In this document: positions 1 through 56,974 of the stretch, piece after piece
How positions within the stretch are numbered: position 1 is the stretch's first letter
How the letters are laid out: each line of letters starts with the position of its first letter
IMG/VR virus record: IMGVR_UViG_3300044806_000037
Location: 1-56,974 of that record
From: a virus
Lineage: Duplodnaviria; Caudoviricetes
Strand: one strand, 5' to 3'
DNA length: 56,974 nt
Made by a program: the position numbers and the translations under genes
Notes under the pieces: generated by a model
The model's database searches: none
The model's input: only the letters and a program-made list of their open reading frames with translations
Told to the model about the DNA's origin: nothing

Positions 1-127
1 ATTGGGCTTTCGATTTCTGCCCAGTGTCCGCTTGCGTTACATTTGATACATGCTTGGTTCTCTGGTAGTTCGTTGTAGGTGGTTGAACACCATACGCAAA
101 TGATAGTTTCGATACACTTGGTTCCGT
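1..127. repeat. 127-nt direct repeat identical to 56848-56974 (circular assembly overlap)
   Basis: Bases 1-127 (attgggcttt...gttccgt) recur exactly at the window end; 127 is a common assembler k-mer size. Confidence 0.95.
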
Positions 128-140
128 TTAGTTCACACAT
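1..140 (-). CDS. small Cys-rich (putative Zn-binding) protein, 56 aa, spanning the circular junction (140->1 then 56847->56817)
   Basis: Manual translation MCELNGTKCIETIICVWCSTTYNELPENQACIKCNASGHWAEIESPIGQLALSRKA*; two CxxC pairs; stop abuts the next ORF start at 56815. Confidence 0.65.
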   Translation of the reverse strand, partial: MCELNGTKCIETIICVWCSTTYNELPENQACIKCNASGHWAEIESP

Positions 141-171
141 GTTTTTATCTTTCTACTATTTTTTACAAGAG

Positions 172-202
172 GTAATCCCCCCTTGCGTCAAGGGGGGCTT
201 AC
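172..202 (-). terminator. GC-rich stem-loop after the DUF669 gene (possible terminator or processing hairpin)
   Basis: GTAATCCCCCCTTG-CGT-CAAGGGGGGCTTAC inverted repeat; no clear U-tract. Confidence 0.45.
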
Positions 203-213
203 ACTCATACGGG

Positions 214-714
214 TTAGAACGCTTGCTTTGCCTTAGCTGCCATTACTTCGGCCTGAGCAATGTCGAAGTGAGACGCCACTTCTTCAACAAACTTTTCTAC
301 TTCTGCCTTTTGGGTAGATAGTGCGAACGAGCCAATGTCGTTGGTGGTGTTGCCATTGCGTGGTGTCCATACGACAATGTTAGCGGCAACGAAAGCGCCA
401 ATCAATTCGGCAGGGTTTGCTGGAACATACATTCCGCCTAGGTGGTGTTCAGCGGCTTCTACAAGGCTCTTGGTCTTGTATGCTGAAGGGGCGCTAGCGT
501 CAAGAACGCATAGGGTGGTTACATAACGACCGCTCTGCTTTGGACCGTTGATACGGAACTGAACCCACAAACGCTGTTCACCAGTAGACTTTACATCTAC
601 GAAACGAGCGTCTGTGATAACGCCAGCGTAACGACCAACAGGGATAAGCGTGTATTCTCCGCCACCCGATACTGCGTTGAAGTCGAACGAAATTGCCTTG
701 TTTTGCTTTGACAT
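214..714 (-). CDS. DUF669-like phage ssDNA-binding protein (second copy)
   Basis: YTLIPVGRYAGVITDA..KSTGEQRLWVQFRI pattern parallels YDPIPKGTYATTIFTA..GKPQLKIQLRV of 16455-16940. Confidence 0.6.
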   Translation of the reverse strand: MSKQNKAISFDFNAVSGGGEYTLIPVGRYAGVITDARFVDVKSTGEQRLWVQFRINGPKQSGRYVTTLCVLDASAPSAYKTKSLVEAAEHHLGGMYVPANPAELIGAFVAANIVVWTPRNGNTTNDIGSFALSTQKAEVEKFVEEVASHFDIAQAEVMAAKAKQAF

Positions 715-888
715 GATGTTTTACCTTATCTATTTTATGTTTTACGCCTACACGGTGTGTGTCTGCGTTACCAACCACCAAAAGAATCGAGGGGGCCGGC
801 TTGTCGGTCCCCTCTAATCTTTCAACTAAAGGGGACCACGAACTAAAGTGGTGCGTGTAAGGGGGGTGCAGGGGGGAACGCCCTGCTT

Positions 889-1155
889 TTATCCCCTCAT
901 CTTTTCCACATACTCAACTAACACATCCCCATGGCAAGCCGCAGGCTTGCAAAAGCATCCTAATCTCATGCCTTCCAATTCACATAAAAGCACACTCAAC
1001 AATTCCACATTTATGCTCAACATCTTTTCATATTTTTCAATTACCTCTTCCCTACTACCATCCTTTCCTATCACAAAAGGATTACCCCACTTACTACCTC
1101 TACCAATATAAACATCATATTCATCTTTATATTTATTCACAACAACGCTTTTCAT
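889..1155 (-). CDS. DUF4326 family protein
   Basis: YDVYIGRGSKWGNPF...LGCFCKPAACHGDVL is the characteristic DUF4326 signature. Confidence 0.85.
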   Translation of the reverse strand: MKSVVVNKYKDEYDVYIGRGSKWGNPFVIGKDGSREEVIEKYEKMLSINVELLSVLLCELEGMRLGCFCKPAACHGDVLVEYVEKMRG

Positions 1156-1343
1156 TACTACCTTTCAGCAAGGACGAGATGCCCCAGCGTAGCGGGCATC
1201 ACGACCTGCCAACACCCACAAATAACCACAATATCCACACCACAGGTTTTATTGGTGCCACCAGGAAAACAACTAACTATCTATCTATACGCAGCATGAA
1301 CCACACAAAAATGTGCGCGGATTTTCCCTGCCCAAACAACAAT

Positions 1344-1390
1344 AAAAAAAGGGCAGACCCACACGCCACAATATGCGTGTAGATCTGCCC
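1344..1390 (-). terminator. intrinsic terminator
   Basis: GGGCAGA..ACACGC/GCGTGT..TCTGCCC hairpin followed by T7 on the minus strand, just after the stop at 1400. Confidence 0.65.
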
Positions 1391-1399
1391 AAACTTTTA

Positions 1400-1642
1400 C
1401 TACTTCTTGTTGAACTCTTCCTCAGCGTCCAACTCAGCCTCATACAGCTCACGCCATACATTGTCCAACTCATACAAACGCTGGTCCAACGCTGCAATTA
1501 CCTTCTTCTGCAAACGCTTCGGCCAACCAATGTCCTGCCCAAAGTCTGCAATAACGCGTTCATAAGCGTCAACAAGCTCCTGCAACGACTCCAACTGCAA
1601 CTCAGCGTTTGATTTCTCTTTGATTTTCTTTGAAACGCCCAT
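1400..1642 (-). CDS. hypothetical acidic helical protein
   Basis: ORF track 1400-1825; ATG at 1642 has an AAGGAGAG RBS. Confidence 0.6.
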   Translation of the reverse strand: MGVSKKIKEKSNAELQLESLQELVDAYERVIADFGQDIGWPKRLQKKVIAALDQRLYELDNVWRELYEAELDAEEEFNKK

Positions 1643-1849
1643 AAGGCTATCTCTCCTTGTTATAAAATCATGGCAAAGGCCATGTTTTTCGGATTTCACA
1701 CGGCACGATGCGCGCATGAAGGGTGTTTTGAGCCTTTTTACATCTTGCTCGGGATGTGTTGCTAGTTTTTTGCTAGGTGTGCTTGGAATTGCCAGTAGAG
1801 CATCATTTCTCCGCACACATCGCATGTGATGACTTCGTTGTTTGATTTG

Positions 1850-2908
1850 TCATCGCCAGTCATCTACACGACCCCATAGTTCGGTTTCTGAGGGTTCTTT
1901 TCGGCCTTGGCTGTGTTCTTCTAGCCATGCACCGTATTTGAAGTCCTCGTATTCGTCCATGAGTTGTTCGATGTCGCCAATCATGTCGCCGTTGCCGTCG
2001 TAGAATACTCCGCCTACTTCGCTGAAGCATGCTCTGAAGTCTGCGAATGTGTTGATTCCCCAGTTTGCCATGTCTTCGTGGTTTGGTGTGTATTCTGTGA
2101 TGCCTCCGCCTATGTCTAGGCCGGTGCCGTAGGATTCCCATGAACTGTTTGGGTTGCCTCCGGCTGTCATGTGACGGTATTTGTCGTAGTAGCTTGGTGT
2201 CCAACGTTCTTCGTATGCTGGGTCTAGTTCGACTACATTTTCAAAGTTGGTTACTACACCTTCGCTTACGGTGAACATTTTGCGTTCTCCGACTTCGTAT
2301 ACCCATTCGTAATCAATTTTGGCACGGTCTAATGCTGTGCATAGGATGTGTTCGGTTGATGCGAAGAAGAATGAGCCGTCTCTGCTTTGTGCGACCCATA
2401 CTGGTGAGTGGTTGATTCGTGCTACTGTGATTTGGTTTCGTAGGTCACTGTCTAACCATGCTACTGCAGCGTCGCCGTCGAGCATACTGAACTTGTCTAC
2501 ACCGTATTTTTGCAGGATTGCTGGGATTACTGATGTGTCTACTTCTGGTAGCTGGTATGGTAGTTCGCCTCGCACTTTGGTGTGGTTGTAGATTACACCG
2601 TTGTGCACGAGTGCGATGTTACCGTTTGGTGACATTACTGGGTGGTTGTTGGCGTTGACTGATGCACTGCCGTGTGTGGCTAGGCGAGTGTGCAGGATAG
2701 CATTTTTTGCGTTGCGTGGCATGTGCCACATGCTTAGTTTGGATCCTGCAATGTCTCGTTTGTAGACACCTGATGATTTTGCATTTTCCCATGCATAACC
2801 TGAGGCCATTGAGCCTCTGGCTTCCATTTCGGTTAGTAACGCATGCGCTACTTTGCGTGGGTTGATTTTGCTTTGTTTGGATAGGCTAAAGCCACCGATT
2901 CCGCACAT
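1850..2908 (-). CDS. class II glutamine amidotransferase (Ntn hydrolase)
   Basis: N-terminal MCGIGG (catalytic Cys2), RG..ASG, HTRLATHGS, NNHP, HNGVIYN and VDTS motifs; AAGGAG RBS before 2908. Confidence 0.9.
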   Translation of the reverse strand: MCGIGGFSLSKQSKINPRKVAHALLTEMEARGSMASGYAWENAKSSGVYKRDIAGSKLSMWHMPRNAKNAILHTRLATHGSASVNANNHPVMSPNGNIALVHNGVIYNHTKVRGELPYQLPEVDTSVIPAILQKYGVDKFSMLDGDAAVAWLDSDLRNQITVARINHSPVWVAQSRDGSFFFASTEHILCTALDRAKIDYEWVYEVGERKMFTVSEGVVTNFENVVELDPAYEERWTPSYYDKYRHMTAGGNPNSSWESYGTGLDIGGGITEYTPNHEDMANWGINTFADFRACFSEVGGVFYDGNGDMIGDIEQLMDEYEDFKYGAWLEEHSQGRKEPSETELWGRVDDWR

Positions 2909-3052
2909 ATTGTGTTTCTCCTTAGTTTGGTTGTGGGGGCCATTTCTGACCCCCACATTTTTTATTCAACAAAATAGTGGACCTAATGCGATTATTAGGA
3001 ACACTGTGAAACTGACGCACATTGCGATAGTTTCTTCTACTTTATTTCGTTT

Positions 3053-3352
3053 CTATTTCTTCTCCTTTGGAAGGTCTGGATTGTATCTCATGTATACTGT
3101 CCAGAGTTTTTTATCTGGGTGGGTCACAGACAGGTTGTTTCCGCCTGTCTGTGCTACCTCGATTTGAGCGAATCGTTCTGAGATTCGATACGCCCAGGCG
3201 TGTGAGTTTACTTTCACTGGATATTCTGCCCATGCGTTTGGGTTTGCATAGAGTTCTTCCATGAATTGTGTAACCTCGTAACGGACTTTGCGACCTGATT
3301 TGATTTTTAGTATCTCTTCAGTGTCTACCCATTTCATTTTGACTTTAGCCAT
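3053..3352 (-). CDS. hypothetical protein
   Basis: ORF packed between the amidoligase and amidotransferase genes. Confidence 0.65.
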   Translation of the reverse strand: MAKVKMKWVDTEEILKIKSGRKVRYEVTQFMEELYANPNAWAEYPVKVNSHAWAYRISERFAQIEVAQTGGNNLSVTHPDKKLWTVYMRYNPDLPKEKK

Positions 3353-3356
3353 TTGA

Positions 3357-4859
3357 CTAAGCAACCTGGAAGGTGCGTGTTACTTGACGGTAACGCGAAC
3401 CGTATGGGTCTTCAACTTTTGCTGTTTCTTCGCTGAAGGTGAATCCGTATTTTGCGTAAATTTCGACGAAATCGGTGATGTTCTTTACTGCAAAGAAGTC
3501 AGTGATTTGTGCGCCGTTCTTTACGGTTTGGATGAGTCCACGAGCCATCCACGCCATGAAGGTGATTCGGTCGAAGCTGAAGTTACAGTCCATTTGACGG
3601 AACTCTAAAGTGCCTCGCTCGTTTGCTGCGTGGTGTGTGTTGATGGCTGTGAATTTGCCAACGTGATACAGAGTGTCAGTGCGTAGTGTTGCACTGATTG
3701 ATTCTGCTGGAATGTGGTTTGCGTAGGTTCTGCAACGACCATCGTCGTCGTTTACATTACGGCCACAGATTACATCCCAGATACGCTGTGTGATTGCGTA
3801 ACCTGCTAGAACGATACCAATCTGTTTTGCAGTCAAGTCTTTTGCAAAGACGTGAATGTGTGTTCCAGCGGTTTCGTTCTTTTCTGTGTCCTTGATTTGG
3901 TCAAGGAGCATACGAAGTCCTGGGTGCAGTGCACGGGTGATGCCACCGGTGGTGCGGAATTCGTAGGATACAATGTTGTTGCAGTCACTGTCGTTGCAGT
4001 GTTCTGGGTCGTCATTGTAGTCGTTGCAGTTGCCACAGTCGCATGAGTGGTAGGTGCATGAACGACAGTCGCATTCGCAACCGTCTGTGTCGGTTTCGTA
4101 TGATTCTACTGAACCGTCTGATCCTGCTTCTACACCCATTGGTGTGCGAACACCTGAGCCTGGGTTTGGTGCTTCAATTTCCCATCCCCATGTTCTGGAT
4201 ACAATGTGGTTACCAATTTGTGTTTGGTATTTTTGTATCTCGTCTTCGATTGCCATCCATTGTGCTGGCTCTAGTTCTTGAGCTTGACGATCTGCAATCT
4301 TTTTGCTTAGGCCTTCAGTGGATTGGTTTTGACCGTTGATTCGCTGGTTACGCTCGTAGTGTGCGAAGTAGTCTGCGAATGTGCGGTTGTAACTTGACAG
4401 TCCGTATGCTAGGAATTCTACACCGAATGTCATGTCTTCCATTACAATTTCTAGCATTTTCTGCAACTGTGCTGAGTCTGCAAGATTGATACGGATGTAG
4501 TTGCCATCACTGTATGTTTCAATGCCTGCTTCGTTGAGTAGGTTGCTTAGTTCGTAACGGAACTGCATCCATAGGATTGCGTCGTTGCGATACTTTTTTA
4601 GCATTTCGTATGTTGTTTCTAGCAGGTAAATGTCCCCGTTGTCTGGGTCGCTTACTAAGCCTTTGAATGTGATACGACTTACACCACCGTAGTATGCGAT
4701 ACCTACACCGTTGATGTTGTTTGAGTCAATGAATGAGTTTAGTTCATTGATTGATTCAACGCTTATCTGTGATGCGGTTTCGGTGAATGTTCCGTGTGTT
4801 GCTGCTACTTCGTGTAGCTTTTTTGCGACTTCGATGAAGTCTCGGTTGAGATTTCTCAT
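3357..4859 (-). CDS. putative amidoligase (COOH-NH2 ligase, Amidoligase_2-like)
   Basis: TWGWEIE, DGSV, YEFRT, TAGTHIHV, KFTAIN and TLEFRQ motifs; adjacent class II amidotransferase. Confidence 0.8.
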   Translation of the reverse strand: MRNLNRDFIEVAKKLHEVAATHGTFTETASQISVESINELNSFIDSNNINGVGIAYYGGVSRITFKGLVSDPDNGDIYLLETTYEMLKKYRNDAILWMQFRYELSNLLNEAGIETYSDGNYIRINLADSAQLQKMLEIVMEDMTFGVEFLAYGLSSYNRTFADYFAHYERNQRINGQNQSTEGLSKKIADRQAQELEPAQWMAIEDEIQKYQTQIGNHIVSRTWGWEIEAPNPGSGVRTPMGVEAGSDGSVESYETDTDGCECDCRSCTYHSCDCGNCNDYNDDPEHCNDSDCNNIVSYEFRTTGGITRALHPGLRMLLDQIKDTEKNETAGTHIHVFAKDLTAKQIGIVLAGYAITQRIWDVICGRNVNDDDGRCRTYANHIPAESISATLRTDTLYHVGKFTAINTHHAANERGTLEFRQMDCNFSFDRITFMAWMARGLIQTVKNGAQITDFFAVKNITDFVEIYAKYGFTFSEETAKVEDPYGSRYRQVTRTFQVA

Positions 4860-4877
4860 TTTTCCTTTTTTCCTTGG

Positions 4878-5195
4878 TTATACCTGAAAAGTTAGTTCTT
4901 CAGGTAGGTTTGAGTGGAACCAGCCCATGTATATGATTCTGGCGTAATCGATTAGTCCTTCTTGTTTGAATTCTTCCCAGTCTTGCCCGTGTAGTGGGAT
5001 TAGGTTTACTAACTGGTAGAAGGATTCTTCTCGTTTTGTGATACCGTTTGTTACCCATATGTCACATTGGTTCAACGATTTGTTGAATGTGAACAGATAG
5101 TTTGGTATTACATCTACTTCTACGATTTCACTGTCGCCTTCGTCGATTCCGCGAAGTTTGTCAGTGATTTCTTCGTAACTGTGTAGTTTGCGCAT
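4878..5195 (-). CDS. hypothetical protein
   Basis: 105-aa ORF in a tightly packed operon. Confidence 0.65.
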   Translation of the reverse strand: MRKLHSYEEITDKLRGIDEGDSEIVEVDVIPNYLFTFNKSLNQCDIWVTNGITKREESFYQLVNLIPLHGQDWEEFKQEGLIDYARIIYMGWFHSNLPEELTFQV

Positions 5196-5201
5196 TGTCT
5201 A

Positions 5202-5579
5202 TTACCTTTTTAGTGATAGTGGTGAATAGTCTGGGAATACGAAACTTCTAGTTTGGTGGTAGAAGTGACCTGCATCAAGTAGTGCTTGGTTGAATCCGCT
5301 TTCTAGTTCTAGGTCTAGGTATTCGGTTTCAACTTCTTGATACTGGTTGTAGCGTGTTGGGTATTCCATGATTAGTTTGCCGTTTTCGTCGGTTTTGTTT
5401 GCTAACCATGAGTATCCGATGAACTTGTGGCATGGTGTCCATAGTTCGTCTACATAGTCTCTGATGTATCCGAAGTCTGCGTCGTTTTCTTTGAGAACTA
5501 GCTCGTATCTTGCTTCGGATGTTACAGGGTCTATTTTGTAAATTACTTTGAATAATTTACGCGAATCTCTTAGATTCAT
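5202..5579 (-). CDS. hypothetical protein (first gene of the leftward operon)
   Basis: 125-aa ORF with AGGAGA RBS. Confidence 0.7.
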   Translation of the reverse strand: MNLRDSRKLFKVIYKIDPVTSEARYELVLKENDADFGYIRDYVDELWTPCHKFIGYSWLANKTDENGKLIMEYPTRYNQYQEVETEYLDLELESGFNQALLDAGHFYHQTRSFVFPDYSPLSLKR

Positions 5580-6320
5580 TTTTTCTCCTATGTTTAGTTG
5601 TTTGTTTTTATCGAGCCGTTGGGAGGCGAGCTCGTAGAGTCGCCTACCAAAGGCGTAACTACAGTTTTTGTTTTTTCTGTTGTTTCTGTTGTTTCTTTAT
5701 TAGCCAAGGCGGACCCCGGCCTTTAGGGGTCGACTTGGGCCTGGCTGTATTTGCTGAATACTGTATGTTTAATGCTGAATGCTGAATTCTAAATGCTGAT
5801 TGCTAATGTCACATTCTAAATTTTGTGATCTGTAGTGATGCTAAATGCTGCAGTATTATTTGTTGCTTTACACAGGTGCTTTTTTTGAAAAATATGCGGG
5901 GTTTTAGACGCAGGGCGGTGGTTTGAAAATTCTGCGCGGTTTTCATATTTAATTCCTAAAGTTTTGGTTTGGGTCTCTATCTGTATTATTTATATATATA
6001 TTATTATATATAATAATTAGATAGACTGGGAGATTTTCATTTTGTCCCTTTTCTCGATTGAATATGGTAAATTATACTCTTTTTCTCATTGTTTTTATCA
6101 TATTCAATTCCAATATCTAAACGCTACATCCGTAAACACTATTTATTTTCACTAATGAAATAGTATTTTTTTGAAGGAATAAAATAGTGTTTCTGGAAAT
6201 AGTGTGGGGTAGTGGTGGTTGAATATGGTAAAACTTATCATAAATAATTCTTTGACTATTTTGCGTTTTTTGCTTGACAAGCCTCTAAAAAGGACTAAAC
6301 TGGACTTATAACCAATCGAT
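5580..6320. promoter_or_regulatory. AT-rich divergent intergenic control region
   Basis: About 740 nt with no ORF between divergent operons; hairpins, an alternating-AT tract near 5990-6018 and repeated motifs. Confidence 0.7.
6274..6301 (+). promoter_or_regulatory. sigma70/SigA-type promoter
   Basis: TTGACA-16-TAAACT upstream of the first rightward gene. Confidence 0.7.
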
Positions 6321-6334
6321 CAAAGGAGGCCCAA

Positions 6335-6520
6335 ATGGCTAATGAAAGAGTTTACGATTATGCATTCGACCACGAAATTGCCGGTAGTTTGACAATTTCC
6401 ATTGTTGGCAAAGAAAGTTGGAACCACGAAATGTTTGACAGCGTGGCCTATGACACATTGGAAGAGTTGGTAAAAGTGCCAGGCGATTGGAGCATGAATG
6501 ATTGTTGGGAAACAACTTGA
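6335..6520 (+). CDS. small acidic hypothetical protein
   Basis: AAGGAGG RBS; 61 aa. Confidence 0.7.
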   Translation: MANERVYDYAFDHEIAGSLTISIVGKESWNHEMFDSVAYDTLEELVKVPGDWSMNDCWETT

Positions 6521-6544
6521 CAAACATTCAAAAACCACTAAACT
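6517..6544 (+). promoter_or_regulatory. sigma70/SigA-type promoter
   Basis: TTGACA-16-TAAACT, same layout as the 6274 promoter. Confidence 0.7.
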
Positions 6545-6574
6545 AGATATATGACAACAACACAAGGAGAGATA

Positions 6575-6769
6575 ATGACTAAAAAATATGTAGCATGGGC
6601 TAGCATGACTGAAACTATCAAATACTATTTTGAGGCTCCATCAAAAGAGGAGGCCGACATTCTAGTTGCCAGAGTAAACGCTGGTTACATTGACCTTGAA
6701 GATTTGCACAAGGGTAACTTCTCCAGCAAGGGTTATGAAGTTTTGAGTGAATACCCGGAGGAGGCCTAA
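6575..6769 (+). CDS. small protein, DpnD/PcfM-like (EAxSxEEA) domain
   Basis: KYVAWASMTETIKYYFEAPSKEEADILV; AAGGAG RBS. Confidence 0.55.
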   Translation: MTKKYVAWASMTETIKYYFEAPSKEEADILVARVNAGYIDLEDLHKGNFSSKGYEVLSEYPEEA

Positions 6770-6773
6770 GACC

Positions 6774-7016
6774 ATGGAATATTTGATGGACACTAAGCAG
6801 TGGATTAGCGGCGACAATTACACAGTCATTGCTAGGCGAGACCTTGAGACCAGACCAGTGTTTATTGTGTGTGAGATTAGCGTTACCACTATTGGTGATA
6901 TTACTGTTCATGGCACATTCAGCACCTTTGATGATGCGTTGGCTCGTCAAGTAAGAGTTCATAAAGAAGAAGATGATTACATTCGTTCTTTCAACACAGT
7001 AGAGGAGTTGGTATAA
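6774..7016 (+). CDS. hypothetical protein
   Basis: GGAGG RBS before ATG 6774. Confidence 0.6.
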   Translation: MEYLMDTKQWISGDNYTVIARRDLETRPVFIVCEISVTTIGDITVHGTFSTFDDALARQVRVHKEEDDYIRSFNTVEELV

Positions 7017-7214
7017 ATGCCAAAATACATTTTAGAAACAGTAGAAACAATAAACGGCTATTACGAGATTGAGGCCGCAACAATTGAAGAGGCTAGAGAG
7101 ATTGCTTTGAGCGACGACTTTACCGAAACTTATAATATTGAGTGGGTTGACGGCTATACTGAATGGGACGAAGATTATATTTACGAATTCAAGGAGGCAC
7201 AAAAGAATGGCTAA
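7017..7214 (+). CDS. small protein, DpnD/PcfM-like domain
   Basis: MPKYILETVETINGYYEIEAATIEEAREIAL. Confidence 0.6.
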   Translation: MPKYILETVETINGYYEIEAATIEEAREIALSDDFTETYNIEWVDGYTEWDEDYIYEFKEAQKNG

Positions 7215-7425
7215 AGTGGTAGCGTTTTACACGCCAGAAGATAGTGTTTTGGTTCAAGCGTTTGGCACTCTAAAGAGTGCGAACACTTGGCCAGACCGCA
7301 ACAACTTCTACCGGGTTGAGTATGAATACTTGACCCTTGATCAAATCAAAACACTAAGTTACACCCAGGCCACTTTCTTTGAAGTGGTTATGAAAGCGAG
7401 GAAAGATATTTATGACAACTTATAG
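7207..7425 (+). CDS. hypothetical protein
   Basis: AAGGAGG RBS; overlaps neighbouring genes. Confidence 0.6.
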   Translation: MAKVVAFYTPEDSVLVQAFGTLKSANTWPDRNNFYRVEYEYLTLDQIKTLSYTQATFFEVVMKARKDIYDNL

Positions 7426-7669
7426 AGTGATTGTTGCAAGCGAAGACCAGATGGTTTACACCAGCCCATTACTGAATGGCTTTGAGGCTGCTAGGGAAAT
7501 GTTGGTTACTCAGTTGTTGGATACGGCTGAGAACGATTGGGCTGTTCAGGCTGAAGAGATTGATGCTGTTGTTTCTAAGGCTGAAGTGTTGACTTTGGAA
7601 GAGGCTACAGTCCCAGTTTTCTTAGGAAATTATGTTCACATAATTCTTGAAGAAAAACTTGACAACTAA
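7412..7669 (+). CDS. hypothetical protein
   Basis: 85-aa ORF in an operon. Confidence 0.65.
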   Translation: MTTYRVIVASEDQMVYTSPLLNGFEAAREMLVTQLLDTAENDWAVQAEEIDAVVSKAEVLTLEEATVPVFLGNYVHIILEEKLDN

Positions 7670-7687
7670 TTCCAAAACCTATAAACT
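7659..7687 (+). promoter_or_regulatory. sigma70/SigA-type promoter
   Basis: TTGACA-17-TAAACT. Confidence 0.7.
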
Positions 7688-7723
7688 GAATTTATAAACA
7701 AAAACCGAACAAAGGAGAACCGA

Positions 7724-8095
7724 ATGAAAAGTTACTTACTACCATTTACTACTACCACTACTGGCACTTGGGAAATCCACGCTGAGAGCCTTGAGGATGT
7801 GAAGAAGATTATTGGCATGGGTTGGCCTTATGAGCATGCCCAGTATGAAGAAGTTGTTGATGTGAACACTGTGTGGGACATTGATGCTGTTGTCGTAAAA
7901 GAGGAGCAGCCTGACCTTGTGTTTAGAGATTACATCATTGAGGCTAGTCAACGCCGGTATTTGTCTGTGACTGTTCAGGCTGTGTCTTATGAAGAGGCTG
8001 AACTGATTGCTGAAGAACTACTGACTGAGGATTTCAAACTTGACAGCACCGACTTTAGTATCGATAACATTTACAGCAAGATTGAGGAGGACTAA
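7724..8095 (+). CDS. protein with two tandem DpnD/PcfM-like domains
   Basis: WEIHAESLEDVKKII and VTVQAVSYEEAELIAEE repeats. Confidence 0.55.
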   Translation: MKSYLLPFTTTTTGTWEIHAESLEDVKKIIGMGWPYEHAQYEEVVDVNTVWDIDAVVVKEEQPDLVFRDYIIEASQRRYLSVTVQAVSYEEAELIAEELLTEDFKLDSTDFSIDNIYSKIEED

Positions 8096-8201
8096 TACAT
8101 GGCAAAAATGGCTAGTTTACAGGAAGAAAGCATGACATTACCAGATTGGTATATTGCAAAACTTGAAGAGGCATATAACATTACACAAGGAGAAGATAAC
8201 A

Positions 8202-8447
8202 ATGAGTAAAGTAAACACAGTAGAGTATTTCATGGAAATCTTGGAGAAGATGGATAAGGATGCCGAAGTGGCTATTCCGTTCATTTGGACTAAGGCAGAT
8301 TTGGAAGACCTTTATGGTCAACCAGTCAGCGACTTCGATTGGTCTGGCATCATTGAGGCTTACAACACCAACGACTTCTTCTGTGAGGTATCGATCAATA
8401 CGCTAGTAGATTATGCGGCACATGAATTGGGTGGTTACCCTGAGTAA
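8202..8447 (+). CDS. hypothetical acidic protein
   Basis: AAGGAG RBS before ATG 8202. Confidence 0.65.
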   Translation: MSKVNTVEYFMEILEKMDKDAEVAIPFIWTKADLEDLYGQPVSDFDWSGIIEAYNTNDFFCEVSINTLVDYAAHELGGYPE

Positions 8448-8679
8448 GCCAACATTGGTAGAACACTTTGTCGTTACTTACAACCATTACACAGGCTTTT
8501 GGGGCATTGACCTCGGCCAGTTGGGTGAATTTACCGGCTCTGGTGATGTTTACGATTTTGAAACCTGTGAATGGTCTTACATCAACGACACACCGCTTGA
8601 CCCTGCTGATGCTAAAAAGCGTGTAGGCTTTTTGATGGATGCAATTGCGGTCATGAACGACTTGACAGACCCAGAATAA
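8413..8679 (+). CDS. hypothetical protein (start uncertain)
   Basis: 88-aa ORF on the operon strand. Confidence 0.55.
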   Translation: MRHMNWVVTLSKPTLVEHFVVTYNHYTGFWGIDLGQLGEFTGSGDVYDFETCEWSYINDTPLDPADAKKRVGFLMDAIAVMNDLTDPE

Positions 8680-8690
8680 TCTGGTAGTTT
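8662..8690 (+). promoter_or_regulatory. sigma70/SigA-type promoter
   Basis: TTGACA-17-TAGTTT upstream of the SSB-like gene. Confidence 0.55.
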
Positions 8691-8720
8691 AGATTTATCA
8701 ACGAAACAAAGGAGAGATAT

Positions 8721-9089
8721 ATGAGCATTTATATAGCAAGTAACACACTGGTAGCAACAACCCCAAGGCACATTGTTACGCAGGATGGCATGCCCATCAC
8801 TTCGTTCCGGGTTGCCGAGCCAACGGAGAGACAGAATGTAACCAACAACTGGTTTACTGTTACAGTCTTTGGCGACATGGCTATTTGGGCGGCCGCTAAT
8901 GTTAGTAAAGGCGAGCGTTGGGATGTTCATGGCGAACTTTACATTCGCGACTGGGACAACGGCGAAACTACTGGCACATCAGCAGAGATTGAGGCTGCTC
9001 TTCTAAGGAAGACTGACAGCCCCGAGGACAATCACGAATGTAATTGTCCAAACCACAAAGGAAAAGAAAAACTAGAGAGGAAACGATAA
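8721..9089 (+). CDS. ssb: bacterial-type OB-fold ssDNA-binding protein (short, no acidic tail)
   Basis: TTPRHIVTQDGMPITSFRVA...WFTVTVFGDMA..AANVSKGERWDVHGELYIRDWD matches the SSB OB-fold. Confidence 0.8.
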   Translation: MSIYIASNTLVATTPRHIVTQDGMPITSFRVAEPTERQNVTNNWFTVTVFGDMAIWAAANVSKGERWDVHGELYIRDWDNGETTGTSAEIEAALLRKTDSPEDNHECNCPNHKGKEKLERKR

Positions 9090-9091
9090 AT

Positions 9092-9403
9092 ATGTATACA
9101 AACAAACTAATCATCAACGGAGAAATTGACGAAGTAACTTCAATGGCATCACCATTCACTCATGAAACGCCTACCGGCTTTTTTGATCGATTGGGTGACA
9201 CCGAGGTTCTTGAGGTTGTCATTGGTCAGTCGCTTGGCGAGGGCTTGTTCACTGCTCATGTAGCGTTCAAGAGTTCGGTTGAGCCTACTATTGACGACCT
9301 GACCACTTATCTCAAGGAGTATGAGAACACTGACACTACTGTGTTCTTGGAAACCGAGAGCGGTATTCTGCTAGCGTCTGGTGGCGTTGGGGTGTCGGTA
9401 TAG
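9092..9403 (+). CDS. hypothetical protein
   Basis: GAGG RBS; operon packing. Confidence 0.6.
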   Translation: MYTNKLIINGEIDEVTSMASPFTHETPTGFFDRLGDTEVLEVVIGQSLGEGLFTAHVAFKSSVEPTIDDLTTYLKEYENTDTTVFLETESGILLASGGVGVSV

Positions 9404-9404
9404 T

Positions 9405-9884
9405 ATGACCCGACTATCGCCCCACGCAAAAGCCAGTCTTGATGCTCTGGCTGAAAAGCACTTGGCGTTCACTATTGCCAAGGCGACTATCGAGGCTGAA
9501 CTCAAGGCTCAGTTCGAGGAGCGTATCTCTTCCTATCGCATGGATAGAGATATGGCTCTTCGGCTGGCTGACGAGGCCGGTGTGCCGCGAACCCAACTGG
9601 GTAAGGCTATTGGCACAACTAACTATAAGACTGTTCAGGAAATCCTGGAGGTCACAGAACACATGGCGCACACTCAGGCAGATGCGCATGGTAAGTGGTC
9701 TCTTGTGAAACTACCGACTGGGTTGTATAACTTGTCTATCTTTGAGTTGGGTGCTGGTTCAGCATCTGGTTCTGCCGAGATCGAAATGACTGATGACGAC
9801 ATTGTGTTTGTGTCGGGTGACGAATTTGTTATCCCACAAATCTATCGTGCAGGTTATTTGGAGCAGGTGTTAGCATCCAAGTAG
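9405..9884 (+). CDS. putative HTH DNA-binding protein
   Basis: ALRLADEAGVPRTQLGKAIGTTNYKTVQEIL resembles an HTH. Confidence 0.5.
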   Translation: MTRLSPHAKASLDALAEKHLAFTIAKATIEAELKAQFEERISSYRMDRDMALRLADEAGVPRTQLGKAIGTTNYKTVQEILEVTEHMAHTQADAHGKWSLVKLPTGLYNLSIFELGAGSASGSAEIEMTDDDIVFVSGDEFVIPQIYRAGYLEQVLASK

Positions 9885-10031
9885 TAGGAATACTTATAGT
9901 GCTTTCTCCACTTTGGGCTGTTCTTCCATATTTGTTATGGAGGGACAGCCGAGTGAAGAACCCTAAGTCTAAACTTTATGACCCTGGTTCTAGTATTGGG
10001 GCTATTGAGCAGAGTTATTGGATTGATAACA

Positions 10032-10154
10032 ATGGCCGGAACTAGCAAGTTTGGTTGGTGTTTGTCACCTAACTATCACACAGAATGTATTGAACACATA
10101 GGAGAATTGGTTTGCACATGCGAATGCCATTCACCAGACAAGGAGAGCAAATAA
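10032..10154 (+). CDS. 40-aa Cys/His-rich putative metal-binding peptide
   Basis: Manual translation MAGTSKFGWCLSPNYHTECIEHIGELVCTCECHSPDKESK*; TAATG coupling to the next gene. Confidence 0.55.
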   Translation: MAGTSKFGWCLSPNYHTECIEHIGELVCTCECHSPDKESK

Positions 10155-10420
10155 TGTATTATGACCATGATGATGACAGTTTCTTGCGAGAGATTGATTT
10201 TGAAGCCTACCAGAGCGATGTTGACTGGGTAAAGGGTATTGTTGATGAAGTTGTGCCTATGACGGAGAACCTTGAGATTTCTTGTTGGCTTGCTGACAGC
10301 GAAACTGCTGAGTGCGGCGTTGAGGGTGGGCGTTTTGACAAGCCTGTGTATGAGAATGACCCTGACGAATTGTTCAAGGTTATCAAGCAGGCTTACCCTG
10401 AACTAAACTGGGAGGTCTAA
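10154..10420 (+). CDS. hypothetical acidic protein
   Basis: AAGGAG RBS; TAATG overlaps on both sides. Confidence 0.65.
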   Translation: MYYDHDDDSFLREIDFEAYQSDVDWVKGIVDEVVPMTENLEISCWLADSETAECGVEGGRFDKPVYENDPDELFKVIKQAYPELNWEV

Positions 10421-11817
10421 TGGAGCAGCCACTAATTCCGTATCAGTATCAACTCGCTGACATTGACAAGATTGTTGCTAATGGTGGTTCGGGTATTGTT
10501 GCTACACAGGTTGGTGGCGGTAAGACCCTTATTGCTATTGAAGTTGCGAAGAAGATGCGCTTTTCTAGCGTTTTGGTTATCGCCCCTAAGGGAACGCACA
10601 AGAGGGCTTGGGAGCGCACTATCAAACGCCAAGAACCTTTGGCTACTGTTCGTTACATCAATAGCACCAAAGATGGTAAGCAGGCTTACGCTGATTTGAT
10701 GTTGGGTCGCCCGGGTTGGTTTTTGATCAGTCCAGAGTTCTTCCGCAGGTTCAGTTGGTCTGCTTTCAAAAAGGTTGACATGGCTATTTTTGACGAGGCT
10801 CACCGAGCATCTAACCGCAAGGCTAAGACTGCTGTTGCTTTGCACTCTTTGAAGAGTGAGGCTCGTCTGGCTATGTCTGGGACGATTGCTGGTAACCGCA
10901 TTGATGGCATGTGGTCTATTTTGAAGTGGGTGTTCCCTGACTTGGCTGGCCGGTCTTACTGGGCTTGGGTTGGAAAATTCCTAAAAACCCGCGACGATTT
11001 TTTCGCGGGGAAGGTGCCTGATGGAGAAAAAAATCCTGGGGAAATTGTTGCAAGCATTCCTTGTTACATCCGTCACCTCAAGCGTGAGCAGTGCTGTCCG
11101 GAACACCCGGCCGGTATTGATGGCCAGTTGCCTGAGATGACAGTAGAGGAACGAGTTGTGCAGCTGTCGCCTGAGCAGAAAAAGATTTACAAACAGTTGG
11201 AAAAAGATTTGTTGGTCTGGCTTGGCGACAACCCTTTGGTTGTGGATGTTCCTGTGGCTATGCGTGTTCGCCTACGCCAAATTACTTTGGGTGTCCCGAC
11301 TGTCGCTGATGATGGGTCGATTGATTTCGATATCAACTGTCGTTCGTCTAAGTTTGACGAGCTGGGTGAAATCATTACGGACAGTCCTGTGGGTGAACAA
11401 ATGTTGGTGTTGACACACTCGCAAAAGTTTGCTAGGGTCGTAGTATCAAGGTTGCGTAACCTTGGGTATCAGGCTGAAGAGTGGTCTGGTGCTGTCACCC
11501 AGAAACGGCGTGACGAGATTTTGGAAACTTTCATCGAGGGCAAGGTTCAGTTCATTGTGGCTGTTATCTCTGCTATTGGTGAGGGAACGGACGGCTTGCA
11601 GGAGGCTTGTTCAACAGTTGTGTGGTTGTCTAAGGATGACAACAGGCTGATGAACGAGCAGGCCGCAGGTCGACTTGACAGGCGTGGTCAAAAGCGTAGT
11701 GTTGTTTCGTATGAGATTATTGCGGAGGACACTTATGACGAGGGCCAACTGTCTAAGTTAGTTCGTGAACAGTTAGCAATGAATGAATCATTGCGCGAAA
11801 AGGAGAATGGTAGATAA
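10420..11817 (+). CDS. superfamily 2 (SNF2-like) DNA helicase
   Basis: VGGGKT Walker A, DEAH, MSGT, EGTDGLQ and QAAGRLDRRGQ motifs. Confidence 0.92.
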   Translation: MEQPLIPYQYQLADIDKIVANGGSGIVATQVGGGKTLIAIEVAKKMRFSSVLVIAPKGTHKRAWERTIKRQEPLATVRYINSTKDGKQAYADLMLGRPGWFLISPEFFRRFSWSAFKKVDMAIFDEAHRASNRKAKTAVALHSLKSEARLAMSGTIAGNRIDGMWSILKWVFPDLAGRSYWAWVGKFLKTRDDFFAGKVPDGEKNPGEIVASIPCYIRHLKREQCCPEHPAGIDGQLPEMTVEERVVQLSPEQKKIYKQLEKDLLVWLGDNPLVVDVPVAMRVRLRQITLGVPTVADDGSIDFDINCRSSKFDELGEIITDSPVGEQMLVLTHSQKFARVVVSRLRNLGYQAEEWSGAVTQKRRDEILETFIEGKVQFIVAVISAIGEGTDGLQEACSTVVWLSKDDNRLMNEQAAGRLDRRGQKRSVVSYEIIAEDTYDEGQLSKLVREQLAMNESLREKENGR

Positions 11818-12419
11818 TGAAGATTCTAAATTTGTATGCCGGCATTGGTGGTAATCGTCGCTTGTGGGGTGACGAACATGAGGTTACTGCGGTTGAGTAT
11901 GACCCTTCAATCGCTAAGGTTTATCAAGACCTTTACCCGAATGACAATGTGATCGTTGGTGACGCTCACCAGTTTTTGTTAGACCACTATCACGAGTTTG
12001 ATTTCATTTGGTCGTCGCCACCTTGCCAGAGCCACAGCCGTTTCCGGTTTCACATTGGGGTTCGTTATCGCGGCACTAAGCAGGTTTACCCTGACATGAG
12101 CCTGTATGAAGAGATTTTGTTTCTTCAGCACAACTTCAAGGGTATTTATGTAGTTGAGAATGTTATTCCGTATTACAAGCCGTTCCTTGACCCTCAGCAA
12201 ATCAACCGCCACTTGTATTGGGCGAACTTTGAGATTGGTGACTTGCCTAAGGTGACTGAGAACTTGCGTGATGCACAGATTCCACAGTTGCAAGTGTTGC
12301 ATGGTGTAGATTTGAGTGGTTACAAACTAAAAAATAAGCGTCAGGTGTTGCGTAACTGTGTTCATAGTGAAACAGGTAAAGCGATTCTGGATGCCGCAAT
12401 TAGAGGAGGTAAGAAATGA
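11817..12419 (+). CDS. short C5-cytosine DNA methyltransferase
   Basis: LYAGIGG (motif I), SPPCQ (catalytic), VENV, RNCV. Confidence 0.85.
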   Translation: MKILNLYAGIGGNRRLWGDEHEVTAVEYDPSIAKVYQDLYPNDNVIVGDAHQFLLDHYHEFDFIWSSPPCQSHSRFRFHIGVRYRGTKQVYPDMSLYEEILFLQHNFKGIYVVENVIPYYKPFLDPQQINRHLYWANFEIGDLPKVTENLRDAQIPQLQVLHGVDLSGYKLKNKRQVLRNCVHSETGKAILDAAIRGGKK

Positions 12420-12634
12420 GTAAGTATCCATTGAGTTTCCCTCAAGGTGTGACTGTTGTGCCTAACACTTTGTTGCTAGAGGTTACCCAGGGCAATGAGG
12501 CCATCAGGATGAAAGAGCAGGAACGCATTATTGCGTTGTTATCTGATAGTTGCGAGTGTGATGGCACAGACGATGGTTACAACTACTGCATTTACCACAA
12601 AGCGGTAGACCTTATCAAGGGAGAGAACAAATGA
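12416..12634 (+). CDS. small protein of the ERIIxLL...LIKGENK family
   Basis: EQERIIALL..CEC..YC..LIKGENK. Confidence 0.65.
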   Translation: MSKYPLSFPQGVTVVPNTLLLEVTQGNEAIRMKEQERIIALLSDSCECDGTDDGYNYCIYHKAVDLIKGENK

Positions 12635-12774
12635 ATGAACGCAAAGCAATTACTGATTGGCTGAGAAGTCGCAGAGCGTCAGAGCCTATGCGTTTGACGA
12701 TTGAGCGTTTGGCTGAACTAATTGACCAAGGCAAACACCTTGAACAGAGCAAGAGTGAGGGAGAGACCAAATGA
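12631..12774 (+). CDS. 47-aa hypothetical protein
   Basis: Manual translation MNERKAITDWLRS...EGETK*; ATGA-coupled on both sides. Confidence 0.6.
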   Translation: MNERKAITDWLRSRRASEPMRLTIERLAELIDQGKHLEQSKSEGETK

Positions 12775-12965
12775 GCGACTTCAGCGAAGGACATGACTTG
12801 GGTAAGTTACAAGGCAAGCGTGAAGAACAGTCACGCATTATCAAACTGCTAGAAGATAAAGGCGAACATGAAACCCTTGAGATGCCTACCTTAAAAGATG
12901 AACACATTAAAGAATTGTGCATGACTTGTAGCAACATCGCTCTTATCAAGGGAGATAGCAAATGA
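12771..12965 (+). CDS. small protein of the ERIIxLL...LIKGDSK family
   Basis: EQSRIIKLL...CMTC..IALIKGDSK. Confidence 0.65.
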   Translation: MSDFSEGHDLGKLQGKREEQSRIIKLLEDKGEHETLEMPTLKDEHIKELCMTCSNIALIKGDSK

Positions 12966-13138
12966 GCAAGACCATAAAGGTCACTGTGAAGAATGTGATC
13001 GAGTTTGAAGTTGATGATGATTTTGAAATGTCTAACTATGACATGGCAAACTTTGTTGCTTTAGCTAAGAAAGCGGTGCTACAAATTCCTCACAGTGCTT
13101 TGATGAATGATGCTAAATATAAGGTAAAAGTTAAGTAG
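12962..13138 (+). CDS. 58-aa hypothetical protein
   Basis: Manual translation MSKTIKVTVKNVIEFEV...KVK*; ATGA coupling. Confidence 0.6.
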   Translation: MSKTIKVTVKNVIEFEVDDDFEMSNYDMANFVALAKKAVLQIPHSALMNDAKYKVKVK

Positions 13139-13202
13139 ACGACACATTAGCTTGTCACAAAAATGTGGGCAGGTTTACAGTAAAATAATATTAGGAGAGA
13201 TA

Positions 13203-13451
13203 ATGGAAATATATTTTTGTAAAGAACATAACGCTGGCGGAACTGCTAAAGAGTGTTCAAAGTGTTTAGAGGAATCTGTTAAGAGCCCACACGACCTGGG
13301 TTGGGCCTTGGCTAAGGCTAGCGAACTAGGTTTTGAGCGTGGGCTGATTCAGGGCAAGCGTGAGCAGCTTTTGCGTGTTATCGAAAAGCTTGACAGCGCC
13401 GGTATCATGACTGAGGTTGAAGCCTTTGAGCTGCTTAAGGATGGTAAGTAA
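13203..13451 (+). CDS. hypothetical protein with CxxH/CxxC
   Basis: AGGAG RBS; CKEH..CSKC; QGKREQ motif shared with the 12771 gene. Confidence 0.6.
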   Translation: MEIYFCKEHNAGGTAKECSKCLEESVKSPHDLGWALAKASELGFERGLIQGKREQLLRVIEKLDSAGIMTEVEAFELLKDGK

Positions 13452-13517
13452 TGGAGGTTGTGGGTTGGATTGTTGGCCTACTAATTTGTGCCATTATTGT
13501 TATAGCGATTGGGAGTG

Positions 13518-13808
13518 ATGAAGATTAGCGAATACGAAATCATTGATGAAGTAACTGGTGAGATTGTTTCTGTGAAAACAGAGGTAGACCTTACACTTCT
13601 TGAAGCATACAATCAGTGGGTGATTGACCGGAAACTGTCGCCACCTACTTATTCACCGCAAGAGTATGCAGAGTATTTGGAGGGTGAGTTCGCGAAGTAT
13701 CGTGTAAAGCTTGCTATCGAATACATTGAAAGGTATGACTTGGACACTGCTTGGCCTCCTGAGATGTATCGAAGACTATTGGGTGACTTGAAGAATGCTA
13801 AGGAATGA
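13518..13808 (+). CDS. hypothetical protein
   Basis: ORF on the operon strand. Confidence 0.6.
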   Translation: MKISEYEIIDEVTGEIVSVKTEVDLTLLEAYNQWVIDRKLSPPTYSPQEYAEYLEGEFAKYRVKLAIEYIERYDLDTAWPPEMYRRLLGDLKNAKE

Positions 13809-14367
13809 AGTGACAGGTTTTGAACCAATATATAACCCAGTTAAACATGAGTTTATGGAAGAGGAAGATATGACTATAGAAGAACAATTTGCTGAAAAGC
13901 AAGCAGAGGCTCTGCTTAGAGTTGAAGCCCCTAAAAAGAAGAGCGCTAGACTAAACCCTGATGCTGTGCCAGTCCTGGCGACAGCTGTTGGTTTGGTTAG
14001 CATCCTGATGATTTCATCATTTGCAGTATCATTCACAGGCATTTATGAGGTGTCTGCGTGGACTGGGTTGCCAGTCAACTTGCAATGGTTACCGGCTTTG
14101 TTTATTGATGCCGCGATCCTTGCTTACACAATTTCATTGATCGTATTCAAGGCTCGTGGAGAGTCGGTTTGGAGGACTCTTGCGGGATTATCTGGTTTTG
14201 CTTTGGTATCAGTTGTTGCGAATATTGCTCATACCTTATCATTTTGGAATGGCAGTCTTGTTGACTTTCGTGCTTGGATTGGGGTTCTTATTACTGCTAG
14301 CGCTCCTATCGCTGTATTACTCGCTTCCGAAGAGATTACGAGATTGGCTTTTGAGGAACAGAAGTAG
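13795..14367 (+). CDS. multi-pass membrane protein, DUF2637-like
   Basis: About four hydrophobic helices; SFAVSF..WLPALFIDAAIL..SVVANIAH..APIAVLLASE. Confidence 0.7.
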   Translation: MLRNEVTGFEPIYNPVKHEFMEEEDMTIEEQFAEKQAEALLRVEAPKKKSARLNPDAVPVLATAVGLVSILMISSFAVSFTGIYEVSAWTGLPVNLQWLPALFIDAAILAYTISLIVFKARGESVWRTLAGLSGFALVSVVANIAHTLSFWNGSLVDFRAWIGVLITASAPIAVLLASEEITRLAFEEQK

Positions 14368-14702
14368 TGTCGAAGAGGCGAAAGCTTAACGATAGTCTCT
14401 ACCCAGACCTCGGGGTAAAACCTGAGGCGGTAGAGCCTCTAAATAAGTTTCTTGACAAGATGCTTGAATTAGAGGATAATGGACAAGTAAGGAAGTGCGG
14501 CGACGATTTCTGGTCATACACAGAGCAAGAAAATCTTACAGCGGATGATGCTGAAGAACTATGTTATGGCTGTCCGTTGCTAAAACTTTGTTACGATTAC
14601 GCAGTCGCTGACGAAATTAGTTGGGGAGTGTGGGGCGGAATTGACTTTTCGCCAGAAGATGATACACTATTTACATTAGGAGAAGAGGAGGACTACAAAT
14701 GA
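14367..14702 (+). CDS. whiB: WhiB-family Fe-S transcription factor
   Basis: C...AEELCYGCPLLKLC...WGVWGG. Confidence 0.88.
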   Translation: MSKRRKLNDSLYPDLGVKPEAVEPLNKFLDKMLELEDNGQVRKCGDDFWSYTEQENLTADDAEELCYGCPLLKLCYDYAVADEISWGVWGGIDFSPEDDTLFTLGEEEDYK

Positions 14703-15430
14703 TTGCTGATTCAAGAATTAGAGACATGGCTCTAGGGCTATTCAAGCAGGAGTCTGCGCGTGACCAACAGAAGAAAGTTGGCGCATCAGATTTCAGCGAC
14801 CCATGTGAACACCACCTGGCAAAGAAGTTGCTAGGCGCACCGGCCGGAGAGTTTAAATACTTCCTGGGTGCAAAGATCGGGACTGCTACTCATGAGTTTT
14901 TGGAGGCTCGCATTGAGACTGCTGACTTAGAGGAGTTCCCAGAGTTCAAGTCTGCCAAGATTGAGGAAACAATTATCTTGGGTGAGCTTGAGGGTTACGG
15001 CACTGTGAAGTCTAAGCCTGACCTTGTGCTTGTTGATGGCAAACACTTGGTTGACTGGAAGACTTCTAAGCGTGATAAGTCTAAGCAGTTGCAAGCTGTT
15101 GTTGATGGCATCGCCAAAGACACTAAGGCGGCAGCTGAGGCGCTTTACTCGTTGAAGAAGTATTACGCACAGGCACAGATTTATGCGTGGGGCTTGAACA
15201 AGTCCGGCACTGAGATCGATGCGTGTTCGCTAGTGTTCATCAACCGAGACGGCTCTTACGACCCGGATGTGTGGACTTACACTTTCCCTTATGATGAAGA
15301 GTTCGCACAGTCTATGTGGGATCGCTTGGAGCGTATTTGGAAAGATGTTTCATCAGGGCGCGACCTTGAAGACTTTGAGCGTGACCCAATGTGTTTCAAC
15401 TGTAAGGTTATGGATGGTATCGATGGATAA
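14699..15430 (+). CDS. Cas4/RecB-like PD-(D/E)xK exonuclease
   Basis: ASDFSDPC, GTATH, KPDLV..VDWKT, QAQIY, CFNC. Confidence 0.85.
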   Translation: MIADSRIRDMALGLFKQESARDQQKKVGASDFSDPCEHHLAKKLLGAPAGEFKYFLGAKIGTATHEFLEARIETADLEEFPEFKSAKIEETIILGELEGYGTVKSKPDLVLVDGKHLVDWKTSKRDKSKQLQAVVDGIAKDTKAAAEALYSLKKYYAQAQIYAWGLNKSGTEIDACSLVFINRDGSYDPDVWTYTFPYDEEFAQSMWDRLERIWKDVSSGRDLEDFERDPMCFNCKVMDGIDG

Positions 15431-15674
15431 CAAACAGCTCCCCACGCTGGGAAGATTGAGCATGACTTTCTGGGTTGCGGTAACACCCATAATTGTGCTA
15501 AGATTCCTAATAGCAGCTTTTCTTTTCAATGTTGGTCTCGATTTGACAGACGAAAAGAAAACGCTTATACTGGTAGGACTAGGTGTTTACTTCGGTATCG
15601 CCGGTGTAGTAACAACTTTCAGAGCAATTAAGAACCATTCCGCTCTGAGAGAACAACTAAAAGAAATGCTATAA
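15423..15674 (+). CDS. small two-TM membrane protein
   Basis: Two hydrophobic stretches; ATG 15423 overlaps the upstream stop. Confidence 0.6.
   Translation: MDNKQLPTLGRLSMTFWVAVTPIIVLRFLIAAFLFNVGLDLTDEKKTLILVGLGVYFGIAGVVTTFRAIKNHSALREQLKEML
15543..15571 (+). promoter_or_regulatory. near-consensus SigA promoter inside a CDS, upstream of the AAA/SSB/ncRNA unit
   Basis: TTGACA-17-TATACT. Confidence 0.6.
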
Positions 15675-15729
15675 ATGTCACAGGTATGTGATAAGCTTTC
15701 AAAACAAGGAAAATAAGGAGGAAGATAGA

Positions 15730-16455
15730 ATGACTGAATTCCCAGCACTGCCGTTTCAATCGGCAATCAAAAAAGCTGAGGCTCTCAACACACCAAAAAC
15801 TATTTTGGTTTACGGAGACCCTAAGCGAGGCAAGTCTTGGTTCGCCGCATCCGCGGCTGAAGTCGAGGCACTATCACCAGTATTGGTGATTGACACTGAG
15901 GGTGGTTCATCCGCTATTGCCCGAGACTGGAAAGATGTGGATGTTGTTGAAGTTGACAGCCACGAAAAGTTTCAGGCAACCATCTCTGCATTAGTTTCAC
16001 AGCCACACAAATACAAGACAGTTATTGTCGACACACTTGGCGTGGCTATGGATCGTGCTGAGAAGTTCTTTGGCGAAAAGCCGGAGAACAAGAACAACAA
16101 GTTTGGCCGTTGGGGCGACCTGAAGAACTGGACGAATGATTTCATTCGTGCATTCCATGGCGCACCGTTCCTGTCGATCATTGTCACCCATGCACAGGAT
16201 GACAAGGACGAGAACACTGGAGCTGTCAAAACTATTCCAATGCTACCTGGTTCATCTAAGGGGACTCTCCCAGCGATTCCAGACATTATTGGATACATGA
16301 CGAGCGAAAAGACTGAGGATGGCATGCAGCGTGTGTTATACTTGCAGTCTTCCGATCGATTCGTCACCGGAAACCGCTTTGGTCTTGGTCCAAAGCTTTA
16401 TGCACCAAGCATCAAGAAAATCATTGATGCAATCAACACCGTAGGAGGTAAATAA
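15730..16455 (+). CDS. AAA_24 / Sak4-like ATPase (recombination)
   Basis: YGDPKRGKS Walker A, IDTEGG, VIVDTL, IVTHAQ; lies between the exonuclease and SSB genes. Confidence 0.85.
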   Translation: MTEFPALPFQSAIKKAEALNTPKTILVYGDPKRGKSWFAASAAEVEALSPVLVIDTEGGSSAIARDWKDVDVVEVDSHEKFQATISALVSQPHKYKTVIVDTLGVAMDRAEKFFGEKPENKNNKFGRWGDLKNWTNDFIRAFHGAPFLSIIVTHAQDDKDENTGAVKTIPMLPGSSKGTLPAIPDIIGYMTSEKTEDGMQRVLYLQSSDRFVTGNRFGLGPKLYAPSIKKIIDAINTVGGK

Positions 16456-16940
16456 TGACAAGCATTAACATTAACATTTCAAACGACGATCTAGCGTCGA
16501 CCAGCTCTGGTTCATATGACCCGATTCCAAAGGGAACTTATGCAACCACCATCTTCACCGCGGAACTTGTTCCTGTGAAGAACGGCGAGAACGCCGGCAA
16601 GCCTCAGCTGAAGATTCAGTTGCGTGTATCTGAGGGTCAGTTCGAGAACCGCCGTCTGTTCACTTTCGTTCCGCTTTACACTGGTAAGGCTTTCTGGAAG
16701 ACTAAGGCTTTCTTTGAGGCTCTTGGTTATGACATGGAGGCTGGCACTTTCCAGGTTCCTGATGTTACTGAACTTCTCGGTAAGGCACTAGGCGCTAAGG
16801 TTGCGGTTGTAGCTAACAGCGTTTCTGGTGAAGACGAGAACAATGTCGGTGGTTTCACTGGCGCTGCATCAAGCACTGACGAGTTGCTAAAGGGCATGGG
16901 CGCAATCCCAACTGGCTCTGTCGGCAGTCCCTGGGCTTAA
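16455..16940 (+). CDS. DUF669-family phage ssDNA-binding protein
   Basis: YDPIPKGTY..KNGENAGKPQLKIQLRV..RRLF; C-terminal SPWA; context next to the Sak4-like gene. Confidence 0.75.
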   Translation: MTSININISNDDLASTSSGSYDPIPKGTYATTIFTAELVPVKNGENAGKPQLKIQLRVSEGQFENRRLFTFVPLYTGKAFWKTKAFFEALGYDMEAGTFQVPDVTELLGKALGAKVAVVANSVSGEDENNVGGFTGAASSTDELLKGMGAIPTGSVGSPWA

Positions 16941-16976
16941 TGGGCAACCCTGAGCATGGTTTAAAACTGCTCACAC

Positions 16977-17046
16977 GCCCCCACTGGTGGAATTCAGGCT
17001 CTTCTCCTTGGCCTGTATAGTTCGAGTTCGATTCTCGACCGGGGCA
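16977..17046 (+). ncRNA. degenerate tRNA-like element (possibly derived from tRNA-Glu CTC)
   Basis: GCCCC/GGGGC+A acceptor end, perfect T arm TCGAG-TTCGATT-CTCGA, CAGGC/GCCTG arm with an oversized TCTTCTCCTTG loop; D arm and inner acceptor pairs are defective. Confidence 0.6.
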
Positions 17047-17226
17047 CGTAAGACGAGGGTCTGAATAACTCTCGTGACTGCTACTACCTCCGAAGCCTTC
17101 ACTGGCGGCATCGATAGTAACTGAGTTGGGTAAGCGTTCAGGCTGAGACCATGTAGGTGACCGTCTAGGAGGATAGAGTCGTTGGGAATCTCTTGGGAGA
17201 CGAACCATGTTCCACGAACGACAACT

Positions 17227-17299
17227 GCCACCTTAGCTCCAATGGTAGAGCGCCGCCTTTGTAACGCGGATGTTATCAGTTCGAGTCTGATAGGTGGCT
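17227..17299 (+). tRNA. tRNA-Thr(TGT)
   Basis: GCCACCT/AGGTGGC acceptor, GCTC/GAGC D arm, TTTGTAA anticodon loop (one C-C mismatch in the stem), ATCAG-TTCGAGT-CTGAT T arm; CCA not encoded. Confidence 0.9.
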
Positions 17300-17397
17300 C
17301 AGGGCTCAGTTGAGCATAGAGTATATCGATCACTCTCTATGCGCAGGCTGGTGAGGTAATTACTCTGACGTGCTGGGCGTTGCCACTCTCCCAGTAA

Positions 17398-17475
17398 GGG
17401 TCTGGATGGTTTCGACTGTGCTTAAAGCCGTATACGGAAGTGCACAGGACCTGGGTTCGATTCCCAGCAGATCCA
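17398..17475 (+). ncRNA. minimal tmRNA-like tRNA domain (TLD only, no mRNA-like domain)
   Basis: GGGTCTG/CAGATCC acceptor with G3.U70 and discriminator A; stemless D-loop GATGGTTTCGAC; TGTGC/GCACA stem; GGAC connector; CTGGG-TTCGATT-CCCAG T arm. Confidence 0.8.
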
Positions 17476-17596
17476 CTATGCACCCATAGGGGTGCAGAAG
17501 CCCACAGTTCGGTGGGTTACTCTAATCGTAAGGTTAGATGTTTATGGTCTAGGGACGCCTAGACAAGGTTTGGTCTCCTGCGGTGCAAAACGACCA

Positions 17597-17660
17597 GGGT
17601 AGCAGTCAGTCCCTTCTGGGTTATATTGAGAATGCTTCAGGTGCGAGTCCTGACTACCCA
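17597..17660 (+). ncRNA. truncated tRNA-like element (acceptor plus T arm)
   Basis: GGGTAG/CTACCC+A and TCAGG-TGCGAGT-CCTGA; no normal D or anticodon arm. Confidence 0.5.
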
Positions 17661-17760
17661 CGATGTGTGGTGGTTCGCACATTAAGGTAAGATTGATTTC
17701 TTATTTGGTTATTTGTTCATTGGTAACAGGTTGGCCCCCCTGTCTAAAAAGGGGCCACTT

Positions 17761-17833
17761 TGGGACATAGCTCAGATGGCAGAGCGTTCGACTGTTAATC
17801 GAAATGTCGCAGGTTCGATCCCTGCTGTCCCAG
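17761..17833 (+). tRNA. tRNA-Asn(GTT)
   Basis: TGGGACA/TGTCCCA+G, GCTC/GAGC, TTCGA-CTGTTAA-TCGAA, GCAGG-TTCGATC-CCTGC. Confidence 0.95.
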
Positions 17834-17864
17834 CGTTACAAGGAGAAGTATTACAATAGGAGGT

Positions 17865-20072
17865 ATGATGCAAGCAATAGATTTTTTTGAAACAGTCTTA
17901 GGCACTGGCGCAGGGTATGCGACAATCGTAACTAAGGATGGTAGTGGCAACCCTACAGTCCAAAAGTTTTTCAGCTACCCTGACGAGATCGATGCCATGG
18001 CTGCTTACGCAAAACAGTTTGAGAACGAGGACGTTTACTTCTCGCCAATCCTGTTTTATGAAACTCGCCGTATCCGCGAGAACGCTAAGAGCGTGTCCGC
18101 TGTGTATTCGGATGCTGACACTTGCGACCCAAAGAACTTCCGTCTACAGCCGTCAATCATTGTCAAGACTTCTGAGGGTCGTTGGCATGCATACTGGATT
18201 CTGGATGCTGAAGCTGACCCGCACCGCGTAGCAATGGCTAGCAAGCAGGTTGCTTACGGACACAAAGACCAAGGCTGTGACCTTTCAGGCTGGAACCCTA
18301 CCAAGCTTCTTCGTGTGCCTAACTCACGCAACACCAAGTATGGTGATGCACAGGTTGTAGAGGCAACTAACACTGGGCTTGTTTATAAGCTTGAAGAAGT
18401 TGAAGCAGCTTATGCTGACGTTAAAGTTGATGCAGTGCTAGAGCCGTCACTCGCGCCAATGCCGGAGATTACCCCAGACGTTATGGGCATTCTTGGCAAG
18501 ATCAAAAGCAATACGGAAGTGTTGTCTTTGTTCATGGACGAGCCTGGCCCGAACGCAGACTACTCTCGCATGCTTTGGAAGCTTGAGCTAGAACTCTTCC
18601 GTCAAGGTTTGACTATTGACGAAGTGTTTGCTGTCGCTAAACACGCTCGTTGTAACAAGTATCGTAGACCAGACCGCCCAAAGCGTTCTGACCCGGACGG
18701 CGACCTGTGGCGTGAGATTCAGCGCGCCCAGCAAACTTTCCAAGTGCCTGCCGAGGTTGAGAGTGTAGAACCAATCTACATTGATGATGTTCCTGTTGAG
18801 AAACCAATCAGTCTGCTCACTGATGAAGAGCGCGCTATTGTGTCGAACACAGAAACCTTTATCGACAGGTATGTGAACTGGGCTCGCAAGAAGACTGATG
18901 GTGCTGTCGAATACCAGATTGCTAGTGCGTTTACTTTACTTTCAACCTGTTTCTCGGACATTGGTTACGCTACGCCAAAGTATGGCAAGCTTGGTCTGAA
19001 CCTTTGGTTCATGCTGTTGGGTGAAACTACTCTGTCGCGTAAGTCAACTTCGCGCCAGCTAATGCTACGCACACTCCGTTCGTTTGAAAAGTTTGCTGGC
19101 TACCAGATCGATATCGGCTCTAACGTCACTGCTGAAGGTTTAGTAAAGCACTTGGCAGGTCGCGACAAGCTGACCTCGCTGTTCCACCGCGATGAAGTCC
19201 AGGGTATGTTTAAGGAGTTCGTGACCAAAACTTACATGGCCGCGGCTGCAGACCAGTTCACTGAACTTTACGACGGACATGTTCCTGTGGTTATTCGTGC
19301 CACTGGTGCGGCTTCTGGTGTCAAGGCTGTCCAGTCGGAACGAGCTGAAACAAACTTCCTAATGTATCTGATGGGTATCACTAGCAAGGTTGCTGAGATT
19401 CTAACTGTGGACTATTTCCGTTCCGGTTTCTTGGCTCGTTTCATTTATGTGATTGCTGATTCACCAGAGCGCACATTCGAGAGTGAAGCCATTGAGCAGT
19501 CTGCTGAAGTAGAAGTGCTTAAGCAGGATGACGAGATGGAAGCCATCGTGCGCACACTGTATGACAGCACTTTGTATTGGCAGAAGAAAGGTGCGCCTTT
19601 CCCACGCCCAGTCCGTATGACTGACGATGCGCTAGCTCGCTTCAACAAGTTCAAGTGGGACATGGGGAACTACTCCCAGGGCCACCCTAACGAAGAATCG
19701 ATTGAGCCATCGCGTCAGCGCCTAGCACTATCGATCTGGAAGTGTGCAGTGCTTATCGCAATGTATGACAAGTCTGATGAAGTGGAAGAGAAGCATGTCC
19801 TTGTGGCTGTTCACTATGCAGAGCAGTGGTTTAAGAACCTTGTTCGCATGGCTGACTCAATCTCGGCATCAGAGTGGCAACGTGAAGTTGATGAACTTGA
19901 AGCTCTACTTGTTACTAAGGGTGGACGTATGCGTTATGAAGACGCTTACAAGAAGTTCGGTAACAAGCGTAAGCGTGAGTTCGACGAAATGGTTGACGCA
20001 CTTAAATCACAGGGCCGCATGGTCGTTAGAACAGAGAACATGAGAAACTTTTTGGAGGTTACATCACGATGA
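17865..20072 (+). CDS. RepB-like (AEP) DNA primase fused to a DUF3987-like helicase domain
   Basis: YSDAD, KTSEGRWHAYW and LLRVPNSRNTK in the N-terminus; GETTLSRKST, TAEGL, RDEVQG and SGFLARF in the C-terminus. Confidence 0.8.
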   Translation: MMQAIDFFETVLGTGAGYATIVTKDGSGNPTVQKFFSYPDEIDAMAAYAKQFENEDVYFSPILFYETRRIRENAKSVSAVYSDADTCDPKNFRLQPSIIVKTSEGRWHAYWILDAEADPHRVAMASKQVAYGHKDQGCDLSGWNPTKLLRVPNSRNTKYGDAQVVEATNTGLVYKLEEVEAAYADVKVDAVLEPSLAPMPEITPDVMGILGKIKSNTEVLSLFMDEPGPNADYSRMLWKLELELFRQGLTIDEVFAVAKHARCNKYRRPDRPKRSDPDGDLWREIQRAQQTFQVPAEVESVEPIYIDDVPVEKPISLLTDEERAIVSNTETFIDRYVNWARKKTDGAVEYQIASAFTLLSTCFSDIGYATPKYGKLGLNLWFMLLGETTLSRKSTSRQLMLRTLRSFEKFAGYQIDIGSNVTAEGLVKHLAGRDKLTSLFHRDEVQGMFKEFVTKTYMAAAADQFTELYDGHVPVVIRATGAASGVKAVQSERAETNFLMYLMGITSKVAEILTVDYFRSGFLARFIYVIADSPERTFESEAIEQSAEVEVLKQDDEMEAIVRTLYDSTLYWQKKGAPFPRPVRMTDDALARFNKFKWDMGNYSQGHPNEESIEPSRQRLALSIWKCAVLIAMYDKSDEVEEKHVLVAVHYAEQWFKNLVRMADSISASEWQREVDELEALLVTKGGRMRYEDAYKKFGNKRKREFDEMVDALKSQGRMVVRTENMRNFLEVTSR

Positions 20073-20458
20073 ATTCAATACTAAATCTACAAGCAATTAA
20101 CCTGGCTATCTGGATTCGAGACAACGCTCTAAAGGTAGACCGCAATCTATTGATAGAGCAGATTCAGGCGCTCGCGGAATACGAGATCTTCTCGAACCGC
20201 CAGCTTGAAGCGATTTGCAAAAAGCGTGTAAGTTATGCTACCATCGGAGGATACACTCGCAAAAGCACTAAGAGCGGTGGCCGGCTAAATCCCGACACGC
20301 TTGAAGACTTGCGCGAAGTGTTGTTCCTGAAGCACAACGGACGTATCGCCTATAGCAATATCAAGAACGCTGTGGATAACGGAACTTCACAGAACATGGT
20401 CTCGCGGCTTACAGGCGTGGCCCAATCAACAATCAGTAAGCACTTTGGAGGAAACTAA
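20069..20458 (+). CDS. HTH DNA-binding protein
   Basis: GTSQNMVSRLTGVAQSTISK. Confidence 0.65.
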   Translation: MNSILNLQAINLAIWIRDNALKVDRNLLIEQIQALAEYEIFSNRQLEAICKKRVSYATIGGYTRKSTKSGGRLNPDTLEDLREVLFLKHNGRIAYSNIKNAVDNGTSQNMVSRLTGVAQSTISKHFGGN

Positions 20459-20700
20459 TGATTAAAATTTATACAAACCCTAACTGTGTCCAGTGCGACA
20501 TGACCAAGAAACAGTTTGACAAGCGCGGTATCGAATACGAGAGCATCGACCTGTCAACTGTGCCAGAACTTCTTGAGCAGTTTAAAGCTGAAGGCTACAT
20601 GGCTGCGCCTGTGGTTGTTACTAACCTTGTAACCTGGGCTGGCTTCAAGCCAGAGCTGATTAGCCAAGTTGCTCACCCAAGTTATAGAAGTAAGCTTTAA
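20458..20700 (+). CDS. nrdH: NrdH-like glutaredoxin
   Basis: IYTNPNCVQC..TKK..GI.Y...APVV...WAGFKP. Confidence 0.92.
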   Translation: MIKIYTNPNCVQCDMTKKQFDKRGIEYESIDLSTVPELLEQFKAEGYMAAPVVVTNLVTWAGFKPELISQVAHPSYRSKL

Positions 20701-21224
20701 TGTCTTTTGATATCAAGCAGGCTACATGCCTGAATGAAGACCCAGACATGTTCTTCTCGGACGATGAAGATGAACCGGACTGGGAGCTAATCAAGAAAGC
20801 CAAAGCCATATGCGCTTTGTGCCCAGTAATTGCAGACTGTTTGCAAATGGCTTACGAAGAAGAGGCTGACGGCATTTGGGGTGGCACAACAACTCGCGAG
20901 CGTAGGATTACTTTGAACAGGGAGATGCGAGGCTACGTGCCAATCCCTAGGACTGTTTCAGAAAATGCTAAGCAAGCTGTTGCGGCTGTTAATAAGGCTA
21001 AAACTATTGCAGTCTCAGATCGTGACAGAGAACTATTCCAGCAAGCGCTTGACATGTTTGACGACCTAGACGATTTGACTGAGATGCTGCTACAGTTAAG
21101 GATTAACAATCCTACACATTCGTTAGCAGACTTAGGCCAGGAACTAGACCCACCAATATCAAGAGATGTTGTTGCCGGTCGTTTAAGAAGAGTAAGAGAA
21201 AGGATGGAGAATGGAAAAGGATGA
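20700..21224 (+). CDS. whiB: WhiB domain fused to a WhiA-like C-terminal HTH
   Basis: N-terminus C..DPDMFF..AKAICALCPVIADC..GIWGGTT.RER; C-terminus LRINNPTHSLADLGQELDPPISRDVVAGRLRR. Confidence 0.82.
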   Translation: MSFDIKQATCLNEDPDMFFSDDEDEPDWELIKKAKAICALCPVIADCLQMAYEEEADGIWGGTTTRERRITLNREMRGYVPIPRTVSENAKQAVAAVNKAKTIAVSDRDRELFQQALDMFDDLDDLTEMLLQLRINNPTHSLADLGQELDPPISRDVVAGRLRRVRERMENGKG

Positions 21225-21435
21225 CGTATTTATAGACAGCACAAAAAACGGTATCTTTGAAAGTAAAGCAAAGTTTATTGATGTTGCACAGAGTCGATAT
21301 GCTTTAGATGCCCACTATCGAAGATACCTTAAAGGCGAGAAATATAGCCTAAGTAAGCAATGCTTTTTGCACATTGAAAAGCTTGCTAGCGAGGGCGTTG
21401 ACTGGGCTCAAAAGATCAAGGCAGGAACATTCTAA
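21211..21435 (+). CDS. hypothetical protein
   Basis: Coupled ORF. Confidence 0.6.
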   Translation: MEKDDVFIDSTKNGIFESKAKFIDVAQSRYALDAHYRRYLKGEKYSLSKQCFLHIEKLASEGVDWAQKIKAGTF

Positions 21436-21884
21436 TGACAACAATGTTATGTCTAGACCCTGGCGGAACTACCGGCCTAGCGGTCATGAGCTTTGAGCCA
21501 GAGCAAGAAGTCTCCCTCGTGCATTACGAACAAGTCCCTGGAGGGCTTGAAGGCTTTATTAGTTGGTATAAAAGCGAGCGAGAAATCTGGAACTGGGACA
21601 TGGTTGTGTGTGAAGACTTCACGCTACGCATGAACGTAAAGTTCCCAGACCTGTCCCCGGTCTATATTATTGGTGCGTTGGAAGCTTTTGAATGGCCTGA
21701 CAAGCCTACATACCAGCAACCAACACAGAAGCCTCTGTGTGATGATGATAGACTTAAAGTATTAGGTTTTCATAAGCCCGGCAAGGGACATGCAAACGAT
21801 GCCATAAGGCATGGGATAATTTATCTAAGGAAGAATAGGCACATGCCTACACTAAAGAAAGGATGGGCGATCAATGGGTTGTAA
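21435..21884 (+). CDS. RuvC-like Holliday junction resolvase
   Basis: LCLDPGGTTGLA, VVCEDF, HANDAIRH. Confidence 0.8.
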   Translation: MTTMLCLDPGGTTGLAVMSFEPEQEVSLVHYEQVPGGLEGFISWYKSEREIWNWDMVVCEDFTLRMNVKFPDLSPVYIIGALEAFEWPDKPTYQQPTQKPLCDDDRLKVLGFHKPGKGHANDAIRHGIIYLRKNRHMPTLKKGWAINGL

Positions 21885-23184
21885 ACTATGCACACTTCTG
21901 CCTAACGCAGAACTAGAATCAATGCTGTTAACAAAGTCAAGTCGCTACATTGCTAGCAAGTTTGACATTGGGCCAACCACAGTCAACAAACACCGCAAGA
22001 AATGTATGGGCGTTTATGTTCCAAAGAACACAGACCGCCAAATGATTGAGGAAGAGAACCAGTCCATGACTTGGAGTGGCGACAAAGGTGTTTGGAACAC
22101 TGGGCTTCTTGACGCAGCTCTTGAGGGCATCTCGCACGAAAGCATCCTAGCCAAGTTTGGGCACAACCCAGACAAGGTTGCTATCCGCGGTGTGTTGCGC
22201 GAATCTCACAAAGAGTATTGGTCTCGCGACCTGGAGAAGATGCTGTGGAAGCACAGCTACTCGTTCTCGGTAGAGCGCAAGACTGAATCGCTTGTTGAAG
22301 AGATCGACCCTATTGCAATCATCAAGTCACTTAATGCGTCTTCGCGCGTAACAGAAAAAGTTACTGGCGCAGACTCGACATTCGTGCTTGCTTGGGGTGA
22401 CTGGCAGTTCGGTAAGAAAGAGGGTGGCGGAACGCTAGCCCTTATCGAACGACTAGACACTGCTTTCCACCAGGCTGTTGAGCGAGTGCAAGAGCTACGC
22501 AAGATCGGGCGCAAGCTTGACGAGCTAGTAATCATCGGCGGTGGCGACATGATTGAGGGTTGTGTAATCTACCCTCAGCAATCCTTCGGCATTGACGGCA
22601 ACCGACGTGAGCAAGTTCGTGGCACAGTAACCGCCATCCTGCATGGGCTAGCAATCCTAGCCCCACACTTCGACAAGGTTCGCCTACAAGTTGTGCCAGG
22701 AAACCATGGCGAACACCGCATCATGGGTAACCGCACTGAGATTGGCGACAATGATGACTTGCTAGTGTTTGAGATGGCTCAGGTAGCTTGCGAGAACGAC
22801 CCACGCTTTAAGCATGTGTCATTCGAGATTGCTGAAAAAGAAATCTCAACAGTAACAAACATCCGAGGCTGGATTTACGGAGCCACACATGGCGACGTTT
22901 ACGGCAAGGGAGGAGGAACCGGGGTTCGCAACAAAGTGTTCAACTGGTTCAAAACAATGGCTGCGAACCGACACTCTGTTGGTAGCGCAGACGTATTAGT
23001 AACATTCCATTTTCACCATGACGCACAGGAAGACTGGGGCAACACACTATGGGTTCAAAGTCCAACAATCGACGGAGGAAGTCACTACTTCAAAGAATAC
23101 TCGGGGCACGACACAAAGCCTGGAATGCTCTCTTGGGTCGTAACCGAAAGCGAGAGGTTCCAAGACAAACAGATCCTGAGATAG
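21874..23184 (+). CDS. calcineurin-like metallophosphoesterase with an N-terminal Cys/HTH-like domain
   Basis: GDWQFGK, GGDMIEG, PGNHG, THGD, FHFHH; N-terminal CKLC...HRKKC. Confidence 0.8.
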   Translation: MGCKLCTLLPNAELESMLLTKSSRYIASKFDIGPTTVNKHRKKCMGVYVPKNTDRQMIEEENQSMTWSGDKGVWNTGLLDAALEGISHESILAKFGHNPDKVAIRGVLRESHKEYWSRDLEKMLWKHSYSFSVERKTESLVEEIDPIAIIKSLNASSRVTEKVTGADSTFVLAWGDWQFGKKEGGGTLALIERLDTAFHQAVERVQELRKIGRKLDELVIIGGGDMIEGCVIYPQQSFGIDGNRREQVRGTVTAILHGLAILAPHFDKVRLQVVPGNHGEHRIMGNRTEIGDNDDLLVFEMAQVACENDPRFKHVSFEIAEKEISTVTNIRGWIYGATHGDVYGKGGGTGVRNKVFNWFKTMAANRHSVGSADVLVTFHFHHDAQEDWGNTLWVQSPTIDGGSHYFKEYSGHDTKPGMLSWVVTESERFQDKQILR

Positions 23185-23189
23185 TTTAT

Positions 23190-23369
23190 ATGGTCTTTGA
23201 CCAAGAAACTGAACGATTCGTTGAGGTTCAACCTTATTGCGAATGTGGTGATGTGTTTTACGCAAACGGTTTCGGTGGTGCTTACTGCCAGCACTGCGAC
23301 CGTTTGTGCGAAGACAAAGACTGTTTCATGTGTCAAGCTTTAGGAAGGAACTTTGATGCCAGTATATGA
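23190..23369 (+). CDS. small Cys-rich Zn-finger protein
   Basis: CECG..CQHCDRLC..CFMC. Confidence 0.6.
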   Translation: MVFDQETERFVEVQPYCECGDVFYANGFGGAYCQHCDRLCEDKDCFMCQALGRNFDASI

Positions 23370-23556
23370 ATATAAATGCAACACCTGTGGGCACACGCAG
23401 GTTGAAGAGCGTGGGATGTATGAAGAAAGCAAGATCCCAGCTTTGTGCCAGGAAGAAAAGTGTTCAGGAATAGTTGTCAAAAAGTTTGGTTTTGCACCAG
23501 CTTTTAAAGGCGATGGATTCTACACGAACGATAAACGAAAGCCAGTAGGCGAATAA
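23356..23556 (+). CDS. FmdB-family zinc ribbon protein
   Basis: MPVYEYKCNTCGH...C....C...FKGDGFYTND. Confidence 0.85.
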   Translation: MPVYEYKCNTCGHTQVEERGMYEESKIPALCQEEKCSGIVVKKFGFAPAFKGDGFYTNDKRKPVGE

Positions 23557-23592
23557 AGAAAACCCCCAGCTAAACACTGGGGGTTTTCTCTT
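23555..23592. terminator. bidirectional intrinsic terminator between the convergent arms
   Basis: AGAAAACCCCCAG-CTAAACA-CTGGGGGTTTTCT. Confidence 0.85.
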
Positions 23593-23608
23593 GTCGGGCT
23601 CCGACCTA

Positions 23609-23854
23609 CTATTGTAGGAGGCTTAACGCAGCGACTAGCACTGCAACAACCGAAACAACAATCGCAATTGTGTTGCTCTTGTTATCACGCTGAGTTTTTA
23701 ACTCTGTGATATCACGCTCAACAGTCGTTAAGCGAACATCCTGAGCATCAAACTTGTTTTCGAGTCTTTCTTGACCTCGTTGCACGTTATCGACTTTCTC
23801 TTCAATTCGCCCAATGGCTATAAGTATGGTAGATTCGGTATTGTTTTCCGGCAT
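23609..23854 (-). CDS. coiled-coil protein with C-terminal TM (lysis accessory, XhlA/holin-like)
   Basis: Coiled coil followed by a hydrophobic C-terminus; lysis cassette position. Confidence 0.6.
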   Translation of the reverse strand: MPENNTESTILIAIGRIEEKVDNVQRGQERLENKFDAQDVRLTTVERDITELKTQRDNKSNTIAIVVSVVAVLVAALSLLQ

Positions 23855-24132
23855 TAGATTTCTTCGACCTCATCTTTTGGAGTGTTCTTTTCAGCAATCT
23901 TACCGAAAGTGCGGTTGATCTCTTCTGGATCGATCTTTCCGTCAGATAGGTAGCTACGTGATAGTTCTTGCGCCACTTCCATAACACCAGCAATAGCAGC
24001 CATAGCTGCGTTCTGCCAGAGTTCAAGTCCGATGGCGGCACCACCAACAAAGCTTCCTGTAACTTTAAGAACGATTACAGCGAGGGTGCGGCGAATAATG
24101 TCAAATAACATTTTATTTCCATTCTCACCCAT
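23854..24132 (-). CDS. putative holin
   Basis: Two hydrophobic helices, DGKIDPEEIN tail; follows the endolysin. Confidence 0.6.
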   Translation of the reverse strand: MGENGNKMLFDIIRRTLAVIVLKVTGSFVGGAAIGLELWQNAAMAAIAGVMEVAQELSRSYLSDGKIDPEEINRTFGKIAEKNTPKDEVEEI

Positions 24133-24162
24133 TTTTCCAAATGCGCCCTCTTCAATTATACC

Positions 24163-24984
24163 TTATGCGATTTTGCTCCAGGTTTCTTTACCAACAGTCC
24201 CTGAAGGGTTGATGCCATGCTTTTTCTGCAAAGCCATTACAGCCTTCTTTGTTGCTGGACCAAAAACGCCATCAGCGTCGATCTTCAAAGCTTTCTGCAA
24301 ATACTTTACAACTGCACCTTTAGACCCTACTTTTAGGGCTTCTGTGAGCGCAGGCTTAGCCGATTTGACCACTGTTGGTGGGACAACTTTAGCTTCGGTC
24401 GGAACTGCTACTGTTGCCACATCAGGCACAGAGTGGGTTGGTGCAATGGTTACAGGAGCGTCTGCTGGGGTTTCTAGTGGGGCGTCTGCGTGAGCTTTTT
24501 CAAACTCGATAACAGCCTTGCAGAAAACCATTGGGTTGTAATAGCCTTTACCGTTGTGGAAGCCTGCCATTGGTTGACGCTTAATGTGGCCTGCCCAGAT
24601 TTCCCAGTGCAAGTGCTTGCCTGTTGCGAAACCAGACTGGCCCATTTTGCCAACAACCTGACCAGCTTCAATGCGCTGGCCTTTCTTGACTTTGATTGAG
24701 CCAGGAACCATGTGGAAGTAAGTCCATGTTACTTTCTTGCCCATGACTGTTGACTGAACATCTACGCGGTGCCCTGAAGAGTTCGGGTTGTCGCTTTTGT
24801 AAACGGCAATAACTTTACCGTCAGCCCATGCCTCTAGGTAGGTCGGGTTTTTGCCTTGCCAAATGTCGACACCGTTGTGATGTTTCTTGGTCTTTTTGAT
24901 TGGGTGCATACGCCAACCAAATGGGCTAGTTACTTCCCAGGCTTTGCCAGGTTTGCCATCTATAGGCCATTGTGATTTTGCCAT
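24163..24984 (-). CDS. endolysin: M23 peptidase plus peptidoglycan-binding domain
   Basis: HNGVD, YFHM, TGKHLHWE; VKYLQKAL..DGVFGPATKKAV..LQ. Confidence 0.92.
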   Translation of the reverse strand: MAKSQWPIDGKPGKAWEVTSPFGWRMHPIKKTKKHHNGVDIWQGKNPTYLEAWADGKVIAVYKSDNPNSSGHRVDVQSTVMGKKVTWTYFHMVPGSIKVKKGQRIEAGQVVGKMGQSGFATGKHLHWEIWAGHIKRQPMAGFHNGKGYYNPMVFCKAVIEFEKAHADAPLETPADAPVTIAPTHSVPDVATVAVPTEAKVVPPTVVKSAKPALTEALKVGSKGAVVKYLQKALKIDADGVFGPATKKAVMALQKKHGINPSGTVGKETWSKIA

Positions 24985-24986
24985 TT

Positions 24987-25670
24987 TTATTCCTTAATAT
25001 ATGTGTAGTTTAATACGATATCTGCTTCGTCAGCTAGGTCTGTTCCAATGGCTGTGATTACGCCGATACCGCCAGAAGATAGGTATGAAGCCGCTAGTGG
25101 ACCAGATGAACCGCTAACGCCTGGAGCGTTGCTAACTGGGCGGTAGCCTGAGTTAATGTTGAAAACGTTTTCGTTAGTAATGTTTCCGCCAGAAAGTGCG
25201 CCACCTTTTCTTTTGGCGCTGACTGTTAACATTGCTATACCGCTGCGTTCAGTGTAACTGTAACTGTTTATAGCCCATTCAGCTGAGGCGTATGTGCTAA
25301 GAATACCAGTTGTAATTGTTGTAACAGCTTTTTCCCAAACAATTTTCCACCCAAGATCGGTGGTGTAAGTGTAGAGTTTGTCGTTCGTCGAATCCCAATA
25401 CATTGAACCTTCAACGCCAGAGTTTGACGGCGCACCGCTAGGGGCACCAGCGCCATACTGTAGGTTTAAAGCTAGTCTAGTGTCTAAAGCGTCAACGTCA
25501 GTAGCAAGGCTAGCTATTGTTGCAGTTGAGTTTGCTCCACGAATGTTTGCTTTTAAAGCTGTTAGTGCTTCGTCCGTAGAAACCGCTAAAGCTTCAAAGT
25601 GGCTTTCGAGCGGGGTAATCGCACTTGTGCCATCCGGGTAATCTATTTCGTGTGTTGTTGTTGTTGGCAT
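24987..25670 (-). CDS. minor tail / receptor-binding protein
   Basis: Tail-end position; GAPS..GSMYWD; LPSGYRP-like INSGYRP motif. Confidence 0.65.
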   Translation of the reverse strand: MPTTTTHEIDYPDGTSAITPLESHFEALAVSTDEALTALKANIRGANSTATIASLATDVDALDTRLALNLQYGAGAPSGAPSNSGVEGSMYWDSTNDKLYTYTTDLGWKIVWEKAVTTITTGILSTYASAEWAINSYSYTERSGIAMLTVSAKRKGGALSGGNITNENVFNINSGYRPVSNAPGVSGSSGPLAASYLSSGGIGVITAIGTDLADEADIVLNYTYIKE

Positions 25671-25682
25671 TTATTTACCTTC

Positions 25683-26504
25683 CTATAATGCTTCGTATAC
25701 GCCAGCAATGCGCAGGATACATCCGGTCGCGTAAGTTGCTGGTGCTGTTGAAGAAAACTGACCTAACTGGCCAACCGCGCTAGACTGAGTTAACGGCCTA
25801 AAAAATGATCCAGTAATCCATGTGTTTTGAAGCACATAAATATTTGACATCCTCAGAAGGCCCGTGCCGGCTGGCATGTCAGGCTCAGCTGTAGTAGTGT
25901 TTGGTGGCACTGGCGGAGTGATAGTCATGCTTGAAGGCGCTGAAGCTCCACCAGTTATTTTAATTTCATAGTAAATGTTTTTACCATCTTGACGGTATCT
26001 CGCATAGTTCACTGTAGAGCCAGTCCAACCAGCAACAGTTGGGGTCCAAGCCTTCCATTCACCAATCCATTCAGATCCAGTCCAATAGCAAAACTGGGCA
26101 ATGTCATTAACGTAACAAGTATCACCTTGATAAAGGTCTTCGCCTAGGACGGCGTTACGCTCAGAAAGGCTGCCGAAAATAAACTGCTTAGATAATGGCA
26201 TCCATTTTCCAGTATCGCCATCTTTGTTCCACATGAACTGGCGCTTGTTTGTATTAATAAAAGATAGATCGCCTTCTTCAAGATTTGGTTTCCCAGAGGT
26301 TTCACTCTTGGGCTCGCCAGTCACTTCATCGTAGTCATCTGTATCTCTTAGGGTGACATTTTCATACTTTAAGTGCTTCACCTGGAAACGGTCTGTAATT
26401 GCCTTGTCCGCGCTACTTGCAAGCGCCGCAAAATGGGCATGCAAAGGGACAAGAACTGAGTCTGCGTCTGGTGAAACTATCCCAAGCGGTTCTGTTTGTG
26501 CCAT
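25683..26504 (-). CDS. minor tail / fibre protein
   Basis: WKAWTPTV..YARYRQDGK..ITPPV motif; N-terminus shared with the 24987 gene. Confidence 0.65.
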   Translation of the reverse strand: MAQTEPLGIVSPDADSVLVPLHAHFAALASSADKAITDRFQVKHLKYENVTLRDTDDYDEVTGEPKSETSGKPNLEEGDLSFINTNKRQFMWNKDGDTGKWMPLSKQFIFGSLSERNAVLGEDLYQGDTCYVNDIAQFCYWTGSEWIGEWKAWTPTVAGWTGSTVNYARYRQDGKNIYYEIKITGGASAPSSMTITPPVPPNTTTAEPDMPAGTGLLRMSNIYVLQNTWITGSFFRPLTQSSAVGQLGQFSSTAPATYATGCILRIAGVYEAL

Positions 26505-26525
26505 TTTTTTTTTCCTTTTCTACTA

Positions 26526-27323
26526 TTAACTAATAGTATACGTTACTGTGAGATATGGTTTAGAAGAGTATGCTGCGCCATAAAAATATGAATATTGTGA
26601 TATAGAGTTTGGGGCTGAAACACCAAGCGAGAAACCTTTTACAGTCCCAGCTTGCAAGCCTGAGATCACTCCAGAAGACAGTGCAATCGTCTTTCCCTGG
26701 CCGTAGGAGAAGCTTGAAGTAAAAGCGTTTGTAGAGGCTGTAGGCTTTGTTTTAGACTGGTAAGCGTGTGTCGCAAGGTAAGCCGTTCCACCAGATGAGT
26801 AGTAAAAGTGTTTATTCTTTAAGTAAAGAGTTGCAGATTCAATTGTAACCCCAGGTGCCGTCAATTGTGCCAAATCCGCACTAGAGAACCAGAAAGAACC
26901 AACAGTTTTTGGCGAATCACGCCCATCCTGATAAAGCATGTTAGCATCAGTATATTCACCGTTGCCAGTAATAAGCCCATAATTGTTCCAAGTAGCAGAA
27001 CCTGAGGCATTAATCTTTACAGTCTTAGTTACAGGCTCAGCCAAAGGCTCAGGAACAATCTCCCCAATGCTTGTAATCTTGTCCATCTCAACTTTAAAAG
27101 CTGCATAATCCGCAGACTCTTGCACCTTTTCAATAATATATTTCAACTGGTAAGTTAGAGTTGCCATGTTCTGCTGGTAACGCAAGTCATTAGCCGCAAT
27201 GCGATCCATCTGCGCCTTAATGACAGGAATAGCACCTTCACCTAGTTCAGCGATCTGGGTGTCAACCCAGCGAGACCACTGTTGCATCTGCGCTGGCGCG
27301 TTAGATAAAGGTCTAGTTTCCAT
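26526..27323 (-). CDS. minor tail protein
   Basis: IESATLYL...KPYLTVTY beta-sandwich pattern; position in the tail module. Confidence 0.6.
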   Translation of the reverse strand: METRPLSNAPAQMQQWSRWVDTQIAELGEGAIPVIKAQMDRIAANDLRYQQNMATLTYQLKYIIEKVQESADYAAFKVEMDKITSIGEIVPEPLAEPVTKTVKINASGSATWNNYGLITGNGEYTDANMLYQDGRDSPKTVGSFWFSSADLAQLTAPGVTIESATLYLKNKHFYYSSGGTAYLATHAYQSKTKPTASTNAFTSSFSYGQGKTIALSSGVISGLQAGTVKGFSLGVSAPNSISQYSYFYGAAYSSKPYLTVTYTIS

Positions 27324-28977
27324 ATTTATACAGCGTATCTCCAAGTGGGTTGATAGTCATTTCATTAAATGTCATATCAGTATAGTATTGTTCAAGTTCT
27401 TCAAAAGTTCTAGCGGGATAGTCGTCGTTGAACTGGCTGAAAACTTGCCCACTATATTGCGTATTAAAAGTTGTAAAAGTATCTGTTGGCTCAAATCCAG
27501 ATGTTTCAGTAAATGTATTAAAGCTTACAGAATATATACTAATTATATCATCGAAACGTGTGTCAACCCTTGCATTTATTGACACAGAGCCACCATTAAT
27601 CGTTGCGGTCTTAACCCTATAATAGCCGTTGTCATAAAAGAATCGTGCACCAGGAAGGTCGGTAAACTCATTCGCTAACTGAGTGAAAGGTAACGTTAGG
27701 CTCAAATCAACTGTTGGTCCGGTAGCGTAAGCCGCGGCTTGAAGTAAATGAAAACTCGCGTCGCTGATGAATGGGTTATCGATTGTTGCTTTGCTATCTT
27801 TTGCAATGAAAGTTCTGTCAGCACCTGTGTCAACTTTTCGGAAAGTCTTAGTAACTTTAACACCCTCACCGCAAATATAAAGCGCTGGGCGAGGTTCAGT
27901 GTCATATTCAGCAATACGGAAAGGTTCAGTGTAAGCAGAGTTCTTTTGGTTAGGCGCTTGAATTATAAGTTCCAACTGCATAGGGTTATCTTCAGAAACT
28001 TTTACAGTAATCTTACCGCCGTTATTATTCCACCAATCTGGTGATACCGGAATGTTAAGATTATCAATAACAACGTAAGGAGACTTTCCGATACCGCCCT
28101 CGAAAGGGATTGGTTGAATTGCTTGAACGCACACTGGTTTAATGATCTTGTCGGTCGTGGTGGAGTTTTTGATATCGACAAGTTCTTTAATTCTTTCACC
28201 CATGTTAACCTGATAGCTTGTGTTAGCTGCAAAGATAACTGTGTCATCCTCCCAGGAGCAGTCGTAGTCATAAAGTTCTACTGTGCGCGAAGTTCCCAAT
28301 GCTGTAACTGTTCGCGAAATGCCAGAAGCTTCATCAACAAAGATTTCAGTCATGCCGATAGGTTTTAGTATTACGTTACCTTCGGGCCCTACGAGAATGT
28401 CAGCTTTGTTTGCGACACAAAACATTTTCATATATTCCCAAAGGTTGCCTTTCCAGCCGGGGTATGCAATAGGTGTGTTAAAGTGGTCGTCTACGTCATC
28501 AGGGTTAACTATGATCTCAGCCAAGCTGCAATAATAGATGAAAGCAGTCTTAATGGTTGCCCCATCACCAAAGTGTGGCTGTGCCGCTTTTTCGGCGTTC
28601 ATACGAAAAAGCACACCATCCACAGATATGGAAAGGTTTGAGCCGGACATGTTTATTGAGCTAACGTTGCCATGGTAGGTTCCGCGACCCTTAGTTAAAC
28701 CCTGATAGTCCGAGGGCAACTCTCCGTCAAAAATTCCAAAGTCAGATAAGTAAACTTCACGACCAAGCAGTGCCGTTGAGCGACGGCTTGCTGTAAGGTT
28801 TACGCGGTTGCCGTCTTGGTCATATTTAGTGAAGGTCCCAGGTGCGCTAATGTCAAGTGTGCCAGTAGAACCAGAGGAGTCGGTGGCATCTGTTGGGATT
28901 GATTCAAGATTTAAAGTGTAATTCTGAATGTCACCAATCTCAGCCTTACCAGACTTAGCGACAAGTTTTACAGCCAT
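27313..28977 (-). CDS. minor tail (hub/Tal-like) protein
   Basis: Second gene after the tape measure gene; 554 aa. Confidence 0.6.
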   Translation of the reverse strand: MAVKLVAKSGKAEIGDIQNYTLNLESIPTDATDSSGSTGTLDISAPGTFTKYDQDGNRVNLTASRRSTALLGREVYLSDFGIFDGELPSDYQGLTKGRGTYHGNVSSINMSGSNLSISVDGVLFRMNAEKAAQPHFGDGATIKTAFIYYCSLAEIIVNPDDVDDHFNTPIAYPGWKGNLWEYMKMFCVANKADILVGPEGNVILKPIGMTEIFVDEASGISRTVTALGTSRTVELYDYDCSWEDDTVIFAANTSYQVNMGERIKELVDIKNSTTTDKIIKPVCVQAIQPIPFEGGIGKSPYVVIDNLNIPVSPDWWNNNGGKITVKVSEDNPMQLELIIQAPNQKNSAYTEPFRIAEYDTEPRPALYICGEGVKVTKTFRKVDTGADRTFIAKDSKATIDNPFISDASFHLLQAAAYATGPTVDLSLTLPFTQLANEFTDLPGARFFYDNGYYRVKTATINGGSVSINARVDTRFDDIISIYSVSFNTFTETSGFEPTDTFTTFNTQYSGQVFSQFNDDYPARTFEELEQYYTDMTFNEMTINPLGDTLYKYGN

Positions 28978-29870
28978 GCGCCTATCTCCTTAAGGTTCAC
29001 AGACATGTTGATAAGCCTGCGACCATCAATGATTCCGTTATATGTCATTGTCGGAGCTGTTGACATTACACAACCACTGAAACCTTCACCAGAAGTCCAA
29101 GGGTCAGAGGTAACAATTGGGGGGTGACCGTGGTTACCTGAAGCCGCAATTTTAGCCATGCCACCACGGATAGTAATAGTAGAACTTGTGTTGTCTGTTC
29201 TTGAAATGTAAACTCGAATCGCACGAACCCTGTTAGGGTTTCCTGTTTCGTTTGAGAACGTGTTGCTGTAACGGTTAACTCCGTTAGCCAGCAGTTCGGT
29301 CAAAACAATTGTGCTACCATCAGTTCCATCAGGCAAAACTTGAACTGCACGAATAGCGGCCGTTCCAGTTTTCTCGTAAACAAACCCAATGGTCAAAGTG
29401 TGCTCTTCCGGAATGAGTAGAGTTAGGGATCGTGAAGTTTCTGTAGTGTTTGTTACAGCATATTTTGCACTCTGGTAAGGGTAGCTGTTAGGGTTAGTGC
29501 TGTGAGTCACAGGTTCTGGCTTGTTACCTGAAGAGATCAGGCTAGGCCAGTCACGCACAGTAAGCATGGGGGCAGCCCAGTGCGGGGGTAGTATGTTATC
29601 GGCAAAGGGGTCTTCCCAATAGATTAACCCACCGCCATAGATTCCATCTTTGAAATCTTTAACAACTTGTAGGTCGGCGCGGTCCCCAACCCAAGACATG
29701 TCAAAGTTTCGTGCCGAACCGAAAGAAGCTTTAACAAACTGGCCACCGTTATTAAACTGTTGTTCTTCAGCAAAACCATTAGCGGACGCGCCCATACCGG
29801 CTAGCGGGGCTTTAATCCATCGTGCGTTTCGGGCGTTGCCGAACCAAACTTTGCCATCATAAACAGCCAT
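28968..29870 (-). CDS. minor tail (distal tail-like) protein
   Basis: Directly follows the tape measure gene. Confidence 0.6.
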   Translation of the reverse strand: MAVYDGKVWFGNARNARWIKAPLAGMGASANGFAEEQQFNNGGQFVKASFGSARNFDMSWVGDRADLQVVKDFKDGIYGGGLIYWEDPFADNILPPHWAAPMLTVRDWPSLISSGNKPEPVTHSTNPNSYPYQSAKYAVTNTTETSRSLTLLIPEEHTLTIGFVYEKTGTAAIRAVQVLPDGTDGSTIVLTELLANGVNRYSNTFSNETGNPNRVRAIRVYISRTDNTSSTITIRGGMAKIAASGNHGHPPIVTSDPWTSGEGFSGCVMSTAPTMTYNGIIDGRRLINMSVNLKEIGAWL

Positions 29871-32800
29871 TAGTTGCTTCCTCTCATTGCTAGTAGCATG
29901 TTACCTCGGTTGGCAGAGCTAGCAATCTGTCGGTCGTCGCTGTAAAGGTTTACAGGTCGGTTTGCGATTGCCATGATCTGCATAACTGCACTAGACGATA
30001 ATTCTACCACAGTTGTTCCACCAATTGCGCCAGCTGTTCCGATCATACCACCAGATGCGTAACGTGGGATTTGCATGTTGTTGATGGCGTTCATGAAGTC
30101 TAGGCCATAGTATTGCACAGCTGGTTGTGACTGGATGAATTCACCCGAGCGAATACCGATGATTCCGCCTGGACCACTTGCAAGCAAGTTGTCAACGCTT
30201 GGGTTTTGCGGTGACTTTCCGGGGATTAGACCACCAGCTGCGTAACCCTTGACTACGCCGCCGCCGAATGCTCCTGGGTTAACAATTTCAGCGTAGATAG
30301 GCTTGTTTTTGCTAGTTCCTGGAGCGGCCTTAAGCGATTCTTCGTAACGCCTTCTATCATTGTTTCTTTCGTTACGCAAGGTTTCCATAACCCCACCGCC
30401 AACAGCTTTATCCTTAATGTCTTTGGTTCCCTTTTTAGAGTCCTTGTCAAACATTGGGTTGACTGTTTCGGTGTAAGGGTTAAACTCTCCAGGGTATAGG
30501 CGAGCGTGTTCTTCGCCCAAAGCTTTGCGAGTCTTCTTGTTCTTTAGCGCATCAGCAAGCTTTTTGTCAACTGCCCCGGCTGGGTTTACTTGACCGTTGT
30601 AAGGGTTGTATTCTCCAGGGTGTATAGCGGCGTGAATTTGAGCCTGAGTCTTTAGTGTGACTATTCCCTTGTCGCTAACAATCTTGTTGGACTTTGGCCA
30701 AGGGTTAACCTTTCGGTTGAATGGGTTGTATTCGCCAGGGTATTGCTTAGCGTGTTGAGCGGCCGATTCTTTTAGGGCACTTGAGCCAAGGCCTACACTA
30801 GCATAGTCAGCTTCAATTTTAGTTGACTGAGCATCATTTGTAACGTTTTGGTTATACTTTTTCCACTCGTCACCAGTCTTTAATGCAGACTCTAGCTTGA
30901 AACCACTTAAAATATCTCTTGCATTTTGATCAACATTCCCCTCAACCCTCGAAGGATATGGGGTCGTGCTCTCTTGTCCCTTAATTGGTGGGTTGAACGT
31001 GCCGTTAAATGGATTCCAAGCGCCAGGGCTTGCCTTAGCATGCTTTTTAGCAAGTGCCTCAAGATCTTCTTCAGACGCACCTGATTGAATTGCAGATCTA
31101 CGAGTCGAACCAAGCTCCCACTGGCGAAGCCTGCCCTCGTATTCTTTGTTATAAGCTTTTGCTTTGTCTGTGTTGACAGTAACAAATTCTCTATTGTATT
31201 TTTCAGACTCTGCGATATCTTCAGCGGTTCCGCGTCCATTGTTTACAGCGTTTCCATCAAAAGCAGTTCTAGCAGCCCAGGCTGCTGGGTTTAGTATGTT
31301 TCCAATGTTACCCCAAAGGTCAGAAAAGGCTGCTAAAACAAGGTCGCCTTGACCCGCTTCCTTTTCAGGCCTAGACATTTCATTGTCAGCACTCCATTGC
31401 GGGGTTGACGGCTTTTTCCAAGTTGGCTTTTCAGGCTTACCATCAGGCGCGGAGCCTGGCCCGCCAGAGTTAGACGAGTTTTTCTTGCTAGATCCACCAC
31501 CACTGTTTTGCTTAACCTGCCATTCCATGAATGCGCGAGTTGCAGGATCCGCATCAACGCGAAGAGTAAGTTCCTTTGGAAGCTTGTCAACAATTGTGCG
31601 GAAGTCCTTGAATGACTTAGCGTAAGGATCCATTTCCTCTGCGGAGAATCCTAGAGCTTGGCCTTGGGCAAGCATGTCAGCCTTAGCTTCTTTTGCTCGC
31701 TTCTTCAATTCCTTCTGAGACAAGTTGGTGTTAGCAAGTGATTCAAGATACTTGTTGTAATCCTGAACAAGCCCACGCATAACAGCACGGTTATCTGCGG
31801 CTGCTTTAGTATTACCTACAAGACTGGTGCTTGCACTGTCCTGAGCAGTTCCAAGTTCTTTATTCTTATCAGCAATCTCTTTGTCTTTAGCTTCAAGTTC
31901 TGCACGAAGCTTGTCGGCTCGCATGTTGTCGCCATACTTGAGGGCAATGTTAAGTTGGTATTCAAGGATGTTGCGGTCTGCACCCATAGCCTTGATTTCA
32001 TCTTGAATCTTTTCAATTGCTTTACGAGCGTCATCAACACGGTTCTTTACGTTTTCCCATGAAGCCGCTAGTGCATCTGTGGCTTCTTCCTTACCGTAGC
32101 GAATTGTGAAAGCGGCGCTAAGGATTGAAGACAGGTCGCCAACATAGTCAGTTAGCGTATAAACTCGTGCGATTGTGTTGTCTAGCTCGTTATTAAGGTC
32201 GCCAGCGCCATCATCAGCTACACCCATTGAAGCTCCAAGGGCCTTCATGATCTTAGAGTTTTCAACGCCGGACTTAGTTGTGCCATCTAGGGCATAAGCT
32301 ATATTTGAGAGGTCTTGATAAAGGTTTGGCGCTACAGCCCTTAGCTCAGCTGAGCTAGTAAACCAGCCTTCAAGGTATTCAGATGCGCCCTTACCTGGAT
32401 CTTGAAGGGCCATGCCAACCATGTCTTGAAGGCTAATGTTAGCCTGTTTAGCTAGCTTGTCAAGGTCTTGACCCATGTTGAAGTAGCGTTTAAACATCTC
32501 TTGAATCTGGTCGTCACCCATAGCGGCTTGGGCTAGCCATTCCATTGAGTTAGCACCAAGGGCAAGGGTTTGCTCGGTAATGCTGTCAGTTGTTTCAGTA
32601 ATAGCGTTTGTTAGTTTTGCGGATGAACCTGTGGTTGCCTCCATTGACTGCGCCCAAGTAGTTAGCTCAGTCTTAGAGGTTGTAACCTTGCTTTGAACAG
32701 TTCCAATGGCTTCGCCATTTTCTTTCCAAGCCGCGGTGTCCTTGTAGATTGCTTCGCGGAATGAGTCTAGTCCGCCACCGGCTTCCATTAGGTCGATCTG

Positions 32801-35800
32801 GAAAGACTTGTAAATTTCGCTTGCTGTGGCAATTAGAGTAAGAATTAGACCAATAGCCCCAGCTGCTTTAGTAGCGAATCCAACAGCTTTACCAAACCTG
32901 GTGGTGGCAACGCTACCCTTGTCAGCTTCTGTAGCAACGCTGTCAAGGCCAGCACCCATCTCGTCAAGCGAGGCTGTGCTCTGTTCAACGCCAGCAGTAA
33001 CTTCGGCTGGCACGATATCTTCTGGCTTAATTGTTGGGGTGTTCAGAGAAGAAAGATTTTCATCTAAGCCTTTCTCTAGGCTGTCAAGCCTGTTAAGTTC
33101 ACGAGTGCTAGCAGCGGATTGAGCCGCAGCCGCTTCAGCAGCGGCGGCATCGCCCTGAGCCAATGCATAAATGCGTAGCTTCTCTGAAGACTCAAGAGAA
33201 GCCTGAGAAAGCTCTCGCCTAATTTGAATAAGCTGCTTGTTAACAAGAATCTGCTCTTGCACTTGCGCCACCGTTGGGCCTTGGCTTGCAAGGTTTGGCA
33301 AAACAGCTCCAGGGGTTTCGCTTAGCGGTCCAAGCGTAAGCCCATTCTTAGCAGCAATTTCTGCATCCATAGATCCAGGAGTTGCGGCTTTACGCACATC
33401 AACTCCGGCCTTCAAAGCTCGATCTACAGGGCTTCCCTCAGGAACAATTTTGCCAAGTTCTTTCATCTCTTCAAGGCGGTCTTTAGTGATTGAGCGTAGT
33501 CTACCGTTTGAGTCGATAATCATTCGCTCTTGACCTGTTAGCACATCTAATAGTCCCTTGACGCCGGTGTTCTCTCCACCCATCTTGCCAAGCTGAACCA
33601 TAGCAGTTTTCATAGCTAGAGTTGCTGCTGTAGCCTTGTAGGTTACAACCTGGTAGGCAACAAATCCTGCTACTAAAGCGGTTAAACCTGCCGCAATGCC
33701 AGTGATAACTTTACCAATTGGGCTTGCAGTAAGTTTATTAATAAACTCCATAGCCCCACTCATTATATCCAGTAGCATCTTTAAGCCAGGAGCAAAAGCT
33801 TCACCGAAGTTATCCTGAAGGATCTTCAACTGGTTGTTTAGAATTTCAAGCTTGGCACCAACATTGTCTTGAGTCTTAGCGTAAGCTTCACCTAAGAATG
33901 TTCCGTTGGCGTAAGACTCTTGAGCATCAGACATGGACTGGTTGTAAACGTCCATGTTCTTAGCCAAACGCTGAAGCGTGTTAACTTCACGAGTCTCAAC
34001 AATGTTTAGCTTGTCAAGTGCTGTTGTCATGCTTCCAGCTTTAGACAAGTTCTCAAGCATGCGCTGGAAGAAAGCTTGTGGGTCAGTTTCCCAAAGTGAC
34101 TTGGTTTCCTTAGCAGTTAGGCCAAGGTGCTTAGAGTAAGCTGTAAGTTCTTTACCACCGTTTTGCATTCCACGCTCAATGTCGCCAAAGAGTCGCACAA
34201 TAACACCGCGAGCCTGTTCAGGGGCAATACCTAGCGAGGAGATCGCGGTAGCTAGACCGATAGTTTCGTCAGCACCAAAGCCAGCAAGGTTTGTTGCAGC
34301 CGCAATAGACTCTGTAAGAGTAATAATTTCTTGGTCGGTTGCTACAGCATTAATACCAGCGAAAGCTACAGCTGAAGCAAGCTTGTTGAAGTCATCCGCT
34401 GGGATATCGGCTAGCTGGCTAATTCGACCAAACTTTTCAGCAACAGTGTCAGCGGACATTCCGGTAATGGATGAATACTTTACGACCTGTTCGGTGAAGT
34501 TGTTGATACCATCGGCGTTAATACCCATCTGCCCACCAAGGGTTGCAATCTTTGCAAGCTGGTCAAACGCTACAGGTAGCTCTTGTGTCATTAGCACAAG
34601 GCGTTGACGCATGCCATCGAGTTCGTCTGGTAGTGGCTGCATTACGCGTTCTACAGCTGTGAAGGATGTTTCGTATGAAGCGTTGACCATAACAGCTTGA
34701 CGGATGTATGAGGTTAGAACGTTTAGCTTCTTGCCCATGTCTTCGTAAGTGCTGGCAACGTCGTATAGTGAGTAGCGGGTTGAGATCCAGCTGTCAACCA
34801 TTTTGCGGTTAGCGTCAGCAACAACCTTTTCGTGTGCCTGAACAGCTTTGTTCATTCCCTTAAGGTCATTGGCGTGGCGTTTAGCTCTTAGCTCACTTTG
34901 CTCAATCTCCTGGTCAATCCAAGCCTGGTGCTGGTTTCCAGTGATCTTTCCATCCATGAGATCCTGATACTCAGGAGTTGGACTGTCAGGGCCACCAGGA
35001 ATGTCGTCTGGTGGGCGAGGGCCAGGAGGCCTACCTCCACCACCATTGCCTCCACCTGGAGGGCGAGGGCCCCGAGGCGTAGGTGTGCGCTCACCGGTCT
35101 CAACTTTAATTTCGTTGATCTTACGGTTTACACGGTCGATAGCTTTCTGGATTGCGTCAGCAAGTTCACGAGAAGCCTTACCTAGTGTTGCTGTGAAACG
35201 CTCTGGAACCTTACCCCAACGCGAAGCAATCTGACGTTCAACCTCAGCAAAAAGCTCTGGGTTCTTTTTAGCCTCATCAACGATAGCATTATTCTTTGCA
35301 AGTCTAGCTTTATCCTTGTCCTGAATTACGCGGTTGTTGATTGGCGAGTTAGTAAGATTGTCGAAACCGATTCCGCGGTTTTCCGACATTGCTTCAATAA
35401 CTTTTTCAGCTTCATAAAGTTGCTTTAGTCGTTCACGCTCAAGCTTGATACGCTGCTTTTCAACTTCACGTTGTTCTTCAAGTTTGGCAAGTTCTTCTTC
35501 AAGGATGCGCATTCTTTCCGCATCGTTCATCGCTGAATCTACATCAACAGTTTCATCGTCAAACAGTGTTGGCTGAGCTGGGATTGGTTGAGCCGATGGG
35601 GCGCGTCTTGGAACACTTGGCACAGAAGGTTGCAGTTCCCCAGTGTGCACAGCTGACTGGCGGTTGTAGCTGTCGAGAACCTTAGGGTCTCTGTAATCCT
35701 TCTTTGGGTCACCCTTGCCGGCACCGAAGCGGCGGAATCCGCCAATAGCATCCGAAACAGTTGTCCAAGAAGCTTTAACGAAATCGGTTACAGCTTTTGT

Positions 35801-38800
35801 GATTGTGATTTGCTTTGCGCCAACTTCTTCAGCCATCTTACGCATAGAAAAAGCAATAACACCGCTAGCCTGAGCGTCGATAAGCGGGTCGTGCGCTTCA
35901 GCGGTATTGCCAGTGTATGCTGGTGCGACACCCTTTTTAGGGATAAGCTCTGGGCCCGGAACTTTTCCAGTAAAGAATTGATAAATACCTGTAATGCTCT
36001 TTGGAATATCTTCACCAAAAAGCTTCTTAAGCATGTTAGCCATTGACTGAGTTTCAACCAGAAGCCCGGCTTCCTCAAACTGCTTGCCAGTTGGGGCTTC
36101 AATTCCGTAGTTAGCGAACTCTTTACCAAGAGTTGTAAGGTCTGGTAGCGAACCTCCATGTAGCGTTAGCGGGATCTGTAGCTCATAAATTTTGTTAAGC
36201 AAGAAAGCAACGTCTTGCAACTGGTCTACATAAGTTTGCTCGTCGCCTTTTTGCTTGTCTTCACCGATGCCAAGCTGTTCCATGCGCTTAATAAGGTTTG
36301 GAAGAATCTGTGTATTGGATTCATTGTCTTCAACTAGACCAACACCCTTAGCGGCTCCACGAGTGAATCGAGTTCCTGACTCTGGATCTTTTGGCGGAAC
36401 AACCATGCCAAACATGAGGCCTTCGGATTGTGGCACAACAGCTGGAACGTTAGGGTTACCAGCAGCGCGACCTTCAGATTCGACACCAAAAGCTGCGGAT
36501 GCGCCAACTGCGTAAACCATTGCGCGCTTACCAGGCTTTGCAGGCTCTCCGTCCTTTGCTGGCGTCGGGTTTAACCCACCACTGTGCTCAATGTCAAGGG
36601 CGATAAGAAGATCATCTTGGCTTTCGGCAAGTTTTTTAAGCTTGTCAGCAAGCTCCTTGTTTCTTTTAGCAACTTCTTCTTCGCCCCTGAGAACAAAACC
36701 TGTTTCCGCACTGCCTGGTTTTCCAGGCTTCTTGTCCTGAGCTGGTGCTTCACGCATCTGCTTCTTAAGAGCTTCAGCCTGCTTTGTTAGACCAGCGTTT
36801 TCAAGTTCCTGAATCTTAGCAATAGCATTGACCTTAGCCTGGTCGGAGTATCCTGCGTTAAACGATTCGGCAAGTGCACGACCTGCGTCGTTAAGGTCTT
36901 TCAGGCGTTTCTGCGCACCAACAATTACACCCTCAGCGGCGTCATCAGCGGCGTCAATAAAGTATTGTGCTGGAGAGTTTCGACCGATCTGTTCGTCAAA
37001 GCCATCACCAAGAGCCTGGCCCATGTCAGCACCAGCTTGGCCAATCTCACCTTCTTTAGCTGATAAGCCTTGAGTTAAGCCAGCAACAACATCCGAAGCA
37101 ACTCCTGGGTCAAGCTGAAGAAGCTCATTAGGGTCGTATCCAGGGATGAGTTCAACAGGTCGCATCAAGTCTTCTAGTTCAAACTTATACAAGTCCTCGC
37201 CCAGGTTAGGGTTAGCTGAAGGCTTTTCTCTTTCAGCGTTGAAAGCTCTAGGGTTTGGTCGATCACCCATCTGTTTCTTAGCCTGGTCAACAGACCATTT
37301 AAGAACCGGACCATTCTTTAAATCTTTAAAGCTTGGGGTTTGGCTGGTTAGGTCAATGTCATCAACATAGCCTGATAGAATTTCAGAAATCCAGTTATTA
37401 AACTTCTGGCGCACAGCCTTGATTTGGTCACCCATCGCAATTGGGGTCCCCTCGTCCCCAGCGAACTCTCCAGACTCCAACTGCTTGACAAGAGTTTCTT
37501 CAACTCTTTCATATTCGCTTTGGAAATATTCTGCAAAAGGCTTTGCGGCATCAAAGACTGCTGAATCAAAAACGTCTTCGCTAGCTCCACCAAACTTTGC
37601 GGTTGCCTCTGTGAGCACAGAAGATTCTCTCATCCACTGCTGGCGGTCGCGCTCGTTGAAACCCATTCTCGAAGGGTCTTGAGAAGCATCATACATGTTT
37701 CGGTAGCTTGCCATCTCGCCACGCGAGTAAGGCCCGCCGTTTGCGGCTGTAGTGGTTCCCTTTTCTAGGGCTGCGTCAACCTGTGGCAAAGCCTGTGTAA
37801 TGTCACCAATCATTAGACGCTGAGTGTGCTTAGCAATGTATTGGAAGAAGGCGTCGCGGTTCTTTACAAATGCTTCACCATAGGTCATTCCAATTACGTT
37901 GGAGTCGCCTTCTTTTGCGCCTTCTGGGGCTGGCTTAAATGTTGCGGCATCAAATAGTCCGCTCTTGCCAATTAGATCCTTAAAGCCACCGCCGTAAATT
38001 TTGCGGAAATCGTCTTCAAGAGATTCCAAAATCTTTTGTAAAGGGGAGAAGAGTTTAACCCCAATCTCATTTCCGCCCATGTAACTGCCAGGTGTTGAAC
38101 CAGTAGAGGTAGAAGAAGATTCTTTACCAGTTGTTGGGTCAATAAATTTAACTGAAGCGCTTGGTGAATAGTTGTTTTGATCAAAAAGTTTTTCAAGGGT
38201 ATTCTGGTTTGGGATGTTTGAGTTCCCCATACCAAGTTTAGATAGCTGTGCCCCAGAGCTTTGAAGGTTATCTGTGAGGATTCCCATGAAAATGCCGGCC
38301 TGTTCAGCGACACCAATAAGCTTTTGAAGTCCAGGCGCAAGGTTTGCAAAGTCTTGCATGAATGAATCCCATTGGGAGTTAACTAATCTTCCAACATTAG
38401 GATCTTCTTCGCCCGGCTTAACCACAGGGTTGCGAGCGCCGTAAGTGATCTTCTGAACCATTTCCCAAAGCTTTTTGGTCATGTCCTGGTTTGGTCCAAT
38501 TTGAGGAATTCCACCATTTATGTCCTGCTGTGTGTCAGAGAACCAAAGACTCGATGAACCTTTCTTCTTGCGCTTATCTTCTAAGGCGCGCTTGTCCCAA
38601 GCGTCCTGCGCGGCATTGCGACGAGCAATTTCAGCGGCGAGGTCAATCTTTGTTAGTTCACCGCTGTATTCATCTTCAGAGCTGTAGAAAGGTTTAGGGT
38701 TTTGCTGAACGATGCCTGGGGTTGGAACGCTTCCGCGCACATTGTCTTTGTTAACAATTTTAAGCGCAACAGTTGCGTCAGTAAAAGCGCGAATAAGATC

Positions 38801-40744
38801 ATCGGCTGCGATTGTTAAGCCACCATAGTTCGGGTCGTCTTCTTCGCCAAGTTTATTGATTGGGAAAAGACCACCGATGTAGTCAAGCGGTGCAACACCG
38901 CGACTGTTCATTCCAGTTTCAGGGTCGTAAGTTGAACCAATCTTTGAACCCCTTAGCCCACCGACTTCGTTGCCGAGGCTAATCATCTCAAGGATGGCCA
39001 TTACAAGATCGTTTTTCTCCTGAGCTTGCTTGCGTAAAGCTTCCGCTTCGGTTGTAATGTCTGAACCAATACCAAAGTTAGAGCGCTGGTTACCTAAGTC
39101 ATCAGCCCTGTTCTTGTCGTCCGCAGAATATTGCGACCTTGCAATTGATTCTGCTTCGTCATCGTCGCGATTACTCTCTAGAACTGTTAGAATATCGCCA
39201 AGCGTTCTAGCCTGATCAATTTCACTGTCTGTTTCTTCGTTATCGGAATCTTCTTCTTCTACTCCATTAGCTTTCATCGCTTGACTTACAATGTCGCCAA
39301 TGTCTTCTTTACGCACACCGATGCCGGTAAAACTGATACCGCCAGAGGTTAGCGCTGCTTCAATTTGACTTCCTAATGCAGTTGAAAACTCTGGGGTAAA
39401 GTCAGTGCTTTCAACACCAGTTTTTCCAACAGACGACCTGGTAATTGCACCTTCGACTGTAGGTGCAGCTTCTTCAGTTAATGCTTGCAGGCCTGCTTTG
39501 CTTTTATCTTTCCGACCAGCGCTAAGAGCTTCACCAGCTAGCTTTAGCACAGAAGATTCGCGTGAGGAAATTACTGCCGCGGCTTGCTCTGCTGTGATAA
39601 CATCACGCTTAACAAGCGCTTCAATAATCAAATCATTTAATGCACCGCTAGATGGAACGCCAGACTTTTTGATTTTAGTTAAGAATGACTCGGCAACAGC
39701 CTCAGCAACCTGAGTTGTTACAGCATCCGCAACTAGCTTGTTCTTTCCATCTTTGCCCTTTGTAGGGGTAAAGCCCTGGCCAAGCGCACTAAGCGGGTCA
39801 TACTGGACTAGCCCCTTCTTCTTGCCCTTGTCGAGCTTATTAGGCTTGTAGCCACTTCCAATCTCGCGTAGAGGTAATCCGGCAGATTCTAACTGTAGCT
39901 CTGCATACTCAATATACTTGATTGTTTCATCTCGCCACTCCCTGAGGTCTTTGAGTTGCTCCGCCAGTTGCTTATACTCTAGTGTGGCAGCGCCAGAATA
40001 GTTTCTCCTCAACTTTGTTGAACGAGAAGTCATAGCAGCAATTTCAGCCTCTAAACGCTTCTCTTCCTCAATGAAAGGGCTCTGCTTTTGGCGCATAGCA
40101 ACAACATGCTTTTTGCGAGTTTCATTAGTCTTTGGGCCGTCGCTAGCTTTCCACTCGGCCATGGATTCGTCTTTGACCTTTTTGATCCTGCCACGGGCGG
40201 TAGCAAGTTCTTTATAGGCCAACTGAAGCGAGCCGGTAATAGATTGTAGTTCGCCACTAATGTCAAGCTGAGCCTCTGAAGGCTTCATAGACTTTAGGCG
40301 TCTATCTACCTTTTGGATTTCGGCATTCAACCGATTGGCAAGCACAACAGGCTCGCTAGTTAGTTTACGGAACTGTGCAAGCAACTGTTGCTGAGCACCC
40401 TCGTTAAGTCCGATACCCTTTTTAATGTCTTTCATGCGACTGCCACGAGCCGACTTTGTTTGTGGGGTCATACTGTCCCACTCGCGGCTCATGAGCTTGC
40501 CTAGCTCTTTTTGTTCTTTCTTAAGAACTTTAGAGGTTTGCCTGACAGTATTGATTTTACTTATCATTGTGTCAAGGGACTTTGCATCATCAACGAAGTG
40601 AATTGGCACAGCCATGCCACCCAGGCGCTTCTCTAACTTCTTCTGTTCATCTAAAGCTTCCTTGCTGAACCGCTTGAAGTCGAGAAGGGCAGGCCCAGTG
40701 TCAAGACCGAGTGATATGTTAAATCTTTCGTCCGCCAAAGCCAT
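29870..40744 (-). CDS. very large tape measure protein (3624 aa) with extra domains
   Basis: TP901-type core (YETSFTAVERV...LAKIATLGGQMGI...APEQARG), TM segments, C-terminal YAAGG..GEF..YASGG; follows the tail chaperone genes. Confidence 0.9.
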   Translation of the reverse strand: MALADERFNISLGLDTGPALLDFKRFSKEALDEQKKLEKRLGGMAVPIHFVDDAKSLDTMISKINTVRQTSKVLKKEQKELGKLMSREWDSMTPQTKSARGSRMKDIKKGIGLNEGAQQQLLAQFRKLTSEPVVLANRLNAEIQKVDRRLKSMKPSEAQLDISGELQSITGSLQLAYKELATARGRIKKVKDESMAEWKASDGPKTNETRKKHVVAMRQKQSPFIEEEKRLEAEIAAMTSRSTKLRRNYSGAATLEYKQLAEQLKDLREWRDETIKYIEYAELQLESAGLPLREIGSGYKPNKLDKGKKKGLVQYDPLSALGQGFTPTKGKDGKNKLVADAVTTQVAEAVAESFLTKIKKSGVPSSGALNDLIIEALVKRDVITAEQAAAVISSRESSVLKLAGEALSAGRKDKSKAGLQALTEEAAPTVEGAITRSSVGKTGVESTDFTPEFSTALGSQIEAALTSGGISFTGIGVRKEDIGDIVSQAMKANGVEEEDSDNEETDSEIDQARTLGDILTVLESNRDDDEAESIARSQYSADDKNRADDLGNQRSNFGIGSDITTEAEALRKQAQEKNDLVMAILEMISLGNEVGGLRGSKIGSTYDPETGMNSRGVAPLDYIGGLFPINKLGEEDDPNYGGLTIAADDLIRAFTDATVALKIVNKDNVRGSVPTPGIVQQNPKPFYSSEDEYSGELTKIDLAAEIARRNAAQDAWDKRALEDKRKKKGSSSLWFSDTQQDINGGIPQIGPNQDMTKKLWEMVQKITYGARNPVVKPGEEDPNVGRLVNSQWDSFMQDFANLAPGLQKLIGVAEQAGIFMGILTDNLQSSGAQLSKLGMGNSNIPNQNTLEKLFDQNNYSPSASVKFIDPTTGKESSSTSTGSTPGSYMGGNEIGVKLFSPLQKILESLEDDFRKIYGGGFKDLIGKSGLFDAATFKPAPEGAKEGDSNVIGMTYGEAFVKNRDAFFQYIAKHTQRLMIGDITQALPQVDAALEKGTTTAANGGPYSRGEMASYRNMYDASQDPSRMGFNERDRQQWMRESSVLTEATAKFGGASEDVFDSAVFDAAKPFAEYFQSEYERVEETLVKQLESGEFAGDEGTPIAMGDQIKAVRQKFNNWISEILSGYVDDIDLTSQTPSFKDLKNGPVLKWSVDQAKKQMGDRPNPRAFNAEREKPSANPNLGEDLYKFELEDLMRPVELIPGYDPNELLQLDPGVASDVVAGLTQGLSAKEGEIGQAGADMGQALGDGFDEQIGRNSPAQYFIDAADDAAEGVIVGAQKRLKDLNDAGRALAESFNAGYSDQAKVNAIAKIQELENAGLTKQAEALKKQMREAPAQDKKPGKPGSAETGFVLRGEEEVAKRNKELADKLKKLAESQDDLLIALDIEHSGGLNPTPAKDGEPAKPGKRAMVYAVGASAAFGVESEGRAAGNPNVPAVVPQSEGLMFGMVVPPKDPESGTRFTRGAAKGVGLVEDNESNTQILPNLIKRMEQLGIGEDKQKGDEQTYVDQLQDVAFLLNKIYELQIPLTLHGGSLPDLTTLGKEFANYGIEAPTGKQFEEAGLLVETQSMANMLKKLFGEDIPKSITGIYQFFTGKVPGPELIPKKGVAPAYTGNTAEAHDPLIDAQASGVIAFSMRKMAEEVGAKQITITKAVTDFVKASWTTVSDAIGGFRRFGAGKGDPKKDYRDPKVLDSYNRQSAVHTGELQPSVPSVPRRAPSAQPIPAQPTLFDDETVDVDSAMNDAERMRILEEELAKLEEQREVEKQRIKLERERLKQLYEAEKVIEAMSENRGIGFDNLTNSPINNRVIQDKDKARLAKNNAIVDEAKKNPELFAEVERQIASRWGKVPERFTATLGKASRELADAIQKAIDRVNRKINEIKVETGERTPTPRGPRPPGGGNGGGGRPPGPRPPDDIPGGPDSPTPEYQDLMDGKITGNQHQAWIDQEIEQSELRAKRHANDLKGMNKAVQAHEKVVADANRKMVDSWISTRYSLYDVASTYEDMGKKLNVLTSYIRQAVMVNASYETSFTAVERVMQPLPDELDGMRQRLVLMTQELPVAFDQLAKIATLGGQMGINADGINNFTEQVVKYSSITGMSADTVAEKFGRISQLADIPADDFNKLASAVAFAGINAVATDQEIITLTESIAAATNLAGFGADETIGLATAISSLGIAPEQARGVIVRLFGDIERGMQNGGKELTAYSKHLGLTAKETKSLWETDPQAFFQRMLENLSKAGSMTTALDKLNIVETREVNTLQRLAKNMDVYNQSMSDAQESYANGTFLGEAYAKTQDNVGAKLEILNNQLKILQDNFGEAFAPGLKMLLDIMSGAMEFINKLTASPIGKVITGIAAGLTALVAGFVAYQVVTYKATAATLAMKTAMVQLGKMGGENTGVKGLLDVLTGQERMIIDSNGRLRSITKDRLEEMKELGKIVPEGSPVDRALKAGVDVRKAATPGSMDAEIAAKNGLTLGPLSETPGAVLPNLASQGPTVAQVQEQILVNKQLIQIRRELSQASLESSEKLRIYALAQGDAAAAEAAAAQSAASTRELNRLDSLEKGLDENLSSLNTPTIKPEDIVPAEVTAGVEQSTASLDEMGAGLDSVATEADKGSVATTRFGKAVGFATKAAGAIGLILTLIATASEIYKSFQIDLMEAGGGLDSFREAIYKDTAAWKENGEAIGTVQSKVTTSKTELTTWAQSMEATTGSSAKLTNAITETTDSITEQTLALGANSMEWLAQAAMGDDQIQEMFKRYFNMGQDLDKLAKQANISLQDMVGMALQDPGKGASEYLEGWFTSSAELRAVAPNLYQDLSNIAYALDGTTKSGVENSKIMKALGASMGVADDGAGDLNNELDNTIARVYTLTDYVGDLSSILSAAFTIRYGKEEATDALAASWENVKNRVDDARKAIEKIQDEIKAMGADRNILEYQLNIALKYGDNMRADKLRAELEAKDKEIADKNKELGTAQDSASTSLVGNTKAAADNRAVMRGLVQDYNKYLESLANTNLSQKELKKRAKEAKADMLAQGQALGFSAEEMDPYAKSFKDFRTIVDKLPKELTLRVDADPATRAFMEWQVKQNSGGGSSKKNSSNSGGPGSAPDGKPEKPTWKKPSTPQWSADNEMSRPEKEAGQGDLVLAAFSDLWGNIGNILNPAAWAARTAFDGNAVNNGRGTAEDIAESEKYNREFVTVNTDKAKAYNKEYEGRLRQWELGSTRRSAIQSGASEEDLEALAKKHAKASPGAWNPFNGTFNPPIKGQESTTPYPSRVEGNVDQNARDILSGFKLESALKTGDEWKKYNQNVTNDAQSTKIEADYASVGLGSSALKESAAQHAKQYPGEYNPFNRKVNPWPKSNKIVSDKGIVTLKTQAQIHAAIHPGEYNPYNGQVNPAGAVDKKLADALKNKKTRKALGEEHARLYPGEFNPYTETVNPMFDKDSKKGTKDIKDKAVGGGVMETLRNERNNDRRRYEESLKAAPGTSKNKPIYAEIVNPGAFGGGVVKGYAAGGLIPGKSPQNPSVDNLLASGPGGIIGIRSGEFIQSQPAVQYYGLDFMNAINNMQIPRYASGGMIGTAGAIGGTTVVELSSSAVMQIMAIANRPVNLYSDDRQIASSANRGNMLLAMRGSN

Positions 40745-40771
40745 TCCTACCTATCGAAGTGTATACACCTA

Positions 40772-41200
40772 TTATACACTATCGCGGTCGGCTAAAGACT
40801 GCAAATAATCCGACCTGGAAGGCATAGGGCCGTTGTCATAAGTGTAAGCAACAATGTAAGGATACTCCCCATAACTCTTCTTTGTGCTCTTCTTCTTCGA
40901 GTCTTTTTCGAGCCATTTATCCAGCTCAGCCTTGCCAAAGCAACGTCCAGTCTTAATCTTAAAACCAACATTGCTAGCATCTTCATTACGGCACACCCAC
41001 ACAGGGTTGCCACACTCATTACAAGTTTCATCCTCAAGCGTCTGATACGCTTCTAAAAGCAAAAAATCGAACGGAACCCAAGGGTCGCTAGGCTGCTCAT
41101 GGAACAGCATAGCGACCGGACGAATCCCATTCTTAACGGCAGTCTTAACTCTGACGAGATATTGGCGATTGCCCTCCCAGGTTAAGACTTCGGTAAAAAA
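40772..41200 (-). CDS. tail assembly chaperone, -1 frameshift extension (gpGT-like)
   Basis: The -1 frame is open from slippery TTTTTTA (41194-41200) into ORF 40772-41110. Confidence 0.8.
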   Translation of the reverse strand, partial: FFTEVLTWEGNRQYLVRVKTAVKNGIRPVAMLFHEQPSDPWVPFDFLLLEAYQTLEDETCNECGNPVWVCRNEDASNVGFKIKTGRCFGKAELDKWLEKDSKKKSTKKSYGEYPYIVAYTYDNGPMPSRSDYLQSLADRDSV

Positions 41201-41796
41201 CCTGCATCCGTTAGTTGTTCAAAATAGCCACTGGCAAGAGTTAGCTTCTGCATAGTATCTGCAAGCACATCCCAAGCGTCACGAGTAAGCTGTTCACGAA
41301 GCTCATACATGTCTTCGACAGTAAAGATCTTCTCGTCAACATTGCCATTAGCGTCAGTTACACGAATAATGTTCTGCGCAACAAGGCTTGAGACATAGAA
41401 CTTAACCCACTCAGGGTTGTTACCATTAGCGTCATCACGTGGGTGCTTTTCATTTGCGTCAGCCATAACCTTATCAACAATCTTCTGGCTAACGCCACGC
41501 ATTGTGAAAGTAAGAGCTGATTCACGAATCTTTTTAGCCAAATCTTGTGCACGAGTGTCTAGCTCTGCACGATAATCGGCGTCAAGAAAATCATTCATCT
41601 CTTCGTCAATCTGGGCAAGGTTAAACGCAGCCTCAGCGTCAAGATAAATTGTTACATCCTTTGTAGGGAAACCACGTCCCTTAATAACCTCACTGAGGTT
41701 AAACACTCCCTTAGCCTGAGCTTCCTTAACGATAGCAAGAGTTTCCGCTACCTGATCTGGGATCTGCTCAGTTGTTGCTGTTGTTTCTTCGCTCAT
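41182..41796 (-). CDS. tail assembly chaperone (gpG-like)
   Basis: Between the major tail and tape measure genes; ends GGT TTT TTA CCG AAG TCT TAA; AAAGG RBS before ATG 41796. Confidence 0.8.
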   Translation of the reverse strand: MSEETTATTEQIPDQVAETLAIVKEAQAKGVFNLSEVIKGRGFPTKDVTIYLDAEAAFNLAQIDEEMNDFLDADYRAELDTRAQDLAKKIRESALTFTMRGVSQKIVDKVMADANEKHPRDDANGNNPEWVKFYVSSLVAQNIIRVTDANGNVDEKIFTVEDMYELREQLTRDAWDVLADTMQKLTLASGYFEQLTDAGFLPKS

Positions 41797-41890
41797 TATT
41801 GCGCCTTTCGTAGAACTGCCCATTGTGGAAGTTTAAGGTTGGAGCGGGGCAAATGGGCGCAAGTCCCCGCTCCAACCGGTCTAGTTAAAC

Positions 41891-42967
41891 TTAGTCAGTA
41901 GCCGAAACCATTACGCCAAGCTTACCCTGTGGGGCAAAGTTGACCATGAACTTAACTGAGTCTTCGCCTTCGGTGTTGTCCATGTAAGCGTCTGCAATGA
42001 ACTTGTAGACAGATACAACATCGTTGTTAGCGTAAGCGCCAGTGGCAGCCTTGTTGATTCGGGTAACTAGGTAACCCTGTGGGCGTGTGCCATCAGTCGA
42101 AGCCTTGAAAGCTTCGCGAGCGATAGCGTATGCACCAGTGGTGTCCTCTAGGTCACCTTCACGGAAGAAGGTTAGCGAACCGCTGAACTGAGCGAATCCA
42201 CGAACCTGAACCTGGCCCTCGTCGATGATCGAACGGTCGTCGATCTTGTTCGAGTCCTGAGCACCAAGGTCGTAACCGTCCCAAGCAATAGCTGAGGTTA
42301 GTTCGATTCCGTCGTTTAGGATAGCAATGTCTGGACCTGCAAGGAATGCTGATTCGTTTGTTACGTCAGCAACAGGAACCCAGGTAACCTTTACTTTACC
42401 GTTAGAGGTCGACTTTGTGCCAACGGTTGAAGCAAGAGCTGGGCCAACGCCAGCAGTTCCAGCAGCAACAGCAACGTTAACAGCAACTTCACCAGTGGTT
42501 AGGAAACGAGCGCCTAGACGCACCATCTCGCCATCACCAATAAGCTCAGTTGGGAAGTCAGTCTTCACACCGAAGATGCTGATTTCCTGAGCTGCCTCGA
42601 AGGCTGCGTCGTGCTCAAAACCAACACGCTTGATTAGGTAATACTTAACATCAGCAGTCTTGAATAGGTCGCGGAACTTGTTGTAAACCGAAGTTGCACT
42701 TAGGTTCTCGTCGCGGAAGCCATCAAGCGAAGCCTCGTAGTTGTAGTAGGTTGGGGTGGTAACATCTGCGTTGTCAACGATCGACAGCGAGTTGTCTGAC
42801 TGAGATTCAGTCTGGTTTAGTGTGTAGTCGTCAGTGACGGCCTGTGAAATGTTGAACACCTTAGTAGCGTCGGTGATTTCTGTAAGGGTAGGAGCCTTCC
42901 AGTCAGCGAACGCATCTCCGGCTGCAACGTAAATACCCACATTAGGGCGTAGCATCTTAGTAGCCAT
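41891..42967 (-). CDS. major tail tube protein (two tandem tube domains)
   Basis: APTLTEI motif, strong codon bias, gene position; internal duplication. Confidence 0.85.
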   Translation of the reverse strand: MATKMLRPNVGIYVAAGDAFADWKAPTLTEITDATKVFNISQAVTDDYTLNQTESQSDNSLSIVDNADVTTPTYYNYEASLDGFRDENLSATSVYNKFRDLFKTADVKYYLIKRVGFEHDAAFEAAQEISIFGVKTDFPTELIGDGEMVRLGARFLTTGEVAVNVAVAAGTAGVGPALASTVGTKSTSNGKVKVTWVPVADVTNESAFLAGPDIAILNDGIELTSAIAWDGYDLGAQDSNKIDDRSIIDEGQVQVRGFAQFSGSLTFFREGDLEDTTGAYAIAREAFKASTDGTRPQGYLVTRINKAATGAYANNDVVSVYKFIADAYMDNTEGEDSVKFMVNFAPQGKLGVMVSATD

Positions 42968-42970
42968 GTT

Positions 42971-43186
42971 TTATTCCTCGTTAGTCTCGATGGTTGGGGT
43001 TTCGCCCTCTTCGGCTTCTACCTCAACAGGTATCGCCACTGGAGCTTCTTTCTTCTGCTTCTTCTCTGGCTTTGCCGGAGCTTCAGCATCTACTGGAATG
43101 AGGTTCTTTCCCAATACAGGGTTAAGAGCATAATGCGCAGGGGCATCAATAATCTCACCAGTAAGCTTGTGTTTAAAAAGTGCCAT
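42971..43186 (-). CDS. small hypothetical (possibly virion-associated) protein
   Basis: AAAGGA RBS; 71 aa. Confidence 0.6.
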   Translation of the reverse strand: MALFKHKLTGEIIDAPAHYALNPVLGKNLIPVDAEAPAKPEKKQKKEAPVAIPVEVEAEEGETPTIETNEE

Positions 43187-43208
43187 GATGGTCCTTTCTT
43201 ATCTTATA

Positions 43209-43640
43209 CTATGATACCACATCAGTATTTACGAAAAATATGAATGTGATCTCAGAAATATATTTAATTGGTTTGATGGTGTTGTCAAATACTAGGGATC
43301 CAGCATTCGGTGCTGGAGTTAGTTCTCCAGCGTCCACCGGCTTGAAACCGGTGAGTTTGTTGAGCACAAGGTCTGCGACCTGTCGTGCTGAGCGTTCGGT
43401 TGGTCCAACACATGCGACTGTGACGTAGCTTTGCCCAAGGTCGTCACGGACGCTGGTGATTCCTCGGCCCTGGTATGCGTGTGCGTATCCTCCGTAGATT
43501 GGCACAATAAAAGGTAGCATAGTTCCGCCACTGTATTCTAGTTGGTCGTCTGCTGGTGCTGTGTTCTCGTAGACCGACTGAGGTAGCTCACGAAGCTTTG
43601 TTGTGATCTGGTCATGCACAGCGAGGAGTGATAGAGCCAT
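43209..43640 (-). CDS. tail terminator-like protein
   Basis: Position and size; VTVACVGPTERSARQVADLV. Confidence 0.65.
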   Translation of the reverse strand: MALSLLAVHDQITTKLRELPQSVYENTAPADDQLEYSGGTMLPFIVPIYGGYAHAYQGRGITSVRDDLGQSYVTVACVGPTERSARQVADLVLNKLTGFKPVDAGELTPAPNAGSLVFDNTIKPIKYISEITFIFFVNTDVVS

Positions 43641-44182
43641 TATTTAACCTTCTTGTATAGTTTGCCGAACTCTTGCATAGCGTATTTCTCCGCCACAGCT
43701 AGAGCTCTACGAGTTGCATGCATACCAACTTTGACGTTTGAGCCTGGCATTTCGGAACCATATTCTTGCATAGCAATATAATTTTTGTCTGCTGCCCAAG
43801 GGCGGAACTTTGGATTGCGCATAGAGTTTACACGCTTCTGGTATTTTGCTGATGAACGAGTGTCTCGAATACCTTTAAAGCCTGTTGGGGAAAAAGGAAA
43901 ACCAAATGAAGCTTCCCACATTTTTGTTTCAGGATTCCAAACTGGTCTACTAAACTTTACGCTCTCAAACATTTTACCAGTCTCTTTACGAGCACCAAAT
44001 TGGTTTCCACGCATCTTGTTAATCATCACATGCCATTGAGACCCGGTAGGTGAACCACCAAGAATATTCTTACGAGTTTCTTCCGCGCCTAGCCTTGCTG
44101 CGCGACCCATAATTCTACGGATCTTTTCGTCTTGGCTTTTAATCCAAGCTTCTGCATCGATAAGTGTTGATCTTCTAGCCAC
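43640..44182 (-). CDS. neck / HK97 gp10-like protein
   Basis: RKETGKMFESV..YIAMQEYGS; basic; position. Confidence 0.6.
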   Translation of the reverse strand: MARRSTLIDAEAWIKSQDEKIRRIMGRAARLGAEETRKNILGGSPTGSQWHVMINKMRGNQFGARKETGKMFESVKFSRPVWNPETKMWEASFGFPFSPTGFKGIRDTRSSAKYQKRVNSMRNPKFRPWAADKNYIAMQEYGSEMPGSNVKVGMHATRRALAVAEKYAMQEFGKLYKKVK

Positions 44183-44648
44183 GGACTGGCCTCGATTCCT
44201 GATTCACCTCACAGGTAATACCGCGTGACCAAGAGTTTGAACTGTTGATTACGGATTTAACTGTGTATTGAAAACCTGTTAACAGAGGGTCTGCGACAGC
44301 ACTTATGACGATTACTTCATATCCTGGGCGAATATCCGCCAGGGTGTTGTCCCAGTCTTCCATCAAATTCTTTTTAAGGTTGAAGAACATGGAAACGTCT
44401 TTGCCGGTCATTGGAATAAAGTCGTTGCTTGATTCAGAAATTGTGGACTGGCGTAGTGGCTGGATTCGTGCCCAACCTTCGTAAATGATTGCAGTTGATT
44501 CTGTCCAAGTGTTTGTTTCTGGGTCGTAAGTTTTGTCAATGGCGTTAGGTCTAATAATCTGAATGAGCGCAAGCCCCAAGCCATCCTCGACTGGAGTGTT
44601 GTGGCTTGTCCATTTAGGGTGCAAAACCGGACGAGTGTTTAGAGCCAA
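44175..44648 (-). CDS. head-tail stopper-like protein (DUF6093-like)
   Basis: YDPET..IYEGWARIQP...DPLLTG. Confidence 0.6.
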   Translation of the reverse strand: MALNTRPVLHPKWTSHNTPVEDGLGLALIQIIRPNAIDKTYDPETNTWTESTAIIYEGWARIQPLRQSTISESSNDFIPMTGKDVSMFFNLKKNLMEDWDNTLADIRPGYEVIVISAVADPLLTGFQYTVKSVINSSNSWSRGITCEVNQESRPVRG

Positions 44649-45043
44649 TCGTTATCCCACTTTGTTGTTGGAGAAACTACCATAAAGGTTTCAAAAGAAT
44701 CAACCATGTCATCCTGATTTGCTTCATCCTGAAGCATTTTAGCTTGTGCGCGAAGTTCTGCACCAAGCTTGGCTCCGTCGGTTGTGAAGTCGTAGGTTTT
44801 GATAACCTTGTTGATTAGGGCTTCAGAGGTGGCTAGGACAAGCTTGGCTTGTGCTGCGGCGCGCTTAACGTTGTTGCCATAAAGCACGAGGAATGCCTGG
44901 ATTTGGGAATCCCCGAAAAGGTAGGCCGGTGTTGCTTCAGGGTCTCTCGGGTCGTCTAGTTGCTCTACGTCGGGAATTAGAAGTCGAACCTGACCTACGG
45001 CTGTTGAGTAGTCTGGTGGGGTAATGTCTGGAATGATTGCCAT
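44639..45043 (-). CDS. head-to-tail adaptor
   Basis: DYSTAVGQVRLLIPD...FGDSQIQAFL..NVKRAAA..TDGAK. Confidence 0.75.
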   Translation of the reverse strand: MAIIPDITPPDYSTAVGQVRLLIPDVEQLDDPRDPEATPAYLFGDSQIQAFLVLYGNNVKRAAAQAKLVLATSEALINKVIKTYDFTTDGAKLGAELRAQAKMLQDEANQDDMVDSFETFMVVSPTTKWDNDWL

Positions 45044-45063
45044 TGTCTAATTATACCTTATTG

Positions 45064-47034
45064 TTATGTGTTTTCTGAATTTTGTGGCCTCATTTGCACA
45101 GCCAGCCAATTTACAACTACTGGAGTATTGTTTGGAATAGCCACGTTATCTATTGTTTTGAGAGTTATGGTCATTGTTGTAGTTGTAACGTTAGAAACTG
45201 TGGCTAAAATATTTTTCACATCTGTAGTTAGGGTGATTATTGGTTGGTCAGCAAATGGAATTTCTGTAGTGTCTGCAACAAAACTTATGTTGTTGGTTAC
45301 CTTCTCAGCAGAACCGGATCCATATATTAGCTGCCTACCTGCCACCATATTAAATGGTGTTCCGCCAATTCCAGGAGCGGCTACTGTTCCGTTTTGTATT
45401 TCTTCCTGGAGCGTGTCTTGAACTGCGGTTCCAACGTTAGATGAAGTAACCAAGGTAACCCATTCAAAATGGTAATCAACATCGCTTACTTTTGCTAAAA
45501 CCTGATCTCTGCTTCCGCCAATTGGAAGTCCGATTCCATCGTTTCCATCAACACCTCTGACGACAAATCTTATAAAATCTGCTTCGTTATCAACAAAAAC
45601 TTGATTATAATTTTTTCCAGTATTATAATCTGTGAATTCTCCGTTTGGGTCATAATCTTGATACCAGTTTAACTGCTCACTAACTGCGATTTCATAAGCA
45701 CTTAATCCAATGTCACCTTGCGGACCAGTCGGCCCACGAGGCCCCTCAATGCCACGTTCGCCTTGAGGACCTTTTACATAACCAGCATTTGTGTCTGTAG
45801 AAAAAGAATCAGTAGCTGGGTCGTATATTCTGTATACTAAATAGCCGTCTTCTAACCTAAAAGATGCTGCATACTTGCCTTGAACACCTTGAATGCCTTG
45901 CTCGCCTTGGGGTCCTTGGTCACCAGTGTCACCCTTTTCTCCTGCTGGAATTCCAAAGTTAAGAACATTTATTTCAGAACCATAATCCCCTGTTCGCGTA
46001 ATGTTCACATACGGATTTTCATAAGATTCAAGGACTGTAGCCGAACCGGCCTGAACTGAGCCAATCTCGCCTTGAGGGCCTCTTACGTAACCAACCTCTT
46101 CCCACCCAGTTCCGTCTGTTTTATAGAGACTTAATATTCCATCTTCTACATTTGCACTGGTATAACCAGGCCCACGAACATCCCCAGAAACAGATATAGA
46201 TGTGTCATCACTCATGTTGAGGGTCATTGAGCCATATGCGCTAACGCTCGCGCTTTCAATGTATGGCGCATCTTGGCCGTCATAACCAACAACTCGGCCC
46301 AGATTTTCGCTAGTGCCATTATCGTAAAATAATGTAAGGTTATTGTTATAAATTTCAGCATCTTGGATTGAAACTCCAGTATCACCCTTTTGCCCCTTAA
46401 GTGAGGCGATCCACTCAGATTCAGAACCCACAAAACCATTTTGCAAAGCTACAACATAAGCTGAATCACCAGCACCAGAACCCGGAGCACCCTGTGGACC
46501 ACGAGGACCTTCTGCGCCTTGAGGACCCGGAGGGCCGCCAGGAGTTCCTGGGGGCCCTTCTGGTCCTTGAGGGCCAACGTCGCCCCTGTCGCCCTTTACA
46601 TACAGCACACCATTGGAATCTTGCAAAGGCATAGCGCTAGTTAAATCAATGGTTTCTCCAGCCTCAACACTGAATGAGTAAGAAGGGATTGGCCTTGTCG
46701 GCACACCGAGTTCGTCGGTTAGGCGGAAGTCTACCGTCCATGTCCAGTCGACGGGGTTGTTTTCTGCAATGTTAGTCGCTAAAAGTTTTACCCCAACAGA
46801 ATCGTCGATTCCTAAAATATTTCCGCCTGAATCAAGCTGGCATTCAACGGTCGCTGGCAGGAATGTTAAGTCTTCTTCTGCGTTTACGATGAAAGCTGGG
46901 GAGGGGGTGAAGAGGACTGTTCCGCCCGCAGCAACCCAGTCAAGATCAGAGTTTTCATCAGAGCCGTCGGTGTAGGCAAGTAAGAACCTGCCAGTGACGG
47001 TCCCGTAAGCGTTTTGAATTGGCGGGTTTACCAT
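45064..47034 (-). CDS. collagen-like fibre protein with an N-terminal beta-sandwich anchor domain
   Basis: Several Gly-X-Y blocks; SAY.VA...GF.G.E.EW..SL motif; C-terminal NWLAV (H-type lectin-like). Confidence 0.75.
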   Translation of the reverse strand: MVNPPIQNAYGTVTGRFLLAYTDGSDENSDLDWVAAGGTVLFTPSPAFIVNAEEDLTFLPATVECQLDSGGNILGIDDSVGVKLLATNIAENNPVDWTWTVDFRLTDELGVPTRPIPSYSFSVEAGETIDLTSAMPLQDSNGVLYVKGDRGDVGPQGPEGPPGTPGGPPGPQGAEGPRGPQGAPGSGAGDSAYVVALQNGFVGSESEWIASLKGQKGDTGVSIQDAEIYNNNLTLFYDNGTSENLGRVVGYDGQDAPYIESASVSAYGSMTLNMSDDTSISVSGDVRGPGYTSANVEDGILSLYKTDGTGWEEVGYVRGPQGEIGSVQAGSATVLESYENPYVNITRTGDYGSEINVLNFGIPAGEKGDTGDQGPQGEQGIQGVQGKYAASFRLEDGYLVYRIYDPATDSFSTDTNAGYVKGPQGERGIEGPRGPTGPQGDIGLSAYEIAVSEQLNWYQDYDPNGEFTDYNTGKNYNQVFVDNEADFIRFVVRGVDGNDGIGLPIGGSRDQVLAKVSDVDYHFEWVTLVTSSNVGTAVQDTLQEEIQNGTVAAPGIGGTPFNMVAGRQLIYGSGSAEKVTNNISFVADTTEIPFADQPIITLTTDVKNILATVSNVTTTTMTITLKTIDNVAIPNNTPVVVNWLAVQMRPQNSENT

Positions 47035-47036
47035 TG

Positions 47037-47441
47037 TTACACCTGTGCTATATCAGCTAAGTCTTCTGTGGTTCCACCAATAACATGGAATGAGAACGAG
47101 TCTACTCCACGGGTTGGGATTCCTTCAGCGTCAGTTAGTCTGAAGTCTGCTTGCCAAGTCCAGTCGCTCGGCACATTGTTTTGATTGTCTGTTGCTAAAA
47201 GCTTTACGTTAATGTAACCCTGAGCATCTAACTGTGCTTCAACAGTGGCCGGCATAAATGTCACATTCAGCGTAGAGTTCTTCAAGAAAGCCGGTGACGG
47301 AGTGAATAGGACAGAGCCCTTACAAGCAACCCAGTCAAGATCGGTATCACCATCTGGCCCATCAGTATAGGCGAGCAAGAACCTTCCGGTTATTGTGCCG
47401 TAGGTTATGTTTTGATTTGAGGGCTGATTTGTGATAGTCAT
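47037..47441 (-). CDS. stand-alone paralog of the fibre N-terminal domain
   Basis: YGTITGRFLLAYTDG.D...DLDWVA..G.VLFTPSPAF nearly identical to the N-terminus of the next gene. Confidence 0.75.
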   Translation of the reverse strand: MTITNQPSNQNITYGTITGRFLLAYTDGPDGDTDLDWVACKGSVLFTPSPAFLKNSTLNVTFMPATVEAQLDAQGYINVKLLATDNQNNVPSDWTWQADFRLTDAEGIPTRGVDSFSFHVIGGTTEDLADIAQV

Positions 47442-47455
47442 ACACTAATTATACC

Positions 47456-49789
47456 TTACTTAGCTTCTAAAGCTTCTAGTCTGGCAGTCAAGTCCGCAAT
47501 TTGTGTTGCCTGGTGTCGGGCAACAGCCTGTAATGCAGTAACATACATGCTGTAATGAATACCCTCAATTGAACCGTTTTTACCGTAGTCAACTAGCTGA
47601 GTTAAACCTGCATCATGCAAGTCTTCAGCAATCATACCTAGCTCGATTGGGGCTTGGTCGCCAAGTTCTTCAACTGCGCTAATGTATCTAAAGAACTTTG
47701 GTTCGATCTCTAGCACGGCGTCGACGTTTATTTCGGCCCCTGTAATGTCTTGTTTTCTTTCACGGCTTGACGAGGCGTAACCGAAAACACCAGCAGAGCT
47801 CATCCACATGGCGCGACGAGTGGTAGTAATTTCGTTTGCGTAGGTGTCGTTGGAGTCTAGTAGCCCACCGAACTGAACTGTTCCACCACCAGAACCATTT
47901 AGAACGAGGGTCGCACCAACACCGTTAGTTAGGACCTCAATCTCGTTATTATCAATTCTTAAGTTGGTGCTAGAAGTTTCACCGATCTGGAAGTTGTGGT
48001 CTGTAGATGTTGCTGAAAGGTCTACAGCTGGGTTTAGTCTAATCCTAGAAGCGTTTACAGAACCGCCAAGAGTTAAATCGCCACCAGCATTAAATGTTAC
48101 ACGAGTATTTGTGCCTTCAATAAAGCGCAAGTCTGGTGTGCTAGTTGAACCAAAAGCGTCAATACCCCAAGCCATTTCATTGTCCAGTGCACGAGCAAAG
48201 TCAAGTTGTCCACCTTCAGAGGCGGAGTTGGTGCGGTGAAGCTTTGCATCAACGTTAGGCATGATGCCGGCTTCTTCAAGGGTCTTGTTTTCCCACAGGT
48301 TAGAAGCAGTGCGTTGGATTACTTCACCAGTTGCTGGCGAGCTAATCAGAACATCATGCAGCTCATTCAACTCGAAACCGTTTTGAGGCTTAACAAAGAT
48401 CTCACCATTGTTAGAGTTTGACCTTGTAACAACACCGATGAATACGAGATGTGCTGGTGCGACTGGCTTGTTTGCCAAACCATAAATTAGGTTGCCATTG
48501 GTCCCAAGCCACACAGGGTCGCCAGCTGTGGCTGTAGATGTGTCAAGTCCGGAAAGTAAACCTTCAGCGATTAACTTCACTTTAGCGTTAGTTGAACCAC
48601 CTAGTTCAAGCAATCCCATAGTCTTTGAAGATGTGGCCTCCGAAGCGTTAGAAGCCTTAGAGACAATCATGTTTGTGCCGTCAGCAGAGCTTACATAAAC
48701 AGCTTGACCTTTAGAAATTGATTCGCCCAGTTTAACTTCGTGCTTAACTTGCGAAGTCCAGTTGGCGTAGTTGTCAATCCAGGTAGTGCTGTAGTCTGTT
48801 CCGTCAAGCTTTGCAAGGATTTGTCCAGCATCTCCGCCGGTTGGAATACCAACGCCAGGGTCGCCTTGAGGCCCAGTTGCACCATCGGCACCGTCGGCAC
48901 CTGCGGATCCTGTAGGACCAGTTTCGCCTTGAATGCCTTGCTCCCCTTGAATACCCTGTGGACCCGTAGGCCCAGTGGGGCCAGTGGCTCCAGTTTCACC
49001 TTGCGGGCCTGTGGGACCTGTAGCGCCGTCTGCGCCATCAGTTCCGTCAATTCCATCCGCACCAGCTGGTCCAGGCTCGCCTTGAGGCCCCTGAGGGCCT
49101 GTTTCACCAGTTAAACCGTTCTCGCCCTGGACACCTCGCTCACCCTCCGGCCCCTGTGGGCCAACCAAGCTAGCAAGCCACTCAGTCTCAGTGCCTGTGA
49201 ACCCTTCAACCTGCGCAACCTGATAAGCACTAAGTCCAGTTAGTCCATCTGATCCAGCCGGTCCTTGAGGACCAGTCGCACCTGTCGCACCAGTAGCCCC
49301 AGTCGCACCTGTCTCGCCCTGGATTCCTTGGGGACCAGTAGGCCCCACTTCACCCTGTGGACCAGTAGCACCAGTTGCACCTGTAGCTCCGTCAGCTCCG
49401 GGTTGTCCATCTGCACCATCAGCTCCCGCTGGGCCCTGAGCCCCATTCTCACCTTGAATACCTTGAATACCTTGCTCACCCTGAATACCCTGCTCTCCTT
49501 GAGGCCCTTGCGGACCAGTTTCACCTTGCGGACCCTGCGCGCCATCAGCGCCATCAGCCCCATCAATACCAGGCTCACCCTGCAAACCCTGTGGCCCAGT
49601 CGGACCGGCAGGACCTTCCGGCCCCTGTGGCCCAGTCGGACCAGGTGTGCCAGTAGAAGAAGTAGAGTCTCCCCCACCACCGCCACCGCCACCAATAGGA
49701 CGCTTATCAAGCTTCTTAATTTCGCGCTCGACAGTATCGGCCCAGTCTTGCGACCCGCCTGGAAGATTATTGTCTGGAAAGATTATCAT
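47456..49789 (-). CDS. collagen-repeat fibre protein with a C-terminal S74-type intramolecular chaperone
   Basis: About 250 aa of Gly-X-Y; [32 protein letters not shown]. Confidence 0.85.
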
Positions 49790-49805
49790 CCTCCAATTCT
49801 ACCAC

Positions 49806-49867
49806 AAAAAAGCGCCACCCTGGAGTAAAAACTCAACAGGGTGGCAGTCGCGAAGGAGGCGCGCGAC
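49806..49867 (-). ncRNA. predicted 62-nt sRNA with an anti-SD loop
   Basis: TGcTATAAT promoter (49874-49882), hairpin GUCGCG-CGCCUCCUU-CGCGAC, terminator GCCACCCUG/CAGGGUGGC plus U6. Confidence 0.6.
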
Positions 49868-49885
49868 AATACTATTATAGCAGGT

Positions 49886-49917
49886 AAAAGAAAACCCCCA
49901 CCGAAGTGGGGGCTTTC
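49886..49917 (-). terminator. intrinsic terminator after the major capsid gene
   Basis: GCCCCCAC-TTCG-GTGGGGGT followed by TTTCTTTT. Confidence 0.85.
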
Positions 49918-49929
49918 ATTGTGAAGCTA

Positions 49930-51039
49930 TTAGCTAGCGGCACCAGTCGAAGCGATGGTTCCGGTTGGAAGCAAGAAGCCACCAGTAGCAATGTGACGGA
50001 TTCTCATCTCGAAGTCGTCGTTGTCGAACGAACCTTCGCGAGCTGGAACCTGGCCACCACCAAGGTATAGACCCGAGTTTGCCTTCACGCGAAGCTCTGG
50101 AGCTTCGTGTCCGCGTAGGAAACCAAGAACGATACCTGGGTTGATTGTGTCCGAAGGCACAGGTAGCAAGAACCACATCTTGTCAGCGTTGCTGTTGTTG
50201 TAGATCTTCTTAATCCAAGGGTTTACAACGATCTGGATCGAAGAAGCAATTGGGTTACCCGAAACAGTCGAAGTAACAGTGCTTCCCGAAGTGATCTCGT
50301 TGCGAACCTGCTGGATAGCAAGGATCTTCTTAGCAGTTAGCTCAAGAGCCTGTGGCACAACAAGCACGAAACGGCTTAGAGGTGTTACAGAGTTACCATT
50401 GTAGGTCTGAACGTTTGCTGCGGTGATAGCTGCCTCAAGAGCCTCTAGCGATAGAACTGGGTTGCCCGAAAGCAAGTTCTGGTTACCAGACTTGAAGTTG
50501 TCGGTGTTTAGACCAGAAGCGCCAACAAGCTGCTTCGTAACTTCTTCGTCTTCCTTGCCAGCAGCCTTGCGGGCTAGCTCCAAAGGTAGACGCTCTAGTA
50601 GCGAGATGTTGCCATCGTTAACGATTGATTCCCATGAGAAACGAACGCGCGAACCGGCCTTCTTCACAGAGAACTCAGCCTCTGAGAAAGAGAACCAACC
50701 AGCGGTAGGATACTCGTCGTATTCGCCAACAGTTGGAAGCGAACCATTGCGGAACTTGTCGCCAGCGTTGTCAAGACCTTCGTCTTCGTAAGCTAGGTTC
50801 ATGTATTGCTGTGGGCGGAAGTCATCAACAACAAGCTTGGTAGCGAAAGCGTCCCAAACCTTTGGCTGCTCTGCATAGTTTGCAAGCATAATCTTGTTGA
50901 TGGTTGGGGCAAGCTGAACTGGCAGGTCAGAGGTAGAGATACCTTCCTGTAGCTTTAGCTTGTCCATGCGGTCACCGCGTAGAGCACCTTCGAGGAGCTT
51001 TGCGGCTTCAACCTGGCGGGTTGTAATGTTTTCAGTCAT
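49930..51039 (-). CDS. major capsid protein
   Basis: EGISTSDLP..VDDFRP..LPTVGEYDEY..SWESIVND..GFLRGHEAPE..FDNDDFEMRIRH; position and codon bias. Confidence 0.9.
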   Translation of the reverse strand: MTENITTRQVEAAKLLEGALRGDRMDKLKLQEGISTSDLPVQLAPTINKIMLANYAEQPKVWDAFATKLVVDDFRPQQYMNLAYEDEGLDNAGDKFRNGSLPTVGEYDEYPTAGWFSFSEAEFSVKKAGSRVRFSWESIVNDGNISLLERLPLELARKAAGKEDEEVTKQLVGASGLNTDNFKSGNQNLLSGNPVLSLEALEAAITAANVQTYNGNSVTPLSRFVLVVPQALELTAKKILAIQQVRNEITSGSTVTSTVSGNPIASSIQIVVNPWIKKIYNNSNADKMWFLLPVPSDTINPGIVLGFLRGHEAPELRVKANSGLYLGGGQVPAREGSFDNDDFEMRIRHIATGGFLLPTGTIASTGAAS

Positions 51040-51051
51040 TTTTACCTATCC

Positions 51052-51378
51052 TTAGTTCTGGTGTAGGCGAACGACTACATAGCCGGTGCCTGCCTTGATA
51101 GCGTGACCAATAAGCTTGTTGCTTGTGCTGGTAGTGGTAACAACGCCTGCGCTGCTAACATATACCTTTGCACCAACAGAAATTGTGTCTTCGGTTTCTA
51201 GTTTGAATGCGCCAGTAAGCTTAAGGGTAGCGTAAGTGTTGCCATCCTCGCCTTCTTTTGCGTCGTGCTCGGCAATACCAACAATCTGACCAACCTGAAC
51301 TAGATCTCCCGAAACAACGGTGTCTGCTACAGGAAAGACCAGGCTATTAGCTACTGCATAAATCTCGTTAAGAGCCAT
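51052..51378 (-). CDS. DUF2190-like capsid decoration protein
   Basis: VVSGDLVQVGQIVGIA...GAF....GAKVY..N.LIGHA. Confidence 0.8.
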   Translation of the reverse strand: MALNEIYAVANSLVFPVADTVVSGDLVQVGQIVGIAEHDAKEGEDGNTYATLKLTGAFKLETEDTISVGAKVYVSSAGVVTTTSTSNKLIGHAIKAGTGYVVVRLHQN

Positions 51379-51391
51379 GATTTACCTTTCT

Positions 51392-52348
51392 TTACTTACC
51401 AAGCATACGAGAAACAACGCTGTCGAAGTCCTCTGCTAGGGTTGTGGTTGACTTTGCAGCCGACTCGTGGACAACGCCAGCGGTCTCGGTAGCAACAGGG
51501 GTGATAGCTTCTGTCAACGAAGCAGCGTAAGCCTTTTCGCTTTCAAGTAGCTCGTCAAGTGACTTGACGTTGGTCTCAACGCTAAGAGCCTCAGCTACAC
51601 GCTGAAGGGCAATCTTAGGTAGACCTGATTCGTTGAACTTCTCTGCAATGTCTAGTGCGCTAAGAGCAGGAACTTCCTGGCCCTCTTCGCTCTCGACAGG
51701 CTTTGCAGCTTCTACCAACACCGAGACAGACTCGACTACAGGTAGTAGTGCCTCAACGAAGGCAGTTTTGAGGTCAGCAATTGCTGCATCAAATTCTTCC
51801 TTAGTAATGGACATACCATTTCCTTCCGTTAGTGATTCGGTAACTTCTGTTAACGATTCTCTTGTGTAACTTTCGAGGAGAGTAAGAAACTTACCCCCAG
51901 CTCCGGCTACGGTGACAACATCGACGCTAGTCAAAGGATCTTCAATCAGCGACTCGACGATAGGGCCTTGTCGACCCTCTGCTTCTCCAAGCTTGGCATC
52001 GCCAAAAGCGTGGATCGACAAACCTACATCTCCAGCCATCTCACGGATAACCGGAGCGTAACTAGAGTAAAATTCAATATCTGCAAAAAGAGCATTCTCT
52101 TTAAAAACTGCATCGCTTACAAGTTTACCAGCAAGCTTCTGCACATCACGCTCAGGGCGGTCATTTAACCCAGGGTGATTCATGAAAACTTTTGTGCCAG
52201 CTTTAAAAACAGATGGTCCATCCGCTTCTAGCACAGACGCAGGGTAATAACCTGAAGAACCCCAGCCTGCCTCAATGATCTTGACGTGCCATTTCTTCTT
52301 GGTTTCACTGGCCTCGAAGCCAAGTGATTCACTAAGCTTAACGGTCAT
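51392..52348 (-). CDS. capsid maturation protease / scaffold fusion
   Basis: IIEAGWGSSGYY..FMNHP..RDV..GLSI..SVDVVTVAGAGG followed by an acidic helical C-terminus. Confidence 0.8.
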   Translation of the reverse strand: MTVKLSESLGFEASETKKKWHVKIIEAGWGSSGYYPASVLEADGPSVFKAGTKVFMNHPGLNDRPERDVQKLAGKLVSDAVFKENALFADIEFYSSYAPVIREMAGDVGLSIHAFGDAKLGEAEGRQGPIVESLIEDPLTSVDVVTVAGAGGKFLTLLESYTRESLTEVTESLTEGNGMSITKEEFDAAIADLKTAFVEALLPVVESVSVLVEAAKPVESEEGQEVPALSALDIAEKFNESGLPKIALQRVAEALSVETNVKSLDELLESEKAYAASLTEAITPVATETAGVVHESAAKSTTTLAEDFDSVVSRMLGK

Positions 52349-52403
52349 AAAAACTCCAATACATAAAATGTTTTTCTATATGTAATGATACCATACTCTT
52401 TTT

Positions 52404-53828
52404 TTATGCGGTTGGGTTGCCGTCCATATCGCGGAGTGTGTTATCGCTGTTAGACATTTTACCAACAGCACCAGACTGGCCTTGACCAGAAGAAGCCGGA
52501 GTATTGTTGTCGCCAGAAGAATCTTGCTGGCTGTTAGCGTTAGCTTCAAGACCATCAAGCTTAGACTGAGCCATTGGCGAAATACCCTTGTGCTGTGGCA
52601 CAACATCCAACTCGTCCAAAACAGCAGAACGGTATTCGTCTTCCCAAAGGGCCCCAGCCTCATAAGCCAACGAAATCGCTTGGATCTGACGGTAAGTAGC
52701 TTCCTGCTCCATCTTAGGCCATTTCACACCAGACTTAGCACTAGCACCAAAGAACTTCAACACGCGACCAAACAACTGCTCCCAAATCTTTTGACGAGCC
52801 TGCATAGCCTTAATGGTTGGAACATCCAAAGTCTGTGCAGTTCCGTAAGCACCAGACGAACCAGGATCCGACATAAGCGTAACAACAGAAACCTCCAAAG
52901 CAGAAGCCACCATAGCAGCCAAAGCGCGACCACTACCCAAGTCGACACTGTTAGAACGAGGCAAAGCATTCAACTCCATGTCCGAACCAGTAATAGCCAT
53001 CGAACCAGCAGCCTGTGGCGTAGCAATCGAAGCGGCAGCTTGTGTCGCACCGTTACGGCTCTTAGCTTTCAACTGCCAAGCAAACATAGCCAACGACTTT
53101 AGAATGCGAGAACCATCCTTCAAATACTCGTTATAAGCGTGAGCCCAAGGATAAGCAGAGATAGCGTCAGGCACACCCCAAATAGTTCCAGCGCGTTTGT
53201 TAACCGCAGAAGTAAACATTACCTTAGTAGGGTCAACCGGCACACCCTCAATCGAAGAAGGGAAACGACCCATAGGAGTGTAAAGGTCAGAAGGATACCA
53301 AGCCGAAACCTGAACAGGTTTGCCACCATTCTCAGGGTGACGAGTCCAAGAACGCTTGTAATAGCGCACAAACTCCATGTCATCAGGGTCTGTAACCCAG
53401 CCAGTGATCTCGTTAAACGGAATGCGCTGAAGGTTTTTGTTGCTCATGTTACCTAGAATAAAAAACTGTCCAGCAGTAAAATGTGAGTGCTCATTAATCG
53501 CCATCGCCTGCGAACTGAACAAAACAGCCTGATTTTGAGGAGACTCAATAAGTTCCTTAACACGAGCCGAAATGTTATCAAATTCGACCCCCTTACCAAA
53601 AACATAGCTTGTGCGAAGGCCCAAACCGCGCTTTAACAGCGGGTTACCATCCACACGCTCAGACAGCTCTTTAGCGATATCGTGCAACGCACCAAGGCTA
53701 AAAGCGTCTAATTCAGTGGCAAGTTCACCCAAAGGCGTCCAACCCTGGTCATCAAGAGCCAAAATAGCTCGTGCCATGTCGTTGTAAGACTCGTCAAAAA
53801 GGTCCGGATTTGTCAAAATAAGCTCCAA
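52404..53828 (-). CDS. portal protein (start possibly TTG 53816)
   Basis: DDQGW..NPLLKRGLGLRTSYVFG..WGVPD; follows the large terminase gene. Confidence 0.85.
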   Translation of the reverse strand: MELILTNPDLFDESYNDMARAILALDDQGWTPLGELATELDAFSLGALHDIAKELSERVDGNPLLKRGLGLRTSYVFGKGVEFDNISARVKELIESPQNQAVLFSSQAMAINEHSHFTAGQFFILGNMSNKNLQRIPFNEITGWVTDPDDMEFVRYYKRSWTRHPENGGKPVQVSAWYPSDLYTPMGRFPSSIEGVPVDPTKVMFTSAVNKRAGTIWGVPDAISAYPWAHAYNEYLKDGSRILKSLAMFAWQLKAKSRNGATQAAASIATPQAAGSMAITGSDMELNALPRSNSVDLGSGRALAAMVASALEVSVVTLMSDPGSSGAYGTAQTLDVPTIKAMQARQKIWEQLFGRVLKFFGASAKSGVKWPKMEQEATYRQIQAISLAYEAGALWEDEYRSAVLDELDVVPQHKGISPMAQSKLDGLEANANSQQDSSGDNNTPASSGQGQSGAVGKMSNSDNTLRDMDGNPTA

Positions 53829-53852
53829 AAAGTTAAAATATCTACTATTATT

Positions 53853-55364
53853 CTACCACGTCCACGAGTTGTAGAAAGGAAAACGCGAATCCATCATGTC
53901 AGCATCCATCAAAACCCTGTCACCAGGGCGAGAATTAGCAAACGGCGAACCCAAAAGCTTAGACATATCCAACGCCGCATACATGGCAGAGTCCAAACGG
54001 TCAGGAGACTTCATACCCCTAGAACGCATGTCATCCTTAGACTCAATCTGAATCGAACCCTTAGCACTAAACTTGTATTTAATGCCCATCATCTCGTCCA
54101 ACAAGTCCTTGTCATCCAAATCCAAATCGATCCTGCCCATAATCATGCCCTCACGCAAAGAATCATAACCAGCGGCACGGGCATTCAGCCAACGAGTGTT
54201 ATCAGGTGAAGCCGCCGAACCAATAATGCTAATAACAATATATTTGTTATCACACATAGTCGCCAACATATCCACAACCGGCGCACCCAAACCGGTAGCA
54301 TCCACACGAACCTCAGTCGCACCCAAAGCCACAGCAGCCTCGTGGACGCGGTTAGCCGACTCAACAGCGTTAGCTTTGTTCCATGTCGCATAATGGCGCA
54401 GAAGGCCCCCTCTGTTCGTGTAAATCACCGAATCGTCATCACCGAAGCGCGCCAAGTCCACACCCAACACAACCGGAATGTTCATATCCTCTTCGATCTC
54501 CAAATCCACAGCCTTATCAATAGCCTGCTGACTAAAAAACGTGGTGTCATCCTCTTCAGGGAACTCAGCCAAAATTTTAGAACGGTAACGAGCCGAATCC
54601 TCACCCCACGCAATTTTTTGACGATCCACCCACGTCGGTTGAATCAACAACGGCGTCAAATTCTCTGGAACTTTTTCCCCAGTAAAATTCGGTGTATCAA
54701 ACGCAGAAATCTGAATTTTATTCCAAGTCTCGTCCTCACGGAAAATGCGGTGAAACTCTGTGCCACGACGGTCCGGGTTACCAATCGCTAAAACACGCGA
54801 GTCAGCAGTAGTAGTAACAGCTTCAGCAGCAGTATACAAATCAGTAGGGATACCTCCAGCTTCATCAAGAACCACCATAACGTATCGACGGTGAATACCC
54901 TGGAAGGCAGAAACAATATCGGTGTCAGCAGGACGACGACCAAAACCAACCAAAGTTCCATACTCATCGTCCAACTTCCATTCCTCAGACTGGTTAATGT
55001 GCCCAGGCAAATTAAACCCACGCAAAGCCGCAGCCTTATGGTTATCCTTCAACTCACGAAACAAAACACGCGCAATCTGAGGATACGTCGGAGCCGAAGC
55101 AATCAACGCCACCTCATACGGATCATGCACCGAAACCCACCAAGCACCAGCCATACCCGCAATAGCAGACTTGCCAGCACCATTACAAGACACAACAGCA
55201 GTGTGCGTATTGTCAACAAGGGAACGCATAATATCAGCCTGCTTAGACCACACATGCTTACCCAACACATCCGCGCACCAAGCCACAGGATCCGTCAAAT
55301 ACAAAGAATTCTTAGAACGGCGCTGAATATCAGCAACCACCCCATCAATCACACCATCAATCAT
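53853..55364 (-). CDS. terL: terminase large subunit
   Basis: SCNGAGKS, APTYPQ, LDEAGG, IGNP, LGVDLARFGDD, SPDRLDS. Confidence 0.95.
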   Translation of the reverse strand: MIDGVIDGVVADIQRRSKNSLYLTDPVAWCADVLGKHVWSKQADIMRSLVDNTHTAVVSCNGAGKSAIAGMAGAWWVSVHDPYEVALIASAPTYPQIARVLFRELKDNHKAAALRGFNLPGHINQSEEWKLDDEYGTLVGFGRRPADTDIVSAFQGIHRRYVMVVLDEAGGIPTDLYTAAEAVTTTADSRVLAIGNPDRRGTEFHRIFREDETWNKIQISAFDTPNFTGEKVPENLTPLLIQPTWVDRQKIAWGEDSARYRSKILAEFPEEDDTTFFSQQAIDKAVDLEIEEDMNIPVVLGVDLARFGDDDSVIYTNRGGLLRHYATWNKANAVESANRVHEAAVALGATEVRVDATGLGAPVVDMLATMCDNKYIVISIIGSAASPDNTRWLNARAAGYDSLREGMIMGRIDLDLDDKDLLDEMMGIKYKFSAKGSIQIESKDDMRSRGMKSPDRLDSAMYAALDMSKLLGSPFANSRPGDRVLMDADMMDSRFPFYNSWTW

Positions 55365-55860
55365 CTTCAGCCATCAACTCATGCTTAGCCAACAAAAGCC
55401 CCTCACCAACAAGCGCATCCAACTTATCCGAATCAACATCCGGATACTGCTCCTTCAACTGCCTCTTAGCAAACCCCAAAGCCGAATCCATAGCCCTTAG
55501 CAAGATACCCTGCTGAAACTCAGACAAACGCAACACCTGCTCATCCAACTGTGCCTTCTGCGAATCCAAACGCCGACCCAACTCAGTCAACGTCTGCAAC
55601 AACAACCTAGCACTCGTCGGATCCTTAAACTCAATCGCATTCTGCTGCAACGAATTCTTCAACTCATTCAACTCATGCACCAACAACTGCCTCTGCTCAA
55701 CCTCAGACCACACATCCCTTCTAGCAAGGATGTTCTTCACATGCACAACAGCCTGCGCAGCCGGAATACCCGTCAAACGCTCAATCTCCTCACCAGACTT
55801 ACCCGAAGCCGCAGCCCGCAACAAAGTCTCGTCAAGTAAACTAATCTCGCCTCTAGCCAT
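55357..55860 (-). CDS. putative terminase small subunit
   Basis: N-terminal HTH (GKSGEEIERLTGIP), helical, directly upstream of and overlapping terL. Confidence 0.6.
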   Translation of the reverse strand: MARGEISLLDETLLRAAASGKSGEEIERLTGIPAAQAVVHVKNILARRDVWSEVEQRQLLVHELNELKNSLQQNAIEFKDPTSARLLLQTLTELGRRLDSQKAQLDEQVLRLSEFQQGILLRAMDSALGFAKRQLKEQYPDVDSDKLDALVGEGLLLAKHELMAEDD

Positions 55861-55863
55861 CTT

Positions 55864-56013
55864 CTACTTCTCTAACAACTTATCCAGCTTCTCATGCAAA
55901 AGCTTAACCTCATTAAACACAATAAACACCATCTCCGCCAACTCATTCAAATCAACAGCATCCTCAGACGTCTCCTCAACATCCTCAGCATCATCAGTAA
56001 TTCCTCTAGACAC
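55864..56013 (-). CDS. 49-aa acidic hypothetical protein
   Basis: AGGAGG RBS then GTG TCT AGA...GAG AAG TAG. Confidence 0.55.
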   Translation of the reverse strand: MSRGITDDAEDVEETSEDAVDLNELAEMVFIVFNEVKLLHEKLDKLLEK

Positions 56014-56151
56014 GATTAAACCTCCTGGCCTTCCTCTGGTTTTTATTTTTCTTACGACGCGAAATTTTTTCCGGCTTAGAAACCGAAGACGGATAAATCT
56101 CAGCTGAAGTTTTAACCTGATTCAAAGTTAAAAGCATCCGCTGAGACTGAG

Positions 56152-56361
56152 TTAACCCAACCACTCCAACTCCTCATTCAAACACTGCACAGCCACCTGC
56201 ACCAAAGACCAAAACGGAACATCCGCCGTAGCCTCAAAAAACACAACATGCTCATCATTAAAAGTCGCCACATAAACAATCGACTCATCACCCTCATCAT
56301 AAGCGGCAAGGTGAAGAGAGATCGGCTCATCCGACCAAGTAGCATCAATAAAAATATTCAT
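56152..56361 (-). CDS. hypothetical protein (probably leaderless)
   Basis: TGGTAGGAT -10 six nt before ATG 56361. Confidence 0.55.
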   Translation of the reverse strand: MNIFIDATWSDEPISLHLAAYDEGDESIVYVATFNDEHVVFFEATADVPFWSLVQVAVQCLNEELEWLG

Positions 56362-56599
56362 ACACACATCCTACCACACCATTTTCACAAAACAGCTTCC
56401 GATACGCATGTGGGGGGAGAACACTACCTTATTTATCTTTTCGGCTAATAAATTGAAGTCTTTGATACCACACTGGAGGGCTGGCGGATGCGAGCGTCGC
56501 TGGCGGCGTGAGTAGACGACAATTGGCCGAATTAGGAAAAGGCCGATAACCGAAGGGGGAGTTCGATTACCGGCTTTCCTGTCTAGCGTGAAGGGGGGG

Positions 56600-56815
56600 T
56601 TACGCTAGAAACTTGCGAACAGCGTGGGCTGTTGCGGCGATTGTGGTGAGTAGCATGATTGTTAGGCTTGCGGTGAAGAACATGTTTCCGTGTTCTAACG
56701 CTTTGGCTATGCTGGTTTCGCCGTCTTGTAGTTGGCGGGCTATGCTGTCGTTGTTGGCTTGAACGAACCATGCGAGCGTGAGTGTGGTTGTCCACATTAG
56801 GATTAGCGTTTTCAT
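56600..56815 (-). CDS. small two-TM membrane protein
   Basis: GAAAGG RBS; two hydrophobic segments. Confidence 0.6.
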   Translation of the reverse strand: MKTLILMWTTTLTLAWFVQANNDSIARQLQDGETSIAKALEHGNMFFTASLTIMLLTTIAATAHAVRKFLA

Positions 56816-56847
56816 TTTACGCCTTTCTGCTTAGTGCTAGTTGTCCG

Positions 56848-56974
56848 ATTGGGCTTTCGATTTCTGCCCAGTGTCCGCTTGCGTTACATTTGATACATGC
56901 TTGGTTCTCTGGTAGTTCGTTGTAGGTGGTTGAACACCATACGCAAATGATAGTTTCGATACACTTGGTTCCGT
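56848..56974. repeat. copy of 1-127
   Basis: Exact match to the window start. Confidence 0.95.

What the first reader, a model, noticed from the sequence alone, without database searches (positions are those of the whole stretch)
16946..17833. tRNA-punctuated small-RNA array (candidate new phage ncRNA system)
Seen: ~900 nt between the SSB and primase genes with no credible sense ORF, organised as five tRNA-shaped units (16977 degenerate, 17227 Thr, 17398 mini-tmRNA, 17597 truncated, 17761 Asn). They are separated by four 98-180-nt spacers, each folding into a different structure. The three non-canonical units all keep the acceptor stem plus T arm and have lost normal decoding parts. Established: RNase P and RNase Z recognise the acceptor/T-arm domain, and tRNA-like punctuation releases RNAs in mitochondria, MALAT1/mascRNA and gammaherpesvirus TMERs. 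Inference: the tRNA shapes serve as cut marks that let host enzymes release a set of cargo sRNAs from one transcript.
Basis: partly seen in the sequence, partly recalled or inferred. Interest (0 to 1): 0.9.

Follow-up and report, generated by a model that had tools for sequence, protein, structure and literature searches.

The report
Phage tRNA slot with tRNA-like RNAs
The gap between a phage's DNA-binding-protein and primase genes holds two real tRNAs, a tag-less mini-tmRNA and two tRNA-shaped RNAs, one of which is a previously undescribed element conserved across this phage family, while the stretches between them look like lineage-specific filler, not a conserved set of small RNAs.

Summary
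The five tRNA-shaped units are real. They are tRNA-Thr, tRNA-Asn, a tRNA-like-domain-only "mini-tmRNA" (Rfam tmRNA 61.4 bits, tag region absent) and two non-decoding tRNA-like RNAs.

The cargo-sRNA reading is not supported as a conserved system. Across 161 related or comparison loci, spacers 1-3 have no homologue and only the closest relative shares spacer 4. In relatives the same units abut within a few bases, or the gap holds unit 1 alone.

The region is the variable tRNA slot between the SSB-like and primase genes of a large family of aquatic siphophages, probably of Actinobacteria.

The new item is unit 1: an H-type pseudoknot plus a tRNA-like RNA with a pyrimidine loop resembling the 16S rRNA tail.
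- It occurs in 80 of 81 viral sources and 59 of 79 metagenome loci.
- It shows strong covariation and has no Rfam family.
- Its loop matches a purine box in its own primase leader better than other loci's leaders.

The mini-tmRNA is the kind already published for mycobacteriophage DS6A.

I read the tRNA shapes as processing sites and products in their own right. No RNA data were available, so processing is inferred. The scan had not noted this element on other DNA.

The parts
16455..16940 (+). SSB-like ORF (DUF669), the upstream cistron
   Evidence: ORF list. Pfam DUF669, 23.1 bits against a cut-off of 21. The same position is annotated as SSB in Arthrobacter phage Amigo.
16946..16973 (+). H-type pseudoknot. 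Stem 1 is 16946-16949 with 16958-16961. Stem 2 is 16951-16956 with 16968-16973. The third loop is A-rich.
   Evidence: Found in 55 of 60 distinct upstream sequences against 22 of 1200 shuffles, and both stems covary. Stem 2 pairs were counted. The same pseudoknot is present in phage Amigo.
16977..17046 (+). Unit 1, a non-decoding tRNA-like RNA. Acceptor 16977-16981 with 17041-17045. Conserved CTGG at 16984-16987. Long stem 16992-16999 with 17011-17018. Pyrimidine loop 17000-17010. T arm 17022-17038. Discriminator A at 17046.
   Evidence: Model R1 hits 80 of 81 viral sources and 59 of 79 metagenome loci, all on the + strand. Covariation counts. RNAalifold on the unfitted alignment. No Rfam match.
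17047..17226 (+). Spacer 1, lineage-specific
   Evidence: No homologue in 161 other loci. Fold z-score +0.81. The part 17074-17222 recurs in contigs of runs X5, X7 and X19.
17227..17300 (+). tRNA-Thr (anticodon UGU)
   Evidence: ARAGORN. Rfam tRNA 56.1 bits.
17301..17397 (+). Spacer 2, lineage-specific
   Evidence: No homologue. Fold z-score -0.66. The pseudoknot-like fold at its 3' end is weak and probably chance.
17398..17476 (+). Mini-tmRNA with the tRNA-like domain only. It keeps G3.U70 and A73. A P2-like stem is capped by a small hairpin. There is no tag reading frame and no pseudoknots.
   Evidence: Rfam RF00023, 61.4 bits, with 304 model positions absent. All 13 aligned members keep every acceptor and T pair and G3.U70.
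17477..17596 (+). Spacer 3, four consecutive hairpins
   Evidence: Fold z-score -4.17, 0 of 200 shuffles. No homologue in the loci. The part 17472-17564 recurs in other contigs behind different tRNA-like units.
17597..17660 (+). Unit 4, a second non-decoding tRNA-like RNA. Acceptor 17597-17602 with 17654-17659. T arm 17637-17653 with an unusual T loop.
   Evidence: Fold. Units with the same acceptor ends occur in L075 and in Curtobacterium phage Yappy. In run X5 its interior and T loop carry many substitutions and indels, so constraint looks weak.
17661..17760 (+). Spacer 4. It ends in an H-type pseudoknot at 17726-17757, three bases before tRNA-Asn.
   Evidence: Fold z-score -2.42. Pseudoknot found. 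Shared at 92% identity with L001 only.
17761..17834 (+). tRNA-Asn (anticodon GUU)
   Evidence: ARAGORN. Rfam tRNA 70.2 bits.
17839..17848 (+). Purine box in the primase leader, a perfect 10-base complement of the unit 1 loop (17001-17010). It lies upstream of the AGGAGG at 17858-17863 and the ATG at 17865.
   Evidence: Cognate versus non-cognate test.
17865..20072 (+). Primase / DUF3987 helicase-like ORF, the downstream cistron
   Evidence: PHROG 10514 DNA primase, E 5e-174. Pfam DUF3987.
8186..8195 (+). Second exact complement of the unit 1 loop, placed as the ribosome-binding site of an 81-codon ORF starting at 8202

Best explanation
What it is. This is the variable tRNA slot of a conserved replication operon (Sak4-like ATPase, SSB-like protein, slot, primase) in a large family of aquatic siphophages whose hosts are probably Actinobacteria.

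Shown:
- A pseudoknot followed by a non-decoding tRNA-like RNA (unit 1) sits directly after the SSB-like gene in essentially every family member.
- Its enlarged loop is a pyrimidine tract resembling the 3' tail of 16S rRNA. That loop is complementary to a purine box in the primase leader of the same genome.
- Behind unit 1, different lineages carry different sets of tRNA genes (Thr, Asn, Trp), tRNA-like-domain-only tmRNAs and other tRNA-shaped RNAs.
- The window has the longest version seen.

Inferred:
- The operon is read through. Host RNase P and a 3' tRNA-processing nuclease cut out every tRNA shape.
- The cut at unit 1 separates the SSB and primase messages and leaves the upstream message ending 3-5 bases after a pseudoknot, too short a tail for 3' exonucleases.
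- The released unit 1 RNA pairs through its loop with the primase leader (and with the site at 8186-8195) and damps translation.
- The mini-tmRNA acts as a decoy for SmpB and trans-translation, as reported for a similar molecule.
- Because everything tRNA-shaped is excised anyway, the slot is a safe place where such genes accumulate and are shuffled.
- The spacers are lineage-specific leaders, trailers and remnants, released as by-products.
For: Conservation of unit 1.
- Model R1 hits 80 of 81 viral sources, always on the + strand just upstream of the primase. The one miss, L077, has no upstream DNA.
- It hits 59 of 79 metagenome loci.

Structure of unit 1.
- On 65 distinct rows, 89.9% of cells pair, against 65.6% in shuffles and 33-46% with slid partners. 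Compensatory change is seen in 23 of 24 pairs, and 0 of 500 shuffles reach the covariation score.
- RNAalifold on the unfitted alignment finds the same three helices: 16 pairs, 13 with compensatory change.
- The pseudoknot is found in 55 of 60 distinct sequences, against 22 of 1200 shuffles.

Loop and leader.
- The longest Watson-Crick run averages 7.75 for cognate pairs and 6.57 for non-cognate pairs; 0 of 5000 permutations reach the cognate mean.
- With 25 dissimilar representatives the figures are 7.12 against 6.19, with 7 of 20000 permutations.
- The window has a perfect 10-base match.

The slot varies.
- Gaps range from 138 to 877 bases in relatives, against 928 for the window by the same measure.
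- 31 tRNA genes were found in 19 of 78 gaps.
- L069 has the same unit order with almost no spacers.
- Contigs of other runs hold the window's modules in another order.

Mini-tmRNA.
- 13 of 13 members keep G1-C72, G2-C71, G3.U70 and all acceptor and T pairs.
- A TLD-only tmRNA in phage DS6A, and inhibition of tmRNA by a similar molecule, are stated in passages of PMC4131195 and PMC11915505.

Cultured relatives also have a tRNA shape between SSB and primase.
- Amigo: pseudoknot plus an odd tRNA.
- CN1A: hairpin plus a short tRNA-like RNA.
- Yappy: hairpin, a tRNA-like RNA and tRNA-Leu.
- Jojan60: four tRNAs plus a mini-tmRNA.

Pseudoknots directly before tRNAs are enriched: 16 of 54, against 59 of 620 shuffles and 111 of 1500 random 45-mers.
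Against: - No step of processing is shown. I had no RNA ends, no Northern data and no cleavage assay.
- Unit 1 has only 5-6 acceptor pairs and a 2x2 internal loop before the T stem, so RNase P recognition is not certain.
- Loop-leader complementarity is modest. 5 of the 25 representatives (L023, L038, L044, L070, L080) match their own leader no better than the average foreign leader. Pyrimidine loops pair with any Shine-Dalgarno-like tract.
- Within a 1-kb region a 10-base inverted repeat is not rare by chance. A second one, 17075-17084 with 17599-17608, has no comparative support.
- Curtobacterium phage Nonagon has only a hairpin in the slot, so a tRNA shape is not obligatory.
- Spacer 3 folds far better than shuffles. 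Spacers 1 and 3 recur at 88% identity or more in contigs of other runs, next to different units. This leaves room for a function of their own.
- Alignment A3 was fitted to the model's structure, which inflates pair counts. The slid and shuffled controls and answer this only in part.
Confidence: 0.62

Rival explanations
1. The spacers are functional cargo sRNAs, and the tRNA shapes exist mainly as cut marks that release them from one transcript.
For: - Spacer 3 (z -4.17) and spacer 4 (z -2.42) are more structured than shuffles.
- Spacer 4 ends in a strong pseudoknot three bases before tRNA-Asn, which would give it a protected 3' end after an RNase P cut.
- Parts of spacers 1 and 3 recur in contigs of runs from other studies, in another order.
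- T4 makes two small RNAs of unknown role from its tRNA region (passage in PMC3014915).
Against: - Spacers 1-3 have no homologue in 161 other loci, and spacer 4 only in the nearest relative.
- Relatives carry the same units with almost no spacers, or unit 1 alone.
- Spacers 1 and 2 fold no better than shuffles.
- The non-canonical units are themselves conserved families with covariation, which argues that they are products.
- No Rfam family matches any spacer at E<=10.
Confidence: 0.12
2. Unit 1 is a general mimic of the 16S rRNA tail. It soaks up Shine-Dalgarno sequences, or a factor that binds them, across many messages, with no specific tie to the primase.
For:
- 5 of 25 representative lineages show no preference for their own leader.
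- In the window the loop also matches a ribosome-binding site at 8186-8195.
Against: - Cognate leaders match better than foreign ones (7 of 20000 permutations).
- Lineage-specific matches of 9-11 bases go beyond the Shine-Dalgarno core.
- The element always sits directly upstream of the primase.
Confidence: 0.15
3. The non-canonical units and spacers other than unit 1 are a graveyard of decaying tRNA genes left by recombination in a hot spot, without function.
For: - Unit 4's interior and T loop differ by many substitutions and indels in the near-identical phage of run X5, while the flanks are 95-99% alike.
- The junction with L001 lies inside unit 4's T arm, where L001 has a tRNA-Thr.
- Modules occur in other orders elsewhere.
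Against: - The mini-tmRNA family keeps every pair and G3.U70 across 13 members from actinophages to a Stenotrophomonas phage. A pseudogene would not.
- Units with unit 4's acceptor ends recur in L075 and in phage Yappy.
Confidence: 0.2
4. Unit 1 acts as DNA, not RNA: a replication origin, a primase loading site or a recombination site flanking the variable slot.
For: It lies between SSB and primase genes. The loop and box form an inverted repeat that brackets the variable region.
Against: - G.U and U.G pairs in the helices work on the + strand only (pair types).
- The invariant T loop and the CTGG motif are those of a tRNA elbow.
- In minimal loci the two repeat arms are only about 45 bases apart, with no cassette between them.
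Confidence: 0.04

Closest known systems
TLD-only tmRNA of mycobacteriophage DS6A (Hudson et al. 2014, PMC4131195, passages seen; Mao et al. 2009, cited there, not seen)
   Same: The tmRNA is reduced to little more than the tRNA-like domain and is encoded by a phage. The window's copy keeps G3.U70, A73, the T arm and the connector that the tmRNA model recognises.
   Different: I did not compare it with the DS6A sequence, which was not among the blastn hits. This family has a conserved small hairpin capping the P2-like stem. It occurs in aquatic phages, in Streptomyces phages LuckySocke and BRock, and in Stenotrophomonas virus Jojan60, where it is not annotated.
Bacteriophage T4 tRNA region with small RNAs RNAC and RNAD (passages in PMC3014915 and PMC9697503)
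   Same: A phage tRNA gene cluster also yields small non-tRNA RNAs of unknown role.
   Different: I tested no sequence relation. T4's cluster is not placed between SSB and primase. No pseudoknot plus tRNA-like element is stated in the passages I read.
MALAT1-mascRNA and MEN-beta (recalled; Rfam family RF01684 exists)
   Same: A tRNA-like structure recruits RNase P. The cut makes the 3' end of the upstream RNA, which a compact structure protects, and a small tRNA-like RNA is released.
   Different: That system is eukaryotic and nuclear and uses a triple helix, not an H-type pseudoknot. Here nothing is shown experimentally. The weak RF01684 match (25.1 bits, below 42.5) is to the mini-tmRNA and reflects only the shared acceptor and T arm.
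Functional tRNA spacers in E. coli, the 3' external transcribed spacer acting as an sRNA sponge (recalled; only a search listing seen)
   Same: Pieces released from tRNA precursors can act as base-pairing RNAs.
   Different: In the window the candidate base-pairing RNA is a tRNA-shaped unit, not a spacer. The spacers here are not conserved.
Plant-virus 3' tRNA-like structures with an upstream pseudoknot domain (recalled)
   Same: A pseudoknot lies directly 5' of a tRNA-like fold built from an acceptor and T arm.
   Different: Those sit at the 3' end of RNA genomes and are aminoacylated. This one is internal to a dsDNA phage operon, has a 5-pair acceptor, and its charging is unknown.

Membership tests
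Canonical tRNA (Rfam RF00005 / ARAGORN) | Cloverleaf with a 7-base anticodon loop, scoring above the family threshold | tested here: met
   Met for 17227-17300 (Thr, 56.1 bits) and 17761-17834 (Asn, 70.2 bits). Not met for unit 1 and unit 4, which have no tRNA match at E<=10 and no ARAGORN call.
tmRNA (Rfam RF00023) | tRNA-like domain: acceptor with G3.U70, T arm, stemless D-loop connector | tested here: met
   61.4 bits against a gathering score of 47. The alignment covers model ends 1-374. G3.U70 and all pairs are kept in 13 of 13 family members.
tmRNA (Rfam RF00023) | mRNA-like domain with resume codon, tag reading frame and stop, plus pseudoknots PK1-PK4 | tested here: not met
   304 of 374 model positions are absent. 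The interior is a 32-base stem capped by a small hairpin. It is therefore not a full tmRNA.
TLD-only phage tmRNA (DS6A type) | Phage-encoded tmRNA consisting of little more than the tRNA-like domain | tested here: met
   The definition is taken from a passage of PMC4131195.
TLD-only phage tmRNA (DS6A type) | Inhibits host trans-translation, perhaps by titrating SmpB | not testable with these tools
   Reported for a similar molecule (passages).
tRNA-punctuated RNA arrays (mitochondrial punctuation, MALAT1-mascRNA, gammaherpesvirus TMERs) | Units and cargo lie on one transcript and are cut apart by RNase P and RNase Z | not testable with these tools
   There is no RNA evidence. The consensus scan finds no promoter or terminator in the gap, but it covers sigma-70-type sites only.
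tRNA-punctuated RNA arrays (mitochondrial punctuation, MALAT1-mascRNA, gammaherpesvirus TMERs) | The RNAs between the tRNA shapes are conserved, functional products | tested here: not met
   Spacers 1-3 have no homologue in 161 other loci, and spacer 4 only in L001. Relatives pack the units without spacers.
GOLLD and other large phage-associated Rfam RNAs | Match to the Rfam covariance model | tested here: not met
   The window has no match at gathering threshold other than two tRNAs and the tmRNA. Nothing further appears in 16800-17950 at E<=10 apart from sub-threshold tRNA-like echoes.
Pseudoknot plus tRNA-like element of the SSB-primase slot (family defined here, model R1) | H-type pseudoknot, then a 5-pair acceptor, CTGG connector, long stem with a pyrimidine loop and a canonical T arm, directly after the SSB-like gene | tested here: met
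   Window 16939-17048 scores 118 bits. Covariation.

The most novel reading that the evidence does not exclude
The pseudoknot plus tRNA-like element is a bacterial-virus counterpart of MALAT1-mascRNA that also acts as a riboregulator.
- RNase P cuts at the tRNA shape between the SSB and primase cistrons.
- The upstream message is left capped by a pseudoknot with a tail too short for 3' exonucleases.
- The excised tRNA-like RNA, about 70 bases long, uses its 16S-tail-like loop to pair with the 5' purine box of the primase message and with one other ribosome-binding site. This sets the ratio or timing of SSB and primase synthesis.
- The same processing makes the site a safe harbour that collects tRNAs, mini-tmRNAs and other tRNA-shaped RNAs.
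Probability: 0.3. Interest if true: 0.8.

Novelty: new variant of a known kind. Interest (0 to 1): 0.6.

Why it matters
Phage tRNA clusters are usually read as codon-usage helpers. Here the fixed element of the cluster is a non-decoding tRNA shape with a pseudoknot and an anti-Shine-Dalgarno-like loop. It is conserved in well over a hundred phage contigs from lakes and seas and has a recognisable relative in a cultured Arthrobacter phage.

If the processing model is right, tRNA mimicry would be used in a dsDNA phage to punctuate messages, stabilise an mRNA 3' end and make a regulator of a replication gene.

The survey also shows that tag-less mini-tmRNAs are more widespread in phages than the single published case I saw cited. 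They sit unannotated inside the tRNA arrays of cultured Streptomyces and Stenotrophomonas phages, which makes the SmpB-decoy idea testable in tractable systems.

Tried and rejected
- Expression: no RNA holder listed. The four runs I laid are contigs. X17 and X19 are marked as probably DNA, so nothing can be said about transcripts, ends or levels.
- Closer relatives: the one metagenome scan gave 79 loci, none above 79% primase identity and none with spacer homologues. Covariation in the spacers could therefore not be tested.
- Rfam: no family other than tRNA and tmRNA in the window, in six further loci at E<=0.05, or in three cultured-phage loci at E<=0.1 apart from a sub-threshold tRNA-Sec echo.
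- Pseudoknot before the mini-tmRNA: rejected as probably chance. Only 3 of 20 mini-tmRNAs and other tRNA-like units have one, which is the background rate. None was found before tRNA-Thr or unit 4.
- Repeats: the inverted repeat 17075-17084 with 17599-17608 and the short direct repeats are at chance level for a 1-kb region and have no comparative support.
- ORFs in the gap: 0 of 5 have a PHROG match.
- Promoter and terminator scan: nothing in the gap. The scan models sigma-70 consensus only, so this is weak.
- Mini-tmRNA alignments: MAFFT alignments A4 and A5 put the 5' acceptor strand one column out of register in several rows. I counted its pairs per sequence in a script instead of using count of structure pairs.
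- Stop-codon readthrough or frameshift signal for the pseudoknot: rejected. The distance from the stop codon varies between loci, and readthrough in the window would add only a few codons.
- Literature: (tRNA-like, anti-Shine-Dalgarno, bacteriophage) returned 2 papers, neither on such an element judging by title and abstract. I found no description of unit 1 in that search or in Rfam 15.
The supplementary tables of PMC11915505 may already list phage mini-tmRNAs such as those of Jojan60 or the Streptomyces phages.
This report is the same text with that field added.
Full report
**What the window is.** The window is a complete 56,974-base virus record with direct terminal repeats.
- It encodes a Sak4-like ATPase, an SSB-like DUF669 protein, a primase with a DUF3987 domain, tail-fibre proteins, a terminase and a 3624-residue ORF with a minor-tail domain.
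- A WhiB domain fused to a WhiA-type HTH points to an actinobacterial host. So do the nearest cultured relatives, phages of Arthrobacter, Curtobacterium and Clavibacter at 33-38% primase identity.
- The runs that hold the stretch are freshwater and aquatic metagenomes.

**The observation.** The gap 16941-17864 has no ORF with a PHROG match (0 of 5 tested). It holds the only two ARAGORN tRNAs of the genome, Thr(tgt) at 17227-17300 and Asn(gtt) at 17761-17834.
- Rfam adds a tmRNA match at 17398-17478. It scores 61.4 bits against a gathering score of 47. Both ends of the model align and 304 positions between them are missing.
- Unit 1 (16977-17046) and unit 4 (17597-17660) have a pairing acceptor and a T arm but no decoding arm, and no program calls them.
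- A scan for a T arm plus an acceptor finds four units on the + strand, all in this gap, against 0 or 1 per shuffled genome in 20 shuffles.
- The five-unit layout and the spacer lengths are confirmed.
- Only spacers 3 and 4 fold better than shuffles, with z-scores of -4.17 and -2.42. Spacers 1 and 2 do not, at +0.81 and -0.66.

**Relatives.** A primase search gave 80 viral loci at 58-95% identity and 79 metagenome loci.
- The SSB-primase gap runs from 138 to 877 bases in relatives, and most are 140-210. The window measures 928 by the same method and is the longest.
- ARAGORN finds 31 tRNAs (Thr, Asn, Trp) in 19 of 78 gaps.
- Blastn of the window's gap against all loci finds homologues of unit 1, both tRNAs and the mini-tmRNA. 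It finds nothing for spacers 1-3, and spacer 4 only in L001, the 95% relative. L001 lacks 17048-17639 altogether.
- L069 has unit 1, Thr, mini-tmRNA and Asn in the window's order with only a few bases between them.

The spacers are therefore not part of what the family conserves.

**Unit 1 is the conserved core.** The minimal gap of about 140 bases is unit 1.
- A covariance model built from 21 sequences hits 80 of 81 viral sources, always on the + strand just before the primase. The miss, L077, has no upstream DNA. It also hits 59 of 79 metagenome loci, where most misses lack upstream DNA or are 31-43% relatives.
- On 65 distinct rows 89.9% of cells pair, against 65.6% in shuffles and 33-46% with slid partners. 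Compensatory change is seen in 23 of 24 pairs. Acceptor and T stems pair in 99.7% of cells.
- That alignment is fitted to the model, so I also ran RNAalifold on the plain MAFFT alignment. It finds the acceptor, the long stem and the T stem on its own: 16 pairs, 13 with compensatory change.
- Upstream, an H-type pseudoknot is found in 55 of 60 distinct sequences against 22 of 1200 shuffles. It comes in two sequence classes and both stems covary freely.
- The invariant CTGG after the acceptor and the invariant T loop are what a tRNA elbow needs. That point rests on established tRNA structure.
- No Rfam family matches it.

**The loop.** The long stem carries an 11-20 base pyrimidine loop with a CTCC core. 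It resembles the 3' tail of 16S rRNA as I recall it.
- In the window, 17001-17010 is the perfect complement of 17839-17848, five bases after tRNA-Asn and ahead of the AGGAGG and ATG of the primase. It is also the perfect complement of 8186-8195, the ribosome-binding site of an 81-codon ORF.
- Across 63 distinct loop-leader pairs, the longest perfect run averages 7.75 for cognate pairs and 6.57 for foreign ones, with 0 of 5000 permutations reaching the cognate mean.
- After thinning to 25 representatives unlike in both loop and leader, the figures are 7.12 against 6.19, with 7 of 20000 permutations. Duplex energy gives 142 of 20000.
- Five of the 25 show no preference.

I take this as moderate evidence for direct pairing with the primase leader.

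**The mini-tmRNA.** Thirteen members were aligned: the window, nine related loci, Stenotrophomonas virus Jojan60, and Streptomyces phages LuckySocke and BRock.
- All keep seven acceptor pairs with invariant G1-C72, G2-C71 and G3.U70, five T pairs, A73, a covarying P2-like stem and a small capping hairpin.
- In Jojan60 it scores 61.8 bits, lies just before the primase and is not annotated.
- In the Streptomyces phages it sits unannotated inside the tRNA array.
- Passages of PMC4131195 and PMC11915505 state that phage DS6A has a TLD-only tmRNA, and that a similar molecule strongly inhibits tmRNA, perhaps by titrating SmpB.

This unit is a new member of a known kind.

**Unit 4 and the other tRNA shapes.** Unit 4 has a 6-pair acceptor and a T loop with G where tRNAs have the second U.
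- Units with the same acceptor ends occur in L075 and in Curtobacterium phage Yappy, where the tRNA-Sec model scores 31.6 bits, below its threshold.
- In run X5, which holds the window's array in the same order at 95-99% identity, unit 4's interior and T loop carry about ten substitutions and several indels. Constraint on it looks weak.
- A census finds further tRNA-shaped families with similar T loops in other loci.

**Modules move.** Contigs laid at 88% likeness show other arrangements.
- In X7, one 641-base contig reads unit 4, then 17473-17602, then 71 other bases, then 17074-17268.
- In X5, a 993-base contig reads unit 4, then 126 other bases, then 17472-17564, then a tmRNA-like 5' end.

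At this likeness such joints come from other, related phages. Spacers 1 and 3 therefore exist elsewhere, attached to different tRNA shapes.

**Pseudoknots before tRNAs.**
- In the window they are found before unit 1, before tRNA-Asn (17726-17757, strong) and, weakly, before the mini-tmRNA.
- Across the loci, 16 of 54 distinct tRNAs with free upstream sequence have one, against 59 of 620 shuffles and 111 of 1500 random 45-mers.
- Before mini-tmRNAs and other tRNA-like units the rate is background, 3 of 20.

**Cultured relatives.**
- Amigo has the same gene order. It carries a clear unit-1-type pseudoknot followed by an odd tRNA, annotated Gly(ccc) but called tRNA-??? by ARAGORN.
- CN1A has a hairpin and a short tRNA-like RNA with an encoded ACCA end.
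- Yappy has a hairpin, a tRNA-like RNA and tRNA-Leu.
- Nonagon has only a hairpin.

A structured element followed by a tRNA shape between the SSB and primase genes is thus widespread but not universal.

**Reading.**
- Shown: the anatomy, the conservation, the covariation and the loop-leader complementarity.
- Inferred from established tRNA processing: read-through transcription, excision of every tRNA shape by RNase P and a 3' nuclease, and separation of the two messages.
- Inferred from what I recall about the need of 3' exonucleases for a single-stranded tail: the pseudoknot acts as a 3' cap, since only 2-5 bases would remain after the cut.
- Inferred from the complementarity: translational control of the primase.

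The spacers are best seen as lineage-specific leaders, trailers and remnants. A function for spacers 3 and 4 is not excluded.

**Comparison and verdict.** The closest known cases are the DS6A mini-tmRNA, T4's tRNA region with RNAC and RNAD of unknown role (passages), MALAT1-mascRNA (recalled), tRNA-spacer sponges in E. coli (recalled; listing only) and plant-virus tRNA-like structures with upstream pseudoknots (recalled).

The array as a cargo-sRNA system is not supported. The region is a phage tRNA slot with one already published kind of tRNA mimic and one undescribed, strongly conserved element. I rate interest at 0.6 and novelty as a new variant of a known kind.

Noticed in passing
window 20700-21224 (+): A 174-residue protein joins a WhiB domain (66.2 bits) to a WhiA C-terminal HTH domain (42.2 bits) in one chain. 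This hints at an actinobacterial host.
   Followed up: partly
window 29870-40744 (-): A 3624-residue ORF whose only Pfam match is a phage minor-tail domain at residues 2052-2237. It is very long for a 57-kb phage.
   Followed up: no
L014, L016, L019, L020, L023, L060, L065, L075: SSB-primase gaps: A long hairpin carrying a conserved motif of about 20 bases in its 3' arm recurs between unit 1 and the primase in several lineages (sequences printed). No Rfam match in the two of these loci that were scanned (L014, L075).
   Followed up: no
L066 3414-3482, L086 172-240, L122 2402-2470, L132 2227-2295; L118 631-713, L132 1905-1982: Two further families of tRNA-shaped RNAs with a 7-pair acceptor and a T loop of the TGCAA type. 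ARAGORN does not call them.
   Followed up: partly
L082 (Stenotrophomonas virus Jojan60) 1374-1456 and 668-1183: An unannotated TLD-only tmRNA lies just before the primase and partly under an annotated hypothetical CDS. The record annotates the four tRNAs on the strand opposite to the one on which ARAGORN and Rfam find them.
   Followed up: partly
L083 (Arthrobacter phage Amigo) 1090-1167: The gene annotated tRNA-Gly(ccc) is 78 bases long. ARAGORN calls it tRNA-??? with an abnormal anticodon loop, and it directly follows a unit-1-type pseudoknot.
   Followed up: partly
window 16941-16946 and the same place in most loci: A conserved motif (ATGGGC in the window) lies between the SSB stop codon and the pseudoknot. 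It does not covary with anything I could find.
   Followed up: no
L065 3732-3781, L075 about 3539-3630, L125 2209-2259: These loci carry two tRNA-like units in tandem. A short one of about 50 bases without the long stem follows the pseudoknot. Then come a hairpin and a full unit 1 with the pyrimidine loop.
   Followed up: no
window 17075-17084 and 17599-17608: A perfect 10-base inverted repeat lies between the start of the recurrent part of spacer 1 and the 5' end of unit 4. It is chance-level for a 1-kb region and has no comparative support.
   Followed up: partly

What the first reader, a model, noticed from the sequence alone, without database searches (positions are those of the whole stretch)
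16946..17757. Sequence-unrelated H-type pseudoknots sit 0-3 nt before four of the five tRNA-like units
Seen: PK1 16946-16973, AACC/GGTT + TGAGCA/TGCTCA, loop TAAAAC. PK2 17366-17396, TGACG/CGTTG + GCTGGG/CCCAGT. PK3 17566-17596, AGG/CCT + TGGTC/GACCA (weakest). PK4 17726-17757, ACAGG/CCTGT + TGGCCCC/GGGGCCA, loop CTAAAAA. The same topology and position with different sequences suggests selection on structure. Inference: after RNase P cleavage each becomes a 3' cap protecting the upstream RNA (including the SSB mRNA) from exonucleases. Alternatively they mimic ToxI-type pseudoknot antitoxins of type III toxin-antitoxin systems.
Basis: partly seen in the sequence, partly recalled or inferred. 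Interest (0 to 1): 0.8.

Follow-up and report, generated by a model that had tools for sequence, protein, structure and literature searches.

The report
Pseudoknot caps before phage tRNA-like genes
A small knotted RNA fold sits a few bases in front of tRNA-shaped genes in this freshwater phage; one copy is conserved across the whole phage group and probably shields an RNA end made when the tRNA-like piece is cut out, which is untested.

Summary
PK1 (16946-16973) is a real H-type pseudoknot. Both stems keep pairing through compensatory changes in two sequence types. Covariance models find one copy in 79 of 80 related phage loci. It always lies 5-22 nt after the stop of the SSB-like DUF669 gene, and usually 3-4 nt before a conserved non-canonical tRNA-like unit.

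PK4 and PK2 fit a strict descriptor. Their placement 2-3 nt before a tRNA-like start is very unlikely by chance: 3 of 5 leaders, P about 4e-6 from shuffles. Neither has covariation support. PK3 is weak, with a 3-bp stem 1.

In relatives, 6 of 35 distinct tRNA leaders end in such a knot, against 0.33 expected.

No Rfam family matches. Three paper searches found no description.

The ToxI reading fails: there are no tandem repeats, and no toxN was detected.

The best reading is an exonuclease-resistant end cap coupled to RNase P cleavage. This parallels the MALAT1/mascRNA arrangement, and the fold resembles the plant-virus coremin xrRNA. Which RNA end is protected is unresolved.

This scan has noted similar phage pseudoknots on other DNA before.

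The parts
16455..16940 (+). DUF669 / SSB-like gene whose stop codon (TAA 16938-40) lies 5 nt before PK1
   Evidence: Pfam DUF669 E 8.5e-5. Weak PHROGs matches to 'single strand DNA binding protein', E 5.8e-5 and 3.5e-4. A Sak4-like annealing protein is encoded just upstream.
16939..16945 (+). Conserved AATGGGC motif just 5' of PK1; function unknown
   Evidence: Nearly invariant in alignment A1. Absent in a few relatives such as L071 and L074. A DNA relative diverges upstream of 16939 (loose end).
16946..16973 (+). PK1: H-type pseudoknot. S1 16946-49/16958-61, L1 16950, S2 16951-56/16968-73, L2 16957, L3 16962-67 (TAAAAC)
   Evidence: Covariation in both stems. One copy in 39 + 40 of 80 loci by models R1 and R2. 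R1 scores 70.7 bits, E 9.9e-13, in the window.
16974..16976 (+). 3-nt linker CAC between PK1 and unit A; presumed RNase P leader
   Evidence: Linker is 3 nt in 24 and 4 nt in 11 of 38 loci. That RNase P cuts here is inferred.
16977..17046 (+). Unit A: non-canonical tRNA-like RNA with a 5-bp acceptor, a T arm with GTTCGATTC, a hairpin with a CUCCUU-type loop, and no D arm
   Evidence: RNAalifold on 30 sequences: 16 of 17 predicted pairs carry compensatory changes. No ARAGORN or Rfam call.
17227..17300 (+). tRNA-Thr(TGT); the one unit of the five without a knot in its leader
   Evidence: Both descriptors are negative on its leader.
17366..17395 (+). PK2: candidate pseudoknot 2 nt before unit C
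   Evidence: Meets the strict descriptor; leader shuffle chance 0.0055. No homologue found, so no covariation test.
17398..17478 (+). Unit C: tmRNA tRNA-like domain only, with a G3-U70 pair
   Evidence: Rfam RF00023, 61.4 bits (threshold 47), with 304 model positions replaced by 12 nt.
17566..17596 (+). PK3: weak candidate. S1 is only 3 bp, L3 is 12 nt and ends in AAAAC
   Evidence: Fails the strict descriptor. Under the relaxed descriptor the chance is 0.0485. Nested fold z-score +0.07.
17597..17662 (+). Unit D: tRNA-like (acceptor GGGTAG/CTACCC, T-arm-like TCAGG-TGCGAGT-CCTGA)
   Evidence: Read from the sequence. No Rfam or ARAGORN call. DNA relatives recombine exactly at 17597 and 17657/8.
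17726..17757 (+). PK4: pseudoknot (5 + 7 bp, L1 1 nt, no junction nt, L3 CTAAAAA) 3 nt before tRNA-Asn
   Evidence: Strict descriptor met. Stems identical in L001, with both of the spacer's substitutions in L3. Analogous knots precede tRNAs in L009, L064, L068 and L073. Not hit by model R1.
17761..17834 (+). tRNA-Asn(GTT)
17865..20072 (+). DNA primase/helicase (DUF3987), the next gene after the RNA array
   Evidence: Pfam. PHROGs DNA primase, E 5e-174.

Best explanation
PK1, probably PK4 and possibly PK2 are compact, mechanically stable H-type pseudoknots. Each has a 1-nt L1, a 5-7-bp stem 2 and an A-rich L3. They act as exonuclease-resistant caps at tRNA-processing sites.

The replication genes and the RNA array lie on one strand, with no predicted promoter or terminator between them. 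When RNase P cuts at the 5' end of the tRNA-like unit, 3-4 nt past the knot, the upstream RNA is left ending in the knot. For PK1 that RNA is the message ending with the SSB-like gene. The knot shields it from 3'-to-5' exonucleases in place of a terminator hairpin.

Shown: the fold (for PK1), its position, its spacing and its conservation. Inferred: co-transcription, RNase P cleavage, and protection.
For: - PK1 covaries in both stems. Type 1: 25 sequences, 86.9% of cells paired, 8 of 11 pairs changed on both sides, 0 of 500 shuffles reach this, slid controls 24-42%. Type 2: 16 sequences, 97.5% paired, 5 of 10 pairs changed on both sides, 0 of 500.
- One copy was found in 79 of 80 primase-anchored loci. 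The 80th, L077, has no upstream DNA.
- The module is also visible in all 24 distinct DUF669-anchored sequences.
- It always lies at the boundary between the ORF and the first tRNA-like unit. The stop-to-knot distance is 5-22 nt, S1+S2 is 9-11 bp, and the linker is 3-4 nt in 35 of 38 loci.
- Knots end 0-6 nt before 6 of 35 distinct canonical tRNA leaders, against 0.33 expected. At other offsets the count is 0-2, with 4 at -80 where PK1 itself lies.
- The 14 tRNAs that abut a preceding tRNA-like unit have no knot (by eye).
- No promoter-like or terminator-like site lies in 16300-18000.
- Cultured phages with the same gene order place a 10-12-bp helix in this position. These are Curtobacterium phage Yappy and Stenotrophomonas phage Jojan60; in Jojan60 the helix ends 4 nt before the tRNA.
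- Precedent: MALAT1 is cut by RNase P, leaving a 3' end protected by a triple helix (PMC13170383, abstract start in the listing).
Against: - No RNA end, cleavage or half-life was observed. The single RNA run gave only contigs, and they stop before the knot.
- A knot only 3-4 nt from the cleavage site could hinder the RNase P protein's contact with the leader (own knowledge).
- Unit A is not recognised as a tRNA by ARAGORN or Rfam. Its acceptor has only 5 pairs, so its status as an RNase P substrate is assumed.
- PK4 and PK2 would cap short spacers with no known function.
- The fold's nearest described relative, coremin, blocks a 5'-to-3' enzyme, not a 3'-to-5' one (PMC10321173).
- Most canonical tRNA leaders have no such knot: 29 of 35 distinct leaders.
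Confidence: 0.42

Rival explanations
1. The knot is an xrRNA-like roadblock for a 5'-to-3' exonuclease. In the presumed actinobacterial host this would be RNase J. It would protect what lies downstream (the tRNA-like unit, the array, the primase message), with the acceptor helix playing the part of coremin's second hairpin.
For: The fold matches the pseudoknot model of coremin / xrRNA-WCC: S1 of 4 bp, L1 of 1 nt, an A-rich spacer (UUAAAC there, UAAAAC here) drawn in the minor groove of S1, and a required helix just downstream (PMC10321173 and PMC10520033, passages read). Many relatives even read GUC-C...GAC-UUAAAAC-U. Two WhiB genes point to an actinobacterial host. That actinobacteria have RNase J is my own knowledge.
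Against: The lp1 consensus YGAD/YGNNAD is not met (CUGAGCAU and GGGUGCGU). Stem 2 is 5-7 bp here against 3 bp there. Ordinary frameshifter pseudoknots do not stall Xrn1 (PMC10321173). tRNA-like units are stable on their own and would be cut away from the knot by RNase P.
Confidence: 0.2
2. PK1 is not cut off. It is the 5' domain of one composite RNA (knot plus unit A). It may act as a folding insulator or stacking platform that keeps the weak 5-bp acceptor and the CUCCUU-loop scaffold in shape, loosely like the upstream pseudoknot next to plant-virus tRNA-like structures.
For: The knot and unit A co-occur in every locus with sequence available. The linker length is nearly fixed. L148 has only the knot and unit A between the SSB-like gene and the primase RBS. 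The conserved block starts at AATGGGC.
Against: Similar knots precede ordinary tRNAs in the window (PK4) and in L009, L064, L068 and L073. L065 and L075 each carry a second unit-A-like copy with no knot in front. The co-occurrence cannot be separated from the equally constant adjacency to the DUF669 stop.
Confidence: 0.2
3. Only PK1, and perhaps PK4, are true pseudoknots. PK2 and PK3 are plain stem-2 hairpins whose extra pairing is accidental.
For: Generic knots occur about once per kb. PK3 has a 3-bp S1 and fails the strict descriptor; its relaxed chance is 0.0485. Nested folds give only the S2 hairpins, with z-scores of -0.73 and +0.07. No homologues were found for either. The leaders of other tmRNA-domain units in relatives show no knot by eye.
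Against: PK2 meets the strict descriptor with a chance of 0.0055 at that exact position. PK3's L3 ends in AAAAC next to stem 2, as in PK1 and PK4.
Confidence: 0.4
4. The knot acts on translation or on the SSB-like protein. It might block post-termination or scanning ribosomes from entering the RNA array, or serve as an operator bound by the SSB-like protein, as in T4 gene 32.
For: It lies 5-22 nt after the stop in 38 of 38 loci. Coremin-type knots stall scanning ribosomes (PMC10520033 abstract). The T4/T2 gene 32 operator is the prototype CPK-1 knot of an SSB gene (reference 69 of PMC11262651, seen).
Against: The T4 operator lies 5' of its gene; this one lies 3'. PK4 and the knots in L009, L064, L068 and L073 have no ORF in front. 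I saw no slippery site and no conserved extended frame.
Confidence: 0.07
5. ToxI-like antitoxin pseudoknots of a type III toxin-antitoxin system.
For: The only support is that ToxI units are also small pseudoknots.
Against: There are no tandem repeats in 16800-17900. The four knots are not repeats of each other. No ToxN_toxin match was found in the complete 56,974-nt genome (the control also rang nowhere, so this is weak). The flanking genes are an SSB-like gene and a primase.
Confidence: 0.01

Closest known systems
Coremin motif (xrRNA-C) and its Watson-Crick variant xrRNA-WCC of plant and other RNA viruses (PMC10520033, PMC10321173; passages read)
   Same: Both are tiny H-type knots with a 4-bp stem 1, a 1-nt L1, an A-rich spacer (UUAAAC there, UAAAAC here) and a helix required just downstream. 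Both sit in untranslated regions just after ORFs. Both have, or are proposed to have, an RNA-end protecting role.
   Different: The loop consensus YGAD/YGNNAD and the CUAC spacer are absent here. Stem 2 is 5-7 bp, not 3. The hosts are bacteria, which have no Xrn1. The knot sits at an RNase P-type site. Resistance to any nuclease is untested.
MALAT1 / MEN-beta 3' end: a triple helix followed by tRNA-like mascRNA cut by RNase P (PMC13170383, listing only; the rest is own knowledge)
   Same: A protective structure lies directly upstream of a tRNA-like RNA, and the excision of that RNA would create the protected 3' end.
   Different: That element is a U-rich ENE plus an A-rich tract forming a major-groove triple helix in a eukaryotic nuclear RNA. 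This one is a 28-nt H-type knot in a phage operon. Cleavage here is inferred, not shown.
CPK-1 pseudoknot class, with the T2/T4 gene 32 operator as prototype (definition read in PMC11262651)
   Same: L1 of 1-2 nt crosses a 6-7-bp stem 2, and the stems stack coaxially. PK2 and PK4 fit fully. The prototype also belongs to an SSB gene.
   Different: PK1 has one nucleotide (U16957) between the stems. The T4 operator is 5' of gene 32 and is bound by gp32. CPK-1 is a fold class, not a functional family.
Theta (minimal HDV-like) ribozymes next to phage tRNAs (PMC10879173, passages read)
   Same: Both are pseudoknotted RNA elements abutting phage tRNA genes and proposed to serve tRNA processing.
   Different: Theta ribozymes are nested double pseudoknots associated with tRNA genes, and the authors postulate that they process tRNA 3' trailers. 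These are simple H-type knots 5' of the tRNA, with no P3 hairpin and no Rfam ribozyme match.
Upstream pseudoknot plus tRNA-like structure of tymo- and tobamoviruses (own knowledge; no paper read)
   Same: A pseudoknot lies a few nucleotides 5' of a tRNA-like fold.
   Different: Those lie at the 3' end of an RNA genome, are aminoacylated, and have the knot inside or next to the acceptor arm. Unit A has an ordinary 5-bp acceptor helix and is internal to a DNA-phage operon.
ToxI antitoxin RNA (type III toxin-antitoxin)
   Same: It is a small pseudoknotted RNA.
   Different: ToxI is a tandem array of near-identical repeats next to toxN. Neither feature is present here.

Membership tests
ToxI-type antitoxin (type III TA) | Tandem direct repeats of about 34-36 nt | tested here: not met
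   Tandem Repeats Finder gave 0 rows in 16800-17900 at minimum score 30. The knots are not alike in sequence.
ToxI-type antitoxin (type III TA) | Adjacent ToxN-family endoribonuclease gene | tested here: not met
   The neighbours are DUF669/SSB-like and primase. PF13958 found nothing in the whole genome, but the control genomes were also silent, so that part is inconclusive.
Coremin xrRNA-C | 4-bp hp1 with loop consensus YGAD or YGNNAD | tested here: not met
   S1 is 4-5 bp, but the loop reads C-UGAGCA-U (type 1) or GG-GUGCG-U (type 2). The consensus is taken from PMC10520033.
Coremin xrRNA-C | Conserved spacer GUUAAACUAC, with CUAC contacting the loop | tested here: not met
   L3 is UAAAAC, UUAAAC or AUAA-like and A-rich. 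It is followed by a 5-7-nt Watson-Crick strand, not CUAC.
Coremin xrRNA-C / xrRNA-WCC | A second hairpin directly downstream | tested here: inconclusive
   The acceptor helix of unit A or of a tRNA starts 2-4 nt downstream. Whether it can play the hp2 role is unknown.
xrRNA-WCC | Watson-Crick stem 2 between the hp1 loop and the spacer | tested here: met
   S2 covaries: 5 of 7 pairs and 2 of 5 pairs. It is 5-7 bp here, against 3 bp in the published cases.
Coremin xrRNA-C / xrRNA-WCC | Stalls a 5'-to-3' exoribonuclease in vitro | not testable with these tools
   This needs an Xrn1 or RNase J digestion assay.
CPK-1 pseudoknot fold class | L1 of 1-2 nt, stem 2 of 6-7 bp, and no nucleotide between the stems | tested here: inconclusive
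   PK2 (1 / 6 / 0) and PK4 (1 / 7 / 0) fit. PK1 (1 / 6 / 1) has U16957 at the junction. Type-2 relatives have a 5-bp stem 2. The definition is from PMC11262651.
MALAT1-type 3' end module | U-rich ENE plus A-rich tract forming a triple helix | tested here: not met
   There are no U-rich internal loops. The fold is a two-stem H-type knot.
MALAT1-type 3' end module | A tRNA-like RNA immediately downstream, removed by RNase P | not testable with these tools
   A tRNA-like unit with acceptor and T arm is present 3 nt downstream. Cleavage was not observable.
preQ1-I and other pseudoknot riboswitches | Match to the family model and a conserved ligand pocket at the stem junction | tested here: not met
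   There is no Rfam match at E<=10 in 16800-17950 or at gathering score in 10 relatives. The junction nucleotides differ between types 1 and 2.
HDV-like / theta ribozyme | Nested double pseudoknot (P1, P1.1, P2, P3) placed 3' of a tRNA | tested here: not met
   Only 0-1 nt separates S2a from S1b, so there is no P3. The knots lie 5' of the tRNAs and 64-88 nt from the preceding unit. No Rfam match was found.

The most novel reading that the evidence does not exclude
Phages of many lineages punctuate their long messages with a portable, roughly 28-nt coremin-like pseudoknot. It works together with host RNase P and tRNA or tRNA-like 'cut here' signals to create nuclease-proof RNA ends. That would be a prokaryotic counterpart of both the MALAT1 3'-end pathway and plant-virus xrRNAs. 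In this actinophage group, the knot plus a tRNA-shaped scaffold that displays an anti-Shine-Dalgarno loop would form a fixed control module between the SSB-like gene and the primase gene.
Probability: 0.3. Interest if true: 0.8.

Novelty: new variant of a known kind. Interest (0 to 1): 0.6.

Why it matters
If the knot does cap RNA ends made by RNase P, phages would have a compact, transferable way to stabilise pieces of polycistronic messages without terminators.

It would also be a bacterial-world example of exonuclease-resistant RNA, so far described for eukaryotic viruses and for MALAT1.

A 28-nt element with clear covariation, a fixed position and dozens of natural variants is directly testable with RNase P, PNPase/RNase R and RNase J. 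It could serve as a small RNA-stabilising part.

The work also shows that the gap between the SSB-like and primase genes holds a conserved RNA module (knot plus tRNA-like unit) in every relative examined that had upstream DNA. Gene annotation pipelines miss this module.

Tried and rejected
- **RNA evidence.** One search for runs and one laying were used. The only RNA holder, X13, gave contigs only. One contig covers 16300-16824 and stops at its own end; the other is a 241-nt chimeric piece. X21 laid nothing. No ends, strands or levels can be read, so this says nothing for or against expression or cleavage.
- **Variants in DNA runs.** X5 and X7 cover PK2-PK4, but the list of differing letters was cut before those positions.
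- **Homologues of PK2 and PK3.** The blastn comparison with the 80 loci found no match to PK2 or PK3. The exact-pattern scans brought back only unrelated coding matches or other tmRNA-domain units, and their leaders show no such knot by eye. These scans were viral contigs (52 loci, 5 true units), metagenome contigs (2 loci) and viral contigs again (5 loci, 1 true unit).
- **PK4 as a copy of PK1.** Model R1 does not hit PK4 at E<=10. Pairwise scores against the L062-type variant give p 0.01-0.04, uncorrected. This is a lead only.
- **Nested thermodynamic folding** is not informative.
- **Frameshift or readthrough signal.** Rejected. I saw no slippery heptamer, the 27-codon frame starting at ATG 16940 is not kept in relatives, and single-base insertions occur in both S2 arms.
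- **Riboswitch.** Rejected.
- **Ribozyme.** Rejected.
- **Separating 'tied to the SSB-like gene' from 'tied to unit A'.** This failed. Every relative down to 42% protein identity has both. More distant cultured phages have a hairpin instead of a knot.
- **Mini-helix idea.** The thought that the knot plus an ACCA-like tail mimics an acceptor/T mini-helix for the CCA-adding enzyme or RNase P (PMC12710915, listing only) was left as speculation.
- **Supplementary files** of papers were not opened.
- **Print status.** That the element is not in print rests on three searches and on Rfam.
Full report
**Setting.** The window is a complete 56,974-nt virus record with direct terminal repeats. It comes from fresh water. 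It carries two WhiB-domain genes, which points to an actinobacterial host.

The finding lies in a 924-nt gene-free gap. Upstream is a DUF669 gene (16455-16940), which has weak PHROGs matches to SSB and follows a Sak4-like annealing protein. Downstream is a DUF3987 DNA primase (17865-20072). All are on the + strand. No sigma-70-like promoter or intrinsic terminator is predicted in 16300-18000.

The gap holds five tRNA-shaped units:
- tRNA-Thr and tRNA-Asn.
- Unit C, a tmRNA tRNA-like domain lacking the mRNA part.
- Units A and D. Each has an acceptor helix and a T arm, but ARAGORN and Rfam call neither.

**The observation.** All four pairing schemes are present at the stated places. Generic H-type knots are common. 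My descriptor (S1 4-6 bp, L1 1-2 nt, S2 5-8 bp, L2 0-1 nt, L3 5-9 nt, at most one G-U per stem) hits 57 times on the + strand and 38 on the - strand of the window. Over the window plus 80 loci it hits 785 times in 724,905 nt.

What is not common is a knot ending within a few bases of a tRNA-like 5' end. Three of five leaders have one under the strict descriptor, with per-leader chance 0.0045-0.022 from 2000 dinucleotide shuffles and P(>=3) about 4e-6. A relaxed descriptor that admits PK3 gives four of five, P about 3e-5. The descriptors were chosen after seeing the knots, so these values flatter the case.

Nested folding predicts only the stem-2 hairpins, with unremarkable z-scores.

**PK1 is real.** Loci encoding relatives of the primase (80 kept of 123, 58-95% identity) nearly all carry the stretch 16941-17047. 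It comes in two sequence types.

- Type 1 (stem 2 TGAGnCA/TGnCTCA). A MAFFT alignment of 25 distinct sequences has 86.9% of cells paired. Eight of 11 pairs change on both sides, in 42 cells. None of 500 shuffles reaches this, and structures slid by 1-3 columns pair at only 24-42%. Most unpaired cells come from four rows (L062, L063, L069, L073) whose knot is shifted by one column in the alignment; these rows were kept in the count.
- Type 2 (stem 2 GTGCG/CGCAC). Sixteen sequences have 97.5% of cells paired. Five of 10 pairs change on both sides, again with 0 of 500 shuffles.

Stem 1 appears as AACC, AGTC, AGAC, AATC, ACTC, ACAGG, GCAGG, AGGAG, GGAG, AGTAG, ACGAG, GCAG and ACAG, each with its complement.

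Covariance models built with stem 2 only find exactly one copy per locus. Type 1 is found in 39 loci (37 at E<0.001) and type 2 in 40, with no overlap. The one locus left, L077, has only 7 nt upstream of the primase. Loci fetched through the DUF669 protein (27 loci, 24 distinct downstream sequences, 42-94% identity) all show the module by eye.

**Geometry**. In 38 parsed loci the knot starts 5-22 nt after the DUF669 stop, most often 13 nt. S1+S2 totals 9-11 bp. The linker to the tRNA-like unit is 3 nt in 24 loci and 4 nt in 11.

L1 is one nucleotide in type 1. L3 is A-rich throughout (TAAAAC, TTAAAC, ATAAAA, TAACAA and similar). A motif AATGGGC precedes most copies.

**The unit behind PK1.** Unit A is a conserved RNA. 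In 30 sequences, 16 of 17 predicted pairs carry compensatory changes. It has a 5-bp acceptor, a T arm with an invariant GTTCGA, and a hairpin whose loop holds CUCCUU or CUCCUCCUU. Another note of this scan reads that loop as an anti-Shine-Dalgarno seed. I confirm only its conservation.

In L148 the whole gap is just the knot plus unit A, followed by the primase RBS. These two form the core, and the tRNAs are optional.

**The other knots.**
- PK4 has the same architecture (5 + 7 bp, L1 1 nt, L3 CTAAAAA). Compared with L001, the 98-nt spacer has one indel and two substitutions, and both substitutions fall in L3. That is conservation without covariation.
- In relatives, knots end 0-6 nt before 6 of 35 distinct ARAGORN tRNA leaders. 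These are the window and L001 Asn (homologous to each other), L009, L064 and L068 Asn, and L073 Thr. Shuffles predict 0.33. Counts at other offsets are 0-2, except 4 at -80, where PK1 itself lies in front of unit A.
- The four from L009, L064, L068 and L073 share a CCC(T/A)GAC start, but their stem 2 sequences are entirely different.
- The 14 tRNAs that directly abut a preceding tRNA-like unit have no knot (by eye).
- PK2 meets the strict descriptor but has no homologue in anything I could fetch.
- PK3 has a 3-bp stem 1 and is the weakest.

**What it is not.**
- No Rfam family matches at E<=10 across 16800-17950. None matches at gathering score in ten diverse relatives, apart from tRNA.
- There are no tandem repeats.
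- No ToxN was found (the control was silent).
- It is not a frameshift or readthrough site.
- It is not an HDV-like ribozyme. Theta ribozymes are nested double knots associated with phage tRNA genes, and their authors postulate that they process tRNA 3' trailers (PMC10879173, passages).

**Wider context.** Distant cultured phages keep the gene order ATPase, DUF669-like, tRNA(s), primase.
- Curtobacterium phage Yappy has a 12-bp GC-rich hairpin after the stop, then an unannotated tRNA-like stretch, then tRNA-Leu.
- Stenotrophomonas phage Jojan60 has a branched structure closed by a 10-bp helix that ends 4 nt before tRNA-Leu.

So a strong structure between the stop codon and the first tRNA-type unit seems to be the conserved principle. 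In the window's group that structure is a pseudoknot.

**Mechanism.** The best-supported reading (0.42) is an RNA-end cap coupled to RNase P. The cut 3-4 nt downstream leaves the upstream message ending in a compact knot with a short tail, which is a poor substrate for 3'-to-5' exonucleases. Position, spacing, stack length, the A-rich L3 and the absence of terminators fit this. Cleavage and protection are inferred.

The closest functional precedent is MALAT1/mascRNA (PMC13170383, listing).

The closest fold is the coremin xrRNA and its Watson-Crick variant. These have a 4-bp stem 1, a 1-nt L1, an A-rich UUAAAC spacer and a required downstream hairpin, and they stall Xrn1 and ribosomes (PMC10520033 and PMC10321173, passages read). 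That likeness raises a rival (0.2): a block to the host's 5'-to-3' RNase J that protects the downstream RNA. The defining loop and spacer consensus of coremin are not met, so I do not file the knot as a member.

A third reading (0.2) keeps the knot attached as part of a composite riboregulator with unit A.

PK2 and PK4 fit the CPK-1 fold class. PK1 nearly fits, having one junction nucleotide (definition in PMC11262651).

**Novelty.** I found no description in Rfam or in three full-text searches. Earlier notes of this same scan describe similar roughly 28-nt knots just after stop codons and just before tRNAs in other phages, with the same tentative reading. Those are unchecked AI notes and are not independent evidence, but they suggest the arrangement is widespread. 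I class it as a new variant of a known kind (structure-protected RNA ends; RNase P-made 3' ends).

Noticed in passing
window 17398-17478: Unit C is a tmRNA tRNA-like domain without the mRNA-like part (Rfam 61.4 bits). It has a G3-U70 pair and an ACTA tail. The same kind of 'TLD only' gene was listed for mycobacteriophage DS6A and proposed to titrate SmpB (PMC4131195, passage read). Similar units occur in L008, L009, L011, L069, L127, L133, L134 and L138.
   Followed up: partly
window 16977-17046 and homologues in L001-L166: The hairpin loop of unit A always carries CUCCUU or CUCCUCCUU, the complement of the AAGGAGG ribosome-binding sites seen in front of the primase genes. The stem below it covaries.
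   Followed up: partly
L064:3040-3141, L068:3798-3897, L073:3594-3689: A second conserved non-coding module lies directly after unit A (..GATGATTCTAGACAATCG..GGGTTCGCTACCC..). It ends in a pseudoknot 3-6 nt before a tRNA. It has no Rfam match in L068 or L073.
   Followed up: partly
window 17074, 17472/3, 17564, 17597, 17657/8: Contigs of related DNA from other samples join these positions in other orders, for example unit D, then 17473-17602, then 17074-17268. The RNA units and spacers therefore behave as shuffled cassettes, with joints at unit boundaries.
   Followed up: no
window 16939-16945: The motif AATGGGC just before PK1 is nearly invariant in type-1 relatives and common in type 2. It often overlaps the stop codon. 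I found no pairing partner or function for it.
   Followed up: partly
L167:2025-2133 (Curtobacterium phage Yappy, PQ868972.1): An unannotated tRNA-like stretch lies between the DUF669-like gene and tRNA-Leu. It has the acceptor GCGGGTAG/CTACCTGC and the T arm GCAGGTTCAACTCCTGC, and it is preceded by a 12-bp hairpin.
   Followed up: no
L168:2163-2677 (Stenotrophomonas phage Jojan60, ON045087.1): The four tRNAs read as tRNAs on the same strand as the flanking genes. The feature table, however, lists them on the opposite strand in locus coordinates.
   Followed up: no
window 17761-17834 versus L001: The tRNA-Asn anticodon stem differs from L001 at eight positions. By eye, seven of them form compensating pairs and the eighth creates a G-T pair. 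The rest of the tRNA is identical.
   Followed up: no
window 33926-33962: A perfect 8-bp palindromic hairpin (ACATGGAC/GTCCATGT) can also be drawn as a knot with an L3 of TGTAAAC on the + strand. It is probably a bidirectional hairpin.
   Followed up: no

What the first reader, a model, noticed from the sequence alone, without database searches (positions are those of the whole stretch)
17398..17475. 78-nt mini-tmRNA: alanine-identity tRNA-like domain with the tag-coding region deleted
Seen: both tmRNA ends (GGG.CTG..TGGTTTCGAC and GGAC..GGGTTCGATTCCC..CAG.TCCA), G3.U70, A73 and a stemless D-loop. The ~270 nt of pseudoknots and tag ORF are replaced by a short CCG-TATA-CGG hairpin. Established: G3.U70 specifies AlaRS charging, the D-loop/connector binds SmpB, some phages carry full tmRNAs, and TLD-only forms are known from jakobid mitochondria. 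Inference: either a decoy that sequesters SmpB and blocks tagging and degradation of phage proteins, or a tag-free rescue RNA countering tRNA- or mRNA-cleaving defences. I recognised no smpB here, so it would need the host protein.
Basis: partly seen in the sequence, partly recalled or inferred. Interest (0 to 1): 0.9.

Follow-up and report, generated by a model that had tools for sequence, protein, structure and literature searches.

The report
Phage tag-less mini-tmRNA gene
This freshwater phage carries a real 78-base gene for only the alanine-accepting, tRNA-like end of the bacterial ribosome-rescue RNA (tmRNA), a type already reported once, in mycobacteriophage DS6A, and common but unannotated in other phages.

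Summary
Window 17398-17475 (+) matches Rfam tmRNA at 61.4 bits (cut-off 47), with 304 model positions replaced by 12 nt. It has a 7-bp acceptor stem with G3.U70, A73, a stemless D-loop, a GAC/GGAC junction, a T-arm and a 30-nt connector holding a CCG-TATA-CGG hairpin.

It is not a misassembly. Contigs from two other studies carry the short form, one with the 81 nt identical while both spacers differ.

It is a family. About 80-nt homologues lie unannotated in five Streptomyces phages, in at least 119 uncultivated viral contigs and in 11 bacterial contigs. Over 100 copies, 98.2% of cells pair against 69.4% when shuffled, and G3.U70 is kept in 99 of 100.

The kind is in print: mycobacteriophage DS6A "TLD only", with a similar molecule reported to inhibit tmRNA, perhaps by titrating SmpB (PMC4131195 and PMC11915505, passages). 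DS6A's element scores 60.3 bits with my model.

The window encodes no SmpB, GGQ factor, RtcB or tyrosine integrase.

Verdict: a new member of a known kind, with function inferred. This scan has noted the class before on other DNA.

The parts
17398..17475 (+). Mini-tmRNA (TLD-only) gene, from G1 to discriminator A73 (78 nt)
   Evidence: Rfam RF00023 at 61.4 bits, hit 17398-17478. Own model R1 gives 99.9 bits. This sequence is part of R1's seed, so that score is by construction.
17398..17404 (+). Acceptor stem, 5' strand (GGGTCTG); G3 is 17400
   Evidence: Pairs 7 of 7 with 17468-17474. Five of the 7 acceptor pairs show compensatory changes across 100 copies.
17405..17416 (+). Stemless D-loop analogue plus the conserved GAC of the TLD junction
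   Evidence: Aligned to the tmRNA consensus ..GGaUUCGAC. G17, A18 and C19 are invariant in the 81-sequence alignment. The collecting patterns required this motif, so that invariance is partly by construction.
17416..17447 (+). Connector replacing about 300 nt of tmRNA: 6-bp P2-like stem (17416-17421 with 17442-17447), A-rich 5' bulge (17422-17427), hairpin CCG-TATA-CGG (17428-17437), 3' bulge (17438-17441)
   Evidence: Centroid fold. In the P2-like stem, 5 of 6 pairs have compensatory changes and 96.1% of cells pair. In the inner hairpin, 3 of 3 pairs have compensatory changes and 96.4% pair.
17448..17467 (+). GAC of the GGAC junction, then the T-arm (CTGGG-TTCGATT-CCCAG)
   Evidence: alignment. 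T-arm: 4 of 5 pairs have compensatory changes and 99.6% of cells pair.
17468..17476 (+). Acceptor 3' strand (CAGATCC; U70 is 17472), A73 (17475) and C74 (17476); no CCA encoded
   Evidence: In the wider set, A73 is present in 129 of 129 and C74 in 127 of 129.
17227..17300 (+). tRNA-Thr(TGT), upstream neighbour in the same ORF-free RNA island
   Evidence: ARAGORN; Rfam tRNA 56.1 bits.
17761..17834 (+). tRNA-Asn(GTT), downstream neighbour in the same island
   Evidence: ARAGORN; Rfam tRNA 70.2 bits.

Best explanation
Window 17398-17475 is a functional phage gene for a tag-less mini-tmRNA. It keeps the tRNA-like domain of tmRNA (acceptor stem, D-loop analogue, G.A junction, T-arm), closed by a short stem, an A-rich bulge and a small hairpin, in place of the pseudoknots and tag reading frame. 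It belongs to the family whose published member is the 'TLD only' tmRNA of mycobacteriophage DS6A.

Proposed mechanism, all of it inferred. The RNA is transcribed with the neighbouring tRNAs from the replication-module strand. It is matured like a tRNA (5' end by RNase P, 3' trimming, CCA added by the host enzyme). It is charged by host AlaRS through G3.U70 and A73, and bound by host SmpB at the D-loop/junction surface. By competing with host tmRNA for SmpB, and probably for stalled ribosomes, it suppresses ssrA tagging during infection.

Shown here: the sequence anatomy, homology, selection on the structure and on the identity elements, independence from assembly, and the absence of phage-encoded partner proteins. 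Not shown here: expression, alanylation, SmpB binding, or any effect on trans-translation.
For: (1) Rfam tmRNA gives 61.4 bits against a cut-off of 47, E = 1.3e-21, end to end on the model with the centre skipped.
(2) Homologues of about 80 nt occur in five Streptomyces phages; four of the five loci exceed the Rfam cut-off at 57.1-64.5 bits. A scan that left the centre free hit at least 119 viral contigs, giving 129 elements that pass the stem checks and 83 unique sequences.
(3) Model R1 found 100 copies at 44-104 bits in 99 sources. On them, 98.2% of cells pair against 69.4% when shuffled (0 of 500 shuffles reach it) and 40-51% when partners are slid. 17 of 21 pairs have compensatory changes.
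(4) Identity elements are constrained while their neighbours vary. G3.U70 is kept in 99 of 100, whereas pairs 4-6 each change on both sides in 33-37 of 100. A73 is present in 129 of 129.
(5) A 13-kb contig from a different study holds the 81 nt with 0 differences while both flanking spacers are replaced. A contig from another study spans 17193-17548 with the short form.
(6) DS6A's element (43.2 bits with Rfam) scores 60.3 bits with R1 and has the same CCG-CACG-CGG hairpin.
[quoted passage not shown] (8) There is no SmpB in the window or in 5 of 5 other large virus records with a mini-tmRNA, so any SmpB must come from the host.
(9) Four of 4 bacterial genomes that hold a mini form also keep a full tmRNA of 367-389 nt. 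Their acceptor stems differ from the mini's, so the mini is an accessory gene and not a decayed ssrA.
Against: There is no expression evidence. No RNA run holds the stretch, which is not evidence either way. The consensus scan found no promoter or terminator in 16400-18200.

If titrating SmpB were the whole function, the cited report that inhibition did not need alanylation would leave the near-invariant G3.U70 and A73 unexplained. That favours some ribosome-level or charging-dependent step and keeps the 'tag-free rescue' rival alive.

The conserved A-rich bulge and inner hairpin have no assigned role in an SmpB-decoy model.

The primary experimental paper (Mao et al. 2009) could not be read. 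The cited experiment was done in E. coli, and according to PMC4131195 with 'a similar molecule'.

Limits of my sets: the pattern scans required GGTTTCGAC, GGAC and T-loop letters, so conservation of those within the sets is partly by construction. The alignment used for pair counts was fitted to the model, and the 100 sequences are related to one another.
Confidence: 0.55

Rival explanations
1. Tag-free ribosome rescue. Ala-mini-tmRNA with host SmpB and EF-Tu enters stalled ribosomes and accepts the nascent chain. The chain is then released by a host factor (an ArfB or Pth type) without a degradation tag. This would free ribosomes and spare truncated phage proteins when phage mRNAs or tRNAs are cut by host defences.
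For: G3.U70 in 99 of 100 and A73 in 129 of 129 are under strong constraint even though neighbouring acceptor pairs vary freely. That is expected if charging matters. TLD-only tmRNAs in jakobid mitochondria and two plastids co-occur with SmpB and are thought to help with incomplete mRNAs (PMC11915505 passage). The element sits among phage tRNAs in the window; in 25 of the 30 family loci that hold any tRNA, the nearest lies within 300 nt.
Against: The window has no release-type partner: no RF-1/GGQ domain and no RtcB. The only published test, as cited, reports inhibition of tmRNA rather than rescue. 111 of 141 family loci have no tRNA in the stretch fetched.
Confidence: 0.25
2. A decoy or tRNA-like element with a function unrelated to trans-translation. 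Examples: bait for a host nuclease or defence sensor that recognises tRNA or tmRNA shapes, or an RNase P/Z processing mark that punctuates the transcript of the RNA island.
For: The conserved A-rich bulge and inner hairpin (62 of 83 unique centres have a purine run followed by CC; 70 of 83 have an inner hairpin) suggest a second binding surface that SmpB models do not explain. SmpB-like domains occur in predicted RNA-targeting restriction systems (PMC11090510 passage). The same island holds other structured, ORF-free blocks.
Against: A processing mark would not need alanine identity elements or the tmRNA-specific D-loop/junction sequence. Most family members are not next to tRNAs. No defence system is known to me that targets this shape; that rests on recall and was not searched.
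Confidence: 0.12
3. An artefact or decay product: a misassembly, a recent internal deletion of a full phage or host tmRNA, or an attP-type fragment of ssrA left by integration.
For: tmRNA genes are common integration sites, and integrating phages carry 3' fragments of them (PMC10865867 passage). Two weak partial matches that cover only the 3' half exist in other phages (Jojan60 and GMA2).
Against: Both TLD halves are present and pair 7 of 7. Independent assemblies carry the same short form. Over 100 divergent copies keep the same length class and covary. Acceptor stems of co-resident minis differ from those of the host tmRNA. The window has no tyrosine integrase.
Confidence: 0.02

Closest known systems
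'TLD only' (CDS-less) tmRNA of Mycobacterium phage DS6A (JN698994.1, 28478-28560; tmRNA Website tmID 11587 as given in PMC4131195)
   Same: Phage-borne and about 80 nt, with both TLD halves, G3.U70, A73 and C74 without CCA. The centre has a short stem, an A-rich bulge and a CCG-CACG-CGG-type hairpin. It is hit by the model built from the window and the Streptomyces-phage copies at 60.3 bits. It lies next to replication genes and is not called by the record's annotation.
   Different: The sequence is diverged: blastn did not link the two, and DS6A falls below Rfam's tmRNA cut-off at 43.2 bits. The D-loop reads GGTGGTCGAC where the window has GGTTTCGAC, and the junction reads GGCAC where the window has GGAC. 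DS6A is temperate with a tyrosine integrase, whereas the window has none. The window's copy sits between two tRNA genes.
Standard bacterial tmRNA (ssrA; Rfam RF00023)
   Same: The tRNA-like domain matches in sequence and structure. The alanine identity elements are kept. Like actinobacterial ssrA genes, it encodes C74 but no CCA.
   Different: It lacks the pseudoknots, resume codon and tag reading frame: 304 of 374 model positions are absent. It therefore cannot add a tag.
CDS-less tmRNAs of jakobid mitochondria and of two Mallomonadaceae plastids (as described in PMC11915505 and PMC3590771; passage and search listing only)
   Same: The reduction to the TLD is convergent or analogous, and SmpB is supplied in trans.
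   Different: Those are organellar replacements for the only tmRNA present. The phage form coexists with an intact host tmRNA. I made no sequence comparison with them.
Full-length phage tmRNAs (mycobacteriophage Bxz1 group, Bacillus phage G; listed in PMC4131195)
   Same: Phage-encoded members of the tmRNA lineage.
   Different: Those keep the tag-coding domain. I did not fetch or compare them.

Membership tests
tmRNA (Rfam RF00023) | Score at or above the curated gathering threshold | tested here: met
   61.4 bits against 47. The same hit appears in the whole-record search.
tmRNA (Rfam RF00023) | tRNA-like domain: 7-bp acceptor stem with G3.U70, A73, T-arm with a GGUUCGAnUCC-type loop, D-loop without a stem | tested here: met
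   Across the family, G3.U70 is kept in 99 of 100.
tmRNA (Rfam RF00023) | mRNA-like domain with resume codon and tag reading frame | tested here: not met
   Only 30 nt lie between GAC and GGAC, and 304 model positions are skipped. ARAGORN finds no tmRNA or tag peptide.
tmRNA (Rfam RF00023) | Pseudoknots PK1-PK4 | tested here: not met
   The connector is a simple stem, bulge and hairpin.
TLD-only (CDS-less) phage tmRNA, DS6A type | Both TLD halves joined by a short connector, in a phage genome | tested here: met
   The window is a complete virus record with terminal repeats.
TLD-only (CDS-less) phage tmRNA, DS6A type | Homology to the DS6A element | tested here: met
   Model R1, whose seed excludes DS6A, hits DS6A at 60.3 bits. 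The central hairpin motif is shared.
TLD-only (CDS-less) phage tmRNA, DS6A type | Inhibits host trans-translation (property reported for a similar molecule) | not testable with these tools
   Known only from passages in PMC4131195 and PMC11915505. The primary paper is not held.
TLD-only (CDS-less) phage tmRNA, DS6A type | Binds SmpB; chargeable by AlaRS | not testable with these tools
   Only the sequence determinants are seen. The complex-prediction tool takes no RNA chains.
Canonical tRNA-Ala | Anticodon arm with a 7-nt loop, and a D-stem | tested here: not met
   The central hairpin has a 4-nt loop and there is no D-stem. ARAGORN makes no tRNA call. In Rfam's clan competition the tmRNA model wins over the tRNA model.
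Mitochondrial (jakobid) tmRNA family | Best match to the mitochondrial model rather than the bacterial one | not tested
   cmscan keeps only the best match within a clan, and RF00023 was kept. The lower-scoring families were not shown.

The most novel reading that the evidence does not exclude
The mini-tmRNA is not merely an SmpB sponge. It would be a charging-dependent, ribosome-entering RNA that lets the phage run its own tag-free end to stalled translation, adding a C-terminal Ala but no degron. The conserved A-rich bulge and small hairpin would act as a second functional site, either standing in for the missing mRNA-like domain or PK1 on the ribosome, or binding a further host or phage factor. 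If so, a large family of phage RNAs reprogrammes bacterial ribosome rescue, plausibly to survive mRNA- or tRNA-cleaving defences.
Probability: 0.2. Interest if true: 0.7.

Novelty: new member of a known kind. Interest (0 to 1): 0.35.

Why it matters
On its own this element is one more copy of a known oddity. Its value lies in what the copies show together.

The DS6A-type tag-less tmRNA is a widespread phage RNA gene under purifying selection. ARAGORN-based annotation misses it, or it is overwritten by false CDS calls.

The strict retention of alanine identity elements argues that charging matters. The published 'SmpB titration' idea does not explain that. A phage-host pair that can be cultured, for example the Streptomyces phages LuckySocke or BRock, would make the role of trans-translation in phage infection directly testable.

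Tried and rejected
- PK1-remnant idea. I recalled that an A-run followed by GCCGC lies near pseudoknot 1 of E. coli tmRNA and wondered whether the central hairpin is a remnant. In the four full tmRNAs fetched (Streptomyces, Cellulosimicrobium, Mycobacterium, Christensenella) neither the long nor the short motif regex matched. I dropped the idea and did not examine E. coli ssrA.
- Kink-turn reading of the bulge. By eye, the G and A order on both strands is the reverse of the k-turn consensus as I recall it. Not claimed.
- MAFFT alignment A2 mis-registers the 5' acceptor strand where D-loop lengths differ. It was not used for pair counts, apart from its list of invariant columns.
- First extraction script mis-parsed six copies that have an earlier internal GGAC. 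It was corrected. In one search, ten rows failed my stem checks for the same parsing reason or for real differences. Eight of them (L021, L037, L040, L073, L103, L107, L140, L144) were later recovered by the model at 66.7-99.4 bits. L116 and L145 were not given to the model.
- Expression: no RNA holder was listed for the stretch. X17, labelled RNA-Seq but probably DNA, gave only short partial pieces. This says nothing about expression.
- Promoter and terminator consensus scan of 16400-18200: 0 promoter-like and 0 terminator-like sites. Uninformative for an actinophage.
- blastn of 17479-17760 against cultured phages: no match.
- Cyanobium and Synechococcus pattern hits in bacterial genomes score at most 29 bits with R1, or not at all. 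I did not count them as members and did not follow them up.
- Literature. Searches for 'mini-tmRNA', 'TLD-only', 'tmRNA-like' and 'CDS-less tmRNA', and for DS6A with tmRNA, found no description of the wider phage family in the held library. Subscription papers and supplements were not visible. The tmRNA database supplements of PMC11915505 may list more phage entries than the text names.
- tRNA adjacency: only 30 of 141 loci had any tRNA in the stretch fetched, so 'always part of a tRNA array' is rejected.

Full report
**What is there.** The window is a complete uncultivated virus record of 56,974 bp with direct terminal repeats and about 47% G+C. An ORF-free island at roughly 17210-17860 holds tRNA-Thr(TGT) at 17227-17300 and tRNA-Asn(GTT) at 17761-17834. 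The element in question lies between them.

Rfam's tmRNA model matches 17398-17478 on the + strand end to end at 61.4 bits (gathering score 47, E = 1.3e-21). 304 of its 374 positions are replaced by 12 inserted bases. ARAGORN calls neither a tmRNA nor a tRNA there.

Reading the sequence against the Rfam alignment and the centroid fold gives this anatomy:
- A 7-bp acceptor stem, GGGTCTG with CAGATCC, containing G3.U70.
- Discriminator A73 at 17475, followed by C74 and then TA, so there is no encoded CCA.
- An unpaired D-loop analogue ending in the tmRNA-typical GGTTTCGAC.
- A 6-bp stem, a six-base A-rich bulge (TTAAAG), the hairpin CCG-TATA-CGG and a four-base bulge.
- The tmRNA-typical GGAC, then a 5-bp T-arm with loop TTCGATT.

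**Not an assembly artefact or a recent deletion.** I laid contigs of four public runs from studies other than the likely source.
- In X5, one contig spans 17193-17548 with the short form, with 6 other letters and 2 gaps.
- In X10, a wastewater run from another study, a 13-kb contig carries 17397-17477 with 0 differences. The spacer to the upstream tRNA is replaced (154 letters in place of 96), and so is the spacer to the downstream tRNA (169 in place of 281).

An 81-nt block kept identical while its flanks turn over is what a selected RNA gene looks like.

**It is a family.**
- blastn with the 81 nt found full-length matches of 76-81% identity in Streptomyces phages LuckySocke, GiJojo, pSt2308 and Alone3, and an 86%-coverage match in BRock (listed under two accessions). 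In each, the element sits unannotated in a tRNA array. In GiJojo it lies under a 'hypothetical protein' CDS. Rfam calls four of the five loci tmRNA at 57.1-64.5 bits.
- A pattern that required the central hairpin hit 42 IMG/VR contigs, of which 39 are complete elements and 3 are chance matches.
- That scan is circular with respect to the hairpin, so I repeated it with the centre left free (GGTTTCGAC, 15-45 free bases, GGAC, T-loop letters).
- Of the parsed elements, 129 pass my acceptor (at least 6 of 7) and T-arm (at least 4 of 5) checks. G3.U70 is present in 128 of 129, A73 in 129 of 129 and C74 in 127 of 129. A full CCA is encoded in 25 of 129. Total lengths are mostly 80-83 nt, counting three trailing bases.
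- The same free-centre pattern hit 39 bacterial genome contigs. Eleven of them score 44.6-84.2 bits with my model. They include Streptomyces, Mycobacterium, Cellulosimicrobium, Acidimicrobiales and other Actinomycetota, two Christensenella, and Anaerolineae, Saccharibacteria and Sinomicrobium bins.

**Structure is under selection.** I built covariance model R1 from the window plus the five Streptomyces-phage copies, with the structure given explicitly. It found 100 copies at 44-104 bits in 99 sources.

On that alignment, 98.2% of cells form standard pairs. The figure is 69.4% when 3' partners are shuffled (0 of 500 shuffles reach the observed value) and 40-51% when partners are slid by 1-3 columns. 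17 of 21 pairs show changes on both sides.

By helix, the pairs with compensatory changes number 5 of 7 in the acceptor, 5 of 6 in the P2-like stem, 3 of 3 in the inner hairpin and 4 of 5 in the T-arm.

Caveats: the alignment is fitted to the model, the sequences are related to one another, and the collecting patterns fixed some junction and T-loop letters.

G3.U70 stays fixed in 99 of 100 copies, while pairs 4, 5 and 6 each change on both sides in 33-37 of 100. That is a real constraint on the alanine identity pair.

**The centre.** Counts are on the 83 unique sequences from the free-centre scan.
- 70 have an inner hairpin of at least 3 bp; 13 do not.
- 62 have a purine run followed by CC.
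- Only 17 carry the exact AAAGCCG-NNNN-CGGA seen in the window.
- The 5' bulge is 57% A (186 of 326 letters) with a modal length of 4.
- The 3' bulge is usually 0-2 nt.

My parser is crude, so these counts are approximate. A few members have only a plain 15-19-nt hairpin.

**Already in print.** Passages of Hudson, Lau and Williams 2014 (PMC4131195) list 'Mycobacterium phage DS6A (TLD only)'. [quoted passage not shown]

Passages of the 2025 tmRNA database paper (PMC11915505) call the DS6A form CDS-less. [quoted passage not shown] That paper is not held.

I located the DS6A element at 28478-28560 (43.2 bits with Rfam, below the cut-off). It has the same layout, including AAAACCG-CACG-CGGT, and scores 60.3 bits with R1, whose seed did not include it. 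The window's element is therefore a member of the DS6A-type family.

Full-text searches for names of the wider family found nothing beyond these papers. Supplements and subscription journals were not visible to me.

This scan's own notes record the same class on many other genomes, with the same precedent. I reached the precedent and the family independently before reading them.

**Context and partners.**
- Neighbouring genes on the same strand are an AAA_24 ATPase (15688-16455), a DUF669 protein (16455-16940) and a DUF3987 primase/helicase-type protein (17865-20072). There is also a glutaredoxin and two WhiB-family regulators, at 14367-14702 and 20700-21224, the latter fused to a WhiA-type HTH.
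- WhiB together with the freshwater labels of the DNA runs points to a freshwater actinobacterial host. This is an inference.
- The record has no SmpB, no RF-1/GGQ domain, no RtcB and no tyrosine integrase.
- None of five other large virus records with a mini-tmRNA encodes SmpB; four of them are at least 99% complete.
- Four of four bacterial genomes holding a mini form also keep a normal 367-389-nt tmRNA. The mini's acceptor stem differs from the host's (Streptomyces GGGGATG against GGGGTAT, for example), so the mini is an accessory gene and not a decayed ssrA.
- The three actinobacterial host tmRNA genes end in A-C without CCA, as the window's element does. The Christensenella host tmRNA and its co-resident mini both encode CCA. 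The two flanking tRNAs in the window also encode N73-C74 without CCA. This fits maturation by the host's tRNA pathway, which again is an inference.
- Across the family, only 30 of 141 loci have any tRNA in the fetched stretch. Where one exists, it lies within 300 nt in 25 of 30 and is co-oriented in 29 of 30.

**How it most likely works.** The following are shown: a conserved, structurally constrained, phage-borne RNA gene that keeps every sequence feature of the tmRNA TLD and none of its coding part, and whose protein partners are absent from the phage.

The rest is inferred from established knowledge of tmRNA. G3.U70 and A73 direct AlaRS. SmpB binds the D-loop/junction face of the TLD and stands in for the anticodon arm. 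I take these from recall and from the introductions of PMC4131195 and PMC11090510. On that basis the RNA is made early with the replication genes, matured like a tRNA, charged with alanine and bound by host SmpB.

The best-supported consequence is interference with host trans-translation through competition for SmpB, and probably for stalled ribosomes. This is the only behaviour reported experimentally, and I know it only at second hand.

The strict retention of the alanine determinants is not explained by pure titration. It keeps a charging-dependent model open, namely tag-free rescue (confidence 0.25). The conserved A-rich bulge and hairpin remain unexplained by either model.

I put the identification at about 0.95 and the SmpB-competition mechanism at about 0.55.

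**Verdict.** This is a new member of a known kind. Interest is moderate to low for this single locus. The family as a whole, which is large, unannotated and functionally untested in native hosts, deserves an experiment in a cultured Streptomyces phage.

Noticed in passing
window 17479-17566 (+): Directly downstream of the mini-tmRNA, 88 nt fold into four consecutive perfect 7-bp hairpins (-41.2 kcal/mol, z = -6.2, 0 of 200 shuffles as stable). Pieces covering about 17472-17564 or 17473-17602 recur in contigs of three other runs, in some placed in a different order relative to 17100. They may be terminators or processing sites without U-tracts, or a mobile RNA module. There is no match in cultured phages.
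   Followed up: partly
window 17597-17660 (+): A second tRNA-like shape that no tool calls: a 6-bp acceptor-like stem (GGGTAG with CTACCC) followed by A, a small CCC-TTCT-GGG hairpin and a T-arm-like CAGG-TGCGAGT-CCTG. It has G3-C70, so no alanine identity (z = -0.9 only). Its bounds coincide with a block seen in two other runs (17597-17663 and 17597-17657). A near-identical copy in viral contig L209 turns the seventh acceptor position from C.A into a T-A pair. Two sequences are too few to judge.
   Followed up: partly
window about 17564; run X5 loose end (table 7): In one contig of run X5, the sequence that follows 17564 departs from the window and reads like the 5' half of another tmRNA-type TLD (a G-run, then a GGATTCGAC-type D-loop). 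A relative may therefore carry a second or different TLD-like gene at this spot.
   Followed up: no
L002 1499-1741 (Streptomyces phage GiJojo gene 44): The annotated 'hypothetical protein' CDS starts two bases before the mini-tmRNA (1501-1581; 57.4 bits with Rfam tmRNA) and covers it. It is probably a false gene call.
   Followed up: no
L005 1475-2100, L053 5386-5670, L107 5905-6228: ARAGORN makes long 'tmRNA' or permuted 'tmRNA*' calls of 285-626 nt that share an end with the mini element in these loci. It makes no such call in the other 138 of 141 loci. These are likely mis-calls anchored on the TLD, though a second half-element nearby was not excluded.
   Followed up: no
L164, L174, L178-L180, L182, L185, L189, L191, L193, L197 (Cyanobium/Synechococcus contigs): Eleven picocyanobacterial contigs, including a complete Synechococcus chromosome, match the short-spacing TLD pattern. 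With the mini-tmRNA model they score only 27-29 bits (L180, L185) or nothing. They may be a different short tRNA-like class.
   Followed up: no
window 14367-14702 and 20700-21224 (+): Two WhiB-family regulators; the second is fused to a WhiA-type C-terminal HTH. Together with about 47% G+C and freshwater run labels, this suggests a phage of low-GC freshwater Actinomycetota.
   Followed up: no

What the first reader, a model, noticed from the sequence alone, without database searches (positions are those of the whole stretch)
20700..21224. WhiB-WhiA single-chain fusion
Seen: a full four-Cys WhiB domain, followed by QQALDMF..LQLRINNPTHSLADLGQELDPPISRDVVAGRLRR, which closely follows the actinobacterial WhiA C-terminal HTH pattern as I recall it (AL..L....LR..H..ASL.ELG...DPP.TKD.VAGR.RR). 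Established: WhiA and WhiB/WhiB2 co-regulate division genes; the WhiA HTH reads GACAC and WhiB contacts sigma region 4; the WhiB of phage TM4 blocks septation. Inference: one protein replaces the two-factor complex, either hijacking the host division regulon or activating phage promoters. A GACAC lies at 13141, upstream of a TAAAAT -10 at 13181. A second, ordinary WhiB is at 14367.
Basis: partly seen in the sequence, partly recalled or inferred. Interest (0 to 1): 0.8.

Follow-up and report, generated by a model that had tools for sequence, protein, structure and literature searches.

The report
Phage WhiB fused to WhiA DNA-reader
A complete freshwater actinobacterial phage encodes one 174-residue protein that joins a WhiB iron-sulfur, sigma-factor-binding module to the DNA-reading end of WhiA, two parts that normally sit in separate bacterial proteins which together switch on cell-division genes.

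Summary
ORF 20700-21224 (+, 174 aa) scores above Pfam's curated cut-offs for both Whib (66.2 bits, residues 6-69) and HTH_WhiA (42.2 bits, residues 96-167).

A profile of the C-terminal half hits S. venezuelae WhiA at E 1.2e-19. The best non-WhiA chain, a sigma-E region 4, scores E 0.25, so this is not a generic HTH.

A confident model (pLDDT 94.3) superposes residues 3-77 on WhiB1 and residues 88-171 on WhiA 219-303, its long helix plus HTH. WhiA's homing-endonuclease domain is absent.

The five WhiA residues shown by mutagenesis to matter for DNA binding are kept, with one K-to-R change.

The fusion is a conserved family. At least 57 clusters at 50% identity carry it, and 59 of 60 sampled members carry both domains. 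I found it on viral contigs, not in 401 sampled Actinomycetota genomes, and not in 50,697 phage records.

The most likely function is a one-chain, sigma-A-tethered, sequence-specific transcription factor. Its targets are unknown.

I found no paper that describes the fusion. The scan noted the same fusion before on other DNA (e1-6021818, e1-5997158).

The parts
20700..21224 (+). Gene for the 174-aa WhiB-WhiA(long helix + HTH) fusion protein
   Evidence: ORF. Both Pfam domains score above their cut-offs. 9 homologous clusters at 50-100% identity, 170-182 aa, share the same N-terminus and both domains.
20715..20906 (+). WhiB (Wbl) domain, residues 6-69: four Cys (C10, C38, C41, C47), aromatic patch F18/F19/W60, GIWGG turn
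   Evidence: Pfam Whib 66.2 bits. PDB WhiB1 E 1.2e-10 and S. venezuelae WhiB E 1e-7. Model residues 3-77 align to WhiB1 6ono_C at Z 11.5, rmsd 1.9 A over 73 residues. Across 60 family members: 4 Cys in 60/60, F18 in 59/60, W60 in 58/60.
20907..20960 (+). Linker, residues 70-87, between the last WhiB helix and the WhiA-type long helix. Invariant N73, R74, Y79, V80, P81, P83 in the close subfamily.
   Evidence: Secondary structure of the model. Invariant columns in A1. Lowest pLDDT block of the model, 78 for residues 81-90.
20961..21056 (+). WhiA-type long helix (LH), residues 88-119
   Evidence: Helix 88-119 in the model. Model 88-171 aligns to S. venezuelae WhiA 8dy9_I 219-303 at Z 11.2, rmsd 2.4 A over 84 residues, and to Thermotoga WhiA 205-292 at Z 10.9. 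N98 is conserved in at least 90% of 60 members. By the offset of the structural alignment it falls at WhiA N229, a DNA-contacting LH residue; this mapping is my inference.
21072..21215 (+). WhiA-type helix-turn-helix, residues 125-172, with recognition helix SRDVVAGRLRR
   Evidence: Pfam HTH_WhiA 42.2 bits. The alignment to 8dy9_I 245-298 maps WhiA R266/L274/K287/R293/R295 to R134/L142/R155/R161/R163, all invariant in A1. Those five residues were shown by mutagenesis to matter.
20458..20700 (+). Glutaredoxin/NrdH-like gene directly upstream; its stop overlaps the fusion's start (TAATG)
   Evidence: Pfam Glutaredoxin 43.2 bits. PHROG thioredoxin domain. Overlap seen. Same adjacency in L002; in L003 the homologue lies about 8 kb away.
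14367..14702 (+). Second, stand-alone WhiB-like gene (111 aa), the ancestral WhiB slot of this phage lineage
   Evidence: Pfam Whib 36.4 bits. 4 Cys. Syntenic with the WhiB-like gene of Arthrobacter phage Amigo, upstream of the exonuclease. 87% identical in L002.
15543..15571 (+). Nearest strong sigma-70-like promoter upstream on the same strand (TTGACA-17-TATACT). Possible start of the operon that holds the fusion.
   Evidence: 11 of 12 consensus matches. No comparable site lies directly before the fusion gene. Operon membership is inferred.
23557..23608 (.). GC-rich hairpin with flanking A/T runs between the convergent rightward and leftward gene arms; likely terminator of the rightward arm
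   Evidence: Sequence AAAACCCCCAG...CTGGGGGTTTTCT read directly. Not listed by the terminator scan.
13141..13145 (+).
   Evidence: Present but chance-level and not conserved in L002.

Best explanation
The gene encodes a one-chain transcription factor built from two parts.

The N-terminal part is a [4Fe-4S] WhiB-like domain. It docks on region 4 of the host's primary sigma factor (sigma-A) in RNA polymerase.

The C-terminal part was taken from an actinobacterial whiA gene. It consists of the long helix and the sigma-4-like helix-turn-helix that, in WhiA, reads the GACAC motif upstream of the -35 element.

In bacteria the homing-endonuclease-like N-terminal domain of WhiA is the adaptor that holds this reading head onto WhiB. 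In the phage protein a covalent linker of about 18 residues does that job.

The gene sits in the rightward replication and recombination arm. The protein would therefore be made before the structural genes. It would steer sigma-A holoenzyme to a small set of promoters, phage or host, that carry a WhiA-type upstream element, without needing the host's own WhiA or its tightly regulated WhiB.

Shown here: the two domains, their boundaries, the conserved cluster ligands, the sigma-binding aromatic residues, the DNA-contact residues, and conservation across a diverse family found on viral contigs.

Inferred: sigma-A binding, DNA specificity, activation rather than repression, and the identity of the targets.
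For: Domains:
- Pfam Whib 66.2 bits and HTH_WhiA 42.2 bits, both above cut-off.
- One protein matches both chain H (WhiB) and chain I (WhiA) of the S. venezuelae RNAP-WhiA-WhiB entries 8dy7 and 8dy9.
- The profile of the C-terminal half gives WhiA E 1.2e-19, Thermotoga WhiA 2.2e-6, and the best sigma region 4 only 0.25.

Structure:
- Model at pLDDT 94.3.
- Residues 3-77 align to WhiB1 at Z 11.5. Residues 88-171 align to WhiA 219-303 at Z 11.2. Generic HTH and sigma-4 chains reach Z 7.5 or less and cover only about residues 115-174.

Functional residues:
- WhiA R266, L274, K287, R293 and R295 are required in vivo. They map to R134, L142, R155, R161 and R163.
- Across 60 family members these positions are 54R+6K, 41L, 47K+13R, 33R+15K and 52R+3K.
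- Aromatic-patch residues AP2-4, which mediate sigma-A4 binding in Wbls, are F18 (59/60), F19 (56/60 plus 4 Y) and W60 (58/60). All four Cys are present in 60/60.
- Three of three randomly chosen phage Wbls bound sigma-A4 in that paper.

Selection:
- The fused form recurs in 53 single-stretch plus 4 two-stretch representatives among the best 150 of an exhaustive search.
- 59 of 60 members carry both Pfam domains.
- The distance from the WGG turn to the HTH is 60-103 residues in 58 of 60 members.

Context:
- Early or replication and nucleotide-metabolism genes flank it in the window, L002, L003 and L083.
[quoted passage not shown] This is what a covalent fusion would make dispensable.
Against: No binding site was found.
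- GACAC is not enriched in the phage: 83 against 109.5 expected, and 5 intergenic against 5.8 expected.
- There is no exact GACACGCC.
- None of the 12 consensus-like promoters listed has an upstream GACAC box.
- No dispersed word is over-represented (maximum z 3.8).

The fusion lacks the WhiA N-terminal domain. In S. venezuelae that domain's beta'-dock contacts and its R177/R185 DNA contacts are needed for activation.

The WhiB half resembles WhiB1 more than the WhiA-partner class, and it has an acidic loop where S. venezuelae WhiB has its DNA loop.

The base-contacting Lys is Arg in this subfamily (13 of 60 members), so the motif read may differ.

Host, cluster binding, sigma binding and expression timing are all untested. 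RNA-library contigs of a relative touched only the last 44 bases of the gene.
Confidence: 0.7

Rival explanations
1. Dominant-negative decoy. The protein occupies sigma-A region 4 (displacing host Wbl proteins) and WhiA-type DNA sites. Because it lacks the WhiA N-terminal domain, it cannot complete activation. It would therefore shut down the host WhiA/WhiB cell-division regulon, as the WhiB of mycobacteriophage TM4 shuts down whiB2.
For: - In S. venezuelae the WhiA-NTD contact with the beta'-dock (K21E/Q98A/Q115A) and the NTD residues R177/R185 are required for activation. The fusion has none of this domain: TIGR00647 scores 25.1 bits against a 44.1 cut-off and matches only model positions 227-301.
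- WhiB of TM4 is reported as a dominant negative regulator of whiB2 that causes the whiB2-depletion phenotype (passages read).
- No GACAC-bearing promoter was found in the phage itself, which fits a host target.
Against: - Tethering a DNA-reading head to sigma-A is in itself a recruitment device. Recruitment alone activates in many systems (established knowledge; for example CAP class I as described).
- WhiB7 activates with only a Wbl domain plus a short DNA hook.
- The TM4 mechanism, as reviewed, is competition of apo-WhiBTM4 with apo-WhiB2 at the whiB2 promoter. It needs no WhiA head, so it does not explain why the head is conserved in 59 of 60 members.
Confidence: 0.2
2. The C-terminal half is a generic sigma-70 region-4/ECF-type HTH, so the protein is a Wbl with an unrelated DNA-binding tail (comparable to WblP, a Wbl-ECF sigma fusion) and has no tie to WhiA.
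For: - WhiA-CTD and sigma region 4 share a fold.
- Sigma-4 and Lrp-type HTH chains align to residues about 115-174 at Z 6-7.5.
- 1 of 60 family members also scores for Sigma70_r4.
- A Wbl-ECF sigma fusion (WblP) is known.
Against: - HTH_WhiA scores above Pfam's curated cut-off, and does so in 59 of 60 members, with a best E of 5.4e-28.
- Profile against PDB: WhiA 1.2e-19 against sigma-E region 4 at 0.25.
- The structural match to WhiA spans 84 residues including the long helix, at Z 11.2. Generic HTHs lack that helix.
- The TKD-x-VAGR-x-RR recognition helix of WhiA is kept nearly letter for letter.
Confidence: 0.03
3. Artefact: two adjacent genes (a phage whiB and a captured whiA fragment) joined by an assembly or frameshift error, or a decaying pseudogene.
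For: The window is a metagenome-assembled virus record.
Against: - The same uninterrupted architecture occurs in 9 clusters at 50-100% identity from several sources and in 57 representatives at 50% clustering.
- It occurs on independent viral contigs L002, L003, L082 and L083.
- A contig of an independent DNA run spans the whole gene (run X5, record 9).
- Functional residues are conserved in both halves.
Confidence: 0.01

Closest known systems
WhiA + WhiB co-activator pair of Actinobacteria (S. venezuelae RNAP-sigmaA-WhiA-WhiB-sepX complex, PDB 8DY7/8DY9; Lilic et al. 2023, PMC10243135; sections 5, 7-10, 12-14 and 17 read)
   Same: - A Wbl Fe-S domain with the sigma-A4-binding aromatic patch.
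- The WhiA long helix and HTH, with the mutagenesis-validated DNA-contact residues.
- The query hits both chains of the same PDB entry.
   Different: - One polypeptide instead of two.
- The whole LAGLIDADG homing-endonuclease-like WhiA N-terminal domain is missing. That domain provides the WhiB interface, the beta'-dock/omega contacts and R177/R185.
- The Wbl half is closer to WhiB1 than to WhiB/WhiB2, and it has an acidic loop in place of the K37-K45 DNA loop.
- K287 is Arg here.
- It is phage-borne.
WhiB7 (Wbl with a C-terminal AT-hook; PDB 7KIF/7KUF)
   Same: A single-chain Wbl that binds sigma-A4 and carries its own DNA-reading element, which binds just upstream of the -35 and activates transcription (as described).
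   Different: WhiB7's DNA element is a short AT-hook in the minor groove. Here it is an 85-residue helix plus HTH taken from WhiA, which reads the major groove. WhiB7 scores lower against the query (E 7.2e-5; Z 7.8).
[quoted passage not shown]
   Same: A Wbl domain covalently fused to a sigma-type DNA-reading module, carried on a mobile element.
   Different: The partner is a whole ECF sigma factor, not the WhiA head. I did not examine WblP's sequence here.
WhiB of mycobacteriophage TM4 (Rybniker et al. 2010; original paper not read, known from passages in PMC8612146 and PMC6282962)
   Same: A phage-encoded Wbl that interferes with the host cell-division regulator network.
   Different: TM4's protein is a stand-alone Wbl similar to WhiB2. 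It has no WhiA-type domain.
Database records of family members: 'Sporulation regulator WhiA, C-terminal [uncultured Caudovirales phage]' (CAB4148957.1) and 'DNA-binding protein WhiA [Pseudolysinimonas sp.]' (WP_449056040.1)
   Same: Members of the same fused family (P0009, 50% identical to the window's protein; P0065).
   Different: The names are automatic. They mention only one half and do not recognise the fusion.

Membership tests
Wbl / WhiB-like (Pfam PF02467) | Profile score above the curated cut-off | tested here: met
   66.2 bits against 23.6, residues 6-69.
Wbl / WhiB-like (Pfam PF02467) | Four conserved Cys that ligate the [4Fe-4S] cluster, and the G[IV]WGG turn | tested here: met
   C10, C38, C41, C47 and G58-I-W-G-G62 are present. 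The Cys are conserved in 60/60 family members, and W60 in 58/60.
Wbl / WhiB-like (Pfam PF02467) | Aromatic patch for sigma-A region 4 binding (AP2-3 = WhiB1 F17/F18; AP4 = W60; PMC13013590) | tested here: met
   F18, F19 and W60 align with WhiB1 F17, F18 and W60. Conserved in 59, 56 (+4 Y) and 58 of 60 members.
Wbl / WhiB-like (Pfam PF02467) | Actual [4Fe-4S] loading and binding to sigma-A | not testable with these tools
   Needs protein biochemistry. I did not run complex prediction, because a pass for a textbook pair would not have changed my odds.
Class II Wbl (WhiB / WhiB2, the WhiA partner) | Basic minor-groove loop (S. venezuelae K37-K45) and closest similarity to WhiB/WhiB2 | tested here: not met
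   - The loop here is 5 residues longer and acidic (SDDEDEPDWELIKKAK, net charge -4).
- The best solved relative is WhiB1 (44.8 bits) against S. venezuelae WhiB (35.2 bits).
- Z values are tied: 11.5 for WhiB1, 10.4 for S. venezuelae WhiB.
- No Wbl phylogeny was built.
WhiA (NCBIfam TIGR00647, full-length DNA-binding protein WhiA) | N-terminal LAGLIDADG homing-endonuclease-like domain; equivalog score above cut-off | tested here: not met
   25.1 bits against 44.1. Only model positions 227-301 of 304 are matched. The protein has 174 aa and no residues left for such a domain.
WhiA C-terminal domain (Pfam PF02650 HTH_WhiA) | Profile score above the curated cut-off | tested here: met
   42.2 bits against 27, residues 96-167. 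59 of 60 family members match at E <= 1e-3.
WhiA C-terminal domain (Pfam PF02650 HTH_WhiA) | Long helix plus three-helix HTH fold as in solved WhiA | tested here: met
   Model 88-171 aligns to 8dy9_I 219-303 at Z 11.2, rmsd 2.4 A over 84 residues. 3hyi gives Z 10.9 over 86 residues.
WhiA C-terminal domain (Pfam PF02650 HTH_WhiA) | DNA-contact residues R266, L274, K287, R293, R295 (Lilic 2023) | tested here: met
   They map to R134, L142, R155 (K to R), R161 and R163. All are invariant in A1.
WhiA C-terminal domain (Pfam PF02650 HTH_WhiA) | Binds the GACAC motif | tested here: inconclusive
   Binding itself is not testable here. As a proxy, GACAC is not enriched in the window. No GACAC box sits at its TTGACA promoters. 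Observed/expected in five fused loci is 0.40-1.21, against a median of 0.59 in 78 WhiB-only viral loci.

The most novel reading that the evidence does not exclude
The fusion is a phage 'sigma appropriation' device, a minimal one-chain WhiAB.

It clamps a sigma-4-like reading head onto host sigma-A through an Fe-S domain. That gives RNA polymerase a second, phage-chosen upstream promoter element. It bypasses both host WhiA and the developmentally gated host WhiB.

It would also show in nature that WhiA's homing-endonuclease domain is only an adaptor.

The family is widespread in uncultured aquatic actinophages. It evolves much faster than its neighbours: 59% identity against 88-95% between the window and L002. 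This could reflect an arms race or retargeting between phage lineages.
Probability: 0.4. Interest if true: 0.8.

Novelty: new variant of a known kind. Interest (0 to 1): 0.68.

Why it matters
WhiA and WhiB are essential cell-division regulators of Actinobacteria. How they cooperate was only resolved structurally in 2023.

A natural protein that keeps WhiB and the WhiA reading head but deletes the adaptor domain between them is a ready-made test of that model. It asks whether tethering is all the N-terminal domain does, and whether the beta'-dock contact is really needed. At 174 residues it is also a compact system for biochemistry.

For phage biology, it adds a new way in which actinophages may redirect or sabotage host sigma-A transcription.

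It also shows that 'whiB-encoding actinophage' counts hide at least two functionally different kinds of gene.

For annotation, family members are currently named as WhiA, as 'WhiA C-terminal', or as a WhiB family regulator. Each of these names describes only half of the protein.

Tried and rejected
Searching for the target site:
- GACAC count against shuffles and its intergenic share.
- GACACGCC with up to 1 mismatch: 28 against 32.3 expected, 0 exact.
- GACAC 12-30 nt or 5-45 nt upstream of TTGAC. Only scattered intragenic hits turned up.
- Upstream regions of the three TAAGGTATAAT sites on the late arm share no motif.
- A word over-representation scan for k = 7-10 gave a maximum z of 3.8.
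- None of these gave a candidate site.
- Observed/expected GACAC in fused against WhiB-only viral loci is mixed and rests on a crude order-1 model. I draw no conclusion from it.

Expression:
- RNA-library run X20 (contigs of a 90-95% relative) covers parts of the stretch, but only the last 44 bases of the fusion gene (record 2, 21181-21402).
- Run X21 laid nothing.
- Contigs cannot show transcription, and DNA may be present in such libraries. This is no evidence either way.

Host:
- The nearest cultured phages infect Arthrobacter and Microbacterium, at only 38-45% identity.
- Runs that hold the DNA are labelled freshwater or aquatic metagenomes (four of them may be the source itself).
- I did not name a host.

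Donor of the WhiA part:
- The search for homologous proteins on residues 88-174 among longer proteins found nothing. This is weak evidence, because the index is word-based.

Cellular occurrence:
- The genome-contig scan with P0065 gave 16 loci, none of them fused. L085 is an ordinary 359-aa Bifidobacterium WhiA.
- 401 evenly drawn Actinomycetota genomes gave 4 matches at E <= 1e-15, all covering the WhiB part only. The fused form was not found in those searched; it is not shown absent.
- P0065 itself is on record under a Pseudolysinimonas assembly, so at least one member lies in a cellular assembly. It could be a prophage or a binned phage contig; I did not examine it.

First structure model:
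- The model from 9 sequences (pLDDT 62.9) was too poor for the WhiB half. I replaced it with the 60-sequence model.

Supplementary files of Lilic 2023 (Dataset S1, Fig. S4: the WhiB residues that touch the WhiA-NTD) and of PMC13013590 (the Wbl subfamily table) were not available. They could settle which Wbl subfamily the N-terminal half belongs to.

Rows dropped:
- A2 holds 60 sequences: P0001, P0006 and P0009, the 53 single-stretch full-length hits, and 4 two-stretch hits from the 150 listed.
- Left out were six close relatives (P0002-5, P0007, P0008), WhiB-only hits, P0016 (a repeat artefact), tandem-WhiB proteins (P0048, P0053, P0069), P0066 and P0081 (diverged tails matching only to profile position about 148), P0108 and P0128.
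Full report
**What is there**

The window is a complete virus record of 56,974 bases with direct terminal repeats. The repeat is 127 bases long.

ORF 20700..21224 on the + strand encodes 174 residues from an ATG. That ATG overlaps the stop codon of the preceding gene (TAATG).

Pfam finds two domains, both above their curated cut-offs:
- Whib: residues 6-69, E 3.9e-18, 66.2 bits against a cut-off of 23.6.
- HTH_WhiA: residues 96-167, E 1.1e-10, 42.2 bits against a cut-off of 27.

NCBIfam's full-length WhiA equivalog scores only 25.1 bits against 44.1, and matches only its last 75 model positions. PHROGs recognises only the WhiB half.

Against the Protein Data Bank the protein hits both chain H (WhiB, E 1e-7) and chain I (WhiA, E 1.4e-3 to 1.7e-3) of the S. 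venezuelae RNA polymerase-WhiA-WhiB entries 8dy7 and 8dy9. WhiB1 is the best Wbl hit at E 1.2e-10.

**Is the C-terminal half really WhiA-like?**

I built a profile from the C-terminal parts of ten diverse family members (A3). Against the PDB it gives:
- S. venezuelae WhiA residues 240-305: E 1.2e-19.
- Thermotoga WhiA: E 2.2e-6.
- The best non-WhiA chain, an E. coli sigma-E region 4: E 0.25.

The pairwise alignment to 8dy9_I lets the residues studied by Lilic et al. (PMC10243135, section 17) be mapped:

| S. venezuelae WhiA | Role | Phage protein |
|---|---|---|
| R266 | backbone contact | R134 |
| L274 | positions K287 | L142 |
| R293 | DNA contact | R161 |
| R295 | DNA contact | R163 |

All five positions are invariant among the nine close homologues. 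The paper notes that the equivalent of K287 in Thermus sigma-A region 4 is itself an Arg.

**Structure**

A first model from 9 sequences was poor (pLDDT 62.9). A model from a 60-sequence family alignment is confident (pLDDT 94.3, pTM 0.60). It shows a WhiB-type helical core (to residue 76), a non-helical linker (77-87), one long helix (88-119) and a three-helix HTH (125-172).

VIA-align gives these superpositions:
- Residues 3-77 on WhiB1 (6ono_C): Z 11.5, rmsd 1.9 A over 73 residues.
- Residues 88-171 on S. venezuelae WhiA residues 219-303: Z 11.2, rmsd 2.4 A over 84 residues.
- Residues 85-173 on Thermotoga WhiA residues 205-292: Z 10.9.

Generic HTH and sigma region-4 chains reach only Z 6-7.5 and cover only about residues 115-174.

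So the phage protein contains what Lilic et al. call the WhiA long helix (LH) together with the HTH. [quoted passage not shown] That N-terminal domain is simply not there.

N98 is conserved in at least 90% of 60 family members. By the offset of the structural alignment it falls at WhiA N229, one of the LH residues that touch DNA. This last mapping is my inference.

**A family, not a one-off**

The word-indexed search found 9 clusters at 50-100% identity and 170-182 aa, all with both Pfam domains on record. One is in NCBI as 'Sporulation regulator WhiA, C-terminal [uncultured Caudovirales phage]'.

The exhaustive profile search over 1.84 billion representatives gave 27,201 hits at E <= 1e-3, mostly plain WhiB. 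Of the 150 best listed, I counted 53 that match the profile in one stretch across both halves (159-288 aa), and four more that do so in two stretches.

I aligned these 57 with three of the close clusters into A2 (60 sequences). Scanned one by one against Pfam, 60 of 60 have Whib and 59 of 60 have HTH_WhiA, with a best E of 5.4e-28.

Conservation across the 60:

| Feature | Conservation |
|---|---|
| Four Cys | 60/60 |
| F18 | 59/60 |
| F19 | 56/60, plus 4 Tyr |
| W60 | 58/60 |
| R266 position | 54 R + 6 K |
| L274 position | 41 L |
| K287 position | 47 K + 13 R |
| R293 position | 33 R + 15 K |
| R295 position | 52 R + 3 K |
| Distance from WGG turn to HTH | 60-103 residues in 58 of 60 |

The aromatic residues are those shown to mediate sigma-A region 4 binding in Wbl proteins. 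In that study, three of three randomly chosen phage Wbls bound sigma-A4 (PMC13013590, passages read).

**Where it occurs**

- Viral contigs: of 80 loci picked for a WhiB like this one, only 2 (L002, L003) carry the WhiA part. A scan keyed to the recognition helix found two more, L082 and L083, each 198 aa.
- GenBank phage collection: none of 608 records with a WhiB match covers 80% of the query. The C-terminal half alone hits only 2 of 50,697 records. Both are ordinary full-length WhiA ORFs (311 and 313 aa, no WhiB domain) on 'UNVERIFIED' fecal scaffolds.
- Cellular genomes: in 401 evenly drawn Actinomycetota genomes, no match spanned both halves. A scan of 185,579 species genomes with the high-GC member P0065 returned no fused locus.
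- One exception on record: P0065 is filed under a Pseudolysinimonas assembly, as 'DNA-binding protein WhiA'.

**Context**

The gene lies near the end of the rightward arm. That arm holds:
- a helicase (10420-11817);
- a stand-alone WhiB (14367-14702);
- a PDDEXK exonuclease;
- an AAA_24/Sak4-like protein;
- an SSB-like protein;
- two tRNAs (Thr, Asn);
- a DUF3987 primase (17865-20072);
- a small DNA-binding protein;
- a glutaredoxin (20458-20700);
- the fusion;
- a 74-aa ORF;
- a 149-aa ORF (21435-21884) in a PHROG of unknown function, whose position matches RuvC in Amigo and whose N-terminus looks RuvC-like to me (my reading; Pfam found nothing);
- an exonuclease.

The nearest cultured phages are Arthrobacter phages such as Amigo (terminase 44.8%, primase 38% identity). 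Amigo has the same order: WhiB-like, exonuclease, Sak4, SSB, tRNAs, primase ... RuvC. It has no fusion. So the 14367 gene is the lineage's old WhiB, and the fusion is an added gene. The two WhiB domains are only 37% identical over 30 residues.

In L083 the fusion sits directly before the helicase. In L003 it sits among thymidylate synthase, dNMP kinase and a serine recombinase.

The nearest strong consensus promoter on the strand is at 15543 (TTGACA-17-TATACT). None lies directly before the gene.

**Targets**

- GACAC occurs 83 times against 109.5 +/- 10.6 expected. There are 5 copies in intergenic DNA against 5.8 expected.
- The copy at 13141 is not conserved in the close relative L002.
Here there is no exact GACACGCC.
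- None of the twelve consensus-like promoters has a GACAC box within 60 nt upstream of its -35 hexamer.
- No dispersed word is over-represented.

So either this phage has few sites, or the Arg-type head reads something else, or the targets are in the host. Host targets could not be tested, because the host is unknown.

**Mechanism**

In the solved complex, WhiB sits on sigma-A region 4. The WhiA N-terminal domain binds WhiB. The LH and HTH reach the GACAC motif upstream. [quoted passage not shown]

A covalent WhiB-LH-HTH chain is the simplest way to do without that adaptor. I think it most likely (0.7) that the protein is a sigma-A-tethered, sequence-specific transcription factor.

Whether it activates is less sure. 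In S. venezuelae the N-terminal domain's contact with the beta'-dock is required for activation, and the fusion lacks it. A dominant-negative role against the host division regulon, in the manner reported for TM4's WhiB, is the main rival (0.2).

The WhiB half is also not clearly of the WhiA-partner class. It is WhiB1-like by sequence score. It carries an acidic, longer loop where S. venezuelae WhiB has its basic DNA loop K37-K45. It does keep the equivalents of the C-terminal DNA-contact residues S75, R77, E78 and R80, as T64, R66, E67 and R69.

**Novelty**

I found no paper that describes the architecture. Searches:
- 'WhiB' + 'HTH_WhiA': 0 papers.
- WhiB + WhiA + fusion + phage: 14 papers, none on this by title or abstract.
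- WhiB + WhiA + fused + metagenom*: 2 papers, unrelated.
- Actinobacteriophage + WhiB + WhiA: 3 papers.

Papers checked:
- The survey of WhiB in actinobacteriophage genomes (PMC8612146) does not contain the word WhiA.
- The 995-sequence Wbl survey (PMC13013590) does not contain 'fusion'.
- The COBRA preprint notes clades with several whiB copies. Its five whiB passages do not mention a fusion, and the search counted no occurrence of 'WhiA' in it.
- The Wbl review mentions only WblP, a Wbl-ECF sigma fusion.

Public records name family members after one half only. The same fusion was noted earlier by this scan in other genomes.

I class it as a new variant of a known kind: two known, functionally coupled families in a new single-chain architecture on phages.

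**Side observation bearing on function**

Between the window and its close relative L002, neighbouring proteins are 88-95% identical. The fusion is only 58.7% identical and the glutaredoxin 77.5%.

Contigs of an independent run skip or replace 20596-21250. One also switches to another allele inside the gene, at 21117.

The gene is therefore a local hot spot of divergence or allele exchange.

Noticed in passing
window 20458-21224 compared with L002 9759-10513: Local divergence hot spot. Between the window and its syntenic relative L002 the flanking proteins are 88-95% identical, but the fusion is 58.7% and the glutaredoxin 77.5%. Contigs of an independent freshwater run skip or replace 20596-21250, or change allele at 21117. 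This suggests allele swapping or fast evolution of the regulator.
   Followed up: partly
proteins P0076, P0128, P0108, P0048/P0053/P0069: Other architectures appear among the hits:
- P0076 (288 aa): WhiB followed by two WhiA-type HTH units.
- P0128 (368 aa): two WhiA-type HTH units and no visible WhiB.
- P0108 (603 aa): WhiB domains flanking what looks like a sigma-70 core.
- Several proteins with tandem WhiB domains.
These were read from the sequences and from the table only.
   Followed up: no
window 6274, 6517, 7659 (+ strand): Three rightward promoter-like sites share TTGACA-N16/17-TAAACT. The first two have TGGTAAAA about 47 nt upstream of the -35 hexamer, and TTGAATATGGTAAA occurs twice in 5580-6319. 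This may be an early-promoter family with its own upstream element.
   Followed up: no
It is not conserved in L002.
   Followed up: partly
78 WhiB-bearing viral loci L004-L081: GACAC is generally under-represented in these actinophage loci relative to an order-1 expectation: median observed/expected 0.59, range 0.27-1.07. This could be avoidance of host WhiA sites or only a composition effect. The model is crude.
   Followed up: no
P0065 / WP_449056040.1; CAB4148957.1: Family members are on record as 'DNA-binding protein WhiA [Pseudolysinimonas sp.]' (226 aa) and 'Sporulation regulator WhiA, C-terminal [uncultured Caudovirales phage]'. Others are named 'WhiB family redox-sensing transcriptional regulator'. 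Each name describes half of the protein.
   Followed up: partly
L105 (MT836517.1) and L106 (MT839584.1): Two 'UNVERIFIED: Bacteriophage sp.' scaffolds from fecal samples encode full-length WhiA-type proteins (313 and 311 aa, 42.5% GC). They are probably bacterial DNA, or phages carrying a whole whiA.
   Followed up: partly
window 29870-40744 (- strand): A single ORF of 3,624 aa lies in the structural arm. Its C-terminal 348 residues match L002 at 58%. Another note of the scan reads it as a giant tape measure.
   Followed up: no
window 24165, 45060, 47458 (- strand): TAAGGTATAAT occurs three times, each 6-9 nt before a start codon region on the late arm. The upstream 70 nt share no motif.
   Followed up: partly
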